A stretch of 61,339 nt of DNA from a virus. Taxonomy: Duplodnaviria > Caudoviricetes. Within the stretch, counting starts at the first letter, position 1. Each line of letters opens with the position of its first letter. The position numbers and the translations under genes are program-made. Below, one piece after another: positions 1 through 61,339 of the stretch. The stretch covers positions 1 to 61,339 of the IMG/VR virus record IMGVR_UViG_3300021959_000036. One strand, given 5' to 3'. The notes beneath the pieces are model-generated. The model had not been told where the DNA came from, made no database searches, and saw only the letters and a program-made list of their open reading frames with translations.

Positions 1-1
1 A

Positions 2-892
2 AAATTTACGCTAAATACTAAAAATATTATCGGATGGGTCCCTTTCCAAGAGTATCCACAAATATCATTTAAAGACGCTATGATTGAATCCGCTCAAAAT
101 ATAGCTAGTAAAGGAAAAACTATAGATTTTCTTTGGTCAGGAGGGTTAGATAGTGTTGCAGGGCTTTTAGCTTTTATGGAAGCAGGAGTAGATAAGCAAC
201 TTCACCTTATTATAGGAGGTGTTCCTGAATCCCCAGAAATATTTAATAAATTAGTAAAAGATAGGATAGATTATACGATAATACCTGATAATGATAAAGA
301 TAAGATAACTGGTGTTGCTAGACCAGATATAAGAATACTAACTACTATGTCAGAAATGGACCCTATGTTTGGTAATAAAAGTACTAAAGCAGGACGAGGA
401 GTTGTTGTAGATAGTTGGCCCGGCTTGTGGAAAACTAAAAGACGACATTTTTTAAATCATCTGTCTTGGAGGTGGTGCTCAAATTTTCAAGGGGATAAAA
501 TTGATATAGATAATTATATGCCCTTTGCTTTACAAGAACCCCTAGAAAAATGGATGTGTAACCATGTTATTAACGAAGAAATGGTTTACTACGATGTAAG
601 CGATAAAAACTGGGAATTTGGAAATATAAACTGTCCATTAGAAAAACACTACAAAAAATGTAAAAAACCAATGAGAGACTTCATAGACGAAATTTTAAAA
701 GGAAAAATTCCTTATCTTCGAGAAAAAAACCCGAGCGGGTCACTTGTAAAAAAATTAAACAAATCAACACTCGATAGAGTCATAGGAGTTACCGACAAAG
801 GAGATGTGATTACTCCAAAAAGTTTTTATGACTACAATTTTTTAAAGTTTATTAACGTAGATCTTTTAAAAGAAGCGTATAGTGGAAGATAA
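2..892 (+). CDS. PP-loop (adenine nucleotide alpha-hydrolase / asparagine synthase-like) protein, 5'-truncated by window
   Basis: WSGGLDS PP-loop motif; the frame stays open from base 2 to the ATG at 80, so the real start may lie outside the window. Confidence 0.6.
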   Translation, partial: KFTLNTKNIIGWVPFQEYPQISFKDAMIESAQNIASKGKTIDFLWSGGLDSVAGLLAFMEAGVDKQLHLIIGGVPESPEIFNKLVKDRIDYTIIPDNDKDKITGVARPDIRILTTMSEMDPMFGNKSTKAGRGVVVDSWPGLWKTKRRHFLNHLSWRWCSNFQGDKIDIDNYMPFALQEPLEKWMCNHVINEEMVYYDVSDKNWEFGNINCPLEKHYKKCKKPMRDFIDEILKGKIPYLREKNPSGSLVKKLNKSTLDRVIGVTDKGDVITPKSFYDYNFLKFINVDLLKEAYSGR

Positions 893-901
893 GATAAAAC
901 A

Positions 902-2194
902 ATGAATAAAATTAACATAAAATCAGCAACAATTACTGATAAAATATACATAAAAGAAGAAGATATTGAAGATGTATCAGCTTTTGAGCAGGCATATACC
1001 TATCAAATTGTTGATGATTTTCATTATACCTATGAATATGACGAAGATAAAGGAATATACACTGTTCCTAGTAACTCTTACTCTAAATTAGACATAAAAA
1101 CTATTGAGGATTTACGAAACTTCGAAGATTCTGAACAAAATTTTCAATTTAAAGGAGAACTACGAGAAGAACAACAAGATATGGTAGATGCTTTCTTTCA
1201 GATTAATGATAGAGTACGTAGTGGACTATTTCAAGCACCTTGTGGTTGGGGTAAAACCTATGTAGGATGCAATCTTTTAGCTCGTGCCAATAAACCCACT
1301 CTGATTTTAGTGCATACAAAGCTTCTTTTTAGGCAATGGATCGAAGAACTAGAAAATCAAATACCTGGAATTAAGATAGGAAAGATTGGAGACGGTCTTT
1401 TAGATATTCAAGACATTACAGTGGGTATTTATAAGAGTGTTTTAAACAATATTCCGCAATTACATGACAGGTTTGGGCTTCTAATGGTTGATGAAGCACA
1501 TTTATGTCCTGCTGATATGTTTTCGCAAGCAGTAAATGCAGTAAATTGTCGCGCAAAGATAGCTATTACCGCTACTCCTCGTAGAAAAGACGGAAAACAT
1601 ATAGTTTTAGACGACTATTTTACAACATTTAAGTCATATGCTTATGATCCCCGAATTTTAGCTACCCCAAAAGTTGAAATATATCAAACAGATATTAGAT
1701 TCAATGTTCTTGATCCAAAGCGAGATTGGAGTAGACAGACCAATAAACTTGCATCTAACTCGCAGTTGCGCCAGCGAGTATCTGAAATTGCCATATCAAA
1801 AGTGAGTGGAGGTCGGTGCATACTCATTTTAGGAGAACGTCTAGATTGGCTTCGCGAGTTAAATAAGATTATTCCAGATTCAGTACTATTGATTGGAGAA
1901 ACCGGTGAAGAACAGCGCAAAGAAATACTAGATAACGTAGGTCCAAAGTATAAAGTAGTGCTGACTACAAAACTTTTTGATGAAGGAATTAGTTGTCATA
2001 GACTTGACACTCTATTTTTAGTGTTCCCATCAAATAACCCTATAAAGCTAGAGCAAAGAATTGGAAGAATTATTAGAGAGCATCCAGATAAAAAACGTCC
2101 TCTTATTTGTGACTTTTGGCTAACAGGTCCAATAGTTTCTAAACAACAAAATAATAGAAGAAACTGGTACATACAAAGAGGATATTCTCTATGA
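902..2194 (+). CDS. SF2 DNA helicase, T5 D10/UvsW-like
   Basis: Walker A APCGWGKT, DEAH box, TAT motif III, QRIGRI motif VI; T5-like position upstream of D11. Confidence 0.9.
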   Translation: MNKINIKSATITDKIYIKEEDIEDVSAFEQAYTYQIVDDFHYTYEYDEDKGIYTVPSNSYSKLDIKTIEDLRNFEDSEQNFQFKGELREEQQDMVDAFFQINDRVRSGLFQAPCGWGKTYVGCNLLARANKPTLILVHTKLLFRQWIEELENQIPGIKIGKIGDGLLDIQDITVGIYKSVLNNIPQLHDRFGLLMVDEAHLCPADMFSQAVNAVNCRAKIAITATPRRKDGKHIVLDDYFTTFKSYAYDPRILATPKVEIYQTDIRFNVLDPKRDWSRQTNKLASNSQLRQRVSEIAISKVSGGRCILILGERLDWLRELNKIIPDSVLLIGETGEEQRKEILDNVGPKYKVVLTTKLFDEGISCHRLDTLFLVFPSNNPIKLEQRIGRIIREHPDKKRPLICDFWLTGPIVSKQQNNRRNWYIQRGYSL

Positions 2195-2655
2195 GTTTTT
2201 ACTTTAACTGGTATGAACTTCTTAAAAAATCCAAAAAGGATTATGATTCAATTATCGTGTTGACTTATGCTTCTACTTTTGGATATAATAAGAAAATAGC
2301 AAATAGTTCTTTAGACTTAGTAAAAAAACTTAATATAAGTAGAATACCAAACTGGTTAAATTCAAGTCTAATAATGAATAAGAGAAGCTTTGAAATATTC
2401 AACAATTACAGAGTTGAAGAACCACAAAGCTATTATAGAAATCCATCATTTCTCAAAACTGTTACACCAGTAACACATAAAATACAATACTTATGGTTGC
2501 TTTCGCACAGAAGAAATGATGATAAAAACCCATTTATTAATAGAGACTTTTTTAAGTTAAAAGAAATAGATGGTATAAAAAGTAACCCATTTATAAGTAT
2601 TGATAAAGACAAAATAACATTCGTCTTAGAAAATACCTACACACAAAGAACATAG
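2191..2655 (+). CDS. hypothetical protein (between helicase and SSB)
   Basis: 154-aa ORF translationally coupled to the helicase (ATGA overlap). Confidence 0.6.
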   Translation: MSFYFNWYELLKKSKKDYDSIIVLTYASTFGYNKKIANSSLDLVKKLNISRIPNWLNSSLIMNKRSFEIFNNYRVEEPQSYYRNPSFLKTVTPVTHKIQYLWLLSHRRNDDKNPFINRDFFKLKEIDGIKSNPFISIDKDKITFVLENTYTQRT

Positions 2656-2679
2656 TTCAACAAGAAAGGAAACACTAAT

Positions 2680-3339
2680 ATGGTATCATGGGATAAAGCA
2701 AAAGGAAACGCCGGAGGCGGCGGAGGCGGACAACGCCGAGAGATTGAGAGACTAACTCTCCCAGTTGGAGACACAAAGGTTCGACTAATCGGAGAAGTTA
2801 TGCCTCGTTATGTATATTGGGTAGTGACTACAGAAGGCAAAAAGATGCCTGTAGAATGTCTACGATTTGATCGTCAAAAGGAAACTTTCAATGACTCAAA
2901 CAAAGACCCAATGTCAGAAATTGACGATGAAGTATATTCAGATAAACCTCAGTTTGCATATGTTTGCAATGTAATTGATCGTGCAGATAATAAGATCAAG
3001 ATTTTTGATCTTCGTTCTACGATTTACAAGCAGATTGTAGATTATGCTACAAATCCAGATTATGGTAATCCAGCAGATGACGATGCAGGATATGACATCA
3101 CGATTAAGAAGGAGAAAACAGGTCCTCTACCACAGAATGTTAAGTATTCTGTAATTCCTGCAAGAAACAACTCCTCACTTACAGAGTCAGAGAAATCACT
3201 AGAACTATTTGAACTTGATAAGATTTACAAGCGTCAATCTTATGAAGAACAGAAACAGTGGCTTCTTCAAAATACGGCTTATTTTGCGGAGGAAGCTTCG
3301 GATGAATTTAAGCCAGAAGCAGTTGAGGATCTTGACTAA
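2680..3339 (+). CDS. single-stranded DNA-binding protein, T5 D11-like
   Basis: RYVYWV, GYDITIKKEKTGPLPQNVKY and acidic C-terminal tail (EAVEDLD); synteny. Confidence 0.8.
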   Translation: MVSWDKAKGNAGGGGGGQRREIERLTLPVGDTKVRLIGEVMPRYVYWVVTTEGKKMPVECLRFDRQKETFNDSNKDPMSEIDDEVYSDKPQFAYVCNVIDRADNKIKIFDLRSTIYKQIVDYATNPDYGNPADDDAGYDITIKKEKTGPLPQNVKYSVIPARNNSSLTESEKSLELFELDKIYKRQSYEEQKQWLLQNTAYFAEEASDEFKPEAVEDLD

Positions 3340-4167
3340 ATGGCAAAAAAGTCCTTAAGTGACTTCGAAACAATAGAGACAGAAGATTCTTCTCCTACCA
3401 ATGCATTTCAAGTAGGAGAAGACGGACAAGCACAAGTAGACCTCCAAAAGATAAGAGAAACTTGTTCTGTATTCTTTGCTACTCCTTGTTATGGAGGCAT
3501 GATTACAGATCAATATTTTCTTAGTATTTTCAAAGCATCTCAAGAATTAGTAAGGCATAATATTACCTTCCGATTAACTACTCTTAGAAATGAAAGCCTA
3601 GTAACTAGGGCTAGAAATATTCTTACTGCAATGTTTTTAGACTCTGGAGCTACTCACCTATTTTTTATTGATGCTGATATTGAGTTTGATCAAGAGTCTG
3701 TTATTAGGATGCTTGCAATGGATAAACCAATTATTGCAGCAGCATACCCTAAAAAGGCTCTTCCAATTCAATATGCTATGAATTTTAAATATACCGATCC
3801 TGTTAAAAAACAGATTAGAGTAGAAAACGGGGCTATCGAAGTGTGGGACGCCTCTACAGGATTCTTCTGTATTAAGCGCGAAGTTTTTGAGAAGATGATG
3901 GTAGAATATCCACACCTTCACTATAAGAATGATAGTAATATTGATCCTAAACTTCAGAAATACTGCTATGCATTTTTTGATACAATGATTGACCAAGATG
4001 AAAACGGAGACAATCGTTATCTTTCAGAAGACTATACTTTCTGTAGATTGTGGCAAAAAATGGGAGGGGAAATATGGATGGACCCAAATACAAAACTAAA
4101 CCATGTAGGGTCTTATACTTTTGAAGGGGATCTTAGTAAGATCATAAATACAAATATTCGAGGATGA
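3340..4167 (+). CDS. GT-A fold glycosyltransferase-like protein
   Basis: ATPCYGG, RARN, FIDAD (DxD), GFFCIKREVF, SEDYTFC, HVG motifs. Confidence 0.75.
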   Translation: MAKKSLSDFETIETEDSSPTNAFQVGEDGQAQVDLQKIRETCSVFFATPCYGGMITDQYFLSIFKASQELVRHNITFRLTTLRNESLVTRARNILTAMFLDSGATHLFFIDADIEFDQESVIRMLAMDKPIIAAAYPKKALPIQYAMNFKYTDPVKKQIRVENGAIEVWDASTGFFCIKREVFEKMMVEYPHLHYKNDSNIDPKLQKYCYAFFDTMIDQDENGDNRYLSEDYTFCRLWQKMGGEIWMDPNTKLNHVGSYTFEGDLSKIINTNIRG

Positions 4168-4652
4168 AAGTAGGGTTTACTTGTTCAACATTTGATTTAC
4201 TACATGCAGGACATATTCAAATGTTAAGAGAAGCAAAAGATCAATGTAATTATTTAATTTGTGGACTTCAAGTAGATCCTAGCCTTGATAGACCAGAGAA
4301 AAACTCCCCAGTGCAATCTATTGTAGAAAGATATACTCAGCTTAACGCAGTAAAATACGTTGATAAAATAATTCCTTATTGTACAGAAAGAGATTTAGAA
4401 GATATCTTAGAAATGTATAATATAGATGTAAGAATTATAGGGTCAGAGTATAGAGATGGTAACTTTACTGGAAAAGCTATCTGTGCTAAAAGAGGTATAG
4501 ATTTATATTTCAATAGCAGAGATCATAGATTTAGTTCAAGTGATCTTAGAAAAAGAATCTATGATCAAGACGCAAATGTGACGTCTTATGAAAATAGCGA
4601 ACTCCGTTCGCCCAGCTGTGTCTCTCCGAGACAACGTGAAGGAACATCGTAG
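4164..4652 (+). CDS. cytidylyltransferase, TagD/glycerol-3-phosphate cytidylyltransferase-like
   Basis: FDLLHAGH (HxGH) and SSSDLRKRI motifs; ~30-aa non-conserved tail overlaps a structured DNA element. Confidence 0.85.
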   Translation: MKVGFTCSTFDLLHAGHIQMLREAKDQCNYLICGLQVDPSLDRPEKNSPVQSIVERYTQLNAVKYVDKIIPYCTERDLEDILEMYNIDVRIIGSEYRDGNFTGKAICAKRGIDLYFNSRDHRFSSSDLRKRIYDQDANVTSYENSELRSPSCVSPRQREGTS

Positions 4653-4746
4653 GTCAGCGCTCTTTAACAGCTGTTCACCTGCGGTGTTCGTTTTTCACTA
4701 ATTATGCACATAGAATAGCATACTTTTTGCCTTTCGGCAAGTATGT
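4567..4746. other. GC-richer multi-hairpin structured element
   Basis: Inverted repeats AAGACG/CGTCTT, GCGAAC-TCC-GTTCGC (4597-4611), TGTCTC-TCC-GAGACA (4619-4633), CACC-TGC-GGTG (4676-4686), TTGCC-TTTC-GGCAA (4727-4740), plus long-range pairings. Confidence 0.6.
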
Positions 4747-4783
4747 AAAATAAAATTTTTTCTTTGCTCTTTCTGGTGCTACG

Positions 4784-4817
4784 TTGTAACAAAATTGTAA
4801 CATAAATGTGATATATT
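4784..4817 (+). promoter_or_regulatory. candidate Pho box plus -10 element
   Basis: TTGTAAC-AAAA-TTGTAAC (4784-4801, 11-bp period) ends 10 nt upstream of TATATT (4812-4817); operon contains a PiT permease. Confidence 0.55.
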
Positions 4818-4821
4818 TATA

Positions 4822-5268
4822 ATGAAAATAAAACATATTCATGCTCATATGAAATCTGCTTTTAACTATGCAGAGTGTTCCACAGCCGTCCGTCTTCAGG
4901 TCGGCTGTGTTATTGTGAAAGATGATCGTATTATCTCAATAGGATACAATGGTATGCCAAGTGGTTGGGATAATAAATGTGAAACCTCAGTGATTTGGGA
5001 TAAAGGTGTGCAGTTAGCTAGTCCTATTCTCAAAACTAAACCAGAAGTACTACATGCAGAATCAAATGCTATAGCTAAACTGGCACGATCACCTGAGAGC
5101 GGAGAAGGCGCTACAGCTTTTATTACTCACGCTCCTTGTCTAGATTGTGCAAAACTTCTGTATCAAGCTGGTATCTGTGAAGTAAACTATTGTCATAGCT
5201 ATAGACTCACAGATGGAATAGATTTTTTAAAACAGTGTAATATTAAGGTTTATCAGGTATCTCTATGA
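4822..5268 (+). CDS. dCMP deaminase
   Basis: IGYNG, HAE and PCLDC zinc-binding motifs. Confidence 0.92.
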   Translation: MKIKHIHAHMKSAFNYAECSTAVRLQVGCVIVKDDRIISIGYNGMPSGWDNKCETSVIWDKGVQLASPILKTKPEVLHAESNAIAKLARSPESGEGATAFITHAPCLDCAKLLYQAGICEVNYCHSYRLTDGIDFLKQCNIKVYQVSL

Positions 5269-5501
5269 AAAGAACGATGTTTTCTGCCAATTCACATGAT
5301 GAGGAAGCAGAAGACCTTACAGATGCTATAGTAGAGATGCTACAAGATGAACCTGAGATAGAGATTAGAGATCTATCTCGTAGATTAAATGTAGAGATGA
5401 TTAGTCTTCCTTGGGGAGTTGGTTCTCCCTTTGCCTACATATATAAAGAAGACCAAAAAACCTGGTGTTGTCTCAAATCTCAATATCGAAAGAGAACTTA
5501 A
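5265..5501 (+). CDS. hypothetical protein
   Basis: 78-aa ORF coupled to the deaminase stop (ATGA). Confidence 0.5.
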   Translation: MKRTMFSANSHDEEAEDLTDAIVEMLQDEPEIEIRDLSRRLNVEMISLPWGVGSPFAYIYKEDQKTWCCLKSQYRKRT

Positions 5502-5503
5502 CA

Positions 5504-6463
5504 ATGGATGTAGTTACAATTTGGATGGCACTAGGATTCCTCTTAGCCGCCTATTCTGTTATAGCAAACGATAGCGTTCAAACTCTTGGAACTTGGATTG
5601 CGTCGAACAATGAACGATTCCACTGGACTGCTTTATGGACCGCCGCTTCGGCGGTTTTGCTTTGGGCACTATGGTTCGGTTGGTATATCAACGGAGGAGA
5701 TATTTCATATGGTCGCCTAACTAAAATACCTTTCCAAGAAATACAGTGGTATCATGCAGCGGCTCCCGCAGTGCTACTACTACTTACTAGAATTGGTGTT
5801 CCTGTTTCAACATCATTTCTTGTGCTTTCAGCCTTCGCATCAACCTTTGTATTAGAAAAGATGTTGATGAAATCTATCATGGGATATGCTGTAGCAGCTG
5901 TCGCTGCCTATGCACTCTGGCATATCATTGCTAGATTAATTAATGAAAAGAAGCCTATTGGGGATCATTGGAGTCGTCCTTATTGGCGTGTAGCACAGTG
6001 GATAACTACTGGTCTACTTTGGTGGACTTGGTTATCACATGATATGGCTAATATCGCAGTGTTTCTTCCCAGACAAGTTCCTTGGGACTTGATGATTATC
6101 ATTTCAATCATCTTTGTTGCAGGATTAGGATGGATGTTTATGGAACGTGGAGGTAAGATTCAAAATATTGTGTTAGAAAAATCTACAACACGATATATTA
6201 GGTCAGCTACGTTAATTGATTTAGCGTATTTTATTATTCTCTACTTCTTCAAAGAACTTAATTCAATACCAATGTCTACGACTTGGGTATTCGTTGGACT
6301 ACTGACAGGACGAGAACTAGCAATTGCTAGTGTTCATAATACTAAGATGAAACAAATCTTTCCTCTTGTCACTCGTGATTTTATGAAGATGATGATAGGT
6401 CTTGGTGCTTCAGTAGGAATTGTATTATTAATTCATTATGTAATTGTACCTAACGGTTACTAG
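5504..6463 (+). CDS. PiT/PHO4-like inorganic phosphate permease
   Basis: Multiple hydrophobic helices; ANDSVQTLGT...GVPVSTS and SHDMAN...IPMSTT resemble the two PiT signature repeats; likely start ATG at 5504. Confidence 0.65.
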   Translation: MDVVTIWMALGFLLAAYSVIANDSVQTLGTWIASNNERFHWTALWTAASAVLLWALWFGWYINGGDISYGRLTKIPFQEIQWYHAAAPAVLLLLTRIGVPVSTSFLVLSAFASTFVLEKMLMKSIMGYAVAAVAAYALWHIIARLINEKKPIGDHWSRPYWRVAQWITTGLLWWTWLSHDMANIAVFLPRQVPWDLMIIISIIFVAGLGWMFMERGGKIQNIVLEKSTTRYIRSATLIDLAYFIILYFFKELNSIPMSTTWVFVGLLTGRELAIASVHNTKMKQIFPLVTRDFMKMMIGLGASVGIVLLIHYVIVPNGY

Positions 6464-6494
6464 AATTTAAGTTTAAATAGTTCTGGACAATTAT

Positions 6495-6530
6495 GGGATA
6501 GTGTAGTAAAATACACTATCCCTAAATTTT
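6495..6530 (+). terminator. stem-loop, probable intrinsic terminator
   Basis: GGGATAGTGTA-GTAAAA-TACACTATCCC 11-bp perfect stem after the permease; T-tract weak. Confidence 0.55.
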
Positions 6531-6543
6531 TGGAGAAGCTAGA

Positions 6544-7512
6544 TTGAAAATTTTACACAGTGCCGACTGGCATATTAACCTACATAAGAAAAAAGTTCCT
6601 GCAGACTGGAGTGCTAATCGTTTTAGATTATTCTTTGAAGAACTTCACAAATTAGAAGAAACACATGATGTCCATTTCTTGTCTGGGGACATCTTTGATA
6701 GAAAACCAGAACCAGACGAAATTTGTTTATTTTTAAGGTATATAAATGCAGCTAAAATCCCAACATACATTATTCCTGGAAACCACGAAGCGACTAGAAA
6801 GGGCGAAACATTCCTTGAACATTTCCATGAACAACATGCTATTACGAATCCAAACGTGGTTCTTATTACAAAAAATCAACGTGAAATTATACGGGGGCAA
6901 AGCGTATATTTCTTCCCATATGGCGAGATGCAAAAAGAAAATCTTTTGGATTTTGAGGGAGATGAAATTCTCGTTACTCATATTCGTGGAGAAGTACCGC
7001 CCCATATCACGGCTGAATACGATTTTGAAAAGCTTCGTCCCTGGAAACTCATACTTCTTGGTGACATACATTTTGCTCATCGTTACATGGATTATCCTGC
7101 TTGGTATAGTGGTTCTCCGATGAATGTGAGCTTTGATAGAGATGACTCTAGAGATTATGGGGTTAACTCTATCGACTTTAGATCTATTGATGATTACGAA
7201 GTATCTTTTCTACCCTTAAAACTTCCAAAGCTAGTAAGAAAAACTCTACAAGTAGGGGGCGATATGGTTCCTGATGATTTTAATCATGTAATCTATGAAG
7301 TAACTGGATCAGTAGATCAACTTGCAAAAGTACAAAACTCAGAACTTTTAGACAAAAAGATAGCTCTTAAGCCAACAGAAAATTCAAAACTAGACTTAAA
7401 AAATATGAACCTAATTGAAGAACTAAGAGCCTATTTAGACTATACAAAGATCTCTAACATAGATGAGATAATAAAAGACTTTCAAGATTTAAATGTAGAT
7501 GCTGGAAATTAA
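6544..7512 (+). CDS. Mre11/SbcD-like recombination nuclease (T5 D12-like)
   Basis: ADWH, GDIFD, PGNHE, GDIH metallophosphoesterase motifs. Confidence 0.9.
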   Translation: MKILHSADWHINLHKKKVPADWSANRFRLFFEELHKLEETHDVHFLSGDIFDRKPEPDEICLFLRYINAAKIPTYIIPGNHEATRKGETFLEHFHEQHAITNPNVVLITKNQREIIRGQSVYFFPYGEMQKENLLDFEGDEILVTHIRGEVPPHITAEYDFEKLRPWKLILLGDIHFAHRYMDYPAWYSGSPMNVSFDRDDSRDYGVNSIDFRSIDDYEVSFLPLKLPKLVRKTLQVGGDMVPDDFNHVIYEVTGSVDQLAKVQNSELLDKKIALKPTENSKLDLKNMNLIEELRAYLDYTKISNIDEIIKDFQDLNVDAGN

Positions 7513-8317
7513 TAGAGTCTACTGGGAATATGACAACGGAGACTGGTGGAGGCCTAGTCCTTACTCTACTGCCAGCGTAACCTGTCCAAAATACAGAAGA
7601 TATGGACCTACAATAAGGCACGATCTATTTACTCTTGTAGAAAAATTCGTAGAAAAGTACCCTAAATATAATTACTATATTGCCATGAGTGGGGGTATAG
7701 ACTCTGAAATTACCGCAGAAACTTTTTTTCAACTAGGTGTCCCTTTTGAAGCGGTTAGTTTGTCGTTATTTGAAGCGCAAAATGCACATGATTTAATATA
7801 TGTAAAAGCTTTCTGTGAAAAGAGAGGAATAAACTATAACTTTATAGACTTAGATATCGTAGACTTTGTTAATGTAGTAATTCCAAAAGCAGTACAGTTT
7901 GGACAGTTTACAAATTCTTTGAGTCAAGTAGCTTTAACATATCTTTTTGAATTTATGACAGAAAAAGATATACTTATATTCTCTGGACATAATCCCGATT
8001 TTTCTAAGCTTGGTATCGGTTGGTGGGAAGACTCACCTAATTTAGTAAAGTATGCTATTAATACAGATAATAACTTTTTTACTTTCACAAGTTTAGAACC
8101 TATTTTTATGCATTATCTTTGTAACTATGACCCAAATCAGCCGGGGGATAAGGATAATACTTTTATATATAACTGCTATCCCAATTTAAAAAAGAGAACA
8201 AAACGAACTGGTTGGGAAGTATTAGGACACATTCAATTCAAATATAAAGAACTTTTAGATACACCAGTATTACCTGATGGATCAAAAGGCGGACAGGTAT
8301 TTTTAACATGGAAATAA
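7499..8317 (+). CDS. PP-loop (adenine nucleotide alpha-hydrolase) protein
   Basis: AMSGGIDSE motif. Confidence 0.6.
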   Translation: MLEINRVYWEYDNGDWWRPSPYSTASVTCPKYRRYGPTIRHDLFTLVEKFVEKYPKYNYYIAMSGGIDSEITAETFFQLGVPFEAVSLSLFEAQNAHDLIYVKAFCEKRGINYNFIDLDIVDFVNVVIPKAVQFGQFTNSLSQVALTYLFEFMTEKDILIFSGHNPDFSKLGIGWWEDSPNLVKYAINTDNNFFTFTSLEPIFMHYLCNYDPNQPGDKDNTFIYNCYPNLKKRTKRTGWEVLGHIQFKYKELLDTPVLPDGSKGGQVFLTWK

Positions 8318-10134
8318 CATTAGAAACACTAAAATTTAACAATATGTTTAGTTATGGAAGCAATAATGAACTAAGCATAAATAGTAATAAAATTACACAA
8401 CTTACTGCCCCCAATGGAAGTGGTAAATCTACTATTGCATTAATTATACAAGAACTTCTTTTTTCAAAGAATATTAAAAACATTAAAAAAGGTGATATAG
8501 TTAACAGATATGGTAACTCTAAAGAATGGAACGGAAGTTTAGAATTTAAGGTTTCTTCCAACAACTATAGAATAGAGGTTAAAAGAGTAGGAAACTCATC
8601 AAAAGTATCTCTTTTTGAAAATGGAACTGATATATCGGATCATAAAGTTCCTGATACCTATAAAAAATTATCTAATATTTTAGGTATGGATTTTGAAGTA
8701 TTCTCTCAACTAACATATCAAAGTTCTACAGATTTATTAGATTTTATAAAAGCAACAGATACTAATAGGAAAAAGTTCTTAATTAATCTATTCGGGCTAG
8801 AAAAGTACATAGGAATTGGAGATGCTTTAAAAGTATCTTTGTCATCTTTAGAAAAAGAACTGGCTACTAAAAATGGAGAGATAAAAACTGTTAATGCTTT
8901 TTTGGACGAAACCACTATCGGAGAAACAAAAGAGTTAATATTTGTACCAGAGGTAGACGATACATTAAGGCAAAAAATTGCAAGGCGTAAAAATGAGCTA
9001 GAAGACTATGAAGATCAATGTAAAAAAATTGATAGAAATAATTCTCTAATTGAAGATAGAAATTCTATAAAATTTGATATGTCATTAAAATCTCCAGAAT
9101 TAAATGACTCAACAAATGACGGGTTTGAAACTGCTAAAAATAACGTATCAAAGAGAAAAAATCATATCTCTAACATAAATAAACAACTTAAGGATATAGA
9201 CACAGCCGATAAATGTTATGTATGCGGACAGCAAATCGACAACACGCATTCAATACTTATGAAGGCTAATCTTGAAGAAGATTTATTCTCTTCTAAAAAA
9301 GAACTAGAAGTTGAAGAACAAAGGCTACAAGAATTACAAAAAGTGTTAGATGATTATTTTAAACTGGATAAAGAGTACAGTAAAAACTTAGCGGCAATTG
9401 AAAAGTTTGAGAACTTAACGCAAATTATTGATAATACTATTCCAACTGATTATCCTGACTACACTCAGATACAAAATGAATTAAAAGAGTTGTCAAAAAA
9501 TCTTTTTGAGCAAGAAAAAGAAAGAGACTTCGCTCTAGAACACAATGAACAAGTTAAGATTCATAATACAAAACTAGATGCCCTACAGGAACAAAAACGA
9601 CAATTTTTAGTTAGACAACAGCTATTAAACAATGATATAATTTCTTTAAACTCAAAAATCAAAAATATAACAATTTTAAGAAAAGCATTTAGTACAACAG
9701 GTATTGTAGCGTTTAAACTTGAAAATCTAACAAAAGAACTTGAAGACACTATTAATAGATATTTATCTGAATTATCAGATGGTAAATTTCAAGTTGTTTT
9801 CAGGTTAGAGGGTGAAAAACTAAATATCGTTGTAGTCAATGATAGTAAAGAAACCCCTATTGAAACTGTCTCAGGAGGAGAGTTTAGTAGGATACAAACA
9901 GCTATTCTTCTTTCTATAAGAAGCCTATTATCTAAAATAGGTGGAAACTATATTAATCTGCTATTCTTAGATGAAATAACTGGTGTTCTTGATGATGCCG
10001 GTAAGGAAAAACTTATTGATATTTTACAAGAAGAAAATAACTTAAATGTGTTTTTAATATCGCATGATTTTACACACCCTTTAATTGAAAAAGTTTCAAT
10101 ACAAAAAGAAAATAATATAAGCCACATAGAATAG
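8308..10134 (+). CDS. Rad50/SbcC-like ATPase (T5 D13-like)
   Basis: APNGSGKS Walker A, coiled coils, CYVC zinc hook, VSGGE signature, FLDE Walker B. Confidence 0.92.
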   Translation: MEITLETLKFNNMFSYGSNNELSINSNKITQLTAPNGSGKSTIALIIQELLFSKNIKNIKKGDIVNRYGNSKEWNGSLEFKVSSNNYRIEVKRVGNSSKVSLFENGTDISDHKVPDTYKKLSNILGMDFEVFSQLTYQSSTDLLDFIKATDTNRKKFLINLFGLEKYIGIGDALKVSLSSLEKELATKNGEIKTVNAFLDETTIGETKELIFVPEVDDTLRQKIARRKNELEDYEDQCKKIDRNNSLIEDRNSIKFDMSLKSPELNDSTNDGFETAKNNVSKRKNHISNINKQLKDIDTADKCYVCGQQIDNTHSILMKANLEEDLFSSKKELEVEEQRLQELQKVLDDYFKLDKEYSKNLAAIEKFENLTQIIDNTIPTDYPDYTQIQNELKELSKNLFEQEKERDFALEHNEQVKIHNTKLDALQEQKRQFLVRQQLLNNDIISLNSKIKNITILRKAFSTTGIVAFKLENLTKELEDTINRYLSELSDGKFQVVFRLEGEKLNIVVVNDSKETPIETVSGGEFSRIQTAILLSIRSLLSKIGGNYINLLFLDEITGVLDDAGKEKLIDILQEENNLNVFLISHDFTHPLIEKVSIQKENNISHIE

Positions 10135-10146
10135 GAGAAAAATATA

Positions 10147-12447
10147 GTGTCAAACATAGAAGTAGTAAAAAGGAACGGGTCAAAAGAACCCTTAAATTTA
10201 GAAAAGCTACATAAGATGACTTTTGAAGCGTGTGAAGGTCTAAGTAGTGTTTCTGCATCGCAGATAGAAATGAATTCTGGTATTCAGTTTTATGATGGAG
10301 TATCAACAAAAGATATTCAAGATATATTAGTTAAAAGTGCTGCAGACCTAATATCTTTAGATACTCCAAATTATCAATTTGCTGCAGCTAGATTACTACT
10401 GTTTGCTCTTCGTAAGGAAGTTATGGGACACTTTGACTATATTTCTTTACCAGAAATGATTAATAGAAATATTAAAAATGGCGTATATGATGAGAGTATC
10501 TTAGAGTGGTATACAGCAAAAGAGATAGAAAAAATAGACTCTTATATTAAACATCAAAGAGATCTTGAATTTACATATGCGGGACTTAGACAAGTAGTGG
10601 ATAAATACTTAGTACAAGATCGTTCTAGCGGACAAATTTATGAAACTCCTCAGTTTATGTACATAATGATTGCTGCAACTATGTTTGCACAATATCCTAA
10701 AGAAACGAGACTAAACTATGTTAAAAAATACTACGATGCTATTTCGACATTTAAAATTAATATCCCAACTCCTGTTATGGCTGGCGTTCGCACTCCTATC
10801 CGCCAGTTTGCTTCTTGTGTGCTTGTTGATGCTGACGATACTCTTCAGTCCATTTTTAGTTCTGATACGGCTATCGGATATTATACTGCACAAAGAGCCG
10901 GAATTGGAATCAATGCTGGAAGAATTAGAGCAATCAATTCTAAAATTAGAGGAGGAGAAGTCCAGCACACAGGAGTCATCCCATTTCTTAAAAAGTTTGA
11001 AAGTACGGTTCGTTGCTGCACTCAAAATGGTGTACGGGGCGGGTCTGCGACTGTCCATTTTCCTATTTGGCACAAAGAAATTGAAGACATCCTAGTTCTT
11101 AAAAACAATAAAGGTACAGAAGATAATCGTGTTCGTAAACTAGATTATTCAATTCAAATTTCAAAACTATTTTATGAAAGACTAATTGAAGACAAACAAA
11201 TTTCTTTATTCTCGCCACATGACGTTCCGGGACTATATGAAGCATATGGTACAGATAAGTTTGATGAATTATACGAAAAATATGAACGAGCCTATTCTGT
11301 ACCAAAGAAAAAAGTAAAAGCACAAGATATATTTATGTCTCTCTTAAAAGAACGAGCAGAAACTGGTCGTCTGTACATTATGAACTTAGATCATTGTAAT
11401 TCGCACTCATCTTTTAAAGATAAAGTATATATGTCTAATCTGTGCCAAGAAATTACCCTCCCAACAAAACCAATCCAACACATTGATGACAAAAACGGAG
11501 AAATTGCTCTTTGTATTTTAAGTGCTTTAAATCTAGGTAAAATTAGTAAGCTAGATGAAATGGAAGAGCTTTCTGATATAGCAGTTCGTGCACTAGACGA
11601 GCTAATTGACTTCCAAGGATATCCAGTTGATGCCGCAGAAAAGTCTACAAAAGCTAGACGTTCATTAGGTGTAGGATATATCGGAGTAGCACATTATTTA
11701 GCTAAAAACAAAGTAAAGTATGACTCTCCTGAAGCCTGGCAGCTTATGCATGATACTACAGAAGCATTTCAATATTATCTAATTAAAGCTTCTGTAAATC
11801 TTGCAAAAGAAAAAGGTGCTTGTGAGTATTTTAATCGTACCAAGTACCATGATGGTATTCTACCGATTGATACATATAAAAAAGAAGTAGATGAAATTAT
11901 TCGTGATCCTTCTTTAAAATATGATTGGGAGCGACTAAGAGAAGAAATCTGTAGACACGGTATGAGACACTCTACTCTTACAGCACAAATGCCCTCAGAA
12001 TCATCTTCTGTAGTATCAAATGCTACAAATGGTATTGAACCTCCTCGTGGTTATTTATCAGTTAAAAAGTCTAAAAAAGGACCTCTAAAGCAAATTGTTC
12101 CTGGGTACTATCACTACAGAAATTACTATAGTCTACTATGGGACTTACCTTCTAATGAAGGATATATCAATATTGTAGCTGTAATGCAAAAATTCTTTGA
12201 TCAAGCTATTAGCGGTAACTGGAGTTATAATCCAGAACACTTTGACGACAATGAAGTTCCTCTTTCTGTAATGGCTAAAGACTTACTTAGTACTTATAAA
12301 CTAGGATGGAAAACGTCTTATTATCAAAATACTTATGATGCTAAGAGGGACGAAGATGAAGAGCCACAACATAGTATTGGATGGCACGACGAAACAGAAA
12401 TGAAAGAACAAGAAGACGAAGAAGAGTGTGAAAGCTGTACAATATGA
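10147..12447 (+). CDS. nrdA: ribonucleoside-diphosphate reductase class Ia alpha subunit
   Basis: N-terminal ATP cone (VVKRNG), FASC, SNLCQEI, C-terminal CESC. Confidence 0.97.
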   Translation: MSNIEVVKRNGSKEPLNLEKLHKMTFEACEGLSSVSASQIEMNSGIQFYDGVSTKDIQDILVKSAADLISLDTPNYQFAAARLLLFALRKEVMGHFDYISLPEMINRNIKNGVYDESILEWYTAKEIEKIDSYIKHQRDLEFTYAGLRQVVDKYLVQDRSSGQIYETPQFMYIMIAATMFAQYPKETRLNYVKKYYDAISTFKINIPTPVMAGVRTPIRQFASCVLVDADDTLQSIFSSDTAIGYYTAQRAGIGINAGRIRAINSKIRGGEVQHTGVIPFLKKFESTVRCCTQNGVRGGSATVHFPIWHKEIEDILVLKNNKGTEDNRVRKLDYSIQISKLFYERLIEDKQISLFSPHDVPGLYEAYGTDKFDELYEKYERAYSVPKKKVKAQDIFMSLLKERAETGRLYIMNLDHCNSHSSFKDKVYMSNLCQEITLPTKPIQHIDDKNGEIALCILSALNLGKISKLDEMEELSDIAVRALDELIDFQGYPVDAAEKSTKARRSLGVGYIGVAHYLAKNKVKYDSPEAWQLMHDTTEAFQYYLIKASVNLAKEKGACEYFNRTKYHDGILPIDTYKKEVDEIIRDPSLKYDWERLREEICRHGMRHSTLTAQMPSESSSVVSNATNGIEPPRGYLSVKKSKKGPLKQIVPGYYHYRNYYSLLWDLPSNEGYINIVAVMQKFFDQAISGNWSYNPEHFDDNEVPLSVMAKDLLSTYKLGWKTSYYQNTYDAKRDEDEEPQHSIGWHDETEMKEQEDEEECESCTI

Positions 12448-13019
12448 ATAAAAAAGTAGTATTCTTTAACGGACCTCCCAGATCAGGAAAAGATTTAGCA
12501 GTAACAAGTCTTATGGATTGTTATGATAATGTAGAGCATATTAAGTTTTCTGTGCCATTAAAAACAGCATTACCAGTATTTTTTGGCTTGTCCCCTTTAC
12601 AAGCTATAAGACTAGAACAAACTAAAGATACTAAAACAGATGACTTACTAGGAATGAGTTTTAGAGAAGCACAAATTTCTCTTTCAGAAAATTGGGCGAA
12701 ACCTACTTTTGGAGAAGGAGTATTTGGGGAAATAGCTTTAAACAATATTAAACGGTCTGCTAACTCTTTATTTTTTATTAGCGATAGTGGGTTTTATGAA
12801 GAAGCTAAATGTTTAGTAGAAGCACTTGGAGAAAATAACTGTCTTTTAATTAGACTTAGTAGAAAAGGATATGATTTCAATAATGATTCTAGAAGTTACT
12901 GGGATCACGAATATAACATGAAAGAAGTAGAGATAAAAAATGATTCTAGTGAACAGAATTTGATTTATAGCTGTATTTCTGAAATTGATGGATGGAGAAA
13001 AAATGACAACAGTATTTAA
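12444..13019 (+). CDS. deoxynucleoside monophosphate kinase-like P-loop protein
   Basis: NGPPRSGKD P-loop, ISDSGF..E and DSR motifs. Confidence 0.7.
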   Translation: MNKKVVFFNGPPRSGKDLAVTSLMDCYDNVEHIKFSVPLKTALPVFFGLSPLQAIRLEQTKDTKTDDLLGMSFREAQISLSENWAKPTFGEGVFGEIALNNIKRSANSLFFISDSGFYEEAKCLVEALGENNCLLIRLSRKGYDFNNDSRSYWDHEYNMKEVEIKNDSSEQNLIYSCISEIDGWRKNDNSI

Positions 13020-14103
13020 TAAAACTAAAATTGATTTTACAAAACAGCCTATGTTTTTTGGGGAAGAGTTGAACTCACAGAGATACGATGTATTTAAGTA
13101 TCCTATTTTTGACAAGTTAACTCAGTCTCAGCTAGGATATTTTTGGCGACCAGAAGAAATATCGCTTCAAAAAGATAGAGGTGATTATCAGGAACTTAGA
13201 GAAGAACAAAAATTTATTTTTACCTCTAATCTTAAATATCAAACACTCTTAGACTCTGTTCAAGGTAGAGGACCCGCTCTAGCTTTTATACCTTTCTGTA
13301 CTTTACCAGAGTTAGAATCTTGTATGATTACTTGGGACTTTTTTGAAACAATTCACAGTCGTTCATATACACACATTATAAAAAACGTATATGCTAACCC
13401 AAGTGAGGTCTTTGACACTATTCTTGATGATCCTATGATTATCGAAAGAGCAGAAAGCGTAACAAAAACTTATGATGATTTTATTGAGTACGGCAACCGA
13501 TTTAAATTAGGTCTAGTAAATGATACTAAGGAACTTAAAAGAAAACTATGGCTCGCCCTTGTGAATGTTAATATTCTAGAAGGTATAAGATTTTATGTAA
13601 GTTTTGCTTGCACTTTCGCCTTTGGCGAGTTAAAACTTATGGAAGGATCAGCTAAAATTATTTCTTTGATTGCAAGAGATGAATCACAACATCTCGCTAT
13701 TTCTCAACATATTATTAAAAATTATCGTGCTGCAGAGGGCGATAAAGAAATGAGAGAAGTTATTAAAGAATGTGAACCTTTAGTATATCAAATGTATAAA
13801 GACGCTGTAGCAGAAGAAAAACGTTGGGCAGAGTATTTATTTGAAAAAGGTTCTATGGTAGGCCTTAACGCTCGACTCTTATCTGACTATGTAGAGTGGG
13901 TTGCAAATAAACGTATGAAAGCAATAGGACTTGATCCTGTTTTTGATCAAAAAGCTAACTCTAATCCCCTACCTTGGACTCAACACTGGTTAAACTCAAG
14001 GGAACTTCAAAACGCTCCCCAAGAAACAGAAATTGAGTCTTATATTGTAGGAGGTATTAAACAAGACATCAGTAAAAATACATTTGAAGGATTTAAACTA
14101 TGA
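13003..14103 (+). CDS. nrdB: ribonucleotide reductase class Ia beta subunit
   Basis: FWRPEE, ETIHSRSY, EGIRFY, DESQH motifs; start moved to ATG 13003 after GGAG. Confidence 0.96.
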   Translation: MTTVFNKTKIDFTKQPMFFGEELNSQRYDVFKYPIFDKLTQSQLGYFWRPEEISLQKDRGDYQELREEQKFIFTSNLKYQTLLDSVQGRGPALAFIPFCTLPELESCMITWDFFETIHSRSYTHIIKNVYANPSEVFDTILDDPMIIERAESVTKTYDDFIEYGNRFKLGLVNDTKELKRKLWLALVNVNILEGIRFYVSFACTFAFGELKLMEGSAKIISLIARDESQHLAISQHIIKNYRAAEGDKEMREVIKECEPLVYQMYKDAVAEEKRWAEYLFEKGSMVGLNARLLSDYVEWVANKRMKAIGLDPVFDQKANSNPLPWTQHWLNSRELQNAPQETEIESYIVGGIKQDISKNTFEGFKL

Positions 14104-14345
14104 AGAAAAATATTATCTGGTCAAAAGATGATTGTATTTTTTGCCAAAAAGCAAAACATGAACTAGATTCAAGAAAAATTCCTTATGAAGAAAGAAAACT
14201 AGGAGACGGCTGGACAAAAGAACAGTTACTAGAATCAGTGCCTAATGCCAAAACTGTACCTCAAATATTCATGTGGGGAGAATACGTAGGAGGCTACACA
14301 GACCTACAAAATTATATTGAGAATCATGGAATGAACATTGGCTAG
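14100..14345 (+). CDS. glutaredoxin
   Basis: CIFC, TVPQIF, GGY motifs. Confidence 0.92.
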   Translation: MKKNIIWSKDDCIFCQKAKHELDSRKIPYEERKLGDGWTKEQLLESVPNAKTVPQIFMWGEYVGGYTDLQNYIENHGMNIG

Positions 14346-14781
14346 TCGTAGTAAAATAAAAGGCTCTGCTTATGAAGCTAAAATAAGAGATTTATTAACA
14401 AAAGAACTTAAAATAGAATTTAAGCGTATGCCTCTTAGTGGCTCACTTGAGTATTTAAAAGGGGATCTGTGGACTCCACATGATACAGCTGCTTGGCCTT
14501 ATTGTATAGAATGTAAACATTATGCAGAAGTAAACTGGAATGGACTTTTAACCGCTACATCTTCTGATTTATTAAACTTTTGGAGACAGGCTGTTAGAGA
14601 AGCAGAAGTCATGAAAAAGAAACCCCTTGTTATTTATAGGTGGAATCGTTCTAAAGATTATATATGCTGGAATGATGAAATAGAGTTGGAAAATCAAATT
14701 CACTGTCAGGTCTTTGACTGTGACTTTAAAATGGGGTTACTCCAAGACTGGTTAAAAGTTTACAAAAAGATTGCCAAATGA
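14338..14781 (+). CDS. Holliday junction resolvase-like PD-(D/E)xK nuclease (T5 D14-like)
   Basis: SKIKGSAYE, KGD, IECK motifs. Confidence 0.85.
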   Translation: MASRSKIKGSAYEAKIRDLLTKELKIEFKRMPLSGSLEYLKGDLWTPHDTAAWPYCIECKHYAEVNWNGLLTATSSDLLNFWRQAVREAEVMKKKPLVIYRWNRSKDYICWNDEIELENQIHCQVFDCDFKMGLLQDWLKVYKKIAK

Positions 14782-14799
14782 CTGAATTTATTATATAAT
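14771..14799 (+). promoter_or_regulatory. sigma70-like promoter
   Basis: TTGCCA-17 nt-TATAAT upstream of D15. Confidence 0.6.
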
Positions 14800-14832
14800 A
14801 CATTATAAATTAAAAATAGAAAGAACATAAAA

Positions 14833-15687
14833 ATGAATACTAAAACTTGGGATGACTTAGCTGAAGTTGAAAATATCAAGTCCCAGCCAAAGTCTTTACT
14901 TGTTATTGACGGTAACAATTTGGCTTATCGTTGGCTTCACAGAAAAAACTATAACTCTTTTCAAAATGATTACATTCGAACAGTAGAAAGCCTAGCTAAG
15001 AGCTATAACGCAGAAAAAAGTATTGTATGCTTTGACTTTGGAAAAAGCTACTATAGAATGGATTTACTTGACTCTTACAAAGGTAACAGAACAAAACCAA
15101 AAGAAGAAGAAGAGCAGAAGCACTATGAAGAATTCTTTGCCTGTCTAAACGACATTCCCGATCTTTTACCTTGTCAATATCTTAAATTTAGGGGTCTAGA
15201 GGCGGATGATATCATAACTTTCCTAACATTAAATTTATCTGATAGATATGAACACACTTGGATAGTAACAAGTGATAGAGATATGTATCAACTTATCTCA
15301 GACAAAATAAGTATTTTTAATATGTTCTCTAGAAAAGAAATTGATCTTGGGGAGTTTTATGAAACATATAATCTAGAGCCTTCACAATATTTATTTTCTC
15401 GTATCTTAGAAGGAGATAAAAGCGATAATATATTAGGAGTAGAAGGTGTAGGCCCTAAAAGAGCACAACAACTTGCTAGAGATTATGAGTCTCTTCCTAA
15501 TCTATTAGATAATCTTCCCCTTAAAGGTAAATCAAAATACATACAAAATCTTAATCAAAGTAAAGACAAACTCATTAAAAATGAGCAACTTATCTCTCTT
15601 AAAAAATACAATAGAAATGTGATTGAAGCAGCTAAAAATGGAGAGGAAGTTTGGGAGATACTATGCGAGACAGTGAACAGCTGGTAG
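14833..15687 (+). CDS. flap endonuclease / 5'-3' exonuclease (T5 D15-like)
   Basis: IDGNN, YKGNR, EADD, SDRD, GDKSDNI, GVGPK motifs. Confidence 0.92.
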   Translation: MNTKTWDDLAEVENIKSQPKSLLVIDGNNLAYRWLHRKNYNSFQNDYIRTVESLAKSYNAEKSIVCFDFGKSYYRMDLLDSYKGNRTKPKEEEEQKHYEEFFACLNDIPDLLPCQYLKFRGLEADDIITFLTLNLSDRYEHTWIVTSDRDMYQLISDKISIFNMFSRKEIDLGEFYETYNLEPSQYLFSRILEGDKSDNILGVEGVGPKRAQQLARDYESLPNLLDNLPLKGKSKYIQNLNQSKDKLIKNEQLISLKKYNRNVIEAAKNGEEVWEILCETVNSW

Positions 15688-16259
15688 TTCTATACGAAGT
15701 TTCTACACTAGCACAACAATTATCAAAAGAGTATAATATCGAATGGGGACTTACGCAAGAGTCTCCATTTGACTCTGTATATTTTTTAAGAAACTCTAGC
15801 TTAAAAGAAAAAATAGTACCTAAAAAATCAATAAAAACTATATATACTGGATTGTATGTACAATTAACAGATCCTAGAGTTAGAATGCAAGTAGTTACTA
15901 ACTCTAATGTACTAAGAAGTAAAAATATAGGTGTATTAAATAGTATATTTGATTATGATTTTAGAAATGAGATTACCTTAATTGTATATAATTATGGTGA
16001 CAAAGATGAAAGTATTTCTCAAGGGGAAATTATAGCTAACTTAACTTTTAGTGGTTTTCCTTTAGTAAGGATTAAAAAAGTTGAGAGAGTAGAGTCAGGA
16101 GAAAAATACAAAGGGACTAAAGACAACAACTGGGTACAAGAAGAGAAAAAAGAAAGAACCAGAGACATTGTATCTAAAAACTACTCAAGAGATCACGAAA
16201 AAACTAATCCTATAAGTAAGCACATAGTAAATAAAGTTATACAAGAAAGAACAAGATGA
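15663..16259 (+). CDS. degenerate dUTPase-like protein
   Basis: T5 dut position; IYTGL, VLNSIFDYDFRNEI and GEIIANL resemble dUTPase motifs, but motifs II and V are lost. Confidence 0.6.
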   Translation: MRDSEQLVVLYEVSTLAQQLSKEYNIEWGLTQESPFDSVYFLRNSSLKEKIVPKKSIKTIYTGLYVQLTDPRVRMQVVTNSNVLRSKNIGVLNSIFDYDFRNEITLIVYNYGDKDESISQGEIIANLTFSGFPLVRIKKVERVESGEKYKGTKDNNWVQEEKKERTRDIVSKNYSRDHEKTNPISKHIVNKVIQERTR

Positions 16260-16462
16260 AAAAATACATACTGATATCTTTTTATACTGTACTTTGCATA
16301 GGTATCTTAATTACTGGATACTTTGAATATCAGATATATAACTCTATATACCATACTATAATAATTGTAGGAATACTAACAATTAATATTAATATATGGT
16401 ATCAATCAACACACACTAAGAATCTACACTCAACCTTAAAAAGGTGGTTAGGATGGAAATAA
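16256..16462 (+). CDS. small two-helix membrane protein
   Basis: Two hydrophobic stretches; translationally coupled on both sides. Confidence 0.5.
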   Translation: MKKYILISFYTVLCIGILITGYFEYQIYNSIYHTIIIVGILTININIWYQSTHTKNLHSTLKRWLGWK

Positions 16463-17121
16463 TGAAAGTAAAATTAATATCTCACTCTAGTAGTGATGTG
16501 GAAGGACTACTAAATTGTCAAGATTTAGTAGCCTTTTGTGCAAGGGTTTCTAACCCTTCTAATCAAATGAATAAGGAAACTTCAGAAAAACTTATTAAAT
16601 ATTTAATTAAACATAGTCACTGGTCGCCTTTAGAAATGGCTAACGCATGTTTAGAAATACAAACTACCCGTGATATTGCACATCAAATTGTAAGACATCG
16701 TAGTTTTGCTTTTCAAGAGTTTAGTCAAAGATACGCAAATCCAGAAGATCAAGGCGATATGTTTTCTTACAGCGAGGCTAGGCTACAAGACACAAAAAAC
16801 AGACAAAACTCTGTTGAAGTTGAAGACACCAAGTTGCAAAGAGAATGGGAACGGGCACAACAACGTATATCTGTTTTAGCTAAAAAAGAGTATGATGCTG
16901 CAATTAAATTAGGAATTGCTAAAGAGCAAGCTCGTAAGGTATTACCAGAAGGAATTACTAAAACAACTCTTTACATGAATGGAAGTCTTCGTTCTTGGGT
17001 ACACTATGTAGAATTACGTAGTGGGCATGGAACTCAAAAAGAACATATGGAAATAGCGAGAGCCTGTGCCGATGCTATTGAACCATTCTTTCCTATGATA
17101 AGAGATTTCGTAAACGAATGA
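16462..17121 (+). CDS. thyX: FAD-dependent thymidylate synthase
   Basis: HWSPLE, RHRSFAFQEFSQRY signature, TQKEH. Confidence 0.95.
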   Translation: MKVKLISHSSSDVEGLLNCQDLVAFCARVSNPSNQMNKETSEKLIKYLIKHSHWSPLEMANACLEIQTTRDIAHQIVRHRSFAFQEFSQRYANPEDQGDMFSYSEARLQDTKNRQNSVEVEDTKLQREWERAQQRISVLAKKEYDAAIKLGIAKEQARKVLPEGITKTTLYMNGSLRSWVHYVELRSGHGTQKEHMEIARACADAIEPFFPMIRDFVNE

Positions 17122-18233
17122 TTGCTTTTCATACCCAATACTATAGAGGATTGGGTCATGCAATGCGAATTAAGTATATCTCTGATAACTTACCAGCAAA
17201 TTCGTTTGTAATGATAAATCAATTATTTAATCCTCCTATTAAATATAATACCGAACATTCTTACTATTTAGAAGAAAATCCTGAAACATTAGAAAATGAT
17301 TATAAATTTCTGATGCAACGAGAGAGGGTTAGAAGAAGGTGGACTAAACTAGTAAAAATTTTAGATAAGCACCCAGAGATAACAAAATTGGTGTGCGAAG
17401 GATTTCCTTTTTGTCGTCAGCAATTTTCCTATGAATACTTTTCAATGTTTGAAGAATGTAAAAAAAGGGGAATTCAAATTATAATTAGTATAAGAGATTT
17501 TCCTTGGGACGAACCTCATTACGAAAGTTTACAAGATTGGGTTTCTAAAACTATAAATCAAACTATATTACACTATGATTGCAAAGTTCTAGTTCATGGA
17601 GATGAAAATTATCTACCCTTAATGGCAGACGCAATTAGAAACTACAACTGGTCAGAATTAGAAAAAGATTTAGAAAATAGAGTATTTTATACAGGTTACG
17701 TATGCAATCCCGATATTAAAGAACATAAAAAAGAAAATAATAATGTATACATAAGTTGTGGATTAAATAAAGAAGAAGGATTTTTTATATATAGTAAAAT
17801 CTTAAGGTCAGTCGTTAAAAAGTTTCCTGATCTTAATTTTATTGTACCTTTGGGAGATGCAGAGTTATTCTCTAAAATTGGAGGAAGAACTTCTAATAAT
17901 GTAGAGATAGTTAATTATATACCTAATTTATCTAAAAAATTAGAAAGTTGTACTGCTTATATAACTTATGGAGGATATAATAGTACGACGGATATTTTAA
18001 AAGCTAAAATACCTTCTATTATAATACCGCGACAAGACGGACATAAATTAGAACAACTTATAAGATGTTATAAATTTGAGGAGTTTGAGTGGTTTAAGGT
18101 GTGTTCGTACCACAGTCTTTTTAATATTGATGTTTATTTAAAAAGGCTCATAGAAGAGGATAACTTTCCAAAACAAAACGATATCAATTTAGAAGGAGCT
18201 ATAAATAGTGCCAGACAAATTGAAAACTTTTAA
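17118..18233 (+). CDS. GT-B glycosyltransferase (COG4671 / GT28 C-terminal-like)
   Basis: GLGH, GFPF, YTGY, GGYNST, IIPR...EQLIR motifs. Confidence 0.75.
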   Translation: MIAFHTQYYRGLGHAMRIKYISDNLPANSFVMINQLFNPPIKYNTEHSYYLEENPETLENDYKFLMQRERVRRRWTKLVKILDKHPEITKLVCEGFPFCRQQFSYEYFSMFEECKKRGIQIIISIRDFPWDEPHYESLQDWVSKTINQTILHYDCKVLVHGDENYLPLMADAIRNYNWSELEKDLENRVFYTGYVCNPDIKEHKKENNNVYISCGLNKEEGFFIYSKILRSVVKKFPDLNFIVPLGDAELFSKIGGRTSNNVEIVNYIPNLSKKLESCTAYITYGGYNSTTDILKAKIPSIIIPRQDGHKLEQLIRCYKFEEFEWFKVCSYHSLFNIDVYLKRLIEEDNFPKQNDINLEGAINSARQIENF

Positions 18234-18759
18234 TAAATTAGAATCTAACTGGAAAAAAGGACTAAGAGAAACTGAATTTAAATTCATAGAATGGATAATA
18301 AAAAATGAAAGATATGATTTATTTAGAAGTAAGCAGCCTAGAAAAAATTGGATTAGAGAAACTCTTTTAGAAAAGAAGTGTGCTTCTAAGTTTAAAACAT
18401 GCAATACTCTTGTTATGGTTGGGTCAGGAATGTATCCATATAGTTTGGTAGATTTAAATAAAGAGTACCCTAACATGAAAATGATAGGAATTGATTTTGA
18501 TGAGAAGTGTGTAAAAATTAGTCAGTTCCTAATAAAGAAAAGTAGAATAAAAAATTTAGATATAATTCACATGGACGGAAAAGACTATGACTATTCTAAT
18601 CTAGAACACGAAGATTTAGTATTTTTTAGTATAGATGTTGTAGGAATAGATGGTGTTTTTCAAAAAGTTATAGAAACAAGTAAGGCGCAGCCTTTTATCT
18701 GCGCCCCGGGTAAACATGCTTGGTTTAAAAACTCTTTTGGTGATTATTTAAAAAGTTAA
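18208..18759 (+). CDS. class I SAM-dependent transferase, nicotianamine synthase/CntL-like
   Basis: VMVGSGMYPYS resembles NAS FIGSGPLPLTS; IGIDFD motif II; DG motif. Confidence 0.55.
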   Translation: MPDKLKTFNKLESNWKKGLRETEFKFIEWIIKNERYDLFRSKQPRKNWIRETLLEKKCASKFKTCNTLVMVGSGMYPYSLVDLNKEYPNMKMIGIDFDEKCVKISQFLIKKSRIKNLDIIHMDGKDYDYSNLEHEDLVFFSIDVVGIDGVFQKVIETSKAQPFICAPGKHAWFKNSFGDYLKS

Positions 18760-18894
18760 TTTTTTTGGTTTCTTATTCGTAGAGATACCCTTACCAGAAA
18801 TTAAGCGTACAGCAATAGAATCTTTTTTCTTTTTGCTGTACGCTTTTTTATTTATCTTGGGCATAGATCGTTGTAAAAACGCGGGAATATCCAT
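18748..18894 (-). CDS. 48-aa basic peptide with FtsZ C-terminal-like N-terminus (not in ORF track)
   Basis: Manual translation MDIPAFLQRSMPKINKKAYSKKKKDSIAVRLISGKGISTNKKPKKLTF; ATG overlaps upstream stop (TAATG). Confidence 0.5.
   Translation of the reverse strand: MDIPAFLQRSMPKINKKAYSKKKKDSIAVRLISGKGISTNKKPKKLTF
18803..18849 (+). terminator. inverted repeat at convergence of + and - transcription units
   Basis: AAGCGTACAGCAA (18803-18815) / TTGCTGTACGCTT (18833-18845), 13-bp perfect stem running into a T-tract. Confidence 0.55.
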
Positions 18895-19133
18895 TATTCG
18901 CCTTTTTGTTTTACAACTTTTTTACCGTAGTTTAGTTGTCTTTGAGGATACGTTCCTAGATCAAGTCCGGTTCCGTTATATACCGCTTTGAGTTCTCTAG
19001 AAGCTGAGTCTCCTTCACGATACTTCATAACAGTTTTTTGCTTACGAACAGGATCATACTCTTCGGGCACACCATAACGGTTATCACCTATCATAATAAC
19101 CCTACGTTCTCCTTTTCCTGCTGCTCCTGCCAT
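18894..19133 (-). CDS. small basic hypothetical protein
   Basis: 79 aa, SD GGAGGA upstream. Confidence 0.65.
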   Translation of the reverse strand: MAGAAGKGERRVIMIGDNRYGVPEEYDPVRKQKTVMKYREGDSASRELKAVYNGTGLDLGTYPQRQLNYGKKVVKQKGE

Positions 19134-19148
19134 TTAGCTATCCTCCTA

Positions 19149-19409
19149 TTAGAAACGACCCTTGCCGTTACCACTGAGAGAAGTCCCAGTAACGCCTAGG
19201 GAGCCATTCTGTGGACCTTTTGAAAGACCATGAGCGTTTGTATCTGCTCCTGCATCATTACCAATAAGGCCGGGTGCTTCATTTAAATATTTCTTACCTG
19301 TTGCGTCTCCAGAAGCTCCAGGACCTGCATCGGTCCCGCCCTGTGGATTCATATCATAAGCATTTGCTAGATCTGCTGCAACACCAGTAACTTCTTTTCT
19401 TACTGCCAT
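19149..19409 (-). CDS. small Gly/Ala-rich hypothetical protein
   Basis: 86 aa, strong SD AAGGAG. Confidence 0.65.
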   Translation of the reverse strand: MAVRKEVTGVAADLANAYDMNPQGGTDAGPGASGDATGKKYLNEAPGLIGNDAGADTNAHGLSKGPQNGSLGVTGTSLSGNGKGRF

Positions 19410-19433
19410 TTTAAGTTCTCCTTTAAAATAAGA

Positions 19434-19607
19434 TTAGGATTTTCCTAACTTTCCTTTTCTTTTTTTGCCTGATTTTCTCTTAATCAAACCACGAGCCTTA
19501 AGTCTAGCTTCTGCTGTTGCTCCGATAGACTCTCCTCGACGATATTTAGCAAGCATCTTGTTAAGATGAGATTTCATTTTCTTGCCTTTGTAGCTTAAAT
19601 CAGCCAT
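19434..19607 (-). CDS. 57-aa highly basic protein (not in ORF track)
   Basis: Manual translation MADLSYKGKKMKSHLNKMLAKYRRGESIGATAEARLKARGLIKRKSGKKRKGKLGKS; fills the gap and has a promoter directly upstream. Confidence 0.6.
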   Translation of the reverse strand: MADLSYKGKKMKSHLNKMLAKYRRGESIGATAEARLKARGLIKRKSGKKRKGKLGKS

Positions 19608-19612
19608 ATTAA

Positions 19613-19641
19613 ATTATATCTTGCTAGTGTCTTTTTAGCAA
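19613..19641 (-). promoter_or_regulatory. sigma70-like promoter, probably giving a leaderless mRNA
   Basis: TTGCTA-17 nt-TATAAT, with the -10 only 5 nt before ATG 19607. Confidence 0.6.
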
Positions 19642-19656
19642 TAGTTATTTTCTAAA

Positions 19657-19878
19657 TTATTGTATTTCCAGTTGAACTATCTTATCTCTTTTTTCTTCAA
19701 CCGATAAGACTCGTTCGTTTTCTATCATATCAATAATAATATTAGTAACATTAATTTCTTTTTGTAAGCCAGAAACTTTTAACTGAAGTCTTTGTAAAAC
19801 CTCTATATAATAATCTAACTCTTGTTGTTTTTTAAGTCTTGACTCTACTAACTCTACTAAAGAAATTACTTCTGTCAT
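19657..19878 (-). CDS. small coiled-coil hypothetical protein
   Basis: MTEVISL... start follows upstream stop by 1 nt; heptad pattern. Confidence 0.6.
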   Translation of the reverse strand: MTEVISLVELVESRLKKQQELDYYIEVLQRLQLKVSGLQKEINVTNIIIDMIENERVLSVEEKRDKIVQLEIQ

Positions 19879-19879
19879 A

Positions 19880-20047
19880 TTACTCTGATTTCCAAACAGT
19901 CCATACTCCATATGCTATAGCTAACCAACAAATAAGATTCATTGGAATAATTGCTGAAAAGAATAGTCCAATAACCCCTACAGCTATAAGAGCGCCGCCA
20001 TCCCAAGATGTCCGTTCTTTAATTCTATTTTTAATCCATTCAATCAT
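19880..20047 (-). CDS. 55-aa membrane protein, holin-like (not in ORF track)
   Basis: MIEWIKNRIKERTSWDGGALIAVGVIGLFFSAIIPMNLICWLAIAYGVWTVWKSE; two hydrophobic segments; GGAGG SD and ATGA coupling. Confidence 0.55.
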   Translation of the reverse strand: MIEWIKNRIKERTSWDGGALIAVGVIGLFFSAIIPMNLICWLAIAYGVWTVWKSE

Positions 20048-20184
20048 TTCTTTTTACCTCCTTTTGGTTTTTTGTACCCAGAAGCATAAGCAGCCGCAGC
20101 TTGTTTAGATGCTTGCTTTTTTGTTGGGTAAGTTTTACCAGAACTTCCCCAACGATAGCCACCTTTTACTTTTCTAATAGGCAT
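20044..20184 (-). CDS. 46-aa basic protein (not in ORF track)
   Basis: MPIRKVKGGYRWGSSGKTYPTKKQASKQAAAAYASGYKKPKGGKKK; SD AAGGAG. Confidence 0.65.
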   Translation of the reverse strand: MPIRKVKGGYRWGSSGKTYPTKKQASKQAAAAYASGYKKPKGGKKK

Positions 20185-20194
20185 TTTAGTCTCC

Positions 20195-21064
20195 TTACAT
20201 ATGTGTATGTGATTTAGATTCTATGATTTTTAAATCCTTTGCGGGTACTCCTTTAGCAATACCGTTAGAAAATACTACATCATAAAATTCAACAGTTCCG
20301 TCTTTTTCTAATGAATGAGTTGTTGGAATGCACATTCCAAAGCCCATTTTTTCATGTTGCACAGATAACGCACATACATGATCAATACCTTGTGCAGTTG
20401 GGGGTAGAGGCATTTGCTCATCTGCATGAACTGCTTGAGGCTTTGGCTCATAACGCTCTCCAAATTTATAGTATGTATAAACAGCCTCAATCATGTGATC
20501 CATTTCTGCCATCTTAGCTTGCACCCAAGATTCCATTTCATCTTCAGGCTCAATCATACTAAGCATTTCACCAGCATACATAATTAATTTTCTAAGAGAA
20601 GCACGGGCCATACGTCCTTCACCATATTCTTTTTCTTTGTCCATTGTTGTAATTTCTCCGTACATTTTCTTTTCCTCTTCTACAGCTTTATCAGGTAAAG
20701 CAGGATTAATTTTTTTATAAGGATGCCTAATCTGTTCAATGTGCATTGGAAGATAATCAAACATATCAACAATTTCCATATCAAGTTCTGCGGAAACCAT
20801 ACCGATAGCATAAGTTGTCATATGAGATAGCATTACAGCTTCTTCAACTTGATCCATATCTACTTCAGTACTACCAATTTCATAAAGAGCTTTTTCAATA
20901 CCGAACATAGCATCTTGATATTTCATCGCTGAAAGCACATCTTCTCTAGACTGCTTACTCATATCGGGAATCATTGCTTTTAGTTTTGTAAAGGCTTGAA
21001 CAGCTCCCATACAAATATCAAAGTTTTTAGTGGTGTATCCCATAAGTTCTACTTGATTTTCCAT
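20195..21064 (-). CDS. Met/His-rich multi-module hypothetical protein
   Basis: 289 aa; SD AGGAG; many Met; C-terminal HVC...H...C...H...HTH. Confidence 0.6.
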   Translation of the reverse strand: MENQVELMGYTTKNFDICMGAVQAFTKLKAMIPDMSKQSREDVLSAMKYQDAMFGIEKALYEIGSTEVDMDQVEEAVMLSHMTTYAIGMVSAELDMEIVDMFDYLPMHIEQIRHPYKKINPALPDKAVEEEKKMYGEITTMDKEKEYGEGRMARASLRKLIMYAGEMLSMIEPEDEMESWVQAKMAEMDHMIEAVYTYYKFGERYEPKPQAVHADEQMPLPPTAQGIDHVCALSVQHEKMGFGMCIPTTHSLEKDGTVEFYDVVFSNGIAKGVPAKDLKIIESKSHTHM

Positions 21065-21134
21065 TAGACATCTCCTAAAATTTTCTTTTATTATAGCTTT
21101 TATATTATTTTACTTCCAGTTAAAAATTATTAAA

Positions 21135-22115
21135 TTAAGTCCCAAGCCCTGCTTCAAATACAGTCTTTTCTCCAGTAGTTAAATTCTCCTCAATCTTTTC
21201 TCTACTACTTAATAATTTTCCACACTGAGACTTACAAAGTTTAAAACTTCTGTCATATCCTTGTAAATATGCTTTTAACTTATTCCAGTATTCATAGGAT
21301 ATAATAGTTTCTAGAGGAACTTTTGTAGCATTAAACTTTTCTTCTATGTCGTCTACATAATAAAATCTATCATTACTTTTATCAAAGTAGTGTGCTCCTG
21401 TCCAACAACATCTAAATACTAGACCATTTGGAGCAACATACCACTTTCCCCATTCTTCCCACGAACATATAATTTGTTTTGGGATAGAAGATAAGTCTGT
21501 TTTCTTTTTAGCATGAACATAATCTCCAGATTTTGGTGCTGCAAAATCACGACCAGTTTTAACAGTAGAAAAAGAATGAAAACCTTCTGAGATAGCTAGT
21601 TCTTTAGCTTTTTCTACTTGGTGCTTATTATGTTCAAAAACTATATACTTCCAATGTACTTGTGGACGTTTAGTCGCTATAACAGAACGAGCATTATTAA
21701 ATACATTTTCAAACCTAGTATTAATTCTGTAGATAGAGTGTGTATCTTCTAAACCATCTAAATCAAAATTAATAATATCATCTGACGTTAAAATATTTCC
21801 TACATCGGTCCAGTAGCTAGAATCATGTATGCCACCATTAGTATGAATATTTAAACGAGTTCCATATGTTTTAACATATGTAATAATTTCACGAAACTCT
21901 TTATTCATAATAGAGTCTCCAAAATTACCATTTAAAACAATCCAGTCAAGTTGTTCTAAAAATTCTGGATAAAATACTTTTTTAAATCTATCTAGTGTAT
22001 ATGTATATTGTTCATCATTTAAATTTATTCTTAGAGGTTTTAAACGATGACACGCAGGACACTTTGCATTACATCTAAAAGTTAATTCAGTAGTTATTTG
22101 TCTATATTTTCGCAT
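21135..22115 (-). CDS. radical SAM protein with C-terminal SPASM/twitch-like Cys cluster
   Basis: CNAKCPAC, GNFGD, HTNGG, DGL; C...GLVFRCC...CKSQC. Confidence 0.85.
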   Translation of the reverse strand: MRKYRQITTELTFRCNAKCPACHRLKPLRINLNDEQYTYTLDRFKKVFYPEFLEQLDWIVLNGNFGDSIMNKEFREIITYVKTYGTRLNIHTNGGIHDSSYWTDVGNILTSDDIINFDLDGLEDTHSIYRINTRFENVFNNARSVIATKRPQVHWKYIVFEHNKHQVEKAKELAISEGFHSFSTVKTGRDFAAPKSGDYVHAKKKTDLSSIPKQIICSWEEWGKWYVAPNGLVFRCCWTGAHYFDKSNDRFYYVDDIEEKFNATKVPLETIISYEYWNKLKAYLQGYDRSFKLCKSQCGKLLSSREKIEENLTTGEKTVFEAGLGT

Positions 22116-22125
22116 CTATCCCTCA

Positions 22126-25005
22126 TTATGGTGTATCCCATGAGGAGATAACAGAAACTAAGCCAGAGGGAAGGCTTGCTACAGTATATTGAATTGAGTT
22201 ATTTCCTCCATTAAATATCCAATCAGCGGTTGGTGCTTGTACGACACCATTCAAAGCAACACTAATTCTATCAATACTAGCAGGAGAGTTGGTTAAAGCA
22301 ATCACGTTTGAAGTTCCTAGAGAGGTATTAGTTACATAAGTAGGAACAATTGAAGCACCAAGAAGACCATCTACATATGCTTTAGTTGCGGCATCTTGTA
22401 GGGCAGTAGGATCACCTAGACCAGTAATTTTATTGGTTCCCATAGCAAGAGCGCCTGTCATAGAGTCTCCTGCTTTCTCTACTTTAGCATCCGCATTAGA
22501 AGATACTGCATTAAGGTTTGCATTTAATTGAGTATAAGTAATATAGTCATTTGCACGAAGTTCTACTCCATCAGATGTTACAGATGCAGCAGTAACTGCT
22601 CCAGCAAAGGTAGCCCCTGTTGTTCCAGTTGGGACTGAAAGAACACTTGCACCGGTGTCATTAACAATTAAAATATCGTTGGTTGATCCTTGACCGCTAA
22701 GAACTAAACCATGTGTAGCATTTTTATATATTTGCGTTTCGGCAGTAGTTCCTGTTCCTGCATTTGTAAATGTAAGCTCGCCTGTTGTGATAATAACATC
22801 GCCAGTAGAGGTAACAGAACCTGCGGTGAGAGTTCCAGATACATCGCCATCACCGTCTACATCAAGAGAATCAGATTGTAATTCACCTGTAATGTCTACA
22901 CCGTCTGTTTTAGTTGTAAGTTTAGCACTTCCACCAAAATATAGTAAAGCCGCAGTTGTAGAACCATCTGCTAAGAAGTAGTTTGCTAACCCTCCAGAAC
23001 CGTCATCAGATGCTATAGCAACATCTTTATCGGTAGCAGTGTTTCTAATATGTAAATCTCCAGTAAAGTTATAAACTGTAGAGTCTGTTCCGTCGTGATA
23101 TATTTTAAAGTCAGTATCAGTACCTAATTGAATCTCATCACTATCTCCCATGATAAGATGAGAACCAAGAGTTAAAGTTCCAGAAATATCACCATTACCA
23201 TCTACATCAAGGGAATCTGACTGAAGTTCCCCAGTAATGTCTACACCATCTGTTTTAGTGTCAAGTTTTTTCGCATTATCAAAGTAAAGTTCTACTGCAC
23301 CATCTGCACGAGCAATAAAACTGTTTTCTCCAGATTTTGCTTGTAATACCAAAGTACCATCATCATCTTGAATAGTTAAATTGCCTGTAGTGTTTTTAAT
23401 ATAGGAAGACGAACCATCATGGTAAATCTGTAGGTCTTGATCATTACCAACTCCAATATATTGACCATCAGCAATCTCAACATTACTCGCAAAAGAAGCA
23501 TCTTGATCGTCTGCAATAGTTAAAGCAGCAGTTCCCCCTGTTGAGAAACCAAGTCCGTCAGTTCCTGTTCGATACATACCAGTATCTGTATCACCACTAA
23601 AGTTAAATGCAGGAGCAGCCTCAGTACCGTTTGCAGATAATAATCTAATACCGCCTGTAGTAGGACTTCCCATAGAAGTAGTAGTTATTGAAAATCTATC
23701 AGTACCAGATGTAGTAAAAGTAATAGTTTCAGCAGCTGATCTATAAATACCTGTATTAGGATCAGAGTCAAAAGTAATAGAGGGAGCGCCGGCAGACCCT
23801 GCATCAAAATAGCCAGTATTTAATCTAAGGTTAGCAGCATCAGAAGCAGAAATAGCTGTATTAGTAGCAGGGTCAAAGTTGTGTAGTAGAGCAACCTCCC
23901 CTTGAGATTCATCGTACCCAATAAATACATTACCATCATTTCCACGATTTAGTAGAAGACCAACATCAAGAGAAGGCGAGCCTGTAAAGTTATTAGCTAA
24001 ATATAAAAGTCTATCATCAGTGTAAGAGTCTTGAACTGCAAGATTTGCAAAAGAACCTGCTACAGTTAGGTTACCTTGAACTGTTAAATCGTCATTCATA
24101 GTAACGGCACCAGTAAAGGCTGTTGACCCGTCTACTATAGCATCAATAGCTGTGTTAGCACCTTCAAGACCAGTTACAAGATTAGTGATGTCTGTATCAT
24201 TACCAGAGATATTAGTGTTTGCACCTCCAAGACCAGTTACAAGGTTTGTAATATCTGTGTTGGTAGCTGCAATTTCATTAGATAGAGCAGTATTAGCACC
24301 TTCAAGACCAGTTACAAGATTTGTGATGTCAGTATTAGTAGCTGCGATCTCATTAGAGATCGCAGTATTAGCCCCGTCGATACCGCCTTTAGCTGTAAGA
24401 TAAGTAGCATAATCATTTGCTCTAAGTTCAACTCCGGCAGAGGATACAGAAGTAGCAGTTATAGCCCCTGTATTAGCAGTGCCTCGTAAGTCAAAAGTAA
24501 ATCCCGTAGTAGCTATAGTAGTACCAATTAAAACATTAGCTCCTACTGCTCCATAGTTAAAGATAATATTTGCGGGAGAGCCTATAGTAATACTAGACGC
24601 AATAGGGCCAGTATTACTAATACCAATACCATCTGTTGACTTATCGATAAAGAAAGTACCATTATCAATATTTAAATCAGTACTATCATTAGTAATATTT
24701 GTAACATTTTGGGAAACGATATCTATGTTGGCATTTGCTCTAGCAGCATAGGCTATAACATTAGCATTAATAGATCCTGCATTAGCACTAACAGTGTTTA
24801 CATTTGTTTGGGTAGCAACAACATTAGATTGAACTACGTTAATATTAGCAGCAATAGGCCCTTCGGAAACAACATTAGCAGCAAAGTGTTCTGCTGTAAT
24901 GATTCCGTGCTCTAAATGTCTTCCGACAATAGCATTTGAAGCTACTAAGTCTGCTGTAATAACATTTGATGAAATTACTTGTGATGTAATTTGTGTCAGT
25001 GCCAT
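22126..25005 (-). CDS. long tail fibre / virion structural protein
   Basis: G/T/D/N-rich, internal repeats, DTDTGMYR and IYHDG fibre motifs, DAATKAYVD. Confidence 0.75.
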   Translation of the reverse strand: MALTQITSQVISSNVITADLVASNAIVGRHLEHGIITAEHFAANVVSEGPIAANINVVQSNVVATQTNVNTVSANAGSINANVIAYAARANANIDIVSQNVTNITNDSTDLNIDNGTFFIDKSTDGIGISNTGPIASSITIGSPANIIFNYGAVGANVLIGTTIATTGFTFDLRGTANTGAITATSVSSAGVELRANDYATYLTAKGGIDGANTAISNEIAATNTDITNLVTGLEGANTALSNEIAATNTDITNLVTGLGGANTNISGNDTDITNLVTGLEGANTAIDAIVDGSTAFTGAVTMNDDLTVQGNLTVAGSFANLAVQDSYTDDRLLYLANNFTGSPSLDVGLLLNRGNDGNVFIGYDESQGEVALLHNFDPATNTAISASDAANLRLNTGYFDAGSAGAPSITFDSDPNTGIYRSAAETITFTTSGTDRFSITTTSMGSPTTGGIRLLSANGTEAAPAFNFSGDTDTGMYRTGTDGLGFSTGGTAALTIADDQDASFASNVEIADGQYIGVGNDQDLQIYHDGSSSYIKNTTGNLTIQDDDGTLVLQAKSGENSFIARADGAVELYFDNAKKLDTKTDGVDITGELQSDSLDVDGNGDISGTLTLGSHLIMGDSDEIQLGTDTDFKIYHDGTDSTVYNFTGDLHIRNTATDKDVAIASDDGSGGLANYFLADGSTTAALLYFGGSAKLTTKTDGVDITGELQSDSLDVDGDGDVSGTLTAGSVTSTGDVIITTGELTFTNAGTGTTAETQIYKNATHGLVLSGQGSTNDILIVNDTGASVLSVPTGTTGATFAGAVTAASVTSDGVELRANDYITYTQLNANLNAVSSNADAKVEKAGDSMTGALAMGTNKITGLGDPTALQDAATKAYVDGLLGASIVPTYVTNTSLGTSNVIALTNSPASIDRISVALNGVVQAPTADWIFNGGNNSIQYTVASLPSGLVSVISSWDTP
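24150..24375 (-). repeat. three tandem coding repeats (25, 25 and 21 aa) in the fibre
   Basis: GANTA[I/L]SNEIAATNTDITNLVTGL[E/G]; nucleotide core CAAGACCAGTTACAAG occurs three times. Confidence 0.85.
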
Positions 25006-25024
25006 TTAAATAAACGCTTCCTAA

Positions 25025-25462
25025 TTATTTATCTTCTTCTAATTCCTTAAAAAAGTCTGCTAAAAAGTCTTTTTGCTCTGCTGGATTATCATCTTCATCA
25101 AAAAATTCTTTAATGAAAGAATCAATTTGATCATCTACAGAAGGAGGAGCTAGTAAGTCTTCGTATTCTAAATCTCTACAAGCCTTGTAAACTATGTTTT
25201 TGCAGTATTCTATTTCTTCTTCATCCATAGGTCCAAAAGTTCCATCTAAAACTTTTTTCTCAGTATAACCGTCCTCAATGTATAAAGAATATACATCTCC
25301 TTCTAAAAGTGCTAGAAGGTGAGGCTCTCTTTCCATAAAAGCATCAAAAGGAAAAGACCTTTCTACAGGGGTTGCTCTAGGTCCCTCAATTTCGACATTT
25401 CTAAAGTAACAATACACTGTTTTTGCTTCAATGTCAATAGCATTAAATTTAATTGTATTCAT
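25025..25462 (-). CDS. acidic hypothetical protein (possible fibre chaperone)
   Basis: 145 aa between two fibre genes. Confidence 0.5.
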   Translation of the reverse strand: MNTIKFNAIDIEAKTVYCYFRNVEIEGPRATPVERSFPFDAFMEREPHLLALLEGDVYSLYIEDGYTEKKVLDGTFGPMDEEEIEYCKNIVYKACRDLEYEDLLAPPSVDDQIDSFIKEFFDEDDNPAEQKDFLADFFKELEEDK

Positions 25463-25472
25463 TTGGTATCTC

Positions 25473-26774
25473 CTAAGTTTTTATAATATAATTCATTGAA
25501 ATTCCGGGGAAAGTAACTGTATGAGTGTGCGCCCCACCAGAGTTTGTTGGTGAAGTAGCAACAGCAACGGCGACAGCTGCGTCTTTGTCTGTAGTACTAG
25601 TAACATTTGTAGTTGTAGATGTATGTACGTGTCCTGAATGAGAATCAGTAGTATTAGTAAAACTAGACGAAATTCCTGTAGTTTTAGTCCCTAAGTTAAT
25701 GGTTCCAGTACTTGTTCCGTAAATAGCTCTACCTCTAAGATCAGGAACATTAAAAGTAGTAGATCCATCTCCTGGTCCAAAAGTAGTACCACAAGCTCCA
25801 TATAGAGAAGCATAGGTAGTTCGACTAAGGGCTTGCCCGGTACATAGTACCCAACCTTCTGGAGCTGTAGAGGCTGGCCAAGCTACAGTCACCCCTGCGG
25901 GCAATAAAGGAGCCGCTGTTGATTCTGTAGTAGTACCTGTAATAGCAGATTGCATTACTAAGTTAGCTCTGATAGGAGCAAGCTCGTCTGCAGTAGTATA
26001 TACCCCTACACCTCTATCTGTATTTCCAGTGTTACCTGGAATCATTTTTATAGAGGCATTTTTTGATCCGTTATTGAATCCCAAAGCTACATCGTTAGTT
26101 ACAGTAGCAGTTTTTAATTCAATAGCAGCACTAGTAGCTATAGTTTGGTTATTCGCAAAACTAGAAACTACTATTCTTGGAGTAATTGTAACTGCAGAAG
26201 TATGTTCCATTACAGTTGTAGGAATTGCTGTCATAGAAGCGTTTAATTTAGGGCCTGTAATAGCTTGATCTTGAATTAAACCAGTAGCTACTGTATCTGA
26301 TTGAGGAGTTCTTAGATTAATCCAATCAGAGGCAAAAGTACCCGTTGTAGCAACTCTTAACCATACAGAGTTATTTGAGGACCCTTCAGTATCTTTAACT
26401 ATCGCAAAAGCTTCTCCTACGTCGAAGTCTGATATGTTAGCCGCCGCTGCTGCAAGACTTCCTTGTTGTCTCCAAGCTATACCGTATCTAGTAAAGTTGC
26501 CTCCTATGGGACGATTTGTTCTACCAGAGGCAACAGTGATAGCGCTATCAGAAATATAAACCACACCTGTATCAGACGACCTATAAAACATACCATCATA
26601 TTCAGTAGCGGATAGAGAACTACCACCCTCCACTAAATTCTCGCTATCTGGTGTTGCATCTGAATAAAAATTAGATAAAACAGCTTTTAAACTGTTATTA
26701 AATTGCGATCTTGAAACCGCAATAGAAGCTCCCTGAGAAGGGAGCACAAAAGTATTTGAATCTGATAGTGCCAT
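25473..26774 (-). CDS. tail fibre with tail-collar domain
   Basis: PAG...W...APEGWVLCTG...RTTYASLY...FNVPDLRGR; HxH motifs; ends YIIKT. Confidence 0.85.
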   Translation of the reverse strand: MALSDSNTFVLPSQGASIAVSRSQFNNSLKAVLSNFYSDATPDSENLVEGGSSLSATEYDGMFYRSSDTGVVYISDSAITVASGRTNRPIGGNFTRYGIAWRQQGSLAAAAANISDFDVGEAFAIVKDTEGSSNNSVWLRVATTGTFASDWINLRTPQSDTVATGLIQDQAITGPKLNASMTAIPTTVMEHTSAVTITPRIVVSSFANNQTIATSAAIELKTATVTNDVALGFNNGSKNASIKMIPGNTGNTDRGVGVYTTADELAPIRANLVMQSAITGTTTESTAAPLLPAGVTVAWPASTAPEGWVLCTGQALSRTTYASLYGACGTTFGPGDGSTTFNVPDLRGRAIYGTSTGTINLGTKTTGISSSFTNTTDSHSGHVHTSTTTNVTSTTDKDAAVAVAVATSPTNSGGAHTHTVTFPGISMNYIIKT

Positions 26775-26777
26775 TTT

Positions 26778-29700
26778 TTAAACTCCTGTCACGGCAAAGT
26801 CTATTTGTGGTGTTATAACGTCTGATGTTCCATCAGGAGTTAATATATCGTGTGCTGATGCGCCGTTCGCAAAATAAACTGATACATTTGCTCCTTGTAA
26901 CCCTCTATCCAGAATAACTGCTTGTGGTAAAGCTATTTGGTTAGAACTTGCAGATACAGACAATGAAGTAATTTTAGGAATTTGAGTGTACCCCATTTGG
27001 CTGTAATCTATATTAACTACTTGTGTATCTACAGTCACAATTTCTGTGAATGTTTTTTCATCTAATGCAACTTGATACCTAAACTGATCTAATAATAACT
27101 CGGCTTGTGTTGGGTCTGTGTTAGTTACTTCATACTTAAATTGTAAGTATCTAAAAGTTCTAGCACCTGTAACAAAGTTACTAAATCCATCAGAATTAGC
27201 TACAGTAGTGAAGGCGCTTACATTAACATTACCATTAGCATAGAATGGATTATCTGTTGAGTATCTAAATAATAGATTACTTGTAACAATTCCTACAGTC
27301 CCATAAAAAGTCGATGACTCAGATAAATCTAGCCACTGTTTTAAGTTTACCAGTTTATAGGAGGTTCCTGCAACTGTTAAATTTGAAAAACCGTTACTTC
27401 CTGTAGATCTTCCATTAGCATACCAAGAATCTCCTAAAACAATTTCATCATCACTAGAAACCCCAGCGATTAGAGAAAAGACATTTGCATTTGAGTCATC
27501 TCCGTCAAAATTACCTAGAGTAACAATTCCGAATACATTAGCAGGAAAAGACCCTGAAATACCACTTACCAAAGTCTTATTCTCTACTCCATATGTTACT
27601 GTTGCAGCTCCTGTGTTAGAACTACCAAGAATTTCTCCTATACCCAAAGTACCGGAAAAATCTATATCTTTCAATATACCCGCACCAGAAGAGGCTTCAG
27701 TTACTTGATCTCCACCTATTTGGTCTGTATAATCTAACCAAGTAGATTTAAGAGATTGATCGCCTACAACAGTAGCAGATATAGATCCTGTTATTGTATT
27801 ACCTAAATCTCTAATCTGAGTTTGATAAACTGCATCTGATAAAGCTCTTAAGTCTGTAGGAGAGCCGCTAATTACACTCCATCCAGAGGAAGTTCCGTTA
27901 GAGTTGTCAACTACACTAGAGTCAAAAGCACTATCTGCTTTGGCAAAAGCCAATCCTCCAGTATTTGAGTCGGCAAAACTTGGAAAGTTTGTTTCTCCGT
28001 CATTTGCATTTGTAATACCAGTAATAAATGAAGTACCTGGGGAGTCTTCATTATAAGCTCTGTAAATATTAGTAAAACCTTGCGCAATAGAAGTAAAGGT
28101 AGATGCTACAATTGTTTCACTAAATATACCTGATGTATCTTTTGTTCTAGCTAAATATGTGTATTGCCCAAACTGATCAATATCTACAACAATTCTGTTT
28201 GTTCTAGCATCAACGATAGCGACTTCATCAGATCGAGGCCATAAGTCTAATAAGGTTGCTTGATCTGTAGCTACTTGTCCTGCGACTCTTCTTATTTGAA
28301 CTTCCATTAGATCAAGGTCAATATTGTCGCCTGTTACAGGATCAATTTGATATTTCCAAACAAAGAGGAGAGTATCGCCTGCCTGTCCAGCAGCAAAGTT
28401 TAGTACGTTTCGAGGTGGAGCAAGTTTTCCTATAATTTCTTGTGTTTTAGCAACTGTAGAGCCTCTAATATTTTTATTTAAAGGAGTAACCCTAGCAGTA
28501 ACAGTATTAGGGTTAGTATTTAATCCTTTTTCTATATTATCTATTTTAAATCTAATTTTACCATCAGAATCTACACCAGCAGCAGAAACTTTTACAGTGT
28601 TAAAGGATGTTAAATCTCCTGTAGCAGTTCCAGTTATTTTGTATGAAATTTCATAATCAGTAACTTCTTGTCCTTCAATATGGTCAAATATAATAATAGC
28701 TCTAACAGCTACACCAATTGTAGAGTCTTTATAAATTTCTTCTATAATATTTAAGTTAGAAACAGCTTTGATAGGAATGTTTCTTACAACAACTTCTTTT
28801 TGTACAAAGTCACTACGTCTTCCAAACTTATTAACATTTCTAGCCCTTACTGCGTGAACACCTGCTTCTGCTCTGTGTATATATCTAGTATTAGTACCAC
28901 TATCAAAATCTAAAGGAGTGAAGTTATCTAAAGGAACGTTTAGTCTGTAAACTGCATTATTAGCTAAATTTAGTAGACCTGGAAATCTTGTATGATCGTA
29001 ATCAAAAGTAAAAGTTTTTGCTCCAACATTTAAATTTCCTACAAGTCCAATAGGATTTGGAGTAACATTAATTGCATAAGCTTGGGCTACGTTAGATTTA
29101 ATGTTATCATCTAAAGTAACTCTAAATATACCATTAGCAGTTAGATAAGCATTGTAAGAAGGTGCTCCGATATCAAAAGTAGTGTCTGAAATTCCATAAG
29201 TATTACCTACATTCCAAGTCACATTGTCTCCTCTTTCGATAATAGGAGGAGTATAAACATTTGCTGTGACTCTAATATCAATATTAGCTTCTGCTGTAGG
29301 TAAAGAGGATAAAGAAATACTAACCTGAGAATTGGCTAAATTGTCTAACCCTTTTTCTAGAGTAAAGTTTGATGTTGCTTCATTATTTAAAAATACATCT
29401 ACAAACCCTGAATGCCTAACTGAAATACCAAGAGGTTGTTTGAAGGTATGAGTTTCAAATAAGTTAGTAGTTGTAGCTACATTTGTTCTGACTACCTCTA
29501 AATAATTACCAGTTACATAAAGAGTATTATTAGCAAAAAATCTATGATCAACTACCTGGGGTACGTTTATGAAAAAAGGAGGATTAGGAAGTAAACTTAC
29601 TAATTGTGAAGCGCCTGAATGATCATTATCAATTTTTATCGTGTGAGCAGATTTATCAAATCCAACTACGTTAGCACTATATCTTGCTAATCTAGTATCT

Positions 29701-32700
29701 GATCCTATAAAACCAAGTAACCCTGCAGCGTCTCCAGAACCTCCTTGAACTTTTTGATTTATGGGTAAAGAAATTCTATCGTTACCTTTTAAGCCTGCAA
29801 AATCAAAGGTATTATTTACGTCTAAAACATGTATATCGGAACCAAAGTTTTTATCAATTATTCCACCAAAACCAGATACTGATAAAGAAATATTACCATT
29901 TGCTTTATCAGGAGCTTCGTCTACTTTAGAATATCCATGAACTAACAAACGGGTGGTTGCAAATTCAAAAGAATAACCATTTTTCCCATAAATTATACAA
30001 GACTCTCCTTCTGTTACATTTTCAATATTGTCTAAATTCATTTCTACAATATCTCTAGATGCTTGAGGAGTAGCGTTAGAAATTAACTTAAGTGAGGTAG
30101 TAGGCCTAGACCGATAATACTCAGTTCTAAATTCATTTGAATACCCAGTTCTATCTGTTACAGCATTAATTTCAATATCTGTATATACTGACCCGTCTAA
30201 ATCCCTTTTTGGAATCGAACGAAGAGTAAATTGAGGAGCTGGAGGTTTTCTAAGGGGATCAAATAAATCATTGAATAATAAAGGGGAGTAGTTAATCAAA
30301 GTATCAGAATCAGTATAAACTGTAGGGATATACTCTGTAGCTTCTACATCAATTTTTTCTTCTTTGTCTCTTTTTAGATTAATTATTCTAAAAAGCTTTC
30401 CAGATAAAGAAGTGTAAATATCAGTAGGATCATTAATCTCTCCTAAAGACCAGACATCATACCTTTTAGGTCGGTTTAAATCACCCCAAGTAATAGTATC
30501 AAAACTTTTATTTTCATTATTCCACTTAGATAAAGCAACCACTTCAGCGATTTCAGTCCCTCCAGAAACGTTTGCAGTATTACTAAGGCTATAAGAAGTA
30601 TTACTAATTACGTAAGTATCAACATGCCCATTTTTTGTACTAGCTACTCTTAAGGCTAGAGGCCCTGAATTAGCAGTGAAGATGGTGCTAGTCAAAGAAG
30701 GAGCGCTAATATGTTCTAATTTAATATTAGATGTTGAAGCCCCGCTACTAGGAGTATCTTCAAAAACAATGCCTCCATAACCCCAAGAAACACTAGCACT
30801 TTTTTGAGATACAGAAATTACATCTCCTGGTTTTAACTCAGAAGCTTCAGAAGTGGTTTTAAAATTAACTTTTCTCCTAGAGTATTTTTTGTCAGCAATC
30901 ATATATTGCGCTAATCTAATAGCTTGACTTTTTCTTGTTATTCCATCCGTTGCTATATCAATAACATTTTCAATACCGTTTCTTTCGTCTAATGCGCGAG
31001 CATCATCAATTCTAAGAACTTCCTGCCTATAATGATTAGTAGGGTCTGTATAGGTTATATTAACACCAGTAATTAATTCTTCTTCATCAATTCCTGATAT
31101 ACTAAAAGTGTCTTTTAGTATATTAGTTTCATTAAATATAGCTACAGGTAAACTATCAGGTCTGTCTTGGAATAAGAATAACTTTCCGTTTTTATAGAAT
31201 AAAATAGCTCTAAAAGTGATTGTGATTATATTAACAACATCCATAACCTGTTTTTTATCACCTAAAGACCCATCGTATATAAACCGACGCTCTTTAACAG
31301 AAGTACCAGGAGGTAATCCTTGTAAAGTTTCAGAAACAGAACTTTTAGTGGTCCTTGGTTTATTACGGTAAGTTCCGTCTGCTGCCGCGTCAACTCCTTG
31401 AAATATTCCTGTAGTGATATCACAAGCATCACAGTATACAGCAGCGTCATAAAACGAGTATCTATCAATGTGATCCTCTGGTATGCCTAATCCATAAGAA
31501 CTATTAGTAAGCATATCATAAATTACCCAAACAGGGTTTTGAGTCCAAGAGTAAACAAATTGACCGTCCCATAATCCGTCATATATTAAAGGAGAGCTTT
31601 GAAGAGTGGGACCTGTTTTTTGTAGTCTAAATTGATAAGTAGACCTATCTGCATCTGATACTTCTACCTCTCTCCAATCAATTTCTCCGTTTTCTAAAAT
31701 AGGCTGATTGTAGTTAGAAGGAACCTTTATTAATAAGCCTTTTACCATCTGAGTAATTGCAGGCATAGACCCTTTATGTTCAGCAAAAGCTTTTAAAGCG
31801 TACCCAACTGTAGCTGTTCTTACATACCCAATAGGAGTCTCAATTACCTCAGTCCAGCCCTGGAAAGCGACATTTTCTTGAACTTTAGAAGAAGAATTGT
31901 CTGCGCTTGTTTTTTCTATTGTAAAAAGATAACCTAAATCAGAAACGTGTTCTGCTGGAATAGCAAGAAATAAATCAAAAGAATATGCAACATTTGTCTT
32001 TCCTGAAATAGTTCTTTCTTTAAAAGCAATTTCAGTAGTCCCAGTCCTATCATAAACAGTAGCCTTTACTGTAACAGAACTTCCTAAAATGTCGCCATTA
32101 GTGTTTTGTTTTTGAAGTCCTCCGATAGTAAAATAAAATTTAATAGCGGTCAAAGCAGTAGGACTAGTATTTTGTTTATCTACTGAAGATCTAGCTACTC
32201 CATCTAAGTTTCCTTTTTTAAGCTCAGTCGCTCCAGAGAGTCTTTGAGGAACAAATACAAAATCACCAAATAGAGGTAGAGGTTGTTGAGATACTGTTCC
32301 TGTGTTATTAAATATAAAGAACTTTTCATCATCTACTAAACCATTAATTAATAGATCATCAATAAGCCCTTCATTAAACTCGATATCTTGAGGACCATTA
32401 GGATTAATTCTGTAAATAGGTCCTTCGCCTAGTCCAAGTTGAAGAAATAAAACATCAGTTGAGAATAAATTATTTGGAGTTTCTGTACCGCCACCGCCAC
32501 CGCTTTTACCTCCGCCACCGCCATTGTGTACCTTAATACCATTAGCAATGTAAGAGTGTAAGTGAGATACTTTAAAATTGTATACAGGTTCTTCTTTTAA
32601 AAACTCTATTGAATTAATTTTAGATAATTGGTTATCTGTTGTTAATAATCTATCTCCAACAACAAAGTCTCCCATTTCTTGATATTCACCATCTTCTTTA

Positions 32701-32975
32701 AGAACCCAGTGATTTAAGGTAATATCAATATTTCCAGTTTCATGATTAACTCTATAGATTTTATCTTTTTGATGATAAAAAGTTTCAGTAACAAAAGATA
32801 AGACAGGCCGACCTATTTCATCATAAGCCCATACTTTATCTCCGACTTCAATATCACAAATTTGTTTTTGACCGTCTTCAATAGAGATAAGAGTGTCAGA
32901 GGCAAAACAGCCTCCACCACCTCCGCCTCCTTCAATAAGAGGAACTGCTTTATCATCAATATAAATAATAGTCAT
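26778..32975 (-). CDS. tail tip / central fibre protein (lambda gpJ-like) with N-terminal Hint domain
   Basis: LGEGPI, KVPSNY, WDG..WTQNPVW, YG.G, FnIII-like repeats; position after gpI-like gene. Confidence 0.88.
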   Translation of the reverse strand: MTIIYIDDKAVPLIEGGGGGGGCFASDTLISIEDGQKQICDIEVGDKVWAYDEIGRPVLSFVTETFYHQKDKIYRVNHETGNIDITLNHWVLKEDGEYQEMGDFVVGDRLLTTDNQLSKINSIEFLKEEPVYNFKVSHLHSYIANGIKVHNGGGGGKSGGGGGTETPNNLFSTDVLFLQLGLGEGPIYRINPNGPQDIEFNEGLIDDLLINGLVDDEKFFIFNNTGTVSQQPLPLFGDFVFVPQRLSGATELKKGNLDGVARSSVDKQNTSPTALTAIKFYFTIGGLQKQNTNGDILGSSVTVKATVYDRTGTTEIAFKERTISGKTNVAYSFDLFLAIPAEHVSDLGYLFTIEKTSADNSSSKVQENVAFQGWTEVIETPIGYVRTATVGYALKAFAEHKGSMPAITQMVKGLLIKVPSNYNQPILENGEIDWREVEVSDADRSTYQFRLQKTGPTLQSSPLIYDGLWDGQFVYSWTQNPVWVIYDMLTNSSYGLGIPEDHIDRYSFYDAAVYCDACDITTGIFQGVDAAADGTYRNKPRTTKSSVSETLQGLPPGTSVKERRFIYDGSLGDKKQVMDVVNIITITFRAILFYKNGKLFLFQDRPDSLPVAIFNETNILKDTFSISGIDEEELITGVNITYTDPTNHYRQEVLRIDDARALDERNGIENVIDIATDGITRKSQAIRLAQYMIADKKYSRRKVNFKTTSEASELKPGDVISVSQKSASVSWGYGGIVFEDTPSSGASTSNIKLEHISAPSLTSTIFTANSGPLALRVASTKNGHVDTYVISNTSYSLSNTANVSGGTEIAEVVALSKWNNENKSFDTITWGDLNRPKRYDVWSLGEINDPTDIYTSLSGKLFRIINLKRDKEEKIDVEATEYIPTVYTDSDTLINYSPLLFNDLFDPLRKPPAPQFTLRSIPKRDLDGSVYTDIEINAVTDRTGYSNEFRTEYYRSRPTTSLKLISNATPQASRDIVEMNLDNIENVTEGESCIIYGKNGYSFEFATTRLLVHGYSKVDEAPDKANGNISLSVSGFGGIIDKNFGSDIHVLDVNNTFDFAGLKGNDRISLPINQKVQGGSGDAAGLLGFIGSDTRLARYSANVVGFDKSAHTIKIDNDHSGASQLVSLLPNPPFFINVPQVVDHRFFANNTLYVTGNYLEVVRTNVATTTNLFETHTFKQPLGISVRHSGFVDVFLNNEATSNFTLEKGLDNLANSQVSISLSSLPTAEANIDIRVTANVYTPPIIERGDNVTWNVGNTYGISDTTFDIGAPSYNAYLTANGIFRVTLDDNIKSNVAQAYAINVTPNPIGLVGNLNVGAKTFTFDYDHTRFPGLLNLANNAVYRLNVPLDNFTPLDFDSGTNTRYIHRAEAGVHAVRARNVNKFGRRSDFVQKEVVVRNIPIKAVSNLNIIEEIYKDSTIGVAVRAIIIFDHIEGQEVTDYEISYKITGTATGDLTSFNTVKVSAAGVDSDGKIRFKIDNIEKGLNTNPNTVTARVTPLNKNIRGSTVAKTQEIIGKLAPPRNVLNFAAGQAGDTLLFVWKYQIDPVTGDNIDLDLMEVQIRRVAGQVATDQATLLDLWPRSDEVAIVDARTNRIVVDIDQFGQYTYLARTKDTSGIFSETIVASTFTSIAQGFTNIYRAYNEDSPGTSFITGITNANDGETNFPSFADSNTGGLAFAKADSAFDSSVVDNSNGTSSGWSVISGSPTDLRALSDAVYQTQIRDLGNTITGSISATVVGDQSLKSTWLDYTDQIGGDQVTEASSGAGILKDIDFSGTLGIGEILGSSNTGAATVTYGVENKTLVSGISGSFPANVFGIVTLGNFDGDDSNANVFSLIAGVSSDDEIVLGDSWYANGRSTGSNGFSNLTVAGTSYKLVNLKQWLDLSESSTFYGTVGIVTSNLLFRYSTDNPFYANGNVNVSAFTTVANSDGFSNFVTGARTFRYLQFKYEVTNTDPTQAELLLDQFRYQVALDEKTFTEIVTVDTQVVNIDYSQMGYTQIPKITSLSVSASSNQIALPQAVILDRGLQGANVSVYFANGASAHDILTPDGTSDVITPQIDFAVTGV
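32523..32909 (-). other. Hint (intein-like / BIL) autoprocessing domain, aa 23-151 of gpJ-like protein
   Basis: Block A CFASDTLI, block B TLNH, block F VYNFKV, block G ..VHN; no endonuclease; +1 residue is Gly. Confidence 0.88.
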
Positions 32976-32977
32976 TA

Positions 32978-33691
32978 TTAACCCTCTACTCTGGTTATTT
33001 CAGAGCTTTTTGCGTATAATAAATCTCTGACAAAAATAGTGTCAGACTCTCCATGAGTCATAGTTTCTACGTGACCGCTTAACATCTGTCCTGAAACTCT
33101 AGCAAGTCCATAAATAAGAGGCACCGAAGTATTCGGGTCTGTAGTGTTTTCCATAGCATCAAACATATCATTATTTCTTCTTTGCTGAGAAGAGTTAGAC
33201 GTCTCTGCTGAAGGCGGTTTCGGAGGAGTAGCTAGTAACTGCATCACCCCACTTAAAGCTAAACTAATACCTGCAGACACAATACTACCTGCGGTAATTG
33301 CAGCAGTTCCAGTAAGTCCCATTGCCGAATTAAGACCCGCAGCAATCGCAGGAGCATAGGCAATCATAACAACAGCTGCTATAATCATTAGTATAGGAAG
33401 AATTTTTCTTCCTCCTCCTGCAACAACGGGACAAAGTGTGTACTCATCATCTTGAACTAAGTTAAACTCAAACTCTTTCCTAGTTACAGGTGTTCCATCA
33501 GGTTTTACTAAACATAAATTTTCTTTCCCTAAAGAGTTATTCATAATTAGATGGATATACCTTCTCATTTTAGGAAATAAGACTACTAAAGCATCTTTAA
33601 TATCTTTTAACTTAGCAACTTCTATATTGTGCTGCTTTACACCCCCAGTAAACTTATATAAAGTCGGGTGAAAATTCAAAGTTATTAACAT
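32978..33691 (-). CDS. tail assembly protein I-like (ubiquitin-like beta-grasp domain)
   Basis: MoaD/Ubl-like N-terminal domain ending CPVVAGGG, hydrophobic segment, C-terminal VPLIYG...G. Confidence 0.8.
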   Translation of the reverse strand: MLITLNFHPTLYKFTGGVKQHNIEVAKLKDIKDALVVLFPKMRRYIHLIMNNSLGKENLCLVKPDGTPVTRKEFEFNLVQDDEYTLCPVVAGGGRKILPILMIIAAVVMIAYAPAIAAGLNSAMGLTGTAAITAGSIVSAGISLALSGVMQLLATPPKPPSAETSNSSQQRRNNDMFDAMENTTDPNTSVPLIYGLARVSGQMLSGHVETMTHGESDTIFVRDLLYAKSSEITRVEG

Positions 33692-34056
33692 ACCAAAGAC
33701 TCCTCATTAAAATCTTTAAACTCTAACATATTATGATCATTTAACCAGTATTGATAAAAAGAACCATTTAAATTTCCTACTACAAATTTATACTCTTTAT
33801 AAAAAGCAGAATTTTTATCTTCTTCACTAGGAAGGTCATCATGGTGTAAAGGGTGGCTATGAAAAATTCCCCAACAATTATCCCAATATTTAACTAAATC
33901 TGTAGGATTTAAAACAAAAGAATCTGCTGGCTGAGGACTAAGGTTTTTACTGGGAACATAAGAAAAATCCTTTGTAATAATACCACAGCATTCTACATTA
34001 GGATTTTCTTTCATATGCTCTTTAAAAGATTCAATTAATTTTGTAAACCTATCCAC
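33685..34056 (-). CDS. JAB/MPN (JAMM) metalloprotease, gpK N-domain-like
   Basis: E-C-C-G ... HSHP......PSEED JAMM motif. Confidence 0.85.
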   Translation of the reverse strand: MDRFTKLIESFKEHMKENPNVECCGIITKDFSYVPSKNLSPQPADSFVLNPTDLVKYWDNCWGIFHSHPLHHDDLPSEEDKNSAFYKEYKFVVGNLNGSFYQYWLNDHNMLEFKDFNEESLVC

Positions 34057-34466
34057 CTGTAAACCCCCATTGTATATTGTTTAAAATAATTACCATAAAC
34101 TGATGTATGTGATTTATGGTTTTGAAAAGTGTGTAAAATTTTATTATGTCCGATGTATATGGCACAATGATTAGTTATTGTAGAAGACCCCAGAACCATA
34201 GTTATTACATCAAACTCTTTTGGTTCTTTTACTCTTTTCCAGCCATAATCTTTTGACGACGCTTTTTTAATATAATCTTCGTGAATATTTTGATACCAGT
34301 ATTCATCTACTATTTTACACCAGTCTCTAGTAGTATACGGTATTTCTATTCCAAGTTCATTTTTATAAATACATTTAATTAGATTAAAACAATCTATGCC
34401 TTTTTCTAAGTCTAATCCTAGATGCTTAAAAGGAAGCCCTACGTATCTATCCCATTCCACCGCCAT
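34035..34466 (-). CDS. NlpC/P60 tail-associated peptidase
   Basis: GIDC...NHCAIY...ILH catalytic triad. Confidence 0.85.
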   Translation of the reverse strand: MAVEWDRYVGLPFKHLGLDLEKGIDCFNLIKCIYKNELGIEIPYTTRDWCKIVDEYWYQNIHEDYIKKASSKDYGWKRVKEPKEFDVITMVLGSSTITNHCAIYIGHNKILHTFQNHKSHTSVYGNYFKQYTMGVYRWIGLQN

Positions 34467-34867
34467 ATACTTGCAATTTCTTCTCTATACTCTTGATCCA
34501 GTACATCAATTTTAGAGAATTTCCCCTCTGCTAAATGAATAAACCTATTATTCTCTACATATAATCCAAAATGAGTAGGTATTAGTCTTCTTGATTTAAA
34601 TATTATTACATCATATTCTTGTAACTCTGTCAAGTTAACTTTTGTAGCAACTGTAGATGCCCAAGTTTCTAAGGAGGATATAGAAAAACGCTTCATCCAA
34701 CCTCTTCCATCTTTCGGCCTACCCTCCGGTAACTCTAAATACTCCCACAGCCCCTCAAATACGTTTGAATTAAGTTCATTTTTATAAATAGAATCTATCA
34801 AAGTAATACAATTATGCTCTGTGTAATTGTGTTTAAGTCCTAAATATTTAAGATATTTTAAGTCCAT
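34439..34867 (-). CDS. second NlpC/P60 protein
   Basis: HNC...HFGLY...FIH; paralog of the adjacent gene. Confidence 0.75.
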   Translation of the reverse strand: MDLKYLKYLGLKHNYTEHNCITLIDSIYKNELNSNVFEGLWEYLELPEGRPKDGRGWMKRFSISSLETWASTVATKVNLTELQEYDVIIFKSRRLIPTHFGLYVENNRFIHLAEGKFSKIDVLDQEYREEIASIWRWNGIDT

Positions 34868-36023
34868 TGTACCAATCTGCTAATTCTGGAACTACATCAG
34901 TAAAATTTTCATTTCTATTTCTATCTAATAATCCAGTATTTTTCTTAAATAGAGAAGACAATTTTTCTTTTTCTGGTAGCTCTCCTTTCATATATTTTAA
35001 CCAGTCTGACATATGACGTATATCCGATATATGTAAATCTTTTTTGTTATTTTCTATAAAACTTTTGTAATATATTAAAATATTTCTTTTTTCATTTTCA
35101 GGTAGTATTTGTAAAGAATAATAGGACGGAGTAACTAACGTAGTTCCAAACACAGGAATGTTTTTTCTTTTTCCCCATAAAAGCAACTTAGGCATAGAGT
35201 ATATGGTTAAAATTGATACTACAGAGCTAATAGTAGTAACATAGGGCTTAACTTTTTCTACATTAGACTCAAATTCTTCCCACACTAACTCTTTTCTAAC
35301 ATACTCTGATACGTTTTTATATCCATCACAACTAGTCCACAAGTTTACTTTTTTAAACTTTTTCCATAAGTCTAGAAGATCATATTCTTTAAATTTTAAA
35401 ATAGATAAATTAGTATTATACTGCACATTTATGTCAGTTTTACCTTTAGAGATTAAATATTCTAATATTTTATAGTGTTGCTCTAATACTAAAGGCTCTC
35501 CTCCTGCAAAATATAAAACCTCTAAGTTAGGATATATTAACTCTAATCCTTCCCAGAATAAATCATTATCCCACCGCTCTTCTTTTTTGCCTTGAATTGA
35601 AAATAAGTTTTTACCCTCTTTTATCCAAGCAGTACTAGAAGCAGGACCACAAGTTCTACATCTAAAGTTACAAGTATTTCCTACTCTAAAATCTATATAA
35701 GGGGGTGGAGGAGGGGTAAGTGTTTTTTGTAGATGCTCTTTGTGTTTCCAAAAATTGTTAGCGTTATTTTTTGGATTTTCACAAACGCCTAATTCATCTT
35801 TTTTAAAACAAGGGTTGTAACACTGTTCTGGTATTTTACCTTCTAAAAAAGATTTTCTTAATTCTATATAAGGAGTTCCATGCCACACATCCATGATAGA
35901 TTGTGAATTATCTCCTAAAGAATCTTTATTTGAAAAAGAATCTGAAAAGCAACAAGCTTTGTATTCCCCTCTCATATTACCATGCAAATGAATCCAAGGT
36001 AATATACACCCTTTTATTGCCAT
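34848..36023 (-). CDS. radical SAM protein with N-terminal twitch-like domain
   Basis: CILPW...CC...C..C N-terminal cluster; CNFRCRTC, AGGEP, YNTN, SCDG. Confidence 0.85.
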   Translation of the reverse strand: MAIKGCILPWIHLHGNMRGEYKACCFSDSFSNKDSLGDNSQSIMDVWHGTPYIELRKSFLEGKIPEQCYNPCFKKDELGVCENPKNNANNFWKHKEHLQKTLTPPPPPYIDFRVGNTCNFRCRTCGPASSTAWIKEGKNLFSIQGKKEERWDNDLFWEGLELIYPNLEVLYFAGGEPLVLEQHYKILEYLISKGKTDINVQYNTNLSILKFKEYDLLDLWKKFKKVNLWTSCDGYKNVSEYVRKELVWEEFESNVEKVKPYVTTISSVVSILTIYSMPKLLLWGKRKNIPVFGTTLVTPSYYSLQILPENEKRNILIYYKSFIENNKKDLHISDIRHMSDWLKYMKGELPEKEKLSSLFKKNTGLLDRNRNENFTDVVPELADWYNGLKIS

Positions 36024-37762
36024 TATTGTTTAGGTATCTGCCTTCCTGTTCCTGGAAATGCCCCAAAATGAACAGTATTGTTTCTAATTCTACACGCTTC
36101 ATAAGACTTTGAACATTCATCATCAGAGTCGGATACTGCAGCCTGATTATTAGCAAATATTGGGTTAGCATTAGAAGTTTTTGGAGGAAAAGTGCCGGGA
36201 ATGGGTAGACTACCAGGACCTGGGTATTGACACTCAGATCCTTTATAAACCCATTGACAGGTGTTTTTAAAAAATTTTCTTTTTGGTAATTGTAATTTAA
36301 AATATTGTAACCAACTAGTAAGCTCAAATTCAGCTACGGTTTCATTTAACAAATTAAGTTTAGTTACTTTAAATACATCTCTAACATAAGCTTCGTCGTC
36401 GTAGTTATCATTTACTATGTATAAATTTTCATTACGTTGTCCACTAGTTAAAGGAGCAGATAAAAACAATATTCTTTCTTCTTGAATATCTTGAATTTGA
36501 ACAGTGTTTGTAGAGAGTGTTGTAGTAACATTGTCTCCGGGTCTATAAGGAGAGCCATTTAAAACAGAAACTACATTATCATACATATAATCAATTTTTG
36601 AATGTTCTGGCCAGTATTTTAAATGGTTAGCAAAAGTAGTTTTAAACTCGACGACAGCGCCAAGTAAATCTCTACTATCTGATTTTAAATTTTTCCAAGT
36701 TTCTCCTAAAGAGGTAGCTTGATCATATAACCAAGGAGAGTTAGCCCCTCCATATATATTATCTACAGTATCTTGATTATAATGAGTATTGCCTGTAACA
36801 GTTCTAGGGTCAAGACCATACACAAGCTCTCCATTAACATATCCTTGAGCCGAATTAGAAGTTACATTCCCAACTATATAAGGATTCTCAACAAAAGTAG
36901 TAATTAAGTTATCATAGTTAGACATTGTAAAAGTTACTCGATCAATAGTACCGTCAGAAGAAGTTGCAATACCGTCTGCTTCCATAGGATACGGCGTATA
37001 GCTTTCTCCTTTAAATGTTACATTATAAGATAAATCAGAATAAATGTCTCCAATAACCTCTGCAAATCTTAAAGGGGTTTCTGTAGGCCATGCATACCCC
37101 GCACCAGTGCCAGAAGGATTACCAGCTTCATTAGGAGGATACCATTCTCCTGGGTAATAAACTTCTACAAGTCTAACAATAGGAGCTTGTGTAAAAGCAT
37201 TTAAAGTAGCAATGAAAGGACTATTATAAATAGCGCTTATAGTAGCCGTTGTAGAGCTTTGAACGTTTCCTAAATGTTGATGAGAGGATTGAAAAGAATA
37301 TGCTTGAGTATTTCCAGTTTGTCTTCTAATAGTAACAACGGAACCAGCATTTGGAGTAGCAAAAGCAAAAAACTCTAGTTGATTATTACCAGTATGATAA
37401 GTCCAACCAGATCTTTGAGCTAGATTAGAACCTACAAATACATCTAACTCAGAAATAATATCCGTGTCAACTGGAGAAGAAACAGAAATAAATAAACTTT
37501 GTCCGCCACCTGGAGTTGCACTTACAGTATGGGTACTAGAGTGAAAAGTATTTGAAATTAAATAGTGATTGCTAACAACAGACTCTGACACAGAAAACTC
37601 TTGGTCTACGTTAGACATTTTAACTTTAATATTGCTTGTGGAAGAGTCTACATTAGCTATATATCCAAAAGCATTAGAAGTTAACCCTAAAATAGTGTTG
37701 CCTTGTTTAAAGGGAGAAGTATCTGATACCGTTAAAATATAATCATATACTCTAGAACTCAT
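36023..37762 (-). CDS. minor tail protein L-like (Fe-S), N-terminally extended
   Basis: YTPYP, FEL, LPKR, CQW.YKGSECQY...DECSK...C..R...FGAFPG. Confidence 0.82.
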   Translation of the reverse strand: MSSRVYDYILTVSDTSPFKQGNTILGLTSNAFGYIANVDSSTSNIKVKMSNVDQEFSVSESVVSNHYLISNTFHSSTHTVSATPGGGQSLFISVSSPVDTDIISELDVFVGSNLAQRSGWTYHTGNNQLEFFAFATPNAGSVVTIRRQTGNTQAYSFQSSHQHLGNVQSSTTATISAIYNSPFIATLNAFTQAPIVRLVEVYYPGEWYPPNEAGNPSGTGAGYAWPTETPLRFAEVIGDIYSDLSYNVTFKGESYTPYPMEADGIATSSDGTIDRVTFTMSNYDNLITTFVENPYIVGNVTSNSAQGYVNGELVYGLDPRTVTGNTHYNQDTVDNIYGGANSPWLYDQATSLGETWKNLKSDSRDLLGAVVEFKTTFANHLKYWPEHSKIDYMYDNVVSVLNGSPYRPGDNVTTTLSTNTVQIQDIQEERILFLSAPLTSGQRNENLYIVNDNYDDEAYVRDVFKVTKLNLLNETVAEFELTSWLQYFKLQLPKRKFFKNTCQWVYKGSECQYPGPGSLPIPGTFPPKTSNANPIFANNQAAVSDSDDECSKSYEACRIRNNTVHFGAFPGTGRQIPKQ

Positions 37763-38739
37763 TAGCTAAAATCTTCCTTTAAAGTTATTTGAACTGAATA
37801 AAAATTTTGAGTAAGAGCACTTCCTCCAGAAATTACTTGTTCTATTTGTATAGGACCATCAAAACGAGTTCTAACAGTACCAGCTGAGTTAATATGGGCT
37901 AAATCAAAAGTAAAAGTTTCAAAGTCTCCATTTCTAGCAGTATAAAAATCCTCTATGGCTTGTTTCTCTACACCAGAAATATTATTATAAGTAAGCTCAA
38001 AAGTTCTCCTGCTTCTTCTGCTCATTAATCTACGCTTTTCATAACCAGATTGACTCTCGTATTTTTTAGTACTAAATTCTCTATCTATAGAAAAACCATT
38101 AGAAGGTTTCCTATCCCTCATATCTGTAAATCTACCTATAGAATCTACTTGAGGTATCAAAGTTCTAATTTCAAGAGTAGTATTAGCATAGTCTACCCCT
38201 CCATCGTCTATAGCAGGAGCTTCTGGAAAGTCTATTCCATTTACCCCTAGTGTAGCACTCGGATAGGTAAAAGCATCTTGGTTTTGTAAAACACCAGAAA
38301 GAGTTACAAAAATAGAATTCGCTTGGTTTTCTCCAAAATTTCCTAAAGCGGGAGTAGGAAGAGAAAAAGACGTTTGAACTCCGTTTAGCAAATAGGTGTT
38401 CGAATCAATTGTAGTAGCTGAAGTATTAGAATAACTAGCTACATAAACAGCTGGATAAGAGCGAGTAGCTCTAAATCTAGTAGGTAAATCAATAGTTTTA
38501 AATACTAACTCTGTAGCGTTTGGAGCGGCAATAAAAGTAACAGAACCCCCAGAATTAGATAAGTAGTATGAAGAAACATCTTGAACAATACCATCAATGG
38601 TAACTATTACATCTCCTACAAAAGAGACAGTAGAAGGAAGAGGGAATTCTATATCACTCCCAGTTGAATTATAAGTTTTTAGCCCTACAGTCCCAAAAGC
38701 GGTTAAAGAAACTGTTGCATCATCAGGATAAGTTGCCAT
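37762..38739 (-). CDS. distal tail protein (gpM/Dit-like) with two N-terminal accessory modules
   Basis: C-terminal SGYEKRR...FY.ARNG.FETFTF...RFD; directly follows TMP. Confidence 0.75.
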   Translation of the reverse strand: MATYPDDATVSLTAFGTVGLKTYNSTGSDIEFPLPSTVSFVGDVIVTIDGIVQDVSSYYLSNSGGSVTFIAAPNATELVFKTIDLPTRFRATRSYPAVYVASYSNTSATTIDSNTYLLNGVQTSFSLPTPALGNFGENQANSIFVTLSGVLQNQDAFTYPSATLGVNGIDFPEAPAIDDGGVDYANTTLEIRTLIPQVDSIGRFTDMRDRKPSNGFSIDREFSTKKYESQSGYEKRRLMSRRSRRTFELTYNNISGVEKQAIEDFYTARNGDFETFTFDLAHINSAGTVRTRFDGPIQIEQVISGGSALTQNFYSVQITLKEDFS

Positions 38740-38842
38740 TTTTTATCTCCATAAAGTTCTCATTACTTAAACTACTAATGCCATTATAAATTAAAATGTG
38801 AGTAGTAGTCTCTAACTTTTTTAATTTATTTACTGTTTGGTA

Positions 38843-41800
38843 TTATCTTCCGTTAGCTCTAATACTCTTTCTAATTGGTCCATTAGATTTCAAGTCTTTA
38901 AGTATCATTTTAACTACCATTGCTTCTCCGTCCATCATAGACTCGCCTTGTTCTGCATCTTTCTCCTGACCTGAATTTTCTATTTGAATCTTTACAGGAG
39001 GCATTCCAGATTTACCAGTAGCATTCATACGTTCCATAGCAGGGAGTCCCATAGATTCTACCGCACTTTTACGCATTACAAACTCTCCAGGCTCAAGAAG
39101 GGCAGGAACACTATCTCTTTGAAGCCCTCCCCCAGCAAAACGATGGACAGCTCCTCCTCCAGCCATTCTACCTATAGCACCGTATCCATTTACAAGTCCT
39201 CCGCTTGATAATAACATAGACTTTAGGAATATACCACCAATAGTACCAATAATACTACCTATAGCACTTCCTGCAGGTCCTCCAATTGCTCCTCCAACCA
39301 ATGCGCCTAACCCTGCACCTGCCATTTGAGCTATACTGCCTAAATTCATAAAAGAATTTCCAAGACTAAAGCTCTCGGTACCAAGAGCACTAAACTCCAT
39401 ACCGACCATCTGAGAAGCGTCAGTTATACCATTCATATCATACCCTACAGAAGAAGCATAGTCCTCAAGAGATCCTGAAAATCCACTCATATTAAATCCG
39501 TCTTCTAGGTCTTCTAAATCAGCGAAACCAAATTGTGTATCAGAGGTAGTTCCATCAAAACTTACTCCTTTTCCTAACCCTCCTACTCCGCCAGCTGCTT
39601 TTCCAGCTAAACCAGACAGTCCTTGACCGGTAGTAGTTACTAGTAGAGGACCAATTTGTCCTACTATTTGAACATTTGTAACTTCTCCAAAAGTCTTAGT
39701 TAAAAGATCAGTCTGTGCTTTGAGAGCGTCTCCAGTAATATTTGCTTGCTGTGCTCCATTAGCTTTAATTTGTGATGCTAATTGATTGAAGTTTTGTGTT
39801 TGTTGCTGCTGTTGTTTCGCACCTCTACCAGTAACCATATCAACAACACTTCTTATGCCTGTGCTTACAAAATCTTTTATAGGTGCTAAAACATACTCTT
39901 TAACAATCTCTTTTTGAATGTCTGCAAGAATGTCTGTGAGTAAATCTTTAACTCCTTGCTTAAAGTTTTGCATAGTAAGAGTTCCCTCTTTCATAGCTGT
40001 AAACAAGTCGTCAAGACCTTGATCTAATCTAGAGTTAACAATTCCAGCGGCTGCATTAGCTACTTTTCTAAATTTGTCATTTAACATCTCATTAAGTTGT
40101 TCTTGTGCTGCGATGGCTTTTAGTTTTGCCTCTACTTCATTCTCTGCTGCTTTCAGGGTCCTATTAGAAGCGTCTATTTCAATATCTTTTTGTCTTTTAG
40201 CGGCTTTAATTCTTTCTTCTAGACCAGCTAACTCTGTTTGTTTTTGCATATCTACGATAGCTTCTCTATCTCCAAAAGCCTTCTTTTGCATATTTAAAAT
40301 TTTCAATTCAGAGTCTATTGCGGCTACTCTCTTATCTCTTGCGCCTTCAATTGCATCTACTTTATTCTGTTCTTCTTGCAGAGCAATACTAGCTTGAGTT
40401 CCAGCAATCTTTTCTTGCGTGTCAAATAGTTCTTGGTTTTTAGCTTTTAGCAGCCTGACTTGTTCGACTAAACCATCTAGATTAAGGGTTTTTCCAAAAT
40501 CATCTCTCTTTAGATCAAATTGCATACCCATAGCTTCTGTAACTTTTTTAGCGTGTTGAAACAAAGCATCTCCTACAGCTTTTTGGTGTTTATCAAGTGC
40601 TTCAGCTTGTACCATCATTACATCTAACTGTTTATCTGTAAGTTCTTTTTGCACTTTTTGAGAAGCAAGAGTTGCGTTAATTTGGGCCAATCTAGACTCT
40701 CTGTCTAATTCAGCTTGGCGAATTTGATCAGTAGCATTTTGACCTACACTTGTTTTTTCTGCGTTTAAGGCTTTTATTCTATCAGCATTAATAGCTTTTT
40801 CATTTTCAAGCTTTTTTTCTTCTATTTCAAATCTTTTTTGAATTATGCCTTTTTCTGTATTAAGTAGTGCCAGTTGGTCTGTATATTTTTTCTTTGCTAA
40901 AGCAATTTCTTCTGCAGTTTGTTGTTTTTGAATTTCAGCAAGCTTTATTGCCTCAGAAGCGTCAATACGAAGAGCCTCTAATTCAATAGCTTGTCTGTCT
41001 CTATCAGTAAATAGATTACTAAAAGTAGAAGCAACAGTGCTTTTTCTTGCATTTTCTATACGGGCATCGTCTGCAGCAATTTTAGCAGCTATTCTTTGCT
41101 GATCTCTTAAAAGGTTATTTTGACGTAAAGTTTCTTCGGCCGCAGCAATCTTAGCGTCAACACCTTGTTTTGCAAGTTCTAATGTTGCCTGTTCATAGTC
41201 TAGTTGTACTTTGAGTCCATTAGTTATTTGAGCTTGTGCTTCTGCGGTGGCTTGAGAAATTTTATCTTTATCTGCTGCAATCTGCCTATTTCTTTTGTCT
41301 ATTTGTCCTTGCAAACTAATTTTTTCTAGCTTATTTGTCTCAATGGTTAGCTGTAACTGCGCTTTCTCAATAGCTTTATCCAACGCCTTATTTTGTTTTT
41401 CTATTTCTCGATTTATTTCAACATAAAGACCTTTTAAAGCTGTAACAGCTTTATTTTTTAATTGCTGTACTGCGTTGCTTGATTCTTCTCTGCCTAAAGC
41501 AGTAGTTAAAAAACTTAGCCTAGATTTTTCTACATCAGCAGCATCTTTATTTATTTTTACTGTTCCATCAGCTTCTACCCTAATGGCTTTATATAAATCT
41601 GCGGCAGCCTTTGTTTCTTTACCAAATAACTTTTTTATAGAATCTCCTAACTGGGCGATTCGCTCAGCTGCTTTTTGTGCTTCTCTGGTTATAGAACCCT
41701 CACCAAATAACTCTTTTATTTGCGTAAGCACAGCTGCATCAATACCTTCCATTCCTTCTAATTCTTTAAGAAGTTTTTCAAAGGTTTGACGTAAAGCCCC

Positions 41801-44047
41801 TGATGACTTGCTCAACCCTTCAGAAGTATAAGCAGTATCTTGTAACATTTTTTGATACTCAACAAGCATAGGCAAAAATATACCTAACGTTTTAGATTGA
41901 TTTAAAAGTTCTTGAGTAAATATTTGTTGAGGGCCGGAGTCCACTTCTTCCGCCTCTATAGCTCCTGCTTCTACCCCAGCTCTAAAATCTTGATTTAATT
42001 GAAATCTATTAATTACTCCTTTTTCGTTTGTCATTGCAGTAGTAGCTGCTTGAAATCTGCTAGCTATTCCGGGAGCAAGATTTTCTAAATATTCATATAA
42101 CTTTTTTGTTTCTTTTTGAAGTTCTGCTTGCACTCCTGAAATAGGGCTAACAACAGCGTCTTTTAAGGCTTTTCGGAACTCGGGAGTAACGTCTTTTAAC
42201 TTTCTAGTGACTTGTGTTACTATTTGATCTCCAGCAAGTGCTCGTATTGCCTTCTCTCTTTCCTCTAAAGCTTCTGTAGGCAATTGAACTATTCTTCTTA
42301 ATTCATTTTTATCTATGCCTTGAGTGTCTATACCTGCGCTTTGCAATAAAAGCCTAATATCGTTTGTTTGTCTAGACCCACCACGCTGCTTAAACTGTCT
42401 TGCAAATCCTTCTTGAAATTGTGTTGCTAATCTTTCTGCAGTTTTAGTAATTTCTGCTCCTGTTTTTTGTTCATCTGCACCAAAAAAGCTCTGGACAAAA
42501 TTTAAATCTCTTGTAAAAGCCTTATCCTGAAATCCCTTTAAATTTTGCATCGCAGATGAAGCATTGGCCGAAGTTTCTATTAATAACTTATTAAAAACTG
42601 CTTGTGCCCTGTTTGCTGCGTTTGCTTTTCTAGTATATTCTTCAAAAAATGATTTAATCTTTTCGCCTGCTGCTGAAAATAAATCTATCCCAAAAACAAC
42701 TTTTCCTATTGTAGAAGATAAAAGTTGAAAAATAGAAACTATAAAAAAGATTTTACCAATAGCACCTACTAATATATTAACCGCTTTAGTAGCTCCTGAA
42801 ATAACTTTAGTGGCAAAAGCAGTTGCTGTAGCTGCGATTTGTGCTCCACGACCTAAATTTTTATACGCCTCCGTCGCCGCACCTAAAGCAAGTTTAACGT
42901 TTACTCCTGCTCTTTGTTGCGCTTCTAAAGCTTTAACTAGGCTACGCAATTCTACCGCAGTTAAAGTACCTTGTCTTCCTAGTTTAACTAGTTCTCGGAC
43001 TTGATTTTGAGTTTCTCTAGTTCCTCTAACTAATTTTAGGTTAAAGCTATCTAATTCTTTTCCTAAAGTTGCTTGTAACTGTCCCCCTGCTTGAGCAGCT
43101 CTAGCACTAAAAGTTTCTGCTAATCTGGCACCAAAATTTTGAACAGATATAGTAGCTCGACCAAGACCGGCACTAGTTACTTCAGCGAGTTTAGAAAAGA
43201 TTAGCCCTCCTAGAACACCCGCTGCCGCTAAAGTATTTGCAAAGTTTCCAGATAAGAAACTAACGAAAGGAACGACAGCTTGTGCCAAAATACCTAGTAG
43301 ATTATCAGATAAATTTTGCAAGTCAGCACTAAACTTATTTAGAGCCTCTGCGCTCGTAGTTACTGATGTATCAATAATAGAGAACTTTTTAGTACCTTGA
43401 TCAATAGTAGCATTAGCAAAAGCTTGACTTCTTTCATAAGTAGTTAAGTCACTAGCAGCTTTACCAATAGAGTCAGCGTATTTTTTAACCGCATCGTCTA
43501 ATCTAACAATAATACCCAATTCGTCCAAAATTTCCGGTTCAATCTTAGCAACACCTCGAATTAACCTGTCTTGAGAATCAACCAAGTTTCTTCCCAAAGC
43601 AACAGAAGCTTTTAAGGCTACGTTTGTTAATTTTTCAATTTGTTCTGAATTAAATCCTGCGGATAACGCAAGGTTAGTAGTCTTAGCTGCTTCTGCAATG
43701 CTAAGTTGTCCTTTAGTAATTTCTTGAATTTTTGAAAGAATTTTATCGCCCTGTTCTCCAACTGTTGCAGCTAGAGTTCTAGTCCCATCAATAGCTTGTT
43801 GACTTTGAGCAGCTCGGTTTAAAGCATTAAAGGCAGAAGAAATAGCAAAGATTGTTGCAGCAGCACCGGCATAGGCGGCAACCAAACCACCTAAACCAGA
43901 AGCTTGTGCGGAAAACTGACGCCCTGCAGAAGCAGAAGACTGTCCAAGACGAGTTTGAGCTTTTGTAACATTTTGAGTAGAGGTAGCAGCTTTTTCTGCC
44001 CCCTTTGTTACAAACATTGTCTCAATGATATTTCTGATACTTGCCAC
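38843..44047 (-). CDS. tape measure protein
   Basis: 1734 aa, helical A/Q/K-rich; EPEILDELGI; C-terminal AGGG..DSVPALLEPGEFVM. Confidence 0.93.
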   Translation of the reverse strand: MASIRNIIETMFVTKGAEKAATSTQNVTKAQTRLGQSSASAGRQFSAQASGLGGLVAAYAGAAATIFAISSAFNALNRAAQSQQAIDGTRTLAATVGEQGDKILSKIQEITKGQLSIAEAAKTTNLALSAGFNSEQIEKLTNVALKASVALGRNLVDSQDRLIRGVAKIEPEILDELGIIVRLDDAVKKYADSIGKAASDLTTYERSQAFANATIDQGTKKFSIIDTSVTTSAEALNKFSADLQNLSDNLLGILAQAVVPFVSFLSGNFANTLAAAGVLGGLIFSKLAEVTSAGLGRATISVQNFGARLAETFSARAAQAGGQLQATLGKELDSFNLKLVRGTRETQNQVRELVKLGRQGTLTAVELRSLVKALEAQQRAGVNVKLALGAATEAYKNLGRGAQIAATATAFATKVISGATKAVNILVGAIGKIFFIVSIFQLLSSTIGKVVFGIDLFSAAGEKIKSFFEEYTRKANAANRAQAVFNKLLIETSANASSAMQNLKGFQDKAFTRDLNFVQSFFGADEQKTGAEITKTAERLATQFQEGFARQFKQRGGSRQTNDIRLLLQSAGIDTQGIDKNELRRIVQLPTEALEEREKAIRALAGDQIVTQVTRKLKDVTPEFRKALKDAVVSPISGVQAELQKETKKLYEYLENLAPGIASRFQAATTAMTNEKGVINRFQLNQDFRAGVEAGAIEAEEVDSGPQQIFTQELLNQSKTLGIFLPMLVEYQKMLQDTAYTSEGLSKSSGALRQTFEKLLKELEGMEGIDAAVLTQIKELFGEGSITREAQKAAERIAQLGDSIKKLFGKETKAAADLYKAIRVEADGTVKINKDAADVEKSRLSFLTTALGREESSNAVQQLKNKAVTALKGLYVEINREIEKQNKALDKAIEKAQLQLTIETNKLEKISLQGQIDKRNRQIAADKDKISQATAEAQAQITNGLKVQLDYEQATLELAKQGVDAKIAAAEETLRQNNLLRDQQRIAAKIAADDARIENARKSTVASTFSNLFTDRDRQAIELEALRIDASEAIKLAEIQKQQTAEEIALAKKKYTDQLALLNTEKGIIQKRFEIEEKKLENEKAINADRIKALNAEKTSVGQNATDQIRQAELDRESRLAQINATLASQKVQKELTDKQLDVMMVQAEALDKHQKAVGDALFQHAKKVTEAMGMQFDLKRDDFGKTLNLDGLVEQVRLLKAKNQELFDTQEKIAGTQASIALQEEQNKVDAIEGARDKRVAAIDSELKILNMQKKAFGDREAIVDMQKQTELAGLEERIKAAKRQKDIEIDASNRTLKAAENEVEAKLKAIAAQEQLNEMLNDKFRKVANAAAGIVNSRLDQGLDDLFTAMKEGTLTMQNFKQGVKDLLTDILADIQKEIVKEYVLAPIKDFVSTGIRSVVDMVTGRGAKQQQQQTQNFNQLASQIKANGAQQANITGDALKAQTDLLTKTFGEVTNVQIVGQIGPLLVTTTGQGLSGLAGKAAGGVGGLGKGVSFDGTTSDTQFGFADLEDLEDGFNMSGFSGSLEDYASSVGYDMNGITDASQMVGMEFSALGTESFSLGNSFMNLGSIAQMAGAGLGALVGGAIGGPAGSAIGSIIGTIGGIFLKSMLLSSGGLVNGYGAIGRMAGGGAVHRFAGGGLQRDSVPALLEPGEFVMRKSAVESMGLPAMERMNATGKSGMPPVKIQIENSGQEKDAEQGESMMDGEAMVVKMILKDLKSNGPIRKSIRANGR

Positions 44048-44370
44048 TAGCGTCTCACCTTTGAAGCAGCTTCTCTAGCTTTACGTTGTTGCTCGTAATG
44101 AGTAGCAGCTTCTACAACACAAACTTGAAGAAGATCGAAAACTTCTTCACTGTCGTCGATTTTATATATACGCATTATGTCTCCTAGACCTGCGTAATCT
44201 TTACCTAACCATAGACCGTTCATTCCTTCAACCTTATCGGGTAAAGCGTTAAATAGTCTTAGAGCTTGTTGTGCTTCATAACTTAGTTCATGTACCTCTG
44301 GCGGCATTTCATCAGGGTTAGGATCCCAGCCCATCTGTTCACACATTAACAGATACTGGTCTTGGGTCAT
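44047..44370 (-). CDS. tail assembly chaperone, gpT part
   Basis: YLLMCEQMGWDP; reachable by -1 frameshift from the upstream ORF. Confidence 0.8.
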   Translation of the reverse strand: MTQDQYLLMCEQMGWDPNPDEMPPEVHELSYEAQQALRLFNALPDKVEGMNGLWLGKDYAGLGDIMRIYKIDDSEEVFDLLQVCVVEAATHYEQQRKAREAASKVRR

Positions 44371-44837
44371 TCCCCCTGCTTGGAAGTTGTGCCGGAGGTA
44401 CTTTTCGAGTTTTTTGAGTCTTCAGCCTTTTTACTAATCGAAAATTGTTCGTAGTCATTCATGGCGTCAGTAACAAACTGATCAAAAATAGTAGAATTTT
44501 GTAGAAGATCAAGTGCGTCTTCTTCTGAATAGTCTACTGCCTCATCTTTATCCATAGAGCTAATATCTACTGGAAGAAGTTTTGGAAGAGAGCCTACTTT
44601 AAGACCGCTCCATCCTTTAATAGCTCTACGAGCATATTCTTCAATAAACTTATCGTTATCAATTTCTTCTTCTCGTTGACGAGTGCGCTTATTAAATTTG
44701 TATGTAAGACTTGCATTTCTAATTTTCATTAGGTCATCTCGACCAAGATAAACTAGGTTAACTACGAAACCTTCAATATCAGGAAACTCTACGTCAATTA
44801 CTGTTTCCTTAGCCATTAAGTTTGAGATTTTACTCAT
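44367..44837 (-). CDS. tail assembly chaperone, gpG-like
   Basis: Between tube and TMP genes; IKGWSGL motif. Confidence 0.82.
   Translation of the reverse strand: MSKISNLMAKETVIDVEFPDIEGFVVNLVYLGRDDLMKIRNASLTYKFNKRTRQREEEIDNDKFIEEYARRAIKGWSGLKVGSLPKLLPVDISSMDKDEAVDYSEEDALDLLQNSTIFDQFVTDAMNDYEQFSISKKAEDSKNSKSTSGTTSKQGE
44409..44415 (-). other. programmed -1 frameshift slippery site A AAA AAC
   Basis: In-frame XXXYYYZ heptamer; the -1 frame is open (LEKYLRHNFQAGG) into MTQDQY. Confidence 0.8.
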
Positions 44838-44863
44838 TTATTTTTCCCCTCTGTGTTAATAAT

Positions 44864-44941
44864 AAAAAGGGTGCTCACTATAGTTTTCAACGCCTGTCAA
44901 ACTGAGGGGGCAAGTTTGACGTTTGTTAATAGTGAGCACCC
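44864..44941 (-). terminator. long hairpin/terminator after major tail protein gene
   Basis: GGGTGCTCACTAT/ATAGTGAGCACCC 13-bp outer stem, GTCAAACT/AGTTTGAC inner stem, followed by TTTTT on - strand. Confidence 0.7.
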
Positions 44942-44980
44942 ATATGGAATTAAATTTTACCCCCTCAAAGTTCATTTAAT

Positions 44981-46234
44981 TTACTTTTCTACAATAAGTG
45001 TCATTTCATCTCCAGTACCCTTAGTTGTTTCTTGGGCAAGGAAGTTGACAGAAACACCAATCACATCTTCAATAGCATGAACTGGAAGTTCGAACTGAAC
45101 TCTTGGCATATTAATGGCAAAGAATGGTGCAGTTGCGCCACCAATTTTAAGGTTAGCGTTAGAAGTAGCTGCAGAAGAGGTACGACCATCTTCAACAATC
45201 TGCTTCAAGAACTGAGCTGAGTTATCTGAGCCACCACGTAAGTATGCACTTAGAGATCCAGAAATTGCACGAGCACCGGCAAACTGACCAATTGGTGAGT
45301 TAAGAGCTGCTAGTTCTTCTGGTGTTAAGTATGTGATGTTGTTATTGTAATCAAAACTGAGTGCTGTAACTGGGAATGTAAAGTCAATACCCGCTGCAGA
45401 TGCACTTTCAGCGTGCTTAACATCAATTGTTGAAAGTCTATTCTTAATGAAGCTGGCTGATGATATTGTGCCAGAAACATTATAAGAGTTCCAAGGATGA
45501 TATGAAGCTTCAGCTGTCAGTGCATACTGATTAGAGTTGGCTGTTACATCTGTCCCAGCATTTAGAGTTCCGCCGAATACAGAAACAGCATTGTTTCGTT
45601 TATCATCGCGAAGCTCAATCAAGTTTGTTCCGAAGCCTGTCCAAGTGGTCGTAGCAATGCCATCAATTGCGGCATCAACAGAACCTTGGTTAACAGTAGC
45701 GTTAGAAACTTGATAAAAAACGTTATCCATTTTAAAGTATAGATGGTACTCAGTTGCGGTAGCGAAGTTAGAGGAATGCTGGAATACGTTTGATCCAGCA
45801 GCTCGCTCGCCAAGTGCAAATTTACCATCAGCCTGCCAAGTACTCTGAAGTTCTGATCCAGAAGCAAAAGCAGTATTACTCATTAGTGCTTGCCACATAA
45901 ACCAATCAGCACAAGGCATAGAATTACCTTCAGCAGCCTTATTTGAACCACCTGCGGTCTTTGTAAGACCTGTTGGCTTTAGATAGGCCTGGAAGTTCCA
46001 GTCAACTGGGTTTAGGGCAGTATTAAATCTTTGTTGTGAACGATCAGGTGTTAGACCACTTTCGAGTGATGTAATATCCTGAGTTGCAGCAGCCTGTGAA
46101 ACAGCATAACCAGCAAGAATTTCTACTTGCCATGTGTTTGCAGGAGTCAGGGCTGTTACTGTCGCACCGCTGGCAATATCAACGGTGGACATAAACACTT
46201 TTGTGTTTCTTTGTAGGTTAAGTTGGGCTGACAT
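44981..46234 (-). CDS. major tail tube protein (T5 pb6-like)
   Basis: LQRNTKVFMST, FNTALNPVDWNF..Y.KP, FIKNRLS, YLTPEEL; SD AAGGAG. Confidence 0.88.
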   Translation of the reverse strand: MSAQLNLQRNTKVFMSTVDIASGATVTALTPANTWQVEILAGYAVSQAAATQDITSLESGLTPDRSQQRFNTALNPVDWNFQAYLKPTGLTKTAGGSNKAAEGNSMPCADWFMWQALMSNTAFASGSELQSTWQADGKFALGERAAGSNVFQHSSNFATATEYHLYFKMDNVFYQVSNATVNQGSVDAAIDGIATTTWTGFGTNLIELRDDKRNNAVSVFGGTLNAGTDVTANSNQYALTAEASYHPWNSYNVSGTISSASFIKNRLSTIDVKHAESASAAGIDFTFPVTALSFDYNNNITYLTPEELAALNSPIGQFAGARAISGSLSAYLRGGSDNSAQFLKQIVEDGRTSSAATSNANLKIGGATAPFFAINMPRVQFELPVHAIEDVIGVSVNFLAQETTKGTGDEMTLIVEK

Positions 46235-46247
46235 TTAATTTAACTCC

Positions 46248-46700
46248 TTATATATTTAATTGGTATCTTGCTAAAATATCAATCTCTAGTATGCCAAAGG
46301 GAGCTACTAAACCTTCATCTGTAGAAACACCTTCTATTATCATATCCAGTATTCCAATACTTGATCTATCTCCTAAGTTGTATACAACATGTTCTATATC
46401 ATCTGCTAGACTTTCTGCGGTTGTTATAGGGTTTTCTGCTCTAACGTAGGAACGAACATTTATGTTTAGTTCTCCAGTAGTTAATCCTGCGGTATCATAA
46501 ATTCTGGTTTCTGTACCTGCATTTACGCACACTGTAGGAAAATCATTTATTTCGTCTAAAAATATCATACGACGAAAGCAATTATTAGAAATGTTTAAGT
46601 TATAGGTATATGAAGCGTCAAATGTAGAAACATCACCATTTATCTTCTTTAGCTCAGATACCAATAACTCGGTTATATCTTTTCTTCGACTTAACGCCAT
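46248..46700 (-). CDS. tail terminator protein
   Basis: FLDEINDFP, TDEG..APFG; position upstream of tube gene. Confidence 0.8.
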   Translation of the reverse strand: MALSRRKDITELLVSELKKINGDVSTFDASYTYNLNISNNCFRRMIFLDEINDFPTVCVNAGTETRIYDTAGLTTGELNINVRSYVRAENPITTAESLADDIEHVVYNLGDRSSIGILDMIIEGVSTDEGLVAPFGILEIDILARYQLNI

Positions 46701-46719
46701 TTATTTTCTACCTTTTCAT

Positions 46720-46748
46720 AGTATAGCAAATTGACTTTTATAAAGCAA
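46720..46748 (-). promoter_or_regulatory. sigma70-like promoter
   Basis: TTGCTT-17 nt-TATACT with TG extension. Confidence 0.6.
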
Positions 46749-46781
46749 ATCTTAAATTCTCAAAACAGATTCGTGCCCAGT

Positions 46782-48083
46782 TTAAAAACCTCTTATAATT
46801 CTAAAACGTTCTCCATACACTCTTTTTACTACATCTCTTATAGACCCTTGTAGCAAAAATCTAGGCGCTCTAGCGCCTCTTTTCTCATGTACACGATAAT
46901 TAGGAGCATAGTAATATTTAATTATATTGCTTCTTATATTTTGCATTACTTTAATTGATTCTACAAATTGACCAGTTCTATAAGTTAGTACAGTAGGACT
47001 GAGAGGTTCTCCTCTTTTTGGTCCTCTAGGCATTCGGCGCTCTGTCTCTTGCTGTACTAAAGCAGTTAACTGAATATCAGAAATAACTTTTAGTCTTGTA
47101 GCAGCTTTTTTTCTTTTTGTCTTAGCTACTATACTACCTCTTCCTAAAAGAGCAGATCCTTTGTCATATTCAATCACAAATTGACCTTTCATTTGACTAT
47201 TTAAAAACTGAATTACTTGAGGAGAAAATTGGGCAAACTCTGCCGCTAAATCTCTTGCCAGTTGACTACTGATTTTCTTTAGTTCCACATCTAAACGAGC
47301 ATTTGCGTTATTGAGCGATTTTCTAACTTCTGCTTCGGTAAAATATATTTGAAAAAATACTTCGCCTTTTTTACCTTCTGTTACTTTTATCTTAGCTTTC
47401 GGGTTACGACTTATTTGTTTCCATGACCACCCGATTGATTTTACTATTCTTCTATTACCCACTTGAATAGGGACTCTAATATTTGCAGATTTTAGTTCAA
47501 AGTTTTTTCTTAATGCGATAGCAGCAGGAGATCGGCTTTTATTTAAAAAAGCTTTTAACCCGCTATTATCATTTTTTAAAGCTAGTAGTTGAGAAATAAA
47601 AGATTTTGAAAAACTTACATCTTCTTCTACTGCCCGTGCCGCGCCAGTAGCATCGGTAGAAAAACCTGTTAATAATCTACTAGTACGCCTTAAATTAATA
47701 CCCTTACCGCCTGCCACTCCTATCTCTCTAGCCCGAGTAACTTGTCCAGAGGCGTCTACTCTTGTAGAAATAGCTTTACCTTCTGATACGTCTACCTCTC
47801 CTTCTTCATCATAGGTTATAAAATCAGGTATAACACCAGATCCAGCTTTACCTTTTATAATAGTACCACCTAAATTTTCGACAACGGCTCTATCCACAAG
47901 ATTAGATAATCTAGAGTAGATACTAAATAAAGCTTTAGATAAAGGTTCATTGTTAGGTTTTAGATAAAATCGAGCAGGGCCTATTTTTTGTCTAGAATTA
48001 AATAGTAAATCTAAAGCTTGTGGCCCTTTAAAAACTCTTCCATCAGGACCAGTAACTCTTACATTATTGACCACCTTAAGCAT
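46782..48083 (-). CDS. tail completion protein (T5-like C-terminus), long basic N-terminal region
   Basis: LTYRTGQFVES...Y..HE...PR.L...SIR; neck position. Confidence 0.65.
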   Translation of the reverse strand: MLKVVNNVRVTGPDGRVFKGPQALDLLFNSRQKIGPARFYLKPNNEPLSKALFSIYSRLSNLVDRAVVENLGGTIIKGKAGSGVIPDFITYDEEGEVDVSEGKAISTRVDASGQVTRAREIGVAGGKGINLRRTSRLLTGFSTDATGAARAVEEDVSFSKSFISQLLALKNDNSGLKAFLNKSRSPAAIALRKNFELKSANIRVPIQVGNRRIVKSIGWSWKQISRNPKAKIKVTEGKKGEVFFQIYFTEAEVRKSLNNANARLDVELKKISSQLARDLAAEFAQFSPQVIQFLNSQMKGQFVIEYDKGSALLGRGSIVAKTKRKKAATRLKVISDIQLTALVQQETERRMPRGPKRGEPLSPTVLTYRTGQFVESIKVMQNIRSNIIKYYYAPNYRVHEKRGARAPRFLLQGSIRDVVKRVYGERFRIIRGF

Positions 48084-49381
48084 TAAATGATCACTCTATA
48101 TAAATCTAAAATACGCCGGATATGAGGGGGAAAATTAGAACTTAACTGTCTATCCTGTACGTTCTCTCCTTGAAAAGTGAAACCTTGAGATTCTTGACGG
48201 TCTTTATGAAGCATTTTAGCATAATCCATAGTAGCCATTAAAAGGTCGTTAGGAACACTACCAGAAGCATACCCTGATTTATAAGTTACACGAACTCCAC
48301 GAGGATAGTTTTTAAATACAGCAGCTCCTACAATTGTAAGACCGAAGTCTCCTGTTCCATCTCCAATATTCTTAGTAATTTCACCAGTATTAGGATAGAA
48401 TAAAAAGTCTTCTACAGAAGCATGATCATCCGCAAAATCAGAATTATCGTTAGCACCATCAAAATGAACTAGTAAAACAGTGTCATCATCTGTCGCGTGT
48501 TGATAAGAAGGAGCAGTAAAAGCAGCAGTATGTCTTGCTACATGAGAAATACGAGTCTCATCAATAAAACCATTAAAATATTTATAACTAGAGGACACGT
48601 TCTGACGAGCAAATTCTAATTGAGCGGAAATATCCGGCATTACATTAGAGGTTGTTTGTGAAGCAATAGAAGTTCCATCTCTGTACAAATTCCAAGAAGA
48701 ACCTGATCTTACGATTTCTACATGATGAAAAGTATTAGCTGAATAACCAGTTGATGCTGCGTGTGTTACATTTACAACCTCAGTACCTCCAAATACTGCT
48801 CTAAAAGTAAAGCCATTTGTAGTATCATAACCGAGGGACCAAAGATTATCTGCATCCGCAGCTTGTGAGATAAAAGTAGTATTTGCAGAGTAAGAATTTG
48901 ATCTCACTTGCATATCAATAGTAAAATCGGAATCTCCAAAATACCAGTCATTTGAATCTGCTAAAAATATAAAATCATCAGAACCATCAAAAAACACAGA
49001 GGAGTCCCCGAACTTTTTATATCTAGTTTTTAAGACGGGTCCTCCACTGCGAGTTAAAGTGTGATTTGAATCAATTCGAGTTACTGAAGATCCGTCTGAT
49101 TGTGGATTATTTAATTTTCGGTAAGCAGTACCATCATATTCAGAAATAGAGTGTACATCTTGTAAAGGAAGTCGAGAAACAAAAACTGAAGACTTTCCTC
49201 CATCAAAAACTTCTGAATAAGAATTACTTAGAACTTCGTGTCCAATGTAATTTTCTACCGCACCACAAGCAAAAGAAATAAGATTGCTGAGTCTAGCATC
49301 TTCATTAGAGCTTGTAATATTTAGATAATTTTTTATCTGTGCTAAAGTTACATATGGATATTTACCATAATTGCTAGACAT
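48083..49381 (-). CDS. head completion/adaptor protein with inserted LamG/ConA-like domain
   Basis: VTLAQIKNYL...D..L...VENY and VTY.SGY..VP.DL flank FDGSDD...DFTID...HVEIVR.G...GFIDETRIS. Confidence 0.8.
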   Translation of the reverse strand: MSSNYGKYPYVTLAQIKNYLNITSSNEDARLSNLISFACGAVENYIGHEVLSNSYSEVFDGGKSSVFVSRLPLQDVHSISEYDGTAYRKLNNPQSDGSSVTRIDSNHTLTRSGGPVLKTRYKKFGDSSVFFDGSDDFIFLADSNDWYFGDSDFTIDMQVRSNSYSANTTFISQAADADNLWSLGYDTTNGFTFRAVFGGTEVVNVTHAASTGYSANTFHHVEIVRSGSSWNLYRDGTSIASQTTSNVMPDISAQLEFARQNVSSSYKYFNGFIDETRISHVARHTAAFTAPSYQHATDDDTVLLVHFDGANDNSDFADDHASVEDFLFYPNTGEITKNIGDGTGDFGLTIVGAAVFKNYPRGVRVTYKSGYASGSVPNDLLMATMDYAKMLHKDRQESQGFTFQGENVQDRQLSSNFPPHIRRILDLYRVII

Positions 49382-49395
49382 CTCTCACCCCTTTT

Positions 49396-49620
49396 TTATT
49401 TAGTAACGATTGTTGTTTTTGGTTTAGCTGTTGCTACAGTCTCTACGGAAGTAGCACTAACCACCTTTTTCTTAATTGGAGCAGGAGCCGGTTTAGAAGC
49501 AGCTTTAGCTTTTTTCCACTCTTCGATATACAGTTCTACCTGCCCTAGCCCATTACCGCGCTTCATAAGAATAGTACGGGCTTCGTCTTCATCATCAATG
49601 TTCATAATTTCATCAAGCAT
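49396..49620 (-). CDS. small hypothetical protein after capsid gene
   Basis: 74 aa, SD AAGGAG. Confidence 0.6.
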   Translation of the reverse strand: MLDEIMNIDDEDEARTILMKRGNGLGQVELYIEEWKKAKAASKPAPAPIKKKVVSATSVETVATAKPKTTIVTK

Positions 49621-49645
49621 TAAAATTATCTCCTTGTTTTATAGT

Positions 49646-49676
49646 AAGAAAGGGAGGCAGGTGATCCTACCTCCCT
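49646..49676 (-). terminator. intrinsic terminator after capsid gene
   Basis: Minus strand AGGGAGGTAGG-ATCA-CCTGCCTCCCT then TTCTT; the G-U pair works only on the - strand. Confidence 0.7.
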
Positions 49677-49719
49677 CTCCCTTAAAGGTTAATCAGAATA
49701 TTCTCTAATCTAAATTAAA

Positions 49720-52700
49720 TTAGGCGAGTGTTCTGATTGTTGCAGCGTAGCCGTAGGTGGAAGAAACGTTTGCACCTGCGCCTGAGCCAGTGGTTGAGAG
49801 AGCCTTGAAGTCAAAGCGTGTGCTCATGTACATCGCTGTGACCTGCTGGCGGGGTTCGTACTCGCTCTCGATCTCCATACCACGTCGTTCTGCGATCATC
49901 CAGCCTGGCTTGTAGACTAGAGCACCGATGTCGGCTGAGTTTGAACCAACGTTATCAAGGAATTCAGTAATAACAACTGGAATACCATAGATTGCACCAA
50001 CAGAACCTGTGAGGTATGTTGCGTTTGGACCAAACTTGTCAACTGTGCGGAAGTCTGAAGTTGTGACTAGCTCGTTGTAACCTTCAATTGTGGTGAGGTA
50101 TACGAGGTGATCACCAAGCTGTAGACCATATTTGCCCATAAGAGCGCGAGCTGATGCGATATTTGCGGCAGAAGCCTTTGTATCACCATCGGCGGTGCGA
50201 ACTGATAGACCGTCTGTAGCAACTTGGTTAACCATTGTGGTAATACCCTTAACAACAGAGGCATAAGTTGATGTGCCACCTGGGTTAGCTGTGAATCCAG
50301 TAAGAGCACCAGTACCACGAAGGATTGCCTTATCAATTGACCGTGATAGACGACGGGTTGCTGCGCGACGGAGGAAGTCGATTAGAGGAAGAACTGTATC
50401 CTCTTCTTCGTCCTTGGCAAGATGGGTTGTAACCATGAACTTGTGTGGTGTAAAGTCTACTGACTTAATTGCGTTCTGGTTTGAGGTTGGGACGTTTGTG
50501 GTATCACCAACACCTGTGGCATATGTGCCAGAAGCGAATTGTGCTACCTGATCGTCGGTATCCTCATCGGCTACGGGGACACGGAATGTCTTCGCATCGA
50601 CCTGGATTCTATCGAACATAGGAGCGATAACGAGCTGCTGCTCCATTTCTTCGTAGATATTTGTTGAGAAGTTGCTTAGGAACTGATCAACTGAAGTGAC
50701 GGCCTTAATCTGATTACCGAGTTTGGTATCAAATGGGTCACGACGATTGAGAGCCTTAGCAAGAAGGAAAGCATTAGCCATTTCCTTTTCAGAATACTTG
50801 CTTGAAGTCTTCTGAGCTTGATAGACATGCTTGCTATCAGAGATTGCTTTAATCTCGTCTTTATATTTTGCGATCTGAGACTTGAGTTCATCAAGTTCTT
50901 CACGAGTTTGACGGGTTGATTCACCGTGGCGGTCAACTTCGTCGGATTCTTTTAGAACAGCTTCACCAGCTTTTTCAACTAGCTTTTCTGTGTTGTTTTC
51001 TCCAACTTTTACACTGGAGACTTCCTCTGCGGCCTTTTCTACAACTGTTTCAGTTGCAGGAGCAGCCTTTTCAGTCTCTAGTACAATTGGATCACCTGCA
51101 TTTTCGGTTGCCATTGTTTCATTCTCCTTTATAGTCTTAGTAGTCTTATGACCGGTTACTAATAAGGCTAGATCCTTGGAAGTCTCTTCGCCATCGTTGC
51201 AGTCAATACTCTTAAGCTTTTCGATGTTATTAATCATCATTTTAGCAATGTGGTAGTTTGTATCATTCCATTCTGTGGATGGGACAGTGGTTAGGTTAAT
51301 TGTTTTATTCAGCTTTTCCTGTAAAAGTTCACTATTTTTAATAGCTTCGTTATCTTTTACTGCATAAAGCTCTTGCTCAGAAAGTGTGACTAGGTTTTCA
51401 AAATCTTCTTTAATTGAAGCTCTTTCTCCGTCACTTAGATTTTTAAATTCTGTTACTGAAACATCTAAATCAAATTGTGATCCGATGTCCCAAAAATTCA
51501 CTACTGATAAATTTTCAGCAGGGATCGTAACTGTATTATCTAATGATTTTCCATTTAAGTCAACTTCTAAAAATTGAAAAATAGGGTTTTGGGCAGTAGC
51601 AATTTTTACAGTCTGATACCTTTTACCCTCATTTTTTACAAAAGCACCATTTTTAATTTGTGCGGTTTCTGCACTAAGAAGATTAACAAAAGGAATTAGC
51701 TCATAAGGATCAGATGAAAGGTTTACGACCTCTTCATCATCATCTTCCTCAGATAGTTTCTCAATGTCTACGTCTTCAGCAAGATTGACTTCCTTAATAA
51801 TTTCCTTCTCTTCTTCTTCAGCGGCAGCAACAATGACTTCTTCTGTTTCGTTTGTTTCAACGTCTTTAGTCATAGTATTCTCCTCTTCAGAATATAGAGT
51901 AACAGATGAATAATTAGGGTTTTTAGACCCACCGTTTGCCTCAGTCTCACTAGGAGACATAGGACGGGCTTCTCCATCTGTCTTATCAGGTGAATCAACA
52001 TTGTTAGAAGGTTGAACTAAGAACACAATTTCGTGACTGTGCCCTTCTGCTTCTTCAATAGTATAATTCACAATTTTGTGATAATGCTTTTGGCCATGAG
52101 AGGAATAGGTAGTAACACCATTGCCACTATCATCCATTTCCATAGTATGATAATGACCAGCTTTGCTACCAGTTATTCCGACATAAATGCCTTCCATCAT
52201 TTTCACTTCGTCTTTTAGACTAGCCTCTTTGAGACTATTCTTAAAGTCTTCATATTCATCGTTAGATTCAAAACTTTTTCTAACGCTGAATAAGCTTTCT
52301 TGGTTGCAAGGAACGGATACAACACTAATTTCGTGAAGTTCTACATCAGTAATTTGTGTTGTGTCTGTATTTCGATCATAGCGACCATCCTTAACGCGGA
52401 ACCCTACAGAAAAGCTCTTTAAAGCTCCGTCATTAATAAGTGTTTGCACACCGTGAAGTTTTTCTGCTGCGTCACTAACGTATGCCTCAACAAAAATACC
52501 TTTACGATCTACAGAAATCTTTTGAACACGCCCAATTGGTTTGTTATGATCGTGTTGATAAAGAAGAACAGGATTTTTGCGATAATAATCAACGCCTTTG
52601 GCCCATGCATTGGCTGTAATGATATCACCCGCTCGATCTTTATCGGTGGTGTTAGCATAGCCTGCAATAACTAGACCTTTCTTCTTTTTAGTAGCACGTT

Positions 52701-52743
52701 TCTCAACCGTTAGAGGGCTGTATACATGAAACATTTTTTCCAT
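49720..52743 (-). CDS. prohead protease (HK97 family) fused in frame to linker and major capsid protein
   Basis: IAGYAN, DRAGD, LYQHD, SFSVGF, EISVVSVPCN; C-terminal HK97-fold MCP (G.IYGIPVV, R.DF). Confidence 0.92.
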   Translation of the reverse strand: MEKMFHVYSPLTVEKRATKKKKGLVIAGYANTTDKDRAGDIITANAWAKGVDYYRKNPVLLYQHDHNKPIGRVQKISVDRKGIFVEAYVSDAAEKLHGVQTLINDGALKSFSVGFRVKDGRYDRNTDTTQITDVELHEISVVSVPCNQESLFSVRKSFESNDEYEDFKNSLKEASLKDEVKMMEGIYVGITGSKAGHYHTMEMDDSGNGVTTYSSHGQKHYHKIVNYTIEEAEGHSHEIVFLVQPSNNVDSPDKTDGEARPMSPSETEANGGSKNPNYSSVTLYSEEENTMTKDVETNETEEVIVAAAEEEEKEIIKEVNLAEDVDIEKLSEEDDDEEVVNLSSDPYELIPFVNLLSAETAQIKNGAFVKNEGKRYQTVKIATAQNPIFQFLEVDLNGKSLDNTVTIPAENLSVVNFWDIGSQFDLDVSVTEFKNLSDGERASIKEDFENLVTLSEQELYAVKDNEAIKNSELLQEKLNKTINLTTVPSTEWNDTNYHIAKMMINNIEKLKSIDCNDGEETSKDLALLVTGHKTTKTIKENETMATENAGDPIVLETEKAAPATETVVEKAAEEVSSVKVGENNTEKLVEKAGEAVLKESDEVDRHGESTRQTREELDELKSQIAKYKDEIKAISDSKHVYQAQKTSSKYSEKEMANAFLLAKALNRRDPFDTKLGNQIKAVTSVDQFLSNFSTNIYEEMEQQLVIAPMFDRIQVDAKTFRVPVADEDTDDQVAQFASGTYATGVGDTTNVPTSNQNAIKSVDFTPHKFMVTTHLAKDEEEDTVLPLIDFLRRAATRRLSRSIDKAILRGTGALTGFTANPGGTSTYASVVKGITTMVNQVATDGLSVRTADGDTKASAANIASARALMGKYGLQLGDHLVYLTTIEGYNELVTTSDFRTVDKFGPNATYLTGSVGAIYGIPVVITEFLDNVGSNSADIGALVYKPGWMIAERRGMEIESEYEPRQQVTAMYMSTRFDFKALSTTGSGAGANVSSTYGYAATIRTLA

Positions 52744-52744
52744 T

Positions 52745-54007
52745 CTACGTATCCCCTTGTGTAGGATCAGGAGGTGTATCTGTATTATCTTCTGTAGGCC
52801 TGCCTCCTTGAGACGGATCTACAGCACTTCCTGTAATATTTTGTGGTATTCTAATTTCATCGCAATCATCACGATGTTGGAATCTCAAACCTATTCTAGC
52901 TTCATTAGGTGTAATAATACCAGTATTTACTAATGTAGAATAGTACATAGCTTGTGTTTTTTCATCTGCCCTGAGAGCAGCTACAGCAGCTCTATCAGGT
53001 CGAATAATAATATCTGAGTTAAAGAAATGAGAAAATGCACTACAAAACTGTTCAAGAATTGGCATAACAGTATGATTATAAAATAATACTTGGTTAGCTG
53101 CAATATTCGCATTATTACCAGACTTTAAAAGAACATATGGAACACCAAGAGCTTTTGCTATATCTTGCTGAACTCTTTCTACAGAGGCTTCAAAGTCTAG
53201 TTCAGAAAATTTAATCTGACCAAAAGGACTTAATTGAAGACCTCCATCTAAAATAGCAGGATTTCTAGCCCCACCATATATAGTAGAGTAGCTCTGTCTC
53301 CACTGTTCTAAAAGTCTATCTTTAACTTTTGGGCTTAAAACAGAATCAGTCTGTAAAACAATACCTGGAATACCATTATTCTTGAAGAACTGACGCTGGA
53401 AGTTAATTAAATAATAATAAAGTTCAATTAATCTTTTAATAGATTTTAGCTTTGGGGCACCTCGGTAGATACTATCTTCATTATCATTTTTAATATGAAT
53501 AATCTCATCGGTATCAAATTTTAAAGCAGATTCTTGTCTAGTTGTTTGCTTACCGTACCCGTATACGCTAGAAGACTGAACATTTCTAACTAAGAAGTTA
53601 AAGTGTGAAATAAAAGTCTTTTCATCTGGGATAACTTCCATATCATTAGCAGGTAGTACATAAAGATTAGTACGATCATAATAAAAGAAAGCATTACCAT
53701 CTAACATAAAATCTAAAAATGCTCTACGAAATAACTTAACTCTATCCTCAAAAGGATTAGGAGAACGATTCAAAAGTTTGTCTACTTTTTTTACTGCTCC
53801 ACCACCTTCTACTATAATTGGAACTTCTATTAAAGCGTTTATGATAATATCAATAGTCCTATTAACAACTTCTACTTCGCGGTATGCTTGTTCAAAATCA
53901 AGAATAGTTTCTGGACTAGCATAAGGCTCTGCAGCTGCCAAAGAGGGTTGAGCAGGGTTAAGTTTTTCTGATATCCATCTTCTCCAACCTGGAACTTCGT
54001 TAGCCAT
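52745..54007 (-). CDS. portal protein (HK97/T5-like)
   Basis: PNPF, DGNAF, FFKN, IAKALGVP, GIITPNEAR; start MANEV after GGGAG. Confidence 0.93.
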   Translation of the reverse strand: MANEVPGWRRWISEKLNPAQPSLAAAEPYASPETILDFEQAYREVEVVNRTIDIIINALIEVPIIVEGGGAVKKVDKLLNRSPNPFEDRVKLFRRAFLDFMLDGNAFFYYDRTNLYVLPANDMEVIPDEKTFISHFNFLVRNVQSSSVYGYGKQTTRQESALKFDTDEIIHIKNDNEDSIYRGAPKLKSIKRLIELYYYLINFQRQFFKNNGIPGIVLQTDSVLSPKVKDRLLEQWRQSYSTIYGGARNPAILDGGLQLSPFGQIKFSELDFEASVERVQQDIAKALGVPYVLLKSGNNANIAANQVLFYNHTVMPILEQFCSAFSHFFNSDIIIRPDRAAVAALRADEKTQAMYYSTLVNTGIITPNEARIGLRFQHRDDCDEIRIPQNITGSAVDPSQGGRPTEDNTDTPPDPTQGDT

Positions 54008-54374
54008 TTTTCTCCCTTTGAACATTCAACCAGTTTATAATTTTATTTGATAAATGATTACTATATCTTTGTCCGTATAAATTGTGCAATCTTTCATGGT
54101 GTTGTTTGCAGAGAGTATAAAGATTATCATTACTTAATCGTTGAAACTCATCTTTATAAAACTTAACTCTTAGATCTTTAATAGAATCTACAGAACTAAT
54201 TTCTTCTATGTTTTCCTTGATACACCAGTCATTAAACAATTGAGATATAGAATAAATATGATGAAGTTCTAAATTATTTTTTTCTTTACAAATAAAACAC
54301 TCATCACGTAACTTGTAGTCTTTTTTAATATAATCCCTTATGTACTTAATAGGAATTCTTTTTAAATCTGCCAT
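54000..54374 (-). CDS. HNH endonuclease (T5 nicking-endonuclease-like position)
   Basis: CFIC...LELHH...TLC..HH..LH. Confidence 0.8.
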   Translation of the reverse strand: MADLKRIPIKYIRDYIKKDYKLRDECFICKEKNNLELHHIYSISQLFNDWCIKENIEEISSVDSIKDLRVKFYKDEFQRLSNDNLYTLCKQHHERLHNLYGQRYSNHLSNKIINWLNVQREKNG

Positions 54375-54414
54375 TAGAATAACTTTACCAAATACTAAAC
54401 TTTGTGTCCAATCT

Positions 54415-55083
54415 TTAATTTTCAGAAGCTAAGAAAGGGGAACGAAAATCCTGAATTACTTTCCATCTTTTACTAAAATGATCAGGATGCTTGTTCAATC
54501 CTACTTTTCCCTCCTCTAATAATGAAACTTCAGTTTTAATTATTTTGGGTCGGGTTTTGTAGTAATCACTCATAGATAAAGATACTTGTATGTCATCTCC
54601 TCTATCCTTTGTACCCCAAGGCTCTAAGTAATCTTTCCATATAGTTTTTAGATGGGGGATAGATACAGATAAACAGGCTCCTACTGCAATGTCTGATTCA
54701 GTATCAATGCACCACTCACTTGACAAGTCTTCATAACGAGAAACCTTGTTTATTCCTGACCTTCCATAAATGGATACAAGTCTATCAGGAGTTTTTCTTA
54801 TCTCTGTTACCAGTTTCATTATACAGTGAAAGCTTGGATTTATATCATCATCTAAAATAATAGCATATTTATAATCTAAGTCTTTAGCAAACTTCCAACG
54901 CTCAATACACCACCCATTTTTTTCTTTATTTACTACTCCAGCACCTTTAATTTGATGTAGCCTATAAGAGGGATTATTATTGATGATATAAATTGGTAAT
55001 TTACCTTTAAATTTTTCTACTAAATAATAGATGTTACCAAGTCTTTTATAATTTAAGATTATTAAAACAGTATCTTTAAGCAT
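54415..55083 (-). CDS. GT-A fold glycosyltransferase
   Basis: ILNYKR, INNN, ILDDD, RGDDI motifs. Confidence 0.7.
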   Translation of the reverse strand: MLKDTVLIILNYKRLGNIYYLVEKFKGKLPIYIINNNPSYRLHQIKGAGVVNKEKNGWCIERWKFAKDLDYKYAIILDDDINPSFHCIMKLVTEIRKTPDRLVSIYGRSGINKVSRYEDLSSEWCIDTESDIAVGACLSVSIPHLKTIWKDYLEPWGTKDRGDDIQVSLSMSDYYKTRPKIIKTEVSLLEEGKVGLNKHPDHFSKRWKVIQDFRSPFLASEN

Positions 55084-56338
55084 AAATAGATGCCGAAGTC
55101 TTTACATAAGTATAAATGCCGTACCTAGCGGCATCAGAAGCATGAGAATTATCATCATGAATTGTTTTTGGGTTTTCTGTTTTAGGATTCCATTTATAAT
55201 TAGCCATTGATGTAAAAGTTTGAAAACCAGTTTCAGAATCAAAAACTAAACGATCATGGTCTATAAGAGCACCTAAATAATTTATACCGTCTTTTACAGA
55301 CTTTATTGCATTCTCACAAAAAATATCATAGTCATAAGCAAAATCAGCTTTAAGTTGTTGAGCAGCAGAGTCTATGTAAATCATTTCTACTTCCCACTTT
55401 TCTTCTAGTTCTTTAATATTTTCTGCAAGTTCTGAGGTTGTTACCTCTCCAGAAATATATTCATCTATAACATAAAAATATTCACCGTCCGTGGCTATCA
55501 CAATAAAAGCATTTAAATCACGATAGCCCACATCAAGTCCTGCAATAACTTCAAAACGATTAAGATTTTCTTTTACCCAAGTTAAGTCTTGCAGATGACG
55601 ACTTTCATCTAAATTATAGACCTGCATTTCTGTAGTAGTCCAATCACACTCATACTCTTGAGCAAACATCTTATTAGAAATAGAATGACGAGCTTCTTCG
55701 ATATCTTTTGTACTTAAGAGAGGATTAGATCTCCACGTAAATAATCCTGACCCCCAGTCGTCAAACTCTGGATCTTGGCCACGAAGATAGTAAGAGTAAA
55801 GATAATTTGTTTTACCACGGGGAGTAGATATAAAGAGTGCCCTAGAATCGGGGTAGGTAGAAAGAGCAGGACGTAGATCACGAGTAAAATACTCATCATC
55901 AGGGATGATTGCCGCCTCGTCTACAATTATAAGATGAGCAGCACGCCCCACAAGTGAGTCTCTGTTGTTAGCTGATAAGAGGCGAAAGGTAGAACCATTG
56001 ATAAGTTTAACAACTTTATCTTTTTGGTTGAATCTTTCCACTTCCAGTTGTAAATTTCTGATGATATCTGTGACATAATCCCAAATAATTGATGATAGAG
56101 TAAAGTTAGGAGCTACTACCATCACTTGTTTCCCAGGTTCTAAAAGTTTAGCAAACGCTAAAATACCAGCAGACAGAGACTTACCAGTTCTTCTTGCAGA
56201 TATATGAGTCCAGAAACGATGGTTTTCTAGTCCTTCAACCATCCCCCATTGAGACTCATTAAACTGTATTCCGTTATGTTCTCCTACAACAATTTTATCA
56301 AGTAACCTTTCTACAGGGACTTTAAAATATTTATCCAT
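55076..56338 (-). CDS. terL: terminase large subunit
   Basis: ARRTGKS, IVDEAA, ISTP, QEY, GLDVG, HASDAARY. Confidence 0.95.
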   Translation of the reverse strand: MDKYFKVPVERLLDKIVVGEHNGIQFNESQWGMVEGLENHRFWTHISARRTGKSLSAGILAFAKLLEPGKQVMVVAPNFTLSSIIWDYVTDIIRNLQLEVERFNQKDKVVKLINGSTFRLLSANNRDSLVGRAAHLIIVDEAAIIPDDEYFTRDLRPALSTYPDSRALFISTPRGKTNYLYSYYLRGQDPEFDDWGSGLFTWRSNPLLSTKDIEEARHSISNKMFAQEYECDWTTTEMQVYNLDESRHLQDLTWVKENLNRFEVIAGLDVGYRDLNAFIVIATDGEYFYVIDEYISGEVTTSELAENIKELEEKWEVEMIYIDSAAQQLKADFAYDYDIFCENAIKSVKDGINYLGALIDHDRLVFDSETGFQTFTSMANYKWNPKTENPKTIHDDNSHASDAARYGIYTYVKTSASIYA

Positions 56339-56344
56339 TTACCC

Positions 56345-56623
56345 TCATTTCAAATAATTAGCTAAAGCTATACCAAGTCCTGCAACAGCACCAGCTACAG
56401 AGCCTACCCAGATTAGAGTTTTTAGGCTTATACGACCAGAAGTTGCCATAATTTTCAGTTCATTGATTTCTTTGTGCATTTCTGAGATAGTTTTTGACAT
56501 AGCTTCCATGTTCTTTAACAGCTGTTCATACCTCTCTTGACACACAGCTTCATGTCTAGAAAACTCTAGCTTAGATTGTTGTGTACGTTCATGTAGGGTG
56601 TCAATATTTTCATTAATGTCCAT
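56345..56623 (-). CDS. coiled-coil protein with C-terminal TM (XhlA/holin-like)
   Basis: HEAVCQERY coiled coil plus hydrophobic C-terminus. Confidence 0.55.
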   Translation of the reverse strand: MDINENIDTLHERTQQSKLEFSRHEAVCQERYEQLLKNMEAMSKTISEMHKEINELKIMATSGRISLKTLIWVGSVAGAVAGLGIALANYLK

Positions 56624-56627
56624 TGTT

Positions 56628-57215
56628 CTACTCCGCATACTCTACCATATTAGAGTACCAAATAGCAATAGTGTAGCGGTTACCTGCTTCTATAGGTAGG
56701 ACTTGATGAGTGTGTTCAAGACCGGCTTTAAACCCTACGAACATGCCTTTCTTTGGTTTTACTCTGTAGTTTAGATTTACAAAATATATATCGCCACCTT
56801 TAAATGAATCATTAAGATAAAATATACCAGAATATGATCTAAATCTAGTGGGATGCTTTGTTTTTTTAATTTCTTCGTCTACATCTGGTTGCCAACAATT
56901 ATCAGCATGGGGAGACATATCTTGCCCCTGTCTCCAGATTGTAAGCTCTGTGTTTTCTGGAAAACAATGATCTTGATAAAAGGTGTTTATCTCACGTTGT
57001 CCTAAAAACCTAGAATAGTTTAGTACCGATGAAACAGTAGTATAAGGAGTTTCAGTTGCTCCACGTATATTTTTATAAGCTACTGTCCTATCTTTAAACG
57101 CCTCAATTCTTTGAAAAGGATTCACAAAAGCTTGAGGATATTTTTCACAAAACTTTGATAGAAAATCACAACTTTCTTCTGGAAGTGCATTCTCTACTAC
57201 TACAAGGTCATTCAT
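56628..57215 (-). CDS. 2OG-Fe(II) oxygenase (prolyl-4-hydroxylase-like)
   Basis: HAD, YLND.FKGG, H.V....G.RY motifs. Confidence 0.88.
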   Translation of the reverse strand: MNDLVVVENALPEESCDFLSKFCEKYPQAFVNPFQRIEAFKDRTVAYKNIRGATETPYTTVSSVLNYSRFLGQREINTFYQDHCFPENTELTIWRQGQDMSPHADNCWQPDVDEEIKKTKHPTRFRSYSGIFYLNDSFKGGDIYFVNLNYRVKPKKGMFVGFKAGLEHTHQVLPIEAGNRYTIAIWYSNMVEYAE

Positions 57216-57489
57216 CTGGTCGTTTTATTCCCGGAATGACTTCTTCTTCGTCTATAACCAGCTCTTCTCTAGCTTCCTCTTCTCGTCTAGCATTTAAGTC
57301 TTCAATAAAATCAGACCTTGATTGGTCAAAAAGAAATACGCCTAAAAGTGATATTTCATATCTTTGTTTATCTGCGGTTATAAAGTACCGCATTGGATGA
57401 TCATCTACATAACCATCTTCTACCAAGTTTGTTAATTTGTGGAATCTTAGTTGTCCCGGTAACTTATACCGGACTGAATATGTTTTCAT
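57208..57489 (-). CDS. hypothetical protein
   Basis: 93 aa, coupled to oxygenase gene. Confidence 0.55.
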   Translation of the reverse strand: MKTYSVRYKLPGQLRFHKLTNLVEDGYVDDHPMRYFITADKQRYEISLLGVFLFDQSRSDFIEDLNARREEEAREELVIDEEEVIPGIKRPDE

Positions 57490-57503
57490 TCTTACCCTCT
57501 TAA

Positions 57504-59438
57504 TTAAGTTTTAATAATAAATTTCACTGCCACACCTGGATGAGTAACCGTTAGTGCTGGCACTGAATGAGTGTGTCCGTTAACTGTAAGAGAGGGGATA
57601 GTTAGTGCTGGAACACTTAATCCTGGGATTGATAACCCAGGAACTGAGTGAGTGTGCGAGTTAACTGTCATAGCTGGAATTGATAGTGCAGGAACAGTAT
57701 GAGTATGTGAGTTAACTGTTAGAGACGGAATTGAGTGTGCGTGTGCATTAACTGTTAATGCAGGAATAGCATGAGTATGGTTTCCTACGTTAGCTACTGC
57801 TGTAACAGCTGCAATGGCTCCTGTAACGTCTTTATCTGTAGTTGAGTTAGTATTAGCTGTAGTTACAGTATGTCCGTGTGAACCGCCTGACCCTGTATTA
57901 GAGGCAACAGTTGTTGCACCTGCGTTTCCAGTATTGGCAGCAACTGTGGAAGCTCCTGAACCTCCAGAAGTTCCTGATCCTGTATTATAGGTAGAAGCTG
58001 GAATACTTGGAGCGGTACCGCCCGATGTTGCGGTGCCAGTAGTACCAGTACCTGTTGTGCCGCTGCCTGTATTATTGGCTACAGTTGAAGCCCCACTTGA
58101 TCCTGATGTTCCGGTTCCAGTGGAGTTCTGACCACTTGCATTAACTTCTCCAGCTGTCTTAGAACCAAGAGTAAAGGTTGAAGCACCATATGGAGCGCGA
58201 TCTCTAAAGTCAGGAACGTTGAAGGTCGTAGACCCGTCGCCTGCGCCGTATGTAGTACCAATTACACCAAAAAGTGCTGAATAGGTGCTACGAGAAATAG
58301 CCGCACCTTCACAGAGATAATAACCTCCAGGTGCAGCGGCTGCACCATACATGATGATAGAACCTGTAGGATTCAAAATTGATGAATCATTAGCGTGTAT
58401 ACCATCAACAGTATCAGCATCTAGACCAGAGCCAGAGCCATCGTTACCAGCGTGCCAGACGCGATAGTAGTTCGCGCCCATCGACCACCCACCAACAGCA
58501 AAGTCATTAATGTCGCCCTTCAGTCCAAAGTATGCCGCAAAGTCACTGCCTACATGGAATTGCATGAATGCGTCTGCACCCGCTGTCCCATTGATCACCT
58601 CTAGGGTTGCTTGATCGCCACTTCCAGTTTCAAGAACGTCATTACAATAAAAACTAATTTCAACTCCGGTATTTGTAACCGCATCATCTGCATCGCTACG
58701 TAGGAAACTTGCTGATGAGATACCGTCTAATAAATCAGCATCAAGACCAGAGCCAGCGCCGTCTACAGTTTTAATAGCCGTAAGTATCTCGCTGGCAGTT
58801 TGATCCGCTGTAGCACCAGATTCTATACCGTCTAACTTAGTACCGTCCGTAGCAATATCACGACCGTCTACTGTACCGGTTACTGCAATATTACCAGTGA
58901 TAGTAACACCAGCAGTATCGGTTTCAAACTTCTTTGAATTATCATAGAAAAGGTTAACCGTACCATTACTAACAAATTGAGCCTTAAACTCTGTACCTGC
59001 TGCATTAAGAATATTAACATTGCCATCGGCTAGTAAATTTAAGTTACCTGTTCCCACATCTTTAATATAACTATTTGATCCATCATGGTAAATCTCTAAA
59101 TCGCTATCAGTACCAAATTTAGCCTTGACGCTATCATTATATAAGGCATCACCTGTCATCGTGCCACCAGCAGTAGCTAGTTTGCCGTCTAACTGTGTTT
59201 GAATATTACTTGTGACACCATCTGTGTAATTGAGTTCAGTGGCTGTTGATGTTACAGCAGTTCCACCAATTTTTAAAGTAGTCGCATCTACAGTAGAAGA
59301 AACAACTTCCCCACCAATATTTACGTTACCTGTAGAAGTTCCATTACCGACTGTAACAGTGGCATTAGAGGCTACTTCAAACTTGTTTGTGGCGTCTATA
59401 CCAAGACCACCTAGAAATTTATCTACACGGGTTACCAT
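57504..59438 (-). CDS. tail fibre with collar domain and His-rich needle repeats
   Basis: DG.GSGLDAD motifs, collar PTGSII...FNVPDFR, repeated HTH.IP.L; ends FIIKT. Confidence 0.85.
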   Translation of the reverse strand: MVTRVDKFLGGLGIDATNKFEVASNATVTVGNGTSTGNVNIGGEVVSSTVDATTLKIGGTAVTSTATELNYTDGVTSNIQTQLDGKLATAGGTMTGDALYNDSVKAKFGTDSDLEIYHDGSNSYIKDVGTGNLNLLADGNVNILNAAGTEFKAQFVSNGTVNLFYDNSKKFETDTAGVTITGNIAVTGTVDGRDIATDGTKLDGIESGATADQTASEILTAIKTVDGAGSGLDADLLDGISSASFLRSDADDAVTNTGVEISFYCNDVLETGSGDQATLEVINGTAGADAFMQFHVGSDFAAYFGLKGDINDFAVGGWSMGANYYRVWHAGNDGSGSGLDADTVDGIHANDSSILNPTGSIIMYGAAAAPGGYYLCEGAAISRSTYSALFGVIGTTYGAGDGSTTFNVPDFRDRAPYGASTFTLGSKTAGEVNASGQNSTGTGTSGSSGASTVANNTGSGTTGTGTTGTATSGGTAPSIPASTYNTGSGTSGGSGASTVAANTGNAGATTVASNTGSGGSHGHTVTTANTNSTTDKDVTGAIAAVTAVANVGNHTHAIPALTVNAHAHSIPSLTVNSHTHTVPALSIPAMTVNSHTHSVPGLSIPGLSVPALTIPSLTVNGHTHSVPALTVTHPGVAVKFIIKT

Positions 59439-59755
59439 TATTTCTTAACCTTCCTTCTTGGCGATGCGCCTGTGGCTACATTTACAGGGGTACCAGTTCC
59501 TTGTCCTTTTTTACCTGCTCCAGCTTTTCTTTGTGCTGCTTGTTTACGACGAACAAAAGAAGCAATTCCAGATTTTCCTAATTTTTTGGCTTTTTCTCGT
59601 GACAGACAGGCTGCATAAGGATCACCTTTTGCTCCCTCTCCACATTTTCCAATGCGTTTTCCTTGAGAGTTATACCGATCCCATCCACCGCCTCCAACGC
59701 CGCCGGTTTTACCAGTACCAAACCATGCTTTGAGTCCTCCACGAGGTTTTGCCAT
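59438..59755 (-). CDS. small Gly/Lys-rich basic protein
   Basis: GGLKAWF...W...C...C motif. Confidence 0.65.
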   Translation of the reverse strand: MAKPRGGLKAWFGTGKTGGVGGGGWDRYNSQGKRIGKCGEGAKGDPYAACLSREKAKKLGKSGIASFVRRKQAAQRKAGAGKKGQGTGTPVNVATGASPRRKVKK

Positions 59756-59956
59756 TTAGCTCTCCAATGATGATTTTATCTTAGAAATGAATACTGATTT
59801 AGCCGCCTCTAGTTGTTCATATTGCATTTTTAAATTAGACTGTTTTATACCAATATCTCTAAGTTGAGTAATATATTTAACTTGGTCTTCATTAAAATTT
59901 GTTAAATCATATTCCTTATCATCTATAAAAATTTTATTTTGGTTTTCTTGTTCCAT
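59756..59956 (-). CDS. small coiled-coil hypothetical protein
   Basis: IFIDDKEYDL plus coiled coil; likely ATG 59956 after GAGGGG. Confidence 0.6.
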   Translation of the reverse strand: MEQENQNKIFIDDKEYDLTNFNEDQVKYITQLRDIGIKQSNLKMQYEQLEAAKSVFISKIKSSLES

Positions 59957-59964
59957 TATTCCCC

Positions 59965-60207
59965 TCAATATTTTCTTTTTGGATTTCTAATCACTTGATT
60001 TTTAAATGGTGTTTTTGATGCACACCACTCATCATACCCCATATATCCTGGCTTTTTACCAGAGGGTTTGGTGACCATTCTACCGAGGGGAGTGTAGAAT
60101 TCACACCAGTCTTGTTTTTCTTTGTAACGACGATCAGAAGATGCCTGTTCCCAAGCACCCCCTGATCTAGACTTTTTATCACGATAGCGATAACGAAGTG
60201 TCGCCAT
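59965..60207 (-). CDS. small basic hypothetical protein
   Basis: 80 aa, TAATG coupling. Confidence 0.6.
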   Translation of the reverse strand: MATLRYRYRDKKSRSGGAWEQASSDRRYKEKQDWCEFYTPLGRMVTKPSGKKPGYMGYDEWCASKTPFKNQVIRNPKRKY

Positions 60208-60347
60208 TACTTTTTCTTCTTTTTAGCTAAAATCGCTTTCTGAAGTGCAGGAGGCAGCTTCTTTTGAGCAGCAGTTAAACCACCGTTACCATTTGCTTTC
60301 TTCTTACCATTTTTCATAGGCTTCTTTTTACCATAATGTCCGGGCAT
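60207..60347 (-). CDS. 46-aa Lys-rich protein (not in ORF track)
   Basis: MPGHYGKKKPMKNGKKKANGNGGLTAAQKKLPPALQKAILAKKKKK; fills gap, coupled to next gene. Confidence 0.6.
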   Translation of the reverse strand: MPGHYGKKKPMKNGKKKANGNGGLTAAQKKLPPALQKAILAKKKKK

Positions 60348-60349
60348 AG

Positions 60350-60520
60350 TTATTTCTTCCTTTTTGTAGTAGAAGTACGGTATTTACCGCCACGTTTTTT
60401 ATATTCACGCACTAACCAACCATTAGCGTATGCAGAAGGGTAAACAGCAAACTTACGTTTGGCTTCTGCCTTAACTCGATTGTATAGCGCTTTGTTGGTT
60501 GGAATTGCTTTTTGTGCCAT
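60350..60520 (-). CDS. 56-aa basic protein (not in ORF track)
   Basis: MAQKAIPTNKALYNRVKAEAKRKFAVYPSAYANGWLVREYKKRGGKYRTSTTKRKK. Confidence 0.65.
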   Translation of the reverse strand: MAQKAIPTNKALYNRVKAEAKRKFAVYPSAYANGWLVREYKKRGGKYRTSTTKRKK

Positions 60521-60529
60521 AATCTTTAT

Positions 60530-60558
60530 ACTTTACCTTATATTTTAGTAGGAGTCAA
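60530..60558 (-). promoter_or_regulatory. sigma70-like promoter
   Basis: TTGACT-17 nt-TAAAGT just upstream of ATG 60520. Confidence 0.5.
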
Positions 60559-60566
60559 ATCAAAAT

Positions 60567-61339
60567 TTACGAAATTGTTCTAAGCTCTAAATCTAAGCCA
60601 GAGGCAAGAGAAGCGTCTTTAAATTGAACATTTGCTCCAGAAGCTCCAAGAACATACTCTGTGGGTCGTTGAGATACTCCGTTAATACTTACGAAAACAT
60701 TATTTACACTAGAAACTGTTATTCCAATTGCATATGAGTTATAGGTTCCTGTTGTATGCTCTGTACTAGTAACCGTTGCAAATCCACCACCACTTGATCC
60801 TGCAGAAACAATACCTGCAGCAAGTTGAGCAGCGTTTGAAGATCGAGTGGATTCTACTGCATAGTAAGCACTTGACTGACCATCTAGTAAGTCAGCGTCT
60901 AGACCAGATCCAGCCCCATCCACTGTTTTGATTTTAGTTAGAACATCAGCTGCTGTATAACTTGCTGAGGCAAGTTTAGCATCTAAAGCTGTTTGTAATC
61001 CATCTATGTTACTGATAATGTGATTATGACTATCATCAGCAACTGTGACAGTAATGCTAGTTGTACCAGATCCACTTACATCACCACTGAGAGTGATAGT
61101 TTGGTTACCAGTTAAGTAAGAACCAGACGCTTGTTTACCATCTAACTGTGTTTGGATAGCAGAAGTTACACCATCTAAGTATCCTAACTCTGTAGAGGTT
61201 ACTGCTGATACAGCTACTTTACCAGAACCGTCAGATACAATAGCTCTAGACGCGGTTAAATCTGAAGTAGTAATTGATGATACCGCACCAGCAACATTCG
61301 CTGCTCGACGAGACTCTACTGCTGTAATATTAGTAGCAT
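60567..61339 (-). CDS. tail fibre-like protein, 5' end outside window
   Basis: Frame open to window end; ELGYLDGVTSAIQTQLDGK, HNHIISNIDGLQTAL, DGAGSGLDADLLDG motifs. Confidence 0.8.
   Translation of the reverse strand, partial: ATNITAVESRRAANVAGAVSSITTSDLTASRAIVSDGSGKVAVSAVTSTELGYLDGVTSAIQTQLDGKQASGSYLTGNQTITLSGDVSGSGTTSITVTVADDSHNHIISNIDGLQTALDAKLASASYTAADVLTKIKTVDGAGSGLDADLLDGQSSAYYAVESTRSSNAAQLAAGIVSAGSSGGGFATVTSTEHTTGTYNSYAIGITVSSVNNVFVSINGVSQRPTEYVLGASGANVQFKDASLASGLDLELRTIS

Follow-up and report, generated by a model that had tools for sequence, protein, structure and literature searches.

The stretch of viral DNA analysed here (the window, 61,339 nt of an IMG/VR virus record, about half a genome) carries a T5-like phage backbone and, in one short segment, a cluster of small hairpins with nearly identical loops, which raises the question of whether such a cluster works as RNA, as folded single-stranded DNA or as neither. 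The initial annotation, made from the letters alone, had described four minus-strand hairpins with C-GNA-G or C-GAAA-G loops and had proposed either that folded single-stranded DNA serves there as an origin or as a signal for priming or nicking, or that the cluster encodes an antisense structured RNA or switch. All four hairpins are indeed present (Table 1) and the cluster is real. At roughly even odds (probability about 0.5), we read it from its sequence as the body of a minus-strand small non-coding RNA gene of roughly 100-120 nt, the main rival being a DNA-level element, namely single-stranded DNA hairpins at a replication start. The evidence consists of conservation, covariation, a promoter signature, terminator signatures in some lineages, single copy number and autonomous polarity; that the RNA is made, where it would start and end, and what it might do are inferred.

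Table 1. Features of the hairpin locus and its surroundings in the window
Feature	Positions	Strand	Details
TagD-like cytidylyltransferase gene proper	4164-4589	plus	Pfam CTP_transf_like, E 3.7e-14
Left-boundary motif	4567-4587		AAGACGCAAATGTGACGTCTT; family consensus AGAC(A/G)(C/T)A..TGTGACG (alignments)
Read-through tail of the window ORF	4590-4652	plus	intergenic in relatives
H1	4597-4611	minus	GCGAAC-GGA-GTTCGC; G.U extension to 4596-4612, then AUUUUCAU
H2	4619-4633	minus	TGTCTC-GGA-GAGACA
Linker between H2 and H3	4634-4675	minus	variable part and conserved part (family consensus TGTTCAACAGCT, plus strand)
H3	4676-4686	minus	CACC-GCA-GGTG
5' leader of the predicted RNA	4687-4705	minus	AUAAUUAGUGAAAAACGAAC; start at about 4705 inferred from the -10 position
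Extended -10	4712-4720	minus	TGCTATTCT; TG 4720-4719, hexamer TATTCT 4717-4712
Fourth hairpin and T-run	4719-4762	plus	inner stem TTGCC-TTTC-GGCAA 4727-4740 (minus strand TTGCC-GAAA-GGCAA); outer stem CATAC/GTATG
-35 element	4735-4740	minus	TTGCCG (read 4740-4735); hexamer positions 4-6 vary freely in the family
Promoter-like site of the dCMP-deaminase gene	4795-4823	plus	TTGTAA-N17-TATAAT; kept in the window's subgroup

The GC-richer island noticed earlier is evident, with a GC content of 0.45-0.52 across 4550-4699 against 0.30-0.31 just upstream and 0.23-0.30 downstream. The loops are the unusual part. Perfect triloop hairpins with stems of at least 5 bp occur 99 times in the window, of which only 3 carry a loop of the form C-[TNC or GNA]-G. 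H1 and H2, 22 nt apart, account for two of them; block shuffles of the whole window average 1.1 such hairpins, with 3 as the highest count. Sought as a genome-wide signal, the cluster is found at only one locus within the window. Folding of the 171-nt stretch 4580-4750 gives negative z-scores for both strands with both parameter sets, the plus strand reaching -55.8 kcal/mol (z -4.2) as RNA and -29.9 (z -4.4) as DNA, and the minus strand -47.1 (z -2.0) and -26.0 (z -2.7), respectively. Folding energy alone therefore favours the plus strand, because its folds are the more stable, and this counts against a minus-strand small RNA.

The element is a conserved, single-copy one, and its carriers are uncultured marine T5-like phages. 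The H1-H2-H3 module is present once per contig in all 100 IMG/VR contigs searched, and once in the window; a 117-kb genome that is 100% complete gives one strong match, and five further records, two of them at least 91% complete, give one match each. Searches of cultured phages by blastn with three versions of the element returned either nothing or chance matches of 19-28 nt. The proposed Rfam comparison places the element in no Rfam family: in Rfam 15 no covariance model reaches the gathering level anywhere in the window, matches in 4400-4900 are at chance level (E >= 0.35), and four family loci of three subtypes have no match with E up to 0.1. ARAGORN finds 0 tRNA or tmRNA genes in the window. 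A metagenome scan listed chance matches, and of 17 new distinct first-filter sequences among the matches listed 1 was genuine (L346). Accessory genes differ on either side of the element, and its left edge is marked by a motif that forms a 6-bp inverted repeat in the window and a palindrome, GTCACA-AG-TGTGAC, in the relative L442. Contigs from RNA libraries, at low depth, show only that the region is present, strand and ends being invisible, DNA a possible source and bins without coverage uninformative; one of them, in run X2, joins 4169 directly to 4569, the left edge of the module. Taken as a family, this is a new and well-bounded non-coding element, found in about 100 contigs, once per genome and with strong covariation, which is absent from Rfam and from cultured phages and is carried by abundant uncultured marine T5-like phages.

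The covariation across relatives that had been suggested as a check is strong for H1 and H2. In 78 distinct rows 99.5% of the cells pair, double changes occur at 8 of the 10 pairs (120 cells; four of five pairs in each hairpin), the observed score is reached by none of 500 shuffles, and slid controls pair at only 31-45%. Both hairpins remain perfect stems of 5-8 bp despite many differing stem sequences, to which a sample anchored on the SbcD gene added the H2 stems GCTTC/GAAGC and AAAAAC/GTTTTT. H3 is invariant in samples that were selected with it and is intact in every H2-anchored locus that extends that far; in the SbcD-anchored sample it varies, and among divergent members it covaries, as in ACAC-TCT-GTGT with three compensatory pairs (L380) and a different stem in L403. 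The same sample contains the version TCAC-TAC-GTGA, H3 tetraloops TGGC and TGCC (plus strand) and one member without H3 (L429). Throughout the family the loops are almost always C-TNC-G on the plus strand, that is C-GNA-G on the minus strand, or C-GNNA-G; the C:G pair that closes the loop is invariant, as are the loop's initial G and final A, and the middle base is free, the exceptions being the TCT loops (AGA on minus) of L404 and of H3 in L380. The fourth hairpin is optional: among 73 distinct sequences, 25 have a version with C(GAAA)G, C(GTA)G or cGGAg, in 8 the stem carries a different loop, and 40 lack a stem of at least 4 bp.

Beyond the local hairpins little else is conserved. A large folded RNA was considered and rejected: single-sequence minimum free energy folds disagree between members, RNAalifold retains the local hairpins only, which was counted against a small RNA, and a column-pair scan yields long-range candidates only as chance-like single types. 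The two enclosing pairings of the initial annotation fare accordingly. That between CAGCTGT and ACAGCTG exists in the window and shows compensatory changes in two lineages (GCTAT/ATAGC and GTTAT/ATAAT); it fails in others, is absent from the RNAalifold consensus and is not a conserved feature. The pairing of TGAAAA..GCGAAC with GTTCGTTTTTCA is restricted to the closest relatives of the window. With no alternative pairing conserved in the RNAalifold consensus, the switch is unsupported.

The minus strand carries a predicted sigma70 promoter of the extended -10 type, TTG-N17-TGnTAnnnT, which points into the hairpins and in the window reads TTGCCG-N14-TGC-TATTCT. The TTG stands 17 nt upstream of the -10 hexamer in 73 of 73 distinct sequences, and the complete pattern is present in 70, the other three keeping TTG, TG and TA; the search patterns contained neither the TTG nor the -7 T. 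Across the window the pattern has 7 matches, with 4.2 expected. Divergent members have a repositioned equivalent, TTGAAC-N16 followed by TAAAAT or CAAAAT. A plus-strand promoter, TTCAC-N16/17-TAGCAT, was weakened as a candidate by TAGCAC variants, which drop its -7 T, and by TATCAC variants, which drop the -35; the variants TAGCAC and TAACAT preserve the minus-strand TGnTAnnnT, and the minus-strand promoter accounts for the pattern of invariant bases. A further candidate upstream, TAGACA-N17, was rejected, its -10 not being conserved.

In the small-RNA reading, host sigma70 RNA polymerase would bind this extended -10 promoter, and transcription would start near 4705 and run leftwards. The RNA would begin with a short conserved stretch bearing (G/U)UGAA(C) repeats, continue with hairpin H3' and, after a linker of about 45 nt, with H2' and H1'; all three hairpins would have C-GNA-G loops. 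The window's H1' precedes AUUUUCAU and was flagged as terminator-like on the minus strand (7 pairs), so that an intrinsic terminator and an RNA of about 115 nt are predicted. Canonical versions of such a terminator are seen in L442 and L444, in which 8-bp GC-rich H1' stems precede UAUUUUAUU or UAUUUUUUAU, and in some lineages the last hairpin with its U-run is, as judged from sequence, an intrinsic terminator; in the commonest subtype (type A) the U-tail is weak or absent, and 16 of 43 distinct variants of H1' plus tail have at most 2 U in 8 nt, which counts against the small-RNA reading. No plausible ORF start is found on the minus strand of the window downstream of the promoter.

The polarity of the element is its own. 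In three genomes (G006-G008) it lies between two genes of the opposite strand and keeps its orientation. Relative to the neighbouring genes, its plus strand is antisense in those genomes and sense in the window. In the window, transcription of the RNA would converge with that of the upstream genes, and the RNA would be antisense to an intergenic stretch as well as to the tail that read-through adds to the TagD-like ORF. It might act in cis on the polycistronic RNA of the plus strand, as an antisense RNA or an insulator, or its GNA hairpins and UGAAC repeats might bind a protein or act in trans; a search for trans targets at gene starts of the window gave a best duplex of -32.4 kcal/mol against a mean of -30.1 for shuffled seeds, and thus no site better than shuffles, which counts against a small RNA. 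The antisense RNA proposed initially gains sequence support from the promoter directed into the hairpins, the terminator in some lineages and the independent polarity; the switch does not.

The lambda oop and P22 sar RNAs are small antisense RNAs encoded by phages, each made from a sigma70 promoter of its own and ended by an intrinsic terminator. The transcript predicted here resembles them in being short and non-coding, in having a promoter to itself, in lying antisense to a convergent operon, within an intergenic or 3'-end part of it, and in ending, in some lineages, at a hairpin and U-run. It differs in having no sequence or Rfam relation to them, in its three hairpins with invariant C-GNA-G loops, in covering no ribosome-binding site and in the weak terminator of the commonest subtype. 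In the PeSL cassettes of T4-type phages an early promoter and a stem-loop flank variable genes, and here, too, a promoter and stem-loops stand where accessory genes differ on either side; however, each genome has a single copy of the element, the hairpins lie where its promoter points back to, and its loops are conserved. If it is an RNA, it represents a new class of phage small RNA with an unusual triloop signature.

The alternative with most in its favour, possible though we would not bet on it, is that the inverted repeats extrude as C-GNA-G or C-GNNA-G mini-hairpins on the minus DNA strand and mark an origin or an entry site for primase or helicase; the minus-strand promoter would then serve transcriptional activation or R-loop formation, the displaced strand bearing the stable hairpins. 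A closing C:G pair and the loop G and A are reported to be needed for mini-hairpin DNA and for extrusion of N4 promoter hairpins (PMC13037366, PMC4496689), and the invariant closing pair, fixed loop positions 1 and 3, free middle base and 5-8 bp stems of the family match these published properties. The DNA loop rule (of the GCGNAGC or GCGNNAGC type) is followed on the minus strand by H1-H3 and the fourth hairpin of the window and in nearly all family members, tetraloop H3 variants included. Three observations count for DNA and against a small RNA: the optional fourth hairpin lies upstream of the predicted RNA start and yet follows the same loop rule; the H3 tetraloops, GCCA and GGCA on the minus strand, fit the DNA rule GNNA and not the RNA rule GNRA; and pairing is strictly Watson-Crick, with G.U in only 2 of 1027 stem cells. 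The lack of wobble is weak evidence, because the stems have changed mostly by transversion swaps, which would not pass through a G.U intermediate in any case. Also consistent with a DNA element are its single copy in every genome checked, divergent lineages included, and its place in the replication gene module beside very AT-rich DNA (GC 0.23, 4750-4849).

Against this stand a GC skew without inflection at the element, the AGA loops of the divergent members already named, which break the GNA rule, and the Vienna DNA parameters, which do not favour the minus strand. Nor do T5 and Vibrio phage Thalassa have such an element around their D12 genes, no C-TNC-G or C-GNA-G hairpin cluster being present in these regions, and the T5 nick site in the D12 region is unrelated to it. 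In favour of a DNA element, the phage G4 origin and RSF1010 ssiA contain mini-hairpins (PMC13037366), and they resemble the element in that one strand has a cluster of GNA or GNNA hairpins that are short and very stable; those, however, act on single-stranded genomes or on displaced strands of known origins, whereas here a sigma70 promoter is part of the module and an origin role is a candidate one. The geometry of N4 vRNAP hairpin promoters, a stem of 5-7 bp on one strand, closed by C:G beneath a 3-nt loop that begins with G and ends with A, is likewise shared, and the reported base-specific contacts (-11 purine, -10 G, -8 G and +1 C; PMC4496689) are not: those at -8 G and -11 purine are not kept, the equivalent of -8 being A in H1 and T in H2 of the window, and this absence of N4-type contacts speaks against the DNA-level reading. 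Further differences are that many members have T or C at the centre of the loop, that three hairpins lie at one locus, as opposed to one per early operon in N4, and that the phage is T5-like. No Pfam or PHROGs match to an RNA polymerase is found in the 15 window ORFs scanned, a set that leaves out the two largest (2065 and 1734 aa).

A more specific version, which we hold to be rather doubtful, makes the module a replication origin that is activated by transcription, in a T5-like phage with double-stranded DNA. Its host-type promoter would fire into three inverted repeats, the non-template (minus) strand would fold into SSB-resistant C-GNA-G or C-GNNA-G mini-hairpins, and these would keep a bubble or R-loop open and act as entry signals for primase or helicase. 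The hairpin logic of N4 promoters and of G4/ssiA would then be used at the origin of a large double-stranded DNA phage, and a DNA role would point to a replication start in a lineage without a known origin. Since the loops obey the rule for stable DNA mini-hairpins, the element is a clean test case of RNA against extruded DNA in a large double-stranded DNA phage. Searches of the literature on a T5 origin with hairpins, or on GNA triloops in phage, returned nothing relevant, and the T5 'Rad' is a protein.

It is unlikely that the cassette is instead the promoter and 5' leader or attenuator of a minus-strand operon, controlling the small lysine-rich protein genes downstream in lineages like G006-G008 and left facing plus-strand genes in the window lineage, where only antisense transcription would remain. 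In L442 and L444 the terminator-like H1' does lie about 45 nt upstream of a ribosome-binding site and start codon of a same-strand 57-aa ORF, with the palindrome GTCACA-AG-TGTGAC in between. About 100 contigs, however, have an intact cassette without an ORF downstream; since decay would be expected of a relic, the cassette must be functional even where no gene follows it.

Less probable still is an element of the plus-strand mRNA, in which C-UNC-G hairpins in the polycistronic RNA between the upstream genes and the sbcD-like gene would stabilise the transcript, direct its processing or be bound by a protein, and the fourth hairpin would be a terminator or a mask of a ribosome-binding site. Besides the better folding of the plus strand, the element is co-oriented with the sbcD-like gene in 58 of 80 SbcD-anchored loci, and in 73 contexts the nearest flanking ORFs are nearly all on its strand. 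The fourth hairpin with its T-run, located within the spacer of the minus-strand promoter, is terminator-like for the upstream plus-strand genes in the window, and in other members it has a plus-strand G.U pair and covers GAAAGG upstream of an ATG. The element is, however, inverted relative to both flanking genes in G006-G008, so that their mRNA would carry C-GNA-G instead, and the conserved TTG and TGnTAnnnT pattern lacks a plus-strand explanation; we also know of no special property of UNC triloops, which counts against this role. Palindromic operators for a dimeric regulator on double-stranded DNA are very improbable: despite arms of 5-7 bp around a 3-bp centre and a conserved part with TTCA(A/C) repeats at offsets 0, 11 and 32, the arms differ among H1, H2 and H3 within one genome and change freely between genomes, and the asymmetric centre is the conserved part, the opposite of an operator.

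Two further candidates were examined and set aside. A CsrA/RsmA-sponge RNA would suit the GGA loops of the window, but large subfamilies have GUA, GAA or GCA. A lambda-type nut site (boxA and boxB) was suggested by GCTCTTTAACA at 4659-4669, which we take to resemble rrn boxA; it is confined to the window's subgroup, other members having CTTGTTCAACA or GTGTTCAATA at this position. The linker contains the palindrome AACAGCTGTT in the same subgroup.

The cluster had also been described as overprinting the non-conserved tail of the TagD-like gene. This gene comprises 141 codons in close relatives, protein matches of most relatives to the ORF stop at residues 132-145, and in the 93%-identical relatives L004 and L005 the gene is closed by a TAG at the codon that reads TAT in the window (4587-4589). 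Because relatives have this stop, the tail is read-through of intergenic DNA after a lost stop codon, not conserved coding sequence, and the annotation is corrected accordingly, the gene ending 21 codons earlier in relatives. Further downstream, a TTGTAAC tandem repeat (4784-4790 and 4795-4801) is found at the promoter-like site of the dCMP-deaminase gene, its first copy preceding that site.

The four minus-strand hairpins reported in the initial annotation lie exactly at the coordinates it gave (see the table), within the GC-richer island that it described (GC content of 0.45-0.52 in the region vs 0.23-0.31 on both flanks), and its observation of a hairpin cluster was confirmed as a whole. 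The 61-kb window contains 99 triloop hairpins with perfect stems of 5 bp or more, of which only three have loops of the C-TNC-G/C-GNA-G type, against 1.1 per window in block shuffles; two of the three are the triloop hairpins H1 and H2, 22 nt apart. The sole hairpin of this type elsewhere in the window, AAGGC-GCA-GCCTT (18682-18707, read on the plus strand), is located at a convergent junction of plus- and minus-strand gene blocks and is flagged as terminator-like on the minus strand. Judged by energy alone, the plus strand of the element is the better folder, both as RNA (-55.8 kcal/mol, z -4.2, vs -47.1, z -2.0) and as DNA (-29.9 vs -26.0 kcal/mol).

Hairpins and predicted promoter of the element in the window
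Feature	Positions	Strand	Basis
H1, GCGAAC-GGA-GTTCGC	4597-4611	minus	read from sequence
H2, TGTCTC-GGA-GAGACA	4619-4633	minus	read from sequence
H3, CACC-GCA-GGTG	4676-4686	minus	read from sequence
Fourth hairpin, TTGCC-GAAA-GGCAA	4727-4740	minus	read from sequence
Predicted promoter, TTGCCG, 17-nt spacer ending TGC, TATTCT	4740-4735 (TTGCCG), 4717-4712 (TATTCT)	minus	sequence

Pattern scans of IMG/VR yielded about 100 contigs with the element, and 73-78 distinct sequences were left once chance matches in coding DNA had been removed; loci L111 and L120 and every metagenome match except one were left out as chance. The covariance model R1, built from 71 of the distinct sequences, finds exactly one match per source in 100 of 100 sources, with one match in the window (100.1 bits) and one strong match in a 100%-complete 117-kb genome. 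Eighty loci were also sampled through an sbcD-like gene, a choice that is unbiased for the element: 58 of them carry it at most 4 kb upstream of this gene on the same strand; five of the other 22 have less than 700 nt of upstream DNA, and all five records checked among the 22 (two of them at least 91% complete) contain one copy elsewhere. The genes flanking the module differ widely from contig to contig. No match to the element was found among 50,697 records of cultured phages, in the D12 regions of T5 and Thalassa, or in Rfam, and the element is a new family of non-coding elements. Local duplications were observed in two loci: the H1 hairpin, ATGCAC-TCC-GTGCA, is present twice in L376 (about 1735-1800), and in L123 the stretch after TAGCATA is duplicated downstream of the element.

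Across the family, the stems of H1 and H2 show perfect Watson-Crick pairing over 5-8 bp, and no fewer than 11 different stem sequences occur for H1 and no fewer than 6 for H2. In the model-fitted alignment, which leans towards the model, pairing holds in 99.5% of 1027 cells and two-sided changes occur at 8 of the 10 H1/H2 pairs (120 cells); the observed covariation score was reached by none of 500 shuffles, slid controls paired in only 31-45%, and a MAFFT/RNAalifold view concurs for H2. Covariation across related phages, proposed initially as a check, is thus present. H3 was fixed by the search patterns, and its variation was judged instead in the sbcD-anchored sample, where it varies as expected of a hairpin: ACAC-TCT-GTGT in L380 has three compensatory pairs, TCAC-TAC-GTGA and the tetraloops TGGC and TGCC also occur, and one member has lost H3. 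The family loops read C-TNC-G on the plus strand, that is, C-GNA-G on the minus strand, with all four bases found at N; the exceptions are TCT in L404 and in H3 of L380. No conserved structure beyond the local hairpins was found in the family: the enclosing CAGCTGT/ACAGCTG pairing noted earlier is backed by compensatory changes in just two lineages, and the alternative partner suggested for GCGAAC is limited to the window's subgroup.

The conserved block to the right of H3 carries, on the minus strand, the signature of a sigma70 extended -10 promoter. Of 73 distinct sequences, 70 have TTG-N17-TGnTAnnnT and the remaining three retain TTG, TG and TA; TTG and the -7 T were absent from all search patterns used, and positions 4-6 of the -35 hexamer vary across the family. 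The natural variants TAGCAC and TAACAT are compatible with the minus-strand promoter reading; the rival reading as a plus-strand -10 element, TAGCAT, is weakened, as its last T would be lost in TAGCAC. Matches of this type number 7 in the window vs 4.2 expected. Another of them, TTG-N17-TGCTATACT at 46720-46748 (-), is intergenic and precedes the minus-strand ORF 46248-46700, which suggests that the phage uses this promoter type elsewhere too. At 4784-4801, TTGTAAC is repeated in tandem with a period of 11 bp; the window's subgroup keeps the repeats in the form TGTAAY, and the second copy provides the -35 of a promoter-like site, TTGTAA-N17-TATAAT.

We favor, with a probability of about 0.5, the reading of the element as a minus-strand small-RNA gene of about 100-120 nt, which would comprise the promoter, a conserved 5' stretch, the GNA hairpins and the last hairpin as a terminator. 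From a start inferred near 4705, the promoter is predicted to drive leftward transcription across H3, H2 and H1; for the window, the RNA predicted to run from 4705 to 4588 has a folding energy of -34.9 kcal/mol (z -2.3), with the three hairpins in its centroid, and would be antisense to the plus-strand RNA of the intergenic stretch, with the upstream genes convergent to it. Of the two options initially offered, the antisense structured RNA is the better supported, and the single-stranded DNA element is kept as a rival. Records G006-G008 have a divergent copy flanked by two small lysine-rich genes of the opposite strand, so the element is inverted relative to its neighbors, and the internal order is kept: TTGAAC-N16-TAAAAT/CAAAAT, UGAACA repeats, H2' and H1' (primes denote the minus-strand RNA). 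The two forms of H1' there, GCGGAGAC-GGA-GUCUCCGC followed by UAUUUUAUU and GCGGGAAC-GUA-GUUCCCGC followed by UAUUUUUUAU, read as canonical intrinsic terminators. H1' of the window has 7 pairs with one G.U, followed by AUUUUCAU, and is flagged as terminator-like; the U-tail is poor in the commonest subtype, hence the 3' end would be lineage-dependent or further on. In the divergent loci L442 (1280-1888) and L444 (1202-1801), the element is flanked by two small ORFs of about 57 and 70-72 aa that are very rich in lysine, and a palindrome, GTCACA-AG-TGTGAC, separates it from the next RBS. Target sites for the predicted RNA at window gene starts were no better than shuffle. Thirteen RNA-library runs contain parts of the window as contigs, and in the four examined the element is covered at low depth by contigs without strand or ends. 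In run X2, one contig passes from 4169 to 4569 through 12 other letters, so that the glycosyltransferase gene ends where the module starts; this contig comes from a relative without the TagD-like gene, and the left edge of the module is accordingly placed at about 4569.

That the hairpins act instead as DNA is rather unlikely, albeit the best-surviving alternative. According to one review, GNA alone among 64 triloop sequences tested gave mini-hairpin DNA, GCGNNAGC (G-NN-A tetraloop) forms are named as well, and such hairpins occur at the G4 origin, RSF1010 ssiA and N4 early promoters (PMC13037366); in N4, extrusion requires a closing C:G with a 5' G and 3' A in the loop, and the template-strand hairpin is spared by SSB (PMC4496689). 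These same positions are invariant here, and the H3 tetraloop variants match GNNA, not GNRA. The fourth hairpin, which is optional, follows the loop rule too, despite its place in the promoter spacer and thus beyond the RNA: 25 of 73 sequences have it as C(GAAA)G, C(GTA)G or cGGAg, 8 more have a stem with another loop, and 40 have none. However, TCT loops occur in divergent members, no skew inflection was found at the element, and the N4 contacts, -8 G and -11 purine, are missing; the near absence of G.U from stems speaks for DNA, but most of the stem changes are transversion swaps, which would not be expected to pass through G.U. A minus-strand operon with the element as its leader or attenuator would fit G006-G008, yet about 100 contigs have no downstream ORF, making this role improbable. 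A role in plus-strand mRNA, slightly more doubtful still, is at odds with the inverted copies and does not account for the promoter signature. Double-strand operators are very improbable, as the hairpin centers are conserved and the arms free.

Several proteins identify the window phage (an IMG/VR record estimated as 53% complete) as a distant T5-like siphovirus: its major tail protein is about 30% and its D12 homologue 33-37% identical to T5-like counterparts, and it encodes a gp32-like SSB, a helicase, SbcCD-like D12/D13 and ribonucleotide reductase. The hairpins had been described as overprinting a non-conserved tail of the TagD-like gene; in the 93%-identical relatives L004 and L005 this ORF has 141 codons and ends with TAG at the codon that is TAT in the window (4587-4589), so the 21 further codons across H1 and H2 (4590-4652) are read-through into intergenic DNA. 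The element is not tied to this gene, since only 4 of 80 loci retrieved via the TagD-like protein carry it. In the linker, GCTCTTTAACA (4659-4669, plus strand) resembles the rrn/lambda boxA; only the window's subgroup has it, with CTTGTTCAACA in related members. The 17-nt stretch 4661-4677 (TCTTTAACAGCTGTTCA, including the palindrome AACAGCTGTT) recurs exactly at 56512-56528 (E 0.0025), within a gap (56339-56627) that is flanked by two minus-strand ORFs, each 150 aa or longer.

Follow-up and report, generated by a model that had tools for sequence, protein, structure and literature searches.

The window, that is, the whole 61,339-nt stretch of viral DNA analysed here, has a completeness rating of 53% and a G+C content of 32–39%. 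Its plus strand carries replication and nucleotide-metabolism genes up to position 18,759, and its minus strand carries structural genes down to position 18,748. Where the two arms meet lies a micro-ORF encoding the basic microprotein MDIPAFLQRSMPKINKKAYSKKKKDSIAVRLISGKGISTNKKPKKLTF, which contains 14 Lys and Arg against 2 Asp and Glu residues and has a net charge of about +12 in 48 residues. The start codon of the micro-ORF (ATG, 18892–18894) overlaps the stop codon (TAA, 18894–18896) of a 79-aa ORF, 18894..19133(−), hereafter p79. At its 3′ end, the last 12 nt overlap the end of a convergent methyltransferase-like gene, 18208..18759(+). The original prediction had described a 48-aa ORF coupled by TAATG to the gene upstream and overlapping a terminator-like hairpin; all three features are present, and the strand, left unstated there, is minus. 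The features of the locus are listed in Table 1.

Table 1. Features of the micro-ORF locus and its surroundings in the window.
Feature	Position	Strand	Evidence
Micro-ORF coding sequence, basic microprotein, 48 aa and stop	18748..18894	minus	ORF list, conservation in relatives
TAATG stop/start overlap with the 79-aa gene	18892..18896	minus	kept in 20/20 rows
Conserved N-terminal motif M-[DENQ]-[IL]-P-x-F-L-Q-[RQS]-[STK], codons 1–10	18865..18894	minus	alignment, pN/pS, AF2
Conserved hairpin within the ORF, codons 17–31, stem about 11–13 bp, 17-nt loop	18803..18845	both senses	folding, covariation
T-run after the hairpin, likely intrinsic terminator of the convergent early arm	18844..18858	plus	inference from sequence
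Terminator-like hairpin and T-rich tail, inside the 3′ end of the convergent gene	18682..18707	minus	terminator scan; fold z only −1.7
Upstream 79-aa gene p79, coupled to the micro-ORF	18894..19133	minus	30 homologues
Convergent methyltransferase-like gene	18208..18759	plus	weak Methyltransf_31/4 matches, below cut-off
Sigma-70-like promoter match TTGCTA-17-TATAAT, upstream of the 57/86/79/48-aa gene run	19613..19641	minus	10/12 matched
Radical SAM protein, CxxxCxxC at residues 15–22, weak SPASM match (E 0.047, below cut-off)	21135..22115	minus	

The large terminase (TerL) of the virus was 41–42% identical to those of T5-like phages of Enterobacterales over 97–98% of its length, and the protease/major-head ORF was about 30% identical to the T5-like phage group. 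The RNR large subunit showed 73–74% identity to those of marine cyanomyoviruses and Pelagibacter phage HTVC008M. Metagenome runs of 13 studies, from estuaries, the sea and related settings, contained DNA of the window. The tRNA search of the window found none, psbA was absent from five related records (a complete 117-kb one included), and no member of the FtsZ family was found in the phage itself. Cultured phages had neither a DNA nor a protein match to the micro-ORF locus. We read the source as an uncultured marine or estuarine virus, a distant T5-like siphovirus, for which kinship, and kinship only, makes a gammaproteobacterial host plausible.

For p79, 30 homologues were retrieved at E values up to 0.001, all at least 59% identical. 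No relative was found in Pfam, PHROG, NCBIfam or PDB, nor in 185,579 species genomes, and the AF2 model (pLDDT 51.5) was too poor for a fold search. The micro-ORF was always located behind the 79-aa gene, while the convergent neighbours differed in one locus (L022) and an extra gene was inserted in another (L016); the micro-ORF therefore belongs with the 79-aa gene. The promoter scan returned two sites versus 3.6 expected in shuffles, so the site upstream of this gene run is no more than a consensus match. Other minus-strand neighbours include small basic ORFs of 57 and 46 aa. A 55-aa minus-strand ORF contains a long hydrophobic stretch and appears holin-like by eye.

The micro-ORF was recovered together with its partner in nearly all related sequences. 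Eight of the nine viral contigs with the 79-aa gene have it directly behind that gene, and a metagenome scan yielded 11 confirmed loci out of 289 pattern matches, all 11 with the micro-ORF and some of them being viral contigs. The TAATG overlap was kept in all 20 rows compared (19 loci and the window), including two loci without a Shine-Dalgarno-like run (L006 and L022). A search of 5.8 billion proteins returned 23 cluster representatives of the microprotein. The start M-[DENQ]-[IL]-P-x-F-L-Q was shared by 22 of them, and the remaining one had been called from the second Met. The family comprised three clusters at 50% identity among 1.84 billion representatives, apart from one spurious low-complexity match, a distribution so narrow that comparisons have the power of about five or six lineages. 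Neither extended nor fused versions of the microprotein were found. Searches of Pfam, PHROGs and NCBIfam gave no family match, tblastn against 50,697 phage records gave no match at E values up to 10, and full-length alignment against PDB sequences returned nothing. The micro-ORF was missed by annotation and is without described relatives.

Substitution patterns were analysed on 11 distinct DNA sequences, with L003, L004, L016–L019 and L023–L025 dropped as protein-sequence duplicates. The pN/pS ratio was 0.21 for codons 2–8, 0.34 for codons 2–10 and 0.13 for codons 11–22; these values are summed pairwise counts and not phylogenetically independent, and their direction is unambiguous. The Pro codon of the motif occurs as all four synonyms (CCC, CCA, CCG and CCT). 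In the part encoding the C-terminal tail, the window and L008 differ by 8 synonymous and 0 non-synonymous changes, and L005 and L020 by 2 and 0, respectively. Indels in several lineages leave the reading frame open, and stops interrupt the other five frames at every locus, with the exception of one frame in one locus. Such selection at the amino-acid level implies that the micro-ORF is translated.

Judged by these substitution patterns, the micro-ORF is a genuine protein-coding gene under protein-level selection. By the same comparison, chance is exceeded not by the motif match alone but by the retention of ORF and motif among relatives. The original prediction had allowed that the ORF might lack conservation in related phages or that its real start might be the second Met (18864). 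The ORF turned out to be conserved in relatives, with selection acting on its amino acids. Position 11, the second Met in the window, is variable: M is found in 19 of 22 representatives, I or L in P0004, P0015 and P0020, and V in L022/L023. Since members with I, L or V at this position exist, the true start is the first Met, and codons 2–10 are under purifying selection.

The RNA at this locus is constrained as well. Folding of the hairpin gave −23.4 kcal/mol in the ORF sense (z = −6.4) and −26.1 kcal/mol in the opposite sense (z = −7.2), and none of 200 shuffles matched its stability in either sense. In the 11-sequence alignment, 90.3% of cells were paired versus 19–48% when the partner was slid. 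Compensatory double changes were observed in three pairs (A-U to G-C, U-A to C-G and C-G to U-A), and by this covariation the hairpin is under selection too. A strong U-tract follows the hairpin in the plus sense only, where the T-run at 18844–18858(+) corresponds to the K-run codons of the microprotein on the other strand; the ORF-sense tail is partly U-rich. The terminator consensus scan made no call at 18803–18845 because the loop exceeds 8 nt, and a search of Rfam gave nothing near the gathering score.

An outgroup locus without the micro-ORF (L009) carries a homologous stem with a 4-nt loop, placed between an A-tract and a T-tract; by its sequence, this element is a textbook bidirectional terminator. 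The bare stem of the outgroup suggests that the micro-ORF was written over a terminator whose loop grew to 17 nt, although this single outgroup fits a gain of the ORF elsewhere as well as its loss in L009. The element within the micro-ORF shares with intrinsic bidirectional terminators a covarying stem, rich in G+C, between an A-tract and a T-tract. It differs in that the loop of such terminators is short (3–8 nt), whereas here it has 17 nt and the element is coding over its full length, and in L016 a further gene follows. This 259-aa gene begins 3 nt past the micro-ORF stop on the same strand; should both genes be served by one upstream promoter, minus-sense transcripts of L016 would have to run through the hairpin. 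The Lys run and the residues A-[YH]-S...A-V-R of the microprotein are the A-tract and the stem of the terminator read as codons. As the coding sequence lies over the hairpin and the A/T tracts, the middle of the protein (KKKA[YH]S...AVRL) is shaped jointly by RNA structure and by coding, and its amino-acid conservation is inseparable from selection on the hairpin.

Among contigs from RNA libraries, one (X15, 18783–19101; strand not shown) bridges p79, the start of the micro-ORF and the hairpin. In three of the four runs, p79 contigs end at 18891, 18870 and 18862, that is, 3–32 nt into the micro-ORF; such contigs show neither strand nor transcript ends, and their uncovered parts prove nothing about termination. 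The second hairpin, at 18682..18707(−), may be the end of the micro-ORF transcript and is taken here as a candidate.

The microprotein is divided into a conserved N-terminus and a variable basic tail. M1, P4, F6, L7 and Q8 are invariant in all 22 representatives. The positions between them vary: position 2 is D in 15, E in 4, N in 2 and Q in 1; position 3 is I in 17 and L in 5; and position 5 is S in 9, N in 5, A in 4, E in 2 and D in 2. The C-terminal tail differs in sequence and length between subgroups and is rich in K, R, S and T throughout. With the 22-row alignment as input, AF2 predicted residues 1–10 at pLDDT 87, with a helix at residues 5–10, and the remainder as coil at pLDDT 60–70; for this 48-residue peptide the model as a whole is of modest confidence (mean pLDDT 68, pTM 0.22).

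We consider the following reading somewhat better than an even bet: the micro-ORF encodes a disordered polybasic microprotein of 40–48 residues, TAATG-coupled and written over a terminator, with an N-terminal docking helix and a polyanion-binding tail. Translation proceeds by termination–reinitiation at the overlap with the 79-aa gene, as the data directly imply. The coding sequence overlies the hairpin and A/T tracts of what is probably the terminator at the end of the convergent early arm. The Pro-capped helix of M-[DENQ]-[IL]-P-x-F-L-Q, the only element predicted to be ordered across the family, is probably a short motif by which the microprotein docks onto a folded partner. Conserved in composition and variable in sequence, the polybasic tail may bind a polyanion such as nucleic acid or a membrane. 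The leading named candidate for the partner, and a doubtful one, is the pocket on FtsA, ZipA and others that receives the C-terminal peptide of FtsZ; the next candidate is the coupled 79-aa protein.

The FtsZ pocket is where the original prediction had placed the microprotein. As proposed there, the N-terminal DIPxFL helix would act as a decoy that occupies the tail pocket of FtsA, ZipA, MinC, SlmA or ClpX, a reading we regard as improbable, though less so than the others weighed below. Its two variants, that Z-ring anchors are titrated and division is blocked, or that the basic tail tethers captured proteins to DNA or the membrane, are just as tentative. The E. coli FtsZ tail had been quoted correctly (ending in EPDYLDIPAFLRKQAD), and the micro-ORF does start with a six-residue match to it, D-I-P-A-F-L being identical to the FtsZ core of E. 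coli and of gammaproteobacterial tails.

For a broader comparison, the tails of 130 FtsZ proteins of Pseudomonadota were read: 80 from gammaproteobacterial genes found with E. coli FtsZ and 50 others. The latter came from the 197 FtsZ-positive genomes in an even sample of 201 from the same phylum and consisted of the 30 best-scoring loci and 20 picked for small genome size or a long reading frame. The pattern P-x-[FWY]-[LIM] occurred in 128 of 130 tails, preceded by I or V and, before that, mostly by D; the x position was A in 101, T in 25 and R in 2. The 80 gammaproteobacterial tails all conformed to LDIPAF[LI]R[KR]Q. After the F-L pair, 126 of the 130 tails had R, 2 had G and none had Q; all these tails are from Pseudomonadota, and the host phylum may differ.

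Measured against these tails, the likeness to FtsZ holds in part. The D-I-P-x-F-L core stands: the family consensus [DENQ]-[IL]-P-x-F-L (22/22) corresponds to the FtsZ-like core [DE]-[IV]-P-x-[FWY]-[LIM], with P, F and L invariant, conservative exchanges at I/L and D/E/N/Q, and a free x (A, S, E, N or D), so that the positions kept are those conserved in 128 of 130 FtsZ tails. The FtsZ peptide bound to ZipA or FtsA forms a helix after the Pro, and the helix predicted for the microprotein likewise begins there, next to disorder and at an exposed chain terminus, but at the N-terminus. At other points the two depart. Where FtsZ almost universally has Arg after F-L, Q8 is invariant in all 22 family members with the motif, and nothing corresponds to the residues that precede D in FtsZ (Y-L in Gammaproteobacteria). 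In E. coli FtsZ (ending ...DYLDIPAFLRKQAD) the D-I-P-A-F-L core is followed by basic residues, as it is in the microprotein; however, that peptide is C-terminal and attached to a tubulin-like core, with Y-L before D and R after F-L, whereas the microprotein motif is N-terminal, lacks Y-L, has the invariant Q and is attached to a 38-residue polybasic tail.

The original prediction had conceded that a six-residue identity could be chance, and the counts bear this out. The motif holds only about 18 bits of information. Across the 41,056 residues that the window contains in stop-to-stop frames of 40 aa or longer, the loose form [DENQ][ILV]P.[FWY][LIM] was seen once (here) against 1.55 expected from composition, and exact DIPAFL is expected 0.002 times in the open frames of the window. 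Given this loose-motif count and the very many windows scanned, the single match is not beyond chance. When a profile of the 14 N-terminal columns was searched against 177,635 PDB sequences, FtsZ was not returned; the matches, at E of about 1, were HIV RT and an S100P chimera (ELPGFLQS). On the E. coli K-12 chromosome the same profile gave no candidates, FtsZ included, being too short for the search to see. Complex prediction with the microprotein alignment and E. coli ZipA residues 185–328 scored 0.02 (mark 0.32); run without controls, it speaks neither for nor against binding.

Further leads come from outside the family. Since the TerL relatives are T5-like and their listed cultured hosts are Gammaproteobacteria, a host with a DIPAFL-type FtsZ tail is plausible. 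A viral contig, L223, encodes a small non-FtsZ ORF ending ...PLDIPAFLRKQAD, an exact 12-residue FtsZ tail, so tail-bearing phage ORFs do occur. Like the microprotein, this ORF is small and carries an FtsZ-tail-like motif at a terminus; however, the sequences are unrelated, and with all 12 residues, R-K-Q-A-D included, at its extreme C-terminus it is a far stronger copy than the six-residue N-terminal match. As a weak lead, a language-model neighbour cluster (score 0.79) has FtsZ_C on 17% of its members; such scores often arise by chance.

Known phage division inhibitors are early genes, whereas the micro-ORF is on the structural-gene strand. The microprotein has no sequence relation to Kil, Gp0.4, Icd or DicB in Pfam, PHROG, NCBIfam or tblastn searches. 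Lambda Kil (PMC3961180), T7 Gp0.4 (PMC4944311) and P1 Icd (PMC11897509) are likewise small phage proteins, for which a block of Z-ring assembly has been proposed or demonstrated; according to their abstracts, these target FtsZ itself (Kil in a ZipA-dependent manner) and are not copies of its tail. By the titles among the matches listed in the literature search, DIPAFL-type strings occur in the context of FtsZ, cell division or degrons. No phage mimic of the FtsZ tail was among the matches listed on phages and FtsZ, and none of six IPxFLQ strings was found in the literature searched. Taken whole, the scenario in which the helix plugs the FtsZ-tail pocket, the polybasic tail pins the captive to DNA or the membrane, division stops late in infection and the gene is overprinted on a bidirectional terminator would, on this evidence, be a long shot.

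Slightly less probable still is that the microprotein is a generic cationic effector without a specific docking partner, for example a DNA-condensing or virion-internal polycation or a membrane-active accessory peptide of lysis akin to the cationic disruptin of phage phiKT. The net charge of about +12 in 48 residues fits such a role, as do the position at the end of the structural-gene strand and the nearby basic ORFs of 57 and 46 aa and holin-like 55-aa ORF on the same strand. However, neither bulk charge nor amphipathicity needs the strict invariance of M1, P4, F6, L7 and Q8, the A/T tracts of the terminator impose much of the Lys content, and no lysis enzyme was identified near the micro-ORF with Pfam, PHROGs or NCBIfam.

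It is unlikely that the ORF acts in cis, with ribosome passage through the hairpin modulating termination or antisense read-through into the convergent arm and the peptide itself functionless. The ORF spans a covarying hairpin in a zone of convergent transcription, and in L021 and L026 alignment columns 63/91 form a U-G wobble in the ORF sense and a C-A mismatch in the other, as such a role would have it. Purifying selection on amino acids both upstream (pN/pS 0.21) and downstream (8 synonymous versus 0 non-synonymous changes) of the hairpin is, in contrast, not predicted by a cis role.

We give little credence to a RiPP-like precursor peptide modified by the radical SAM/SPASM-like enzyme encoded 2.2 kb upstream on the same strand (21135–22115). 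A conserved N-terminus followed by a variable C-terminus resembles a leader/core layout, and the enzyme was found in all four related records with the micro-ORF and not in one fragment without it, a single contrast in which the micro-ORF-less record is 24% complete. However, seven ORFs (2.2 kb) lie in between, so that the two genes are not adjacent, the microprotein has no Cys or aromatic-rich core, the SPASM match is below cut-off (E 0.047) and no RRE domain was seen. A chance untranslated ORF over an intergenic terminator might be suspected from a short, A-rich, unannotated region with close relatives only, but is hardly credible given TAATG in 20/20 rows, mostly synonymous changes, a frame open across indels and closure of the other frames.

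If the N-terminal helix reads as an FtsZ tail, it would provide a new phage route to interference with division and a minimal peptide probe of the FtsZ-tail pocket; a true decoy would, within the parts of the literature searched, be the first described phage inhibitor that copies the FtsZ tail rather than binding FtsZ. If it does not, the microprotein family would still offer a tractable docking motif on a disordered, basic chain, from a phage lineage abundant in estuaries and the sea. In either case, nature provides here a clean instance of a protein overprinted on a probable terminator, with half of the codons doubling as a selected RNA hairpin. Because the outgroup retains a bare terminator, the micro-ORF may exemplify the birth of a gene from a terminator.

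The C-terminus of a small ORF in L223, a high-G+C viral contig, reads ...VPPDDVPLDIPAFLRKQAD*. This extreme C-terminus is an exact copy of the 12-residue FtsZ tail of gammaproteobacterial genes, although the protein itself is not FtsZ. No family was assigned to the ORF in Pfam or PHROG, and no match was found among cultured phages. As a candidate FtsZ-tail mimic, it is much stronger than the 48-aa micro-ORF of the window. Coordinates of this and the other features described here are listed in the table.

Among the bacterial FtsZ loci, several records were unusual. The Pseudomonadota reading frames of L112 and L114 had no recognisable tail motif, and those of L153 and L154 ended in ...IPRFLGRQNNQ, with G replacing R. 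The FtsZ encoded in L043, a record titled Vagococcus sp., shares 97% identity with E. coli FtsZ, which suggests that the assembly is mislabelled or contaminated.

Two further ORF types recurred in the viral contigs. Lys/Glu-rich low-complexity proteins of 346–510 aa with an internal KK[SQ]DIPAFLRKARGDKPL were encoded by nine contigs; their PHROG matches were weak only, to entries of unknown function. A 27-codon stop-to-stop frame ending in ...CIFRYFDIPAFLSKA* was present in approximately 60 of 80 among the loci listed (e.g., L159, L161 and L163) and was nearly identical in many of the viral contigs. Rather than a protein, it probably represents a conserved element, either non-coding or in another frame.

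In the window, small ORFs of 289, 46, 55, 84, 57, 86, 79 and 48 aa form a run behind the radical SAM gene. The top NCBIfam matches of the radical SAM protein are peptide or cofactor maturases; its C-terminal part is Cys-rich, with a sub-threshold SPASM match. All four related records carrying the micro-ORF contain the gene; a search of L009, an outgroup fragment, did not find it. The 55-, 57- and 46-aa ORFs lie just upstream of the micro-ORF on the same strand, and the first of them appears holin-like by eye. L016, a near-identical relative, carries an inserted 259-aa gene, which begins 3 nt past the micro-ORF stop and separates the micro-ORF from the methyltransferase-like gene.

Features identified in the window and in related or other viral contigs
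Feature	Location	Strand	Remarks
Small ORF	L223:7368-7568	-	110 aa if start is GTG at 7697
Lys/Glu-rich low-complexity protein	L160:448-1719		also L166, L171, L190, L211, L218, L220, L173, L194
Additional 259-aa gene	L016:2509-3288	+	no known family
Radical SAM protein, 326 aa	window 21135-22115	-	CNAKCPAC at residues 15-22
46-aa ORF	window 20044-20184	-	very basic; phrog_31267
55-aa ORF	window 19880-20047	-	long hydrophobic stretch, residues ~19-52
57-aa ORF	window 19434-19607	-	very basic
Protease/major head ORF, 1007 aa	window 49720-52743	-	matches both proteins
RNR	window 10147-12447	+	73-74% identity with the RNR of marine cyanomyoviruses and a pelagiphage
Terminase	window 55076-56338	-	T5-like, 41-42%

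In T5-like relatives, the prohead protease and the major head protein are encoded by two adjacent genes, whereas the window has a single ORF, in which the protease match covers residues 11–190. Judging from the differing kinship of RNR and terminase, the gene pool of the window is mosaic.

What the first reader, a model, noticed from the sequence alone, without database searches (positions are those of the whole stretch)
32490..34056. Hint domain between two poly-Gly tracts in tail-tip gpJ, next to Ubl (gpI) and JAB genes: candidate self-contained protein ligation/processing system
Seen: gpJ begins MTIIYIDDKAVPLIE-G7-[C...TLNH...VYNF...HN]-GGGGGKSGGGGG. The 129-aa Hint has intact catalytic blocks, but the +1 residue is Gly rather than Cys/Ser/Thr. 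The adjacent gpI Ubl domain ends P-V-V-A-G-G-G, matching the gpJ leader P-L-I-E-G-G-G, and a JAMM protease is encoded upstream. Known: canonical intein splicing needs a +1 nucleophile; BIL/Hedgehog Hints cleave or transfer the N-extein to external nucleophiles; JAB proteases cut after Ubl GG; host Bil systems attach Ubls to phage central tail fibres. Inference: the Hint may activate a GG-ended leader as a thioester (E1-independent, Ubl-like ligation) and/or expose an N-terminal oligo-Gly/Lys on mature gpJ. This could cross-link the tail tip or protect it from host Ubl conjugation.
Basis: partly seen in the sequence, partly recalled or inferred. Interest (0 to 1): 0.85.

Follow-up and report, generated by a model that had tools for sequence, protein, structure and literature searches.

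The report
Self-cutting Hint domain in phage tail-tip protein
The tail-tip protein gpJ of this uncultured marine phage carries, in a glycine-rich linker near its start, an intein-like domain that cannot splice in the usual way and probably cuts itself out; it moves between related phages as a cassette.

Summary
gpJ (26778-32975, minus strand) reads 15-aa leader, G7, a 129-aa Hint (C23...TLNH...VYNF...HN151), then GGGGGKSGGGGG, followed by a lambda-like J body.

The Hint is of the bacterial intein-like (type-A BIL / PT-HINT) kind:
- C1, TxNH and the terminal Asn are invariant in 37 of 37 homologous gpJ Hints.
- The +1 residue is G or K in all 37 database homologues and G in the window, never C, S or T.

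Hint-less gpJ relatives (83 of the 120 listed) keep the same leader and linker, so the Hint is an insertion at one fixed site. It needs at least 4 gains or losses on the gpJ tree. In locus L011 it was swapped as a cassette between nearly identical flanks.

The JAB and Ubl (gpI) genes are the ordinary lambda K/I genes and occur equally next to Hint-less gpJ. There is no Hint-specific JAB/Ubl system.

One new point holds up. The gpJ leader (VPxIxGGGG) copies the gpI Ubl tail across the family: 129 motif hits, none elsewhere. A JAB-leader complex prediction gave weak support (0.57 against 0.00 for controls).

Best reading: a self-excising BIL cassette tolerated in a linker that may be processed anyway. 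A BUBL-like transfer of the thioester to lysine is not excluded. Interest is moderate; it is a new variant of a known kind.

The parts
26778..32975 (-). gpJ, the central tail fibre / tip attachment protein, 2065 aa, including the Hint
   Evidence: ORF. Pfam Phage-tail_3 9.8e-15 and FNIII-A_GpJ 8.4e-11. phrog_31 central tail fiber J 2.6e-88. The predicted fold matches lambda tail-tip chain 8K35_A at E 5.2e-15.
32931..32975 (-). gpJ leader, aa 1-15, MTIIYIDDKAVPLIE; a mimic of the Ubl tail
   Evidence: The leader is kept in Hint-less relatives. P14, I16 and G18 are invariant in 17 Hint-less sequences. The motif is shared only with the gpI Ubl tail. AF2 pLDDT is 41-53.
32910..32930 (-). N-flank poly-Gly tract, aa 16-22 (G7); Gly22 is the -1 residue
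   Evidence: Mixed GGA/GGC/GGT codons.
32523..32909 (-). Hint domain of type-A BIL / PT-HINT kind, aa 23-151, 129 aa. C23 at 32907-32909, TLNH at 32709-32720, HN at 32523-32528.
   Evidence: Pfam. 37-sequence alignment with invariant C1, T-x-N-H and terminal N. AF2 pLDDT 88-97. PDB sequence match 2LWY at 1.2e-6. Foldseek matches 6Y75, 2LWY and 6RIZ.
32487..32522 (-). C-flank Gly/Lys linker, aa 152-163, GGGGGKSGGGGG; +1 is Gly152 and Lys157 is at +6
   Evidence: It corresponds to the lambda gpJ N-terminus MGKGSSKG. pLDDT is below 50 for aa 153-161.
32978..33691 (-). gpI-like tail assembly protein, 237 aa: N-terminal Ubl-type domain ending LCPVVAGGG (aa 87-94, nt 33410-33433), a hydrophobic Gly/Ala stretch, then a C-terminal domain
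   Evidence: phrog_32 6.5e-24. Sequence. Tail motif conserved across loci. The Ubl assignment follows PMC1779556 and was not tested by a fold here.
33685..34056 (-). JAB/MPN metalloprotease, the JAB part of a split gpK, 123 aa
   Evidence: Prok-JAB 8.7e-9. E22, H66, S67, H68, S77 and D80 are invariant in 24 sequences from Hint-bearing and Hint-less loci.
34035..34867 (-). Two NlpC/P60 paralogues (34035-34466 and 34439-34867), the peptidase part of a split gpK
   Evidence: NLPC_P60 7.8e-13 and 1.2e-5. phrog_30 minor tail protein.

Best explanation
The 129-aa insert is a catalytically competent Hint domain of the bacterial intein-like kind (type-A BIL / Pfam PT-HINT). It sits at one fixed site in the flexible Gly/Lys linker that joins a short conserved leader to the lambda-like body of gpJ.

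Inferred chemistry:
- Cys23 makes an N-S acyl shift at Gly22|Cys23.
- Asn151 cyclises and cuts at Asn151|Gly152.
- The Hint thereby removes itself and frees a J body that begins GGGGGKSGGGGG-TETPNN. That is the equivalent of lambda gpJ's own N-terminus, MGKGSSKG.
- With no +1 Cys/Ser/Thr, the leader is either lost by hydrolysis or re-joined by attack of the new alpha-amine on the Gly thioester, the route proposed for type-A BILs.

In evolution the Hint behaves as a cassette. It is inherited vertically within clades, lost or gained several times, duplicated in tandem in some gpJs, and swapped between near-identical phages by recombination bounded by the poly-Gly tracts.

The neighbouring JAB and Ubl (gpI) genes are the ordinary lambda K/I tail-assembly genes and are not a Hint-specific partner set. 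A non-splicing Hint may be tolerated here because the leader looks like the gpI Ubl tail. It may therefore be trimmed by the JAB protease in Hint-less phages anyway.

Shown: anatomy, conservation, distribution and the cassette swap. Inferred: every chemical step, and JAB cleavage of the leader.
For: Identity of the domain:
- Pfam PT-HINT 32.1 bits and Hint 31.0 bits are above their cut-offs; Intein_splicing is below.
- The best solved sequence match is the C. thermocellum BIL domain 2LWY at E 1.2e-6.
- AF2 gives pLDDT 88-97 for aa 23-151, with disordered flanks.
- Foldseek target-normalised TM-scores: 2LWY 0.87, gp41-1 intein 0.90, BUBL BIL2 0.80.

Catalytic residues: C1, T-x-N-H and the terminal Asn are invariant in 37 of 37 gpJ Hints that are only 36-99% alike.

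The +1 residue:
- G in 21 and K in 15 of the 36 parsed homologues. The 37th, P0042, has K (read by eye). The window has G.
- G in 18 and K in 8 of 26 copies in 23 further gpJ-like representatives.
- Published mechanism for type-A BILs: His-Asn end, no +1 nucleophile, mostly cleavage, some splicing through the freed amine (PMC4031507, passages).

Insertion at a fixed site:
- 83 of the 120 listed homologues lack the Hint but keep '..VPxIxG(A/S)KGG-KGGGG..EDPNSLFSTD', which is exactly the joined flanks.
- Lambda J starts at the post-Hint linker.

Mobility:
- At least 4 changes on the gpJ-body tree, 3 of them forced by starred branches. Hint-less P0035 is nested among 21 Hint-bearing rows with support 100.
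- P0033's Hint groups with the Hints of another gpJ clade, support 100.
- 3 of 23 gpJ-like representatives carry two tandem Hints.
- In L011 the leader (22 of 22), the linker (12 of 12) and the body (94-98%) match the window. The Hint is only 69% identical to the window's and 97.7% identical to L001's. DNA identity drops to 0.69-0.75 only across the Hint.
- GC3 of the Hint (0.171) equals that of the gpJ body (0.172), so it is a long-term resident of this phage group.

JAB and Ubl are not Hint-specific: with at least 1400 nt upstream, JAB plus gpI were found in 26 of 27 Hint-bearing loci. JAB was found in 27 of 27 Hint-less loci and JAB plus gpI in 25 of 27. The JAMM residues are invariant in both sets.
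Against: - No experiment or proteomic datum shows cleavage. All chemistry is inferred from conserved residues and from family behaviour read in reviews.
- Invariant catalytic residues fit a purely selfish element that must leave, but they fit a recruited function equally well.
- The absolute fidelity to one site across gpJ subfamilies only 28-31% identical to the window's, with no homing endonuclease, is hard to explain by chance insertion. It could mean the site or the product is functionally selected.
- The strong preference for Lys at +1 in the wider Hint family (131 of 180 non-gpJ copies) hints at a role for that lysine. Plain cleavage does not explain it.
- Whether the leader is removed in Hint-less phages is unknown. 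The only test was a complex prediction with weak support.
- The trees are FastTree or a quick IQ-TREE search on short alignments. The counts of gains and losses are minimum estimates and do not separate gain from loss.
Confidence: 0.6

Rival explanations
1. BUBL-like ligation. The Hint turns the Gly-ended, Ubl-tail-like leader into a thioester. This is attacked not by water or the alpha-amine but by a lysine epsilon-amine: Lys at +1 or +6 of the gpJ linker, or a lysine of another tail protein. The product is an isopeptide-branched or cross-linked tail-tip protein made without E1 or ATP. It might also block the N-terminal lysines against host Ubl conjugation.
For: - Precedent: BIL2 of the Tetrahymena BUBL locus forms an isopeptide (Lys epsilon-NH2 to C-terminus) and conjugates the upstream Ubl to substrates without ATP (PMC8616854, section 2.4, passages).
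- That domain is the best-ranked Hint structure in Foldseek (6Y75_B, E 4.3e-10). It is also a sequence match at 5.7e-5.
- +1 is Lys in 16 of 37 homologous gpJ Hints and in 131 of 180 non-gpJ copies. In the window clade a Lys at +6 is present in all 20 listed members.
- The leader copies the gpI Ubl tail.
- Host Bil systems target the central tail fibre (bioRxiv 10.1101/2023.09.04.556158, passages).
Against: - The N-extein is a 15-aa leader plus glycines, not a Ubl domain. AF2 gives pLDDT 41-53.
- Hint-less relatives have the same leader and the same linker lysines, so both predate the Hint and work without it.
- Some gpJ subfamilies have no Lys near +1, for example ...HN|GGYRASYP and ...HN|GGHRDRFP.
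- The Hint is lost without visible compensation (P0035) and is swapped freely.
- No E2/E3-like or target-specific gene co-occurs with it.
Confidence: 0.15
2. The Hint is recruited for tail-tip maturation. It acts as a removable pro-domain that delays trimerisation or tip assembly of gpJ, or replaces JAB trimming of the leader. Self-cleavage would be the timing step.
For: - The insertion is at the very site where a JAB-type cut after the Gly run would be expected.
- It is retained with intact catalytic residues across a 21-member clade and in distant gpJ subfamilies.
- gpJ trimerisation starts tail assembly in lambda (as summarised in bioRxiv 10.1101/2023.09.04.556158).
Against: - JAB is fully conserved in Hint-bearing phages, with invariant JAMM residues in 11 Hint-bearing sequences. 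So the Hint does not replace it.
- Close relatives do without the Hint (P0035).
- Different Hint alleles are interchangeable in the same background. That pattern is expected of a passenger rather than a tuned regulator.
Confidence: 0.12
3. The Hint is not processed and stays in the virion as an extra N-terminal domain of gpJ. Alternatively it is a canonical intein that splices through some other nucleophile.
For: - Nothing shows cleavage directly.
- Ser158 (+7) and Thr164 (+13) exist in the window.
Against: - Invariance of C1, TxNH and the terminal Asn in 37 of 37 sequences, against an otherwise fast-evolving domain, argues for catalysis.
- Ser at +7 and Thr at +13 are not conserved in the homologues.
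- Canonical relatives in cultured phages have Cys directly at +1 (2 of 2 examined).
- In lambda the J N-terminus is built into the tip, with residues 1-807 resolved (PMC12617516). That leaves little room for three extra 14-kDa domains, though this is an inference.
Confidence: 0.06

Closest known systems
Type-A bacterial intein-like (BIL) domains / Pfam PT-HINT (for example C. thermocellum BIL4, PDB 2LWY)
   Same: N-terminal Cys, block-B TxxH, C-terminal His-Asn and no +1 nucleophile. It is the best solved sequence match (E 1.2e-6), with target-normalised TM 0.87. PT-HINT scores above its gathering cut-off. Reviews describe mostly N- and C-cleavage with some splicing by amine attack (PMC4031507).
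   Different: The host protein is a conserved phage virion protein (central tail fibre J), not a variable secreted bacterial protein or polymorphic toxin. The insertion is at one fixed N-terminal site in a Gly/Lys linker. Flanks are poly-Gly with +1 G or K. The domain is exchanged as a cassette among phages. Activity was not tested.
Class-1 mini-inteins of phage replication and packaging genes (gp41-1 intein; helicase inteins of Vibrio phages 13VV501A and K453)
   Same: About 30% identity end to end over aa 23-151. Same size, same fold (6RIZ target-normalised TM 0.90), no endonuclease domain, terminal HN.
   Different: Those have Cys at +1 (2 of 2 examined) and sit inside conserved enzyme motifs. 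Here +1 is never C, S or T, and the site is a low-complexity linker.
BIL2 of the Tetrahymena thermophila BUBL (BIL-ubiquitin-like) locus, PDB 6Y75/6TMM
   Same: A BIL domain placed directly after a Gly-ended Ubl-type C-terminus. Reported to give a Lys isopeptide product and ATP-independent conjugation (PMC8616854). It is the top Hint structure in Foldseek (E 4.3e-10).
   Different: There a whole Ubl domain precedes the BIL. Here only a roughly 15-aa leader that copies the Ubl tail does. That system is eukaryotic; this one is a phage. No product is known here.
Lambda tail-tip assembly genes K (JAB + NlpC/P60), I (Ubl + C-domain) and J
   Same: Same gene order and families. The gpI Ubl tail VPRVAGAKSGG in lambda resembles xPxIxGGGGK here. 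JAB cleavage after the Ubl glycine was predicted by Iyer et al. 2006 (PMC1779556).
   Different: K is split into three ORFs with two NlpC/P60 copies. A radical SAM gene sits between L and K. gpJ has an extra leader that mimics the Ubl tail and, in a subset of phages, the Hint.

Membership tests
HINT superfamily (Hedgehog/intein fold) | Hint fold with the N- and C-termini brought together | tested here: met
   AF2 pLDDT is 88-97 over aa 23-151. Foldseek probability is 1.00 with target-normalised TM 0.77-0.90 to BIL, intein and Hedgehog structures.
HINT superfamily (Hedgehog/intein fold) | N-terminal Cys/Ser nucleophile and block-B Thr-x-x-His | tested here: met
   C23 and T86-L-N-H89 are present and invariant in 37 of 37 gpJ Hints.
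Canonical (class 1) intein | Cys, Ser or Thr at +1 of the C-extein | tested here: not met
   +1 is Gly152 in the window. It is G or K in all 37 database homologues and in 26 of 26 further gpJ copies.
Canonical (class 1) intein | C-terminal Asn, usually His-Asn | tested here: met
   HN at aa 150-151. Asn is invariant. The penultimate residue is His except in the 135-aa subgroup, which has Ser.
Canonical (class 1) intein | Pfam Intein_splicing model above its gathering score | tested here: not met
   23.5 bits against a cut-off of 35.8.
Type-A BIL / PT-HINT | His-Asn C-terminus combined with the absence of a +1 nucleophile | tested here: met
   The definition is taken from PMC4031507.
Type-A BIL / PT-HINT | Sequence membership (Pfam PT-HINT gathering score; nearest solved relative) | tested here: met
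   PT-HINT scores 32.1 bits against a cut-off of 27.7. 2LWY is the top PDB sequence hit at 1.2e-6. The margin over inteins is small: gp41-1 scores 1.6e-6.
Type-A BIL / PT-HINT | Auto-cleavage at both junctions, with or without amine-mediated splicing | not testable with these tools
   This needs expression and mass spectrometry.
BUBL-type Ubl-dispensing BIL | A complete Ubl domain immediately N-terminal to the BIL | tested here: not met
   Only 22 residues precede the Hint. AF2 shows a small low-confidence hairpin with pLDDT 41-53.
BUBL-type Ubl-dispensing BIL | Isopeptide product on a lysine | not testable with these tools
   Lys is at +1 or +6, but no product data exist.
Lambda-type tail-tip module (M, L, K, I, J) | gpJ, gpI, JAB and NlpC/P60 families in this order, with an intact JAMM motif | tested here: met
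   JAMM residues are invariant in 24 of 24 sequences.

The most novel reading that the evidence does not exclude
The gpJ leader is a minimal Ubl tail that the phage's JAB protease handles like gpI's Ubl. The Hint placed right after its Gly run would then be a Lys-directed splicing domain. The Gly thioester would be attacked by the conserved Lys at +1 (or +6), and Asn cyclisation would release the Hint. The leader would end up isopeptide-linked to the first lysine of mature gpJ, or to a lysine of a neighbouring tail protein. If so, the large Hint family with ...VHN|K(G)GG flanks would represent a further class of protein splicing, one that uses a lysine nucleophile. That family includes tandem arrays in secreted bacterial proteins. 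Phages would be using it for E1-free, ubiquitin-like marking or cross-linking of the tail tip.
Probability: 0.12. Interest if true: 0.85.

Novelty: new variant of a known kind. Interest (0 to 1): 0.6.

Why it matters
Three reasons.

1. It places a nucleophile-less, BIL-type Hint in a conserved virion protein at one fixed site, in many uncultured phages. 24 of the 148 top cluster representatives are gpJ-like. Three literature searches found no paper describing this. The library is limited to open-access papers and preprints.

2. The family-wide copy of the gpI Ubl tail at the start of gpJ gives a concrete, testable substrate hypothesis for the JAB domain of gpK. The role of that domain, together with the gpI Ubl, in lambda-type tail assembly is still open. 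gpK is not resolved in virions, and only gpI residues 134-222 are seen (PMC12617516).

3. The strong +1 Lys preference of the wider Hint family, together with the BUBL precedent, makes lysine-directed splicing worth a direct biochemical test.

If the Hint simply cuts itself out, the case is still useful. It would be an example of how an intein relative survives without splicing by living in a linker that is dispensable or processed.

Tried and rejected
- Canonical intein: rejected, because no +1 nucleophile occurs in any homologue.
- A Hint-specific JAB/Ubl partnership: rejected by neighbourhood counts.
- Recent foreign acquisition: not supported, since GC3 of the Hint equals that of the gpJ body.
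- A second Hint copy in the same record: none found. There is 1 match in the 61,339-base record, which CheckV rates 53% complete.
- Cultured phages with a Hint in gpJ: none among 16 matching records of 50,697 at E <= 1e-3. All matches lay in helicase, terminase, polymerase or unannotated genes. The gpJ body is below 60% identical to all 1165 matching cultured-phage records, and 21-26% in the rows listed.
- A joint tree of 245 Hint copies, to ask whether gpJ Hints are one lineage, was uninformative. My automatic 'gpJ' label missed most distant gpJ proteins, and 100 of 241 branches were unresolved. I draw nothing from it. re-labelled the proteins properly but only for counts.
- AF2 gave no confident docking of the leader on the Hint or on the J body (pLDDT 41-53).
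- The complex prediction used a Hint-less locus (L046 JAB and gpJ aa 1-60, own alignments A4 and A5, zinc riding along), not the window's own proteins. Its verdict was 'weak support'.
- Dassa 2004, Amitai 2003, Aranko 2013 and Chiarini 2021 were seen only as citations in reviews; one search showed the first is not held.
- Supplementary files were not consulted. Those of the Bil paper might name the modified residue of the tail fibre.
I therefore could not see the neighbourhood of P0035 itself, nor of the distant gpJ subfamilies.

Full report
**What is there.**
The window is a whole IMG/VR virus record of 61,339 bases, rated 53% complete by CheckV. All genes of interest lie on the minus strand. 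Their order is:
- tape measure, 38843-44047
- a DUF2460 protein in the gpM position, 37762-38739
- gpL, 36023-37762
- a radical SAM/SPASM protein, 34848-36023
- two NlpC/P60 proteins, 34439-34867 and 34035-34466
- a JAB protein, 33685-34056
- a gpI-like tail assembly protein, 32978-33691
- gpJ, 26778-32975

This is lambda's M-L-K-I-J order, with K split into three ORFs and a radical SAM gene added.

gpJ begins with MTIIYIDDKAVPLIE, then G7, then a 129-aa Hint (C23 ... TLNH ... VYNF ... HN151), then GGGGGKSGGGGG, then TETPNNLFSTD....

**What kind of Hint.**
- Pfam scores PT-HINT (32.1 bits, cut-off 27.7) and Hint (31.0 bits, cut-off 29.7) above threshold. Intein_splicing (23.5 bits, cut-off 35.8) is below threshold.
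- Against solved structures by sequence, the best match is the Clostridium thermocellum bacterial intein-like domain 2LWY (E 1.2e-6). The gp41-1 mini-intein follows closely (1.6e-6), then the BIL2 domain of the Tetrahymena BUBL1 locus (6Y75, 5.7e-5).
- An AlphaFold2 model of aa 1-420, built on a 57-row alignment, has mean pLDDT 85.2 and pTM 0.50. It folds aa 23-151 with pLDDT 88-97. The leader (41-53) and both linkers (aa 12-19 and 153-161, below 50) are left disordered.
- Foldseek matches the J body to lambda tail-tip chains (8K35_A, E 5.2e-15). It matches the Hint to BIL2 (6Y75_B, 4.3e-10, target-normalised TM 0.80), NpuDnaB intein (0.84), 2LWY (0.87) and gp41-1 (0.90).
- In cultured phages the only relatives of aa 23-151 are mini-inteins in helicase, terminase or polymerase genes (16 of 50,697 records, about 30% identity). 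The two I read through have Cys at +1.

**Homologues.**
A search with aa 1-420 found 184 proteins at E <= 0.001; the best 120 were listed.
- 37 of the 120 carry a Hint: 36 parsed by script, plus P0042 read by eye.
- 83 of the 120 do not: 81 parsed, plus P0059 and P0074.
- In every Hint-bearing protein the Hint lies between '...VPxIxG(A/S)(K)GG' and '(G/K)GGGK...EDPNSLFSTD'.
- The Hint-less proteins read '...VPxIxG(A/S)KGG-KGGGG...EDPNSLFSTD', which is the two flanks joined.

So the leader and the Gly/Lys linker belong to this gpJ family, and the Hint is an insertion at one fixed point. Lambda gpJ has no leader and starts MGKGSSKGHTPREAKDNL..., which corresponds to the post-Hint linker.

In the 37-row Hint alignment (window plus 36 parsed homologues), C1, F2, His46, Thr64-x-Asn66-His67 and the terminal Asn are invariant. 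Identity to the window over the N-terminal region falls to 36%. The penultimate residue is His, except Ser in a 135-aa subgroup.

Among the 36 parsed homologues, the +1 residue is G in 21 and K in 15. P0042 has K and the window has G. It is never C, S or T.

**The wider Hint family.**
phmmer of the Hint alone against 1.84 billion cluster representatives gave 4861 hits at E <= 0.001. In the 148 new proteins among the best 150 there are 209 full-length copies. Their +1 residues are K 141, G 28, A 14, R 6, S 4, V 3, D 3, Q 2, C 2, Y 2, and L, E, I and T once each.

- 24 of the 148 are gpJ-like by phmmer with the J body.
- In the 23 that hold a full-length copy, the first Hint starts at residue 4-42.
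- Three have two tandem Hints.
- +1 is G in 18 and K in 8 of their 26 copies.
- Six of six that I scanned have FNIII-A_GpJ above threshold, and five of six have Phage-tail_3 above threshold.

The non-gpJ copies have K at +1 in 131 of 180 and C, S or T in 7 of 180. They include arrays of three or four Hints separated only by KG, KGG or KGGG. The lack of a +1 nucleophile and the Gly-rich flanks are therefore traits of this Hint lineage, not accidents of this phage.

**Distribution and mobility.**
- On a FastTree of the first 450 residues of the J body (118 rows; P0042, P0059 and P0074 were left out because my motif did not parse them), presence of the Hint needs at least 4 changes. Three are forced by branches with support of 95 or more. 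The shuffled mean is 31.6.
- Hint-less P0035 sits inside the window's clade of 21 Hint-bearing rows (support 100). A second Hint-bearing clade (P0026, P0028, P0030, P0031, P0036, P0037) and a lone P0032 lie among Hint-less rows.
- On a Hint tree of 37 rows, P0033's Hint groups with those of P0026, P0028, P0030 and P0031 (support 100), although its body lies in the main clade.
- The clearest case is locus L011. Its NlpC/P60, JAB and gpI products are 93-100% identical to the window's. The gpJ leader matches 22 of 22, the linker 12 of 12, and the body 94-98%. Its Hint is only 69% identical to the window's and 97.7% identical to that of L001. DNA identity in 150-nt steps falls from 0.97-0.99 to 0.69-0.75 only across the Hint.

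The Hint is thus exchanged as a cassette whose ends are the poly-Gly tracts. Its third-position GC (0.171) equals that of the J body (0.172), so it has resided in this phage group for a long time.

**Neighbours.**
A scan of IMG/VR with a gpJ alignment found 433 related stretches; the best 80 were kept. 35 have a Hint and 45 do not. Loci were counted only where enough upstream DNA was present, and genes were detected by tblastn with the window's proteins.

| Upstream DNA required | Gene(s) | Hint-bearing loci | Hint-less loci |
|---|---|---|---|
| at least 1400 nt | JAB | 26 of 27 | 27 of 27 |
| at least 1400 nt | JAB and gpI | 26 of 27 | 25 of 27 |
| at least 3700 nt | radical SAM | 14 of 17 | 12 of 15 |

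The JAMM residues E22, H66, S67, H68, S77 and D80 are invariant in 24 JAB sequences, 13 from Hint-less and 11 from Hint-bearing loci. JAB next to a Ubl-bearing gpI and gpJ was described in 2006, with the prediction that JAB cuts after the last glycine of the Ubl domain (PMC1779556, passages). There is no Hint-specific association.

**The leader.**
Across the loci, gpI's N-terminal domain ends '..hhPxhxGGGGKRGG' and gpJ starts '..VPxIxG(A/G)(K/G)GGKGG'.

The pattern [VILMAC]-P-x-[VILM]-x-G-[GASK]-[GASK]-G occurs 129 times in 497,807 residues of six-frame ORFs of at least 60 aa from the 80 loci.
- 70 matches are in the gpJ leader.
- 58 are at the gpI tail position.
- One was labelled 'other' but is a gpI cut by a contig end.
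- None lie elsewhere.

In the window the gpJ leader is the only match in 29,140 residues. The window's own gpI tail misses the pattern only at the last position, where it has R. Lambda gpI has ..IVPRVAGAKSGG.

A complex prediction of a Hint-less phage's JAB (L046, alignment A4) with its gpJ aa 1-60 (alignment A5), with zinc riding along, gave 'weak support'.
- The three runs scored 0.57, 0.49 and 0.57; the best of three controls scored 0.00.
- The runs agree in at least 60% of contacts, and the partner's pLDDT is at least 47.
- The pass mark was reached by 58 of 80 solved complexes and 2 of 110 mismatched pairs.
- Scores of 0.60 or under were seen in only 7 of those 80 solved complexes, and in both mismatches that passed.
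- The calibration did not cover user-supplied alignments or a riding ligand.

I treat this as a lead only.

**Mechanism.**
From reviews (passages only): type-A BILs have His-Asn ends and lack the +1 nucleophile. They give mainly cleavage products. They can splice when the amine freed by Asn cyclisation attacks the N-terminal thioester (PMC4031507; PMC7664689; PMC7765530).

Applied here, Cys23 forms a thioester with Gly22, and Asn151 cleaves before Gly152. The J body then starts with an oligo-Gly/Lys stretch like lambda's. The leader is either lost or re-joined.

Gly at -1 and +1 within flexible tracts would favour either route; this is an inference. If the leader is normally trimmed by JAB, also an inference, a Hint that cannot splice costs nothing at this site. 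That would explain both its tolerance and its site fidelity.

The alternative is that a lysine takes the thioester. It has a real precedent in BUBL BIL2 (PMC8616854) and would explain the +1 Lys preference. Against it, the leader and the lysines are also present in Hint-less phages, and some gpJ subfamilies lack a nearby lysine.

**Known and new.**
The Bil defence system conjugates a Ubl to the central tail fibre. Its authors speculate that phage DUB-like tail assembly proteins counter it (bioRxiv 10.1101/2023.09.04.556158, passages). The modified residue is not given in the text I searched.

In lambda virions, gpJ residues 1-807 and gpI residues 134-222 are resolved, while gpK is not (PMC12617516). 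This is compatible with removal of the gpI Ubl part.

Three searches found no paper describing a Hint or BIL domain in gpJ or a central tail fibre. The library holds open-access papers and preprints only.

**Verdict.**
- The thing is a new variant of a known kind: a BIL-type Hint in a new, fixed context.
- Interest is 0.6.
- Confidence that it is a self-excising cassette without a Hint-specific JAB/Ubl partnership is 0.6.

Noticed in passing
window 34848-36023 (-): A radical SAM/SPASM gene lies between gpL and the NlpC/P60 genes. It is kept in 14 of 17 Hint-bearing and 12 of 15 Hint-less related loci that have at least 3.7 kb upstream. Its substrate is unknown; a tail-tip protein or the gpJ leader are candidates.
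   Followed up: partly
window 33685-34867 (-): Lambda's single gpK (JAB + NlpC/P60) is here three overlapping ORFs: two NlpC/P60 paralogues and a separate JAB. The arrangement is conserved across the 80 related loci wherever the flank allows it to be seen.
   Followed up: partly
L015 (-1892..-534 relative to the gpJ body), L027, L052, L059: Some relatives carry two tandem gpI paralogues between JAB and gpJ. Each has its own Ubl-type tail motif and C-terminal domain.
   Followed up: no
P0125, P0126, P0134, P0136, P0139 and about 15 more: Non-phage proteins with this layout: signal-peptide-like N-terminus ending ..ARGGGG, three or four tandem Hints separated only by KG, KGG or KGGG, a Gly/Ser-rich stretch, a hydrophobic helix, and (in P0125 and P0126) a Tim44-like domain. 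I could not put a name to this architecture.
   Followed up: partly
P0129, P0131, P0167: gpJ-like proteins with two Hints in tandem at the N-terminus, separated by G5-8K(G).
   Followed up: partly
L011 compared with window 32523-32909: A near-identical phage carries a different Hint allele: 69% aa identity in the Hint, against 94-100% in the flanks. The recombination ends lie in the poly-Gly tracts.
   Followed up: yes
window 32978-33691 (-), gpI aa ~190-205: The gpI C-terminal domain has a second leader-like string (..TSVPLIYGLARVSG). It resembles both the gpJ leader (AVPLIEG) and lambda gpI's NVLPVLYGEMRVG. Its meaning was not examined.
   Followed up: no
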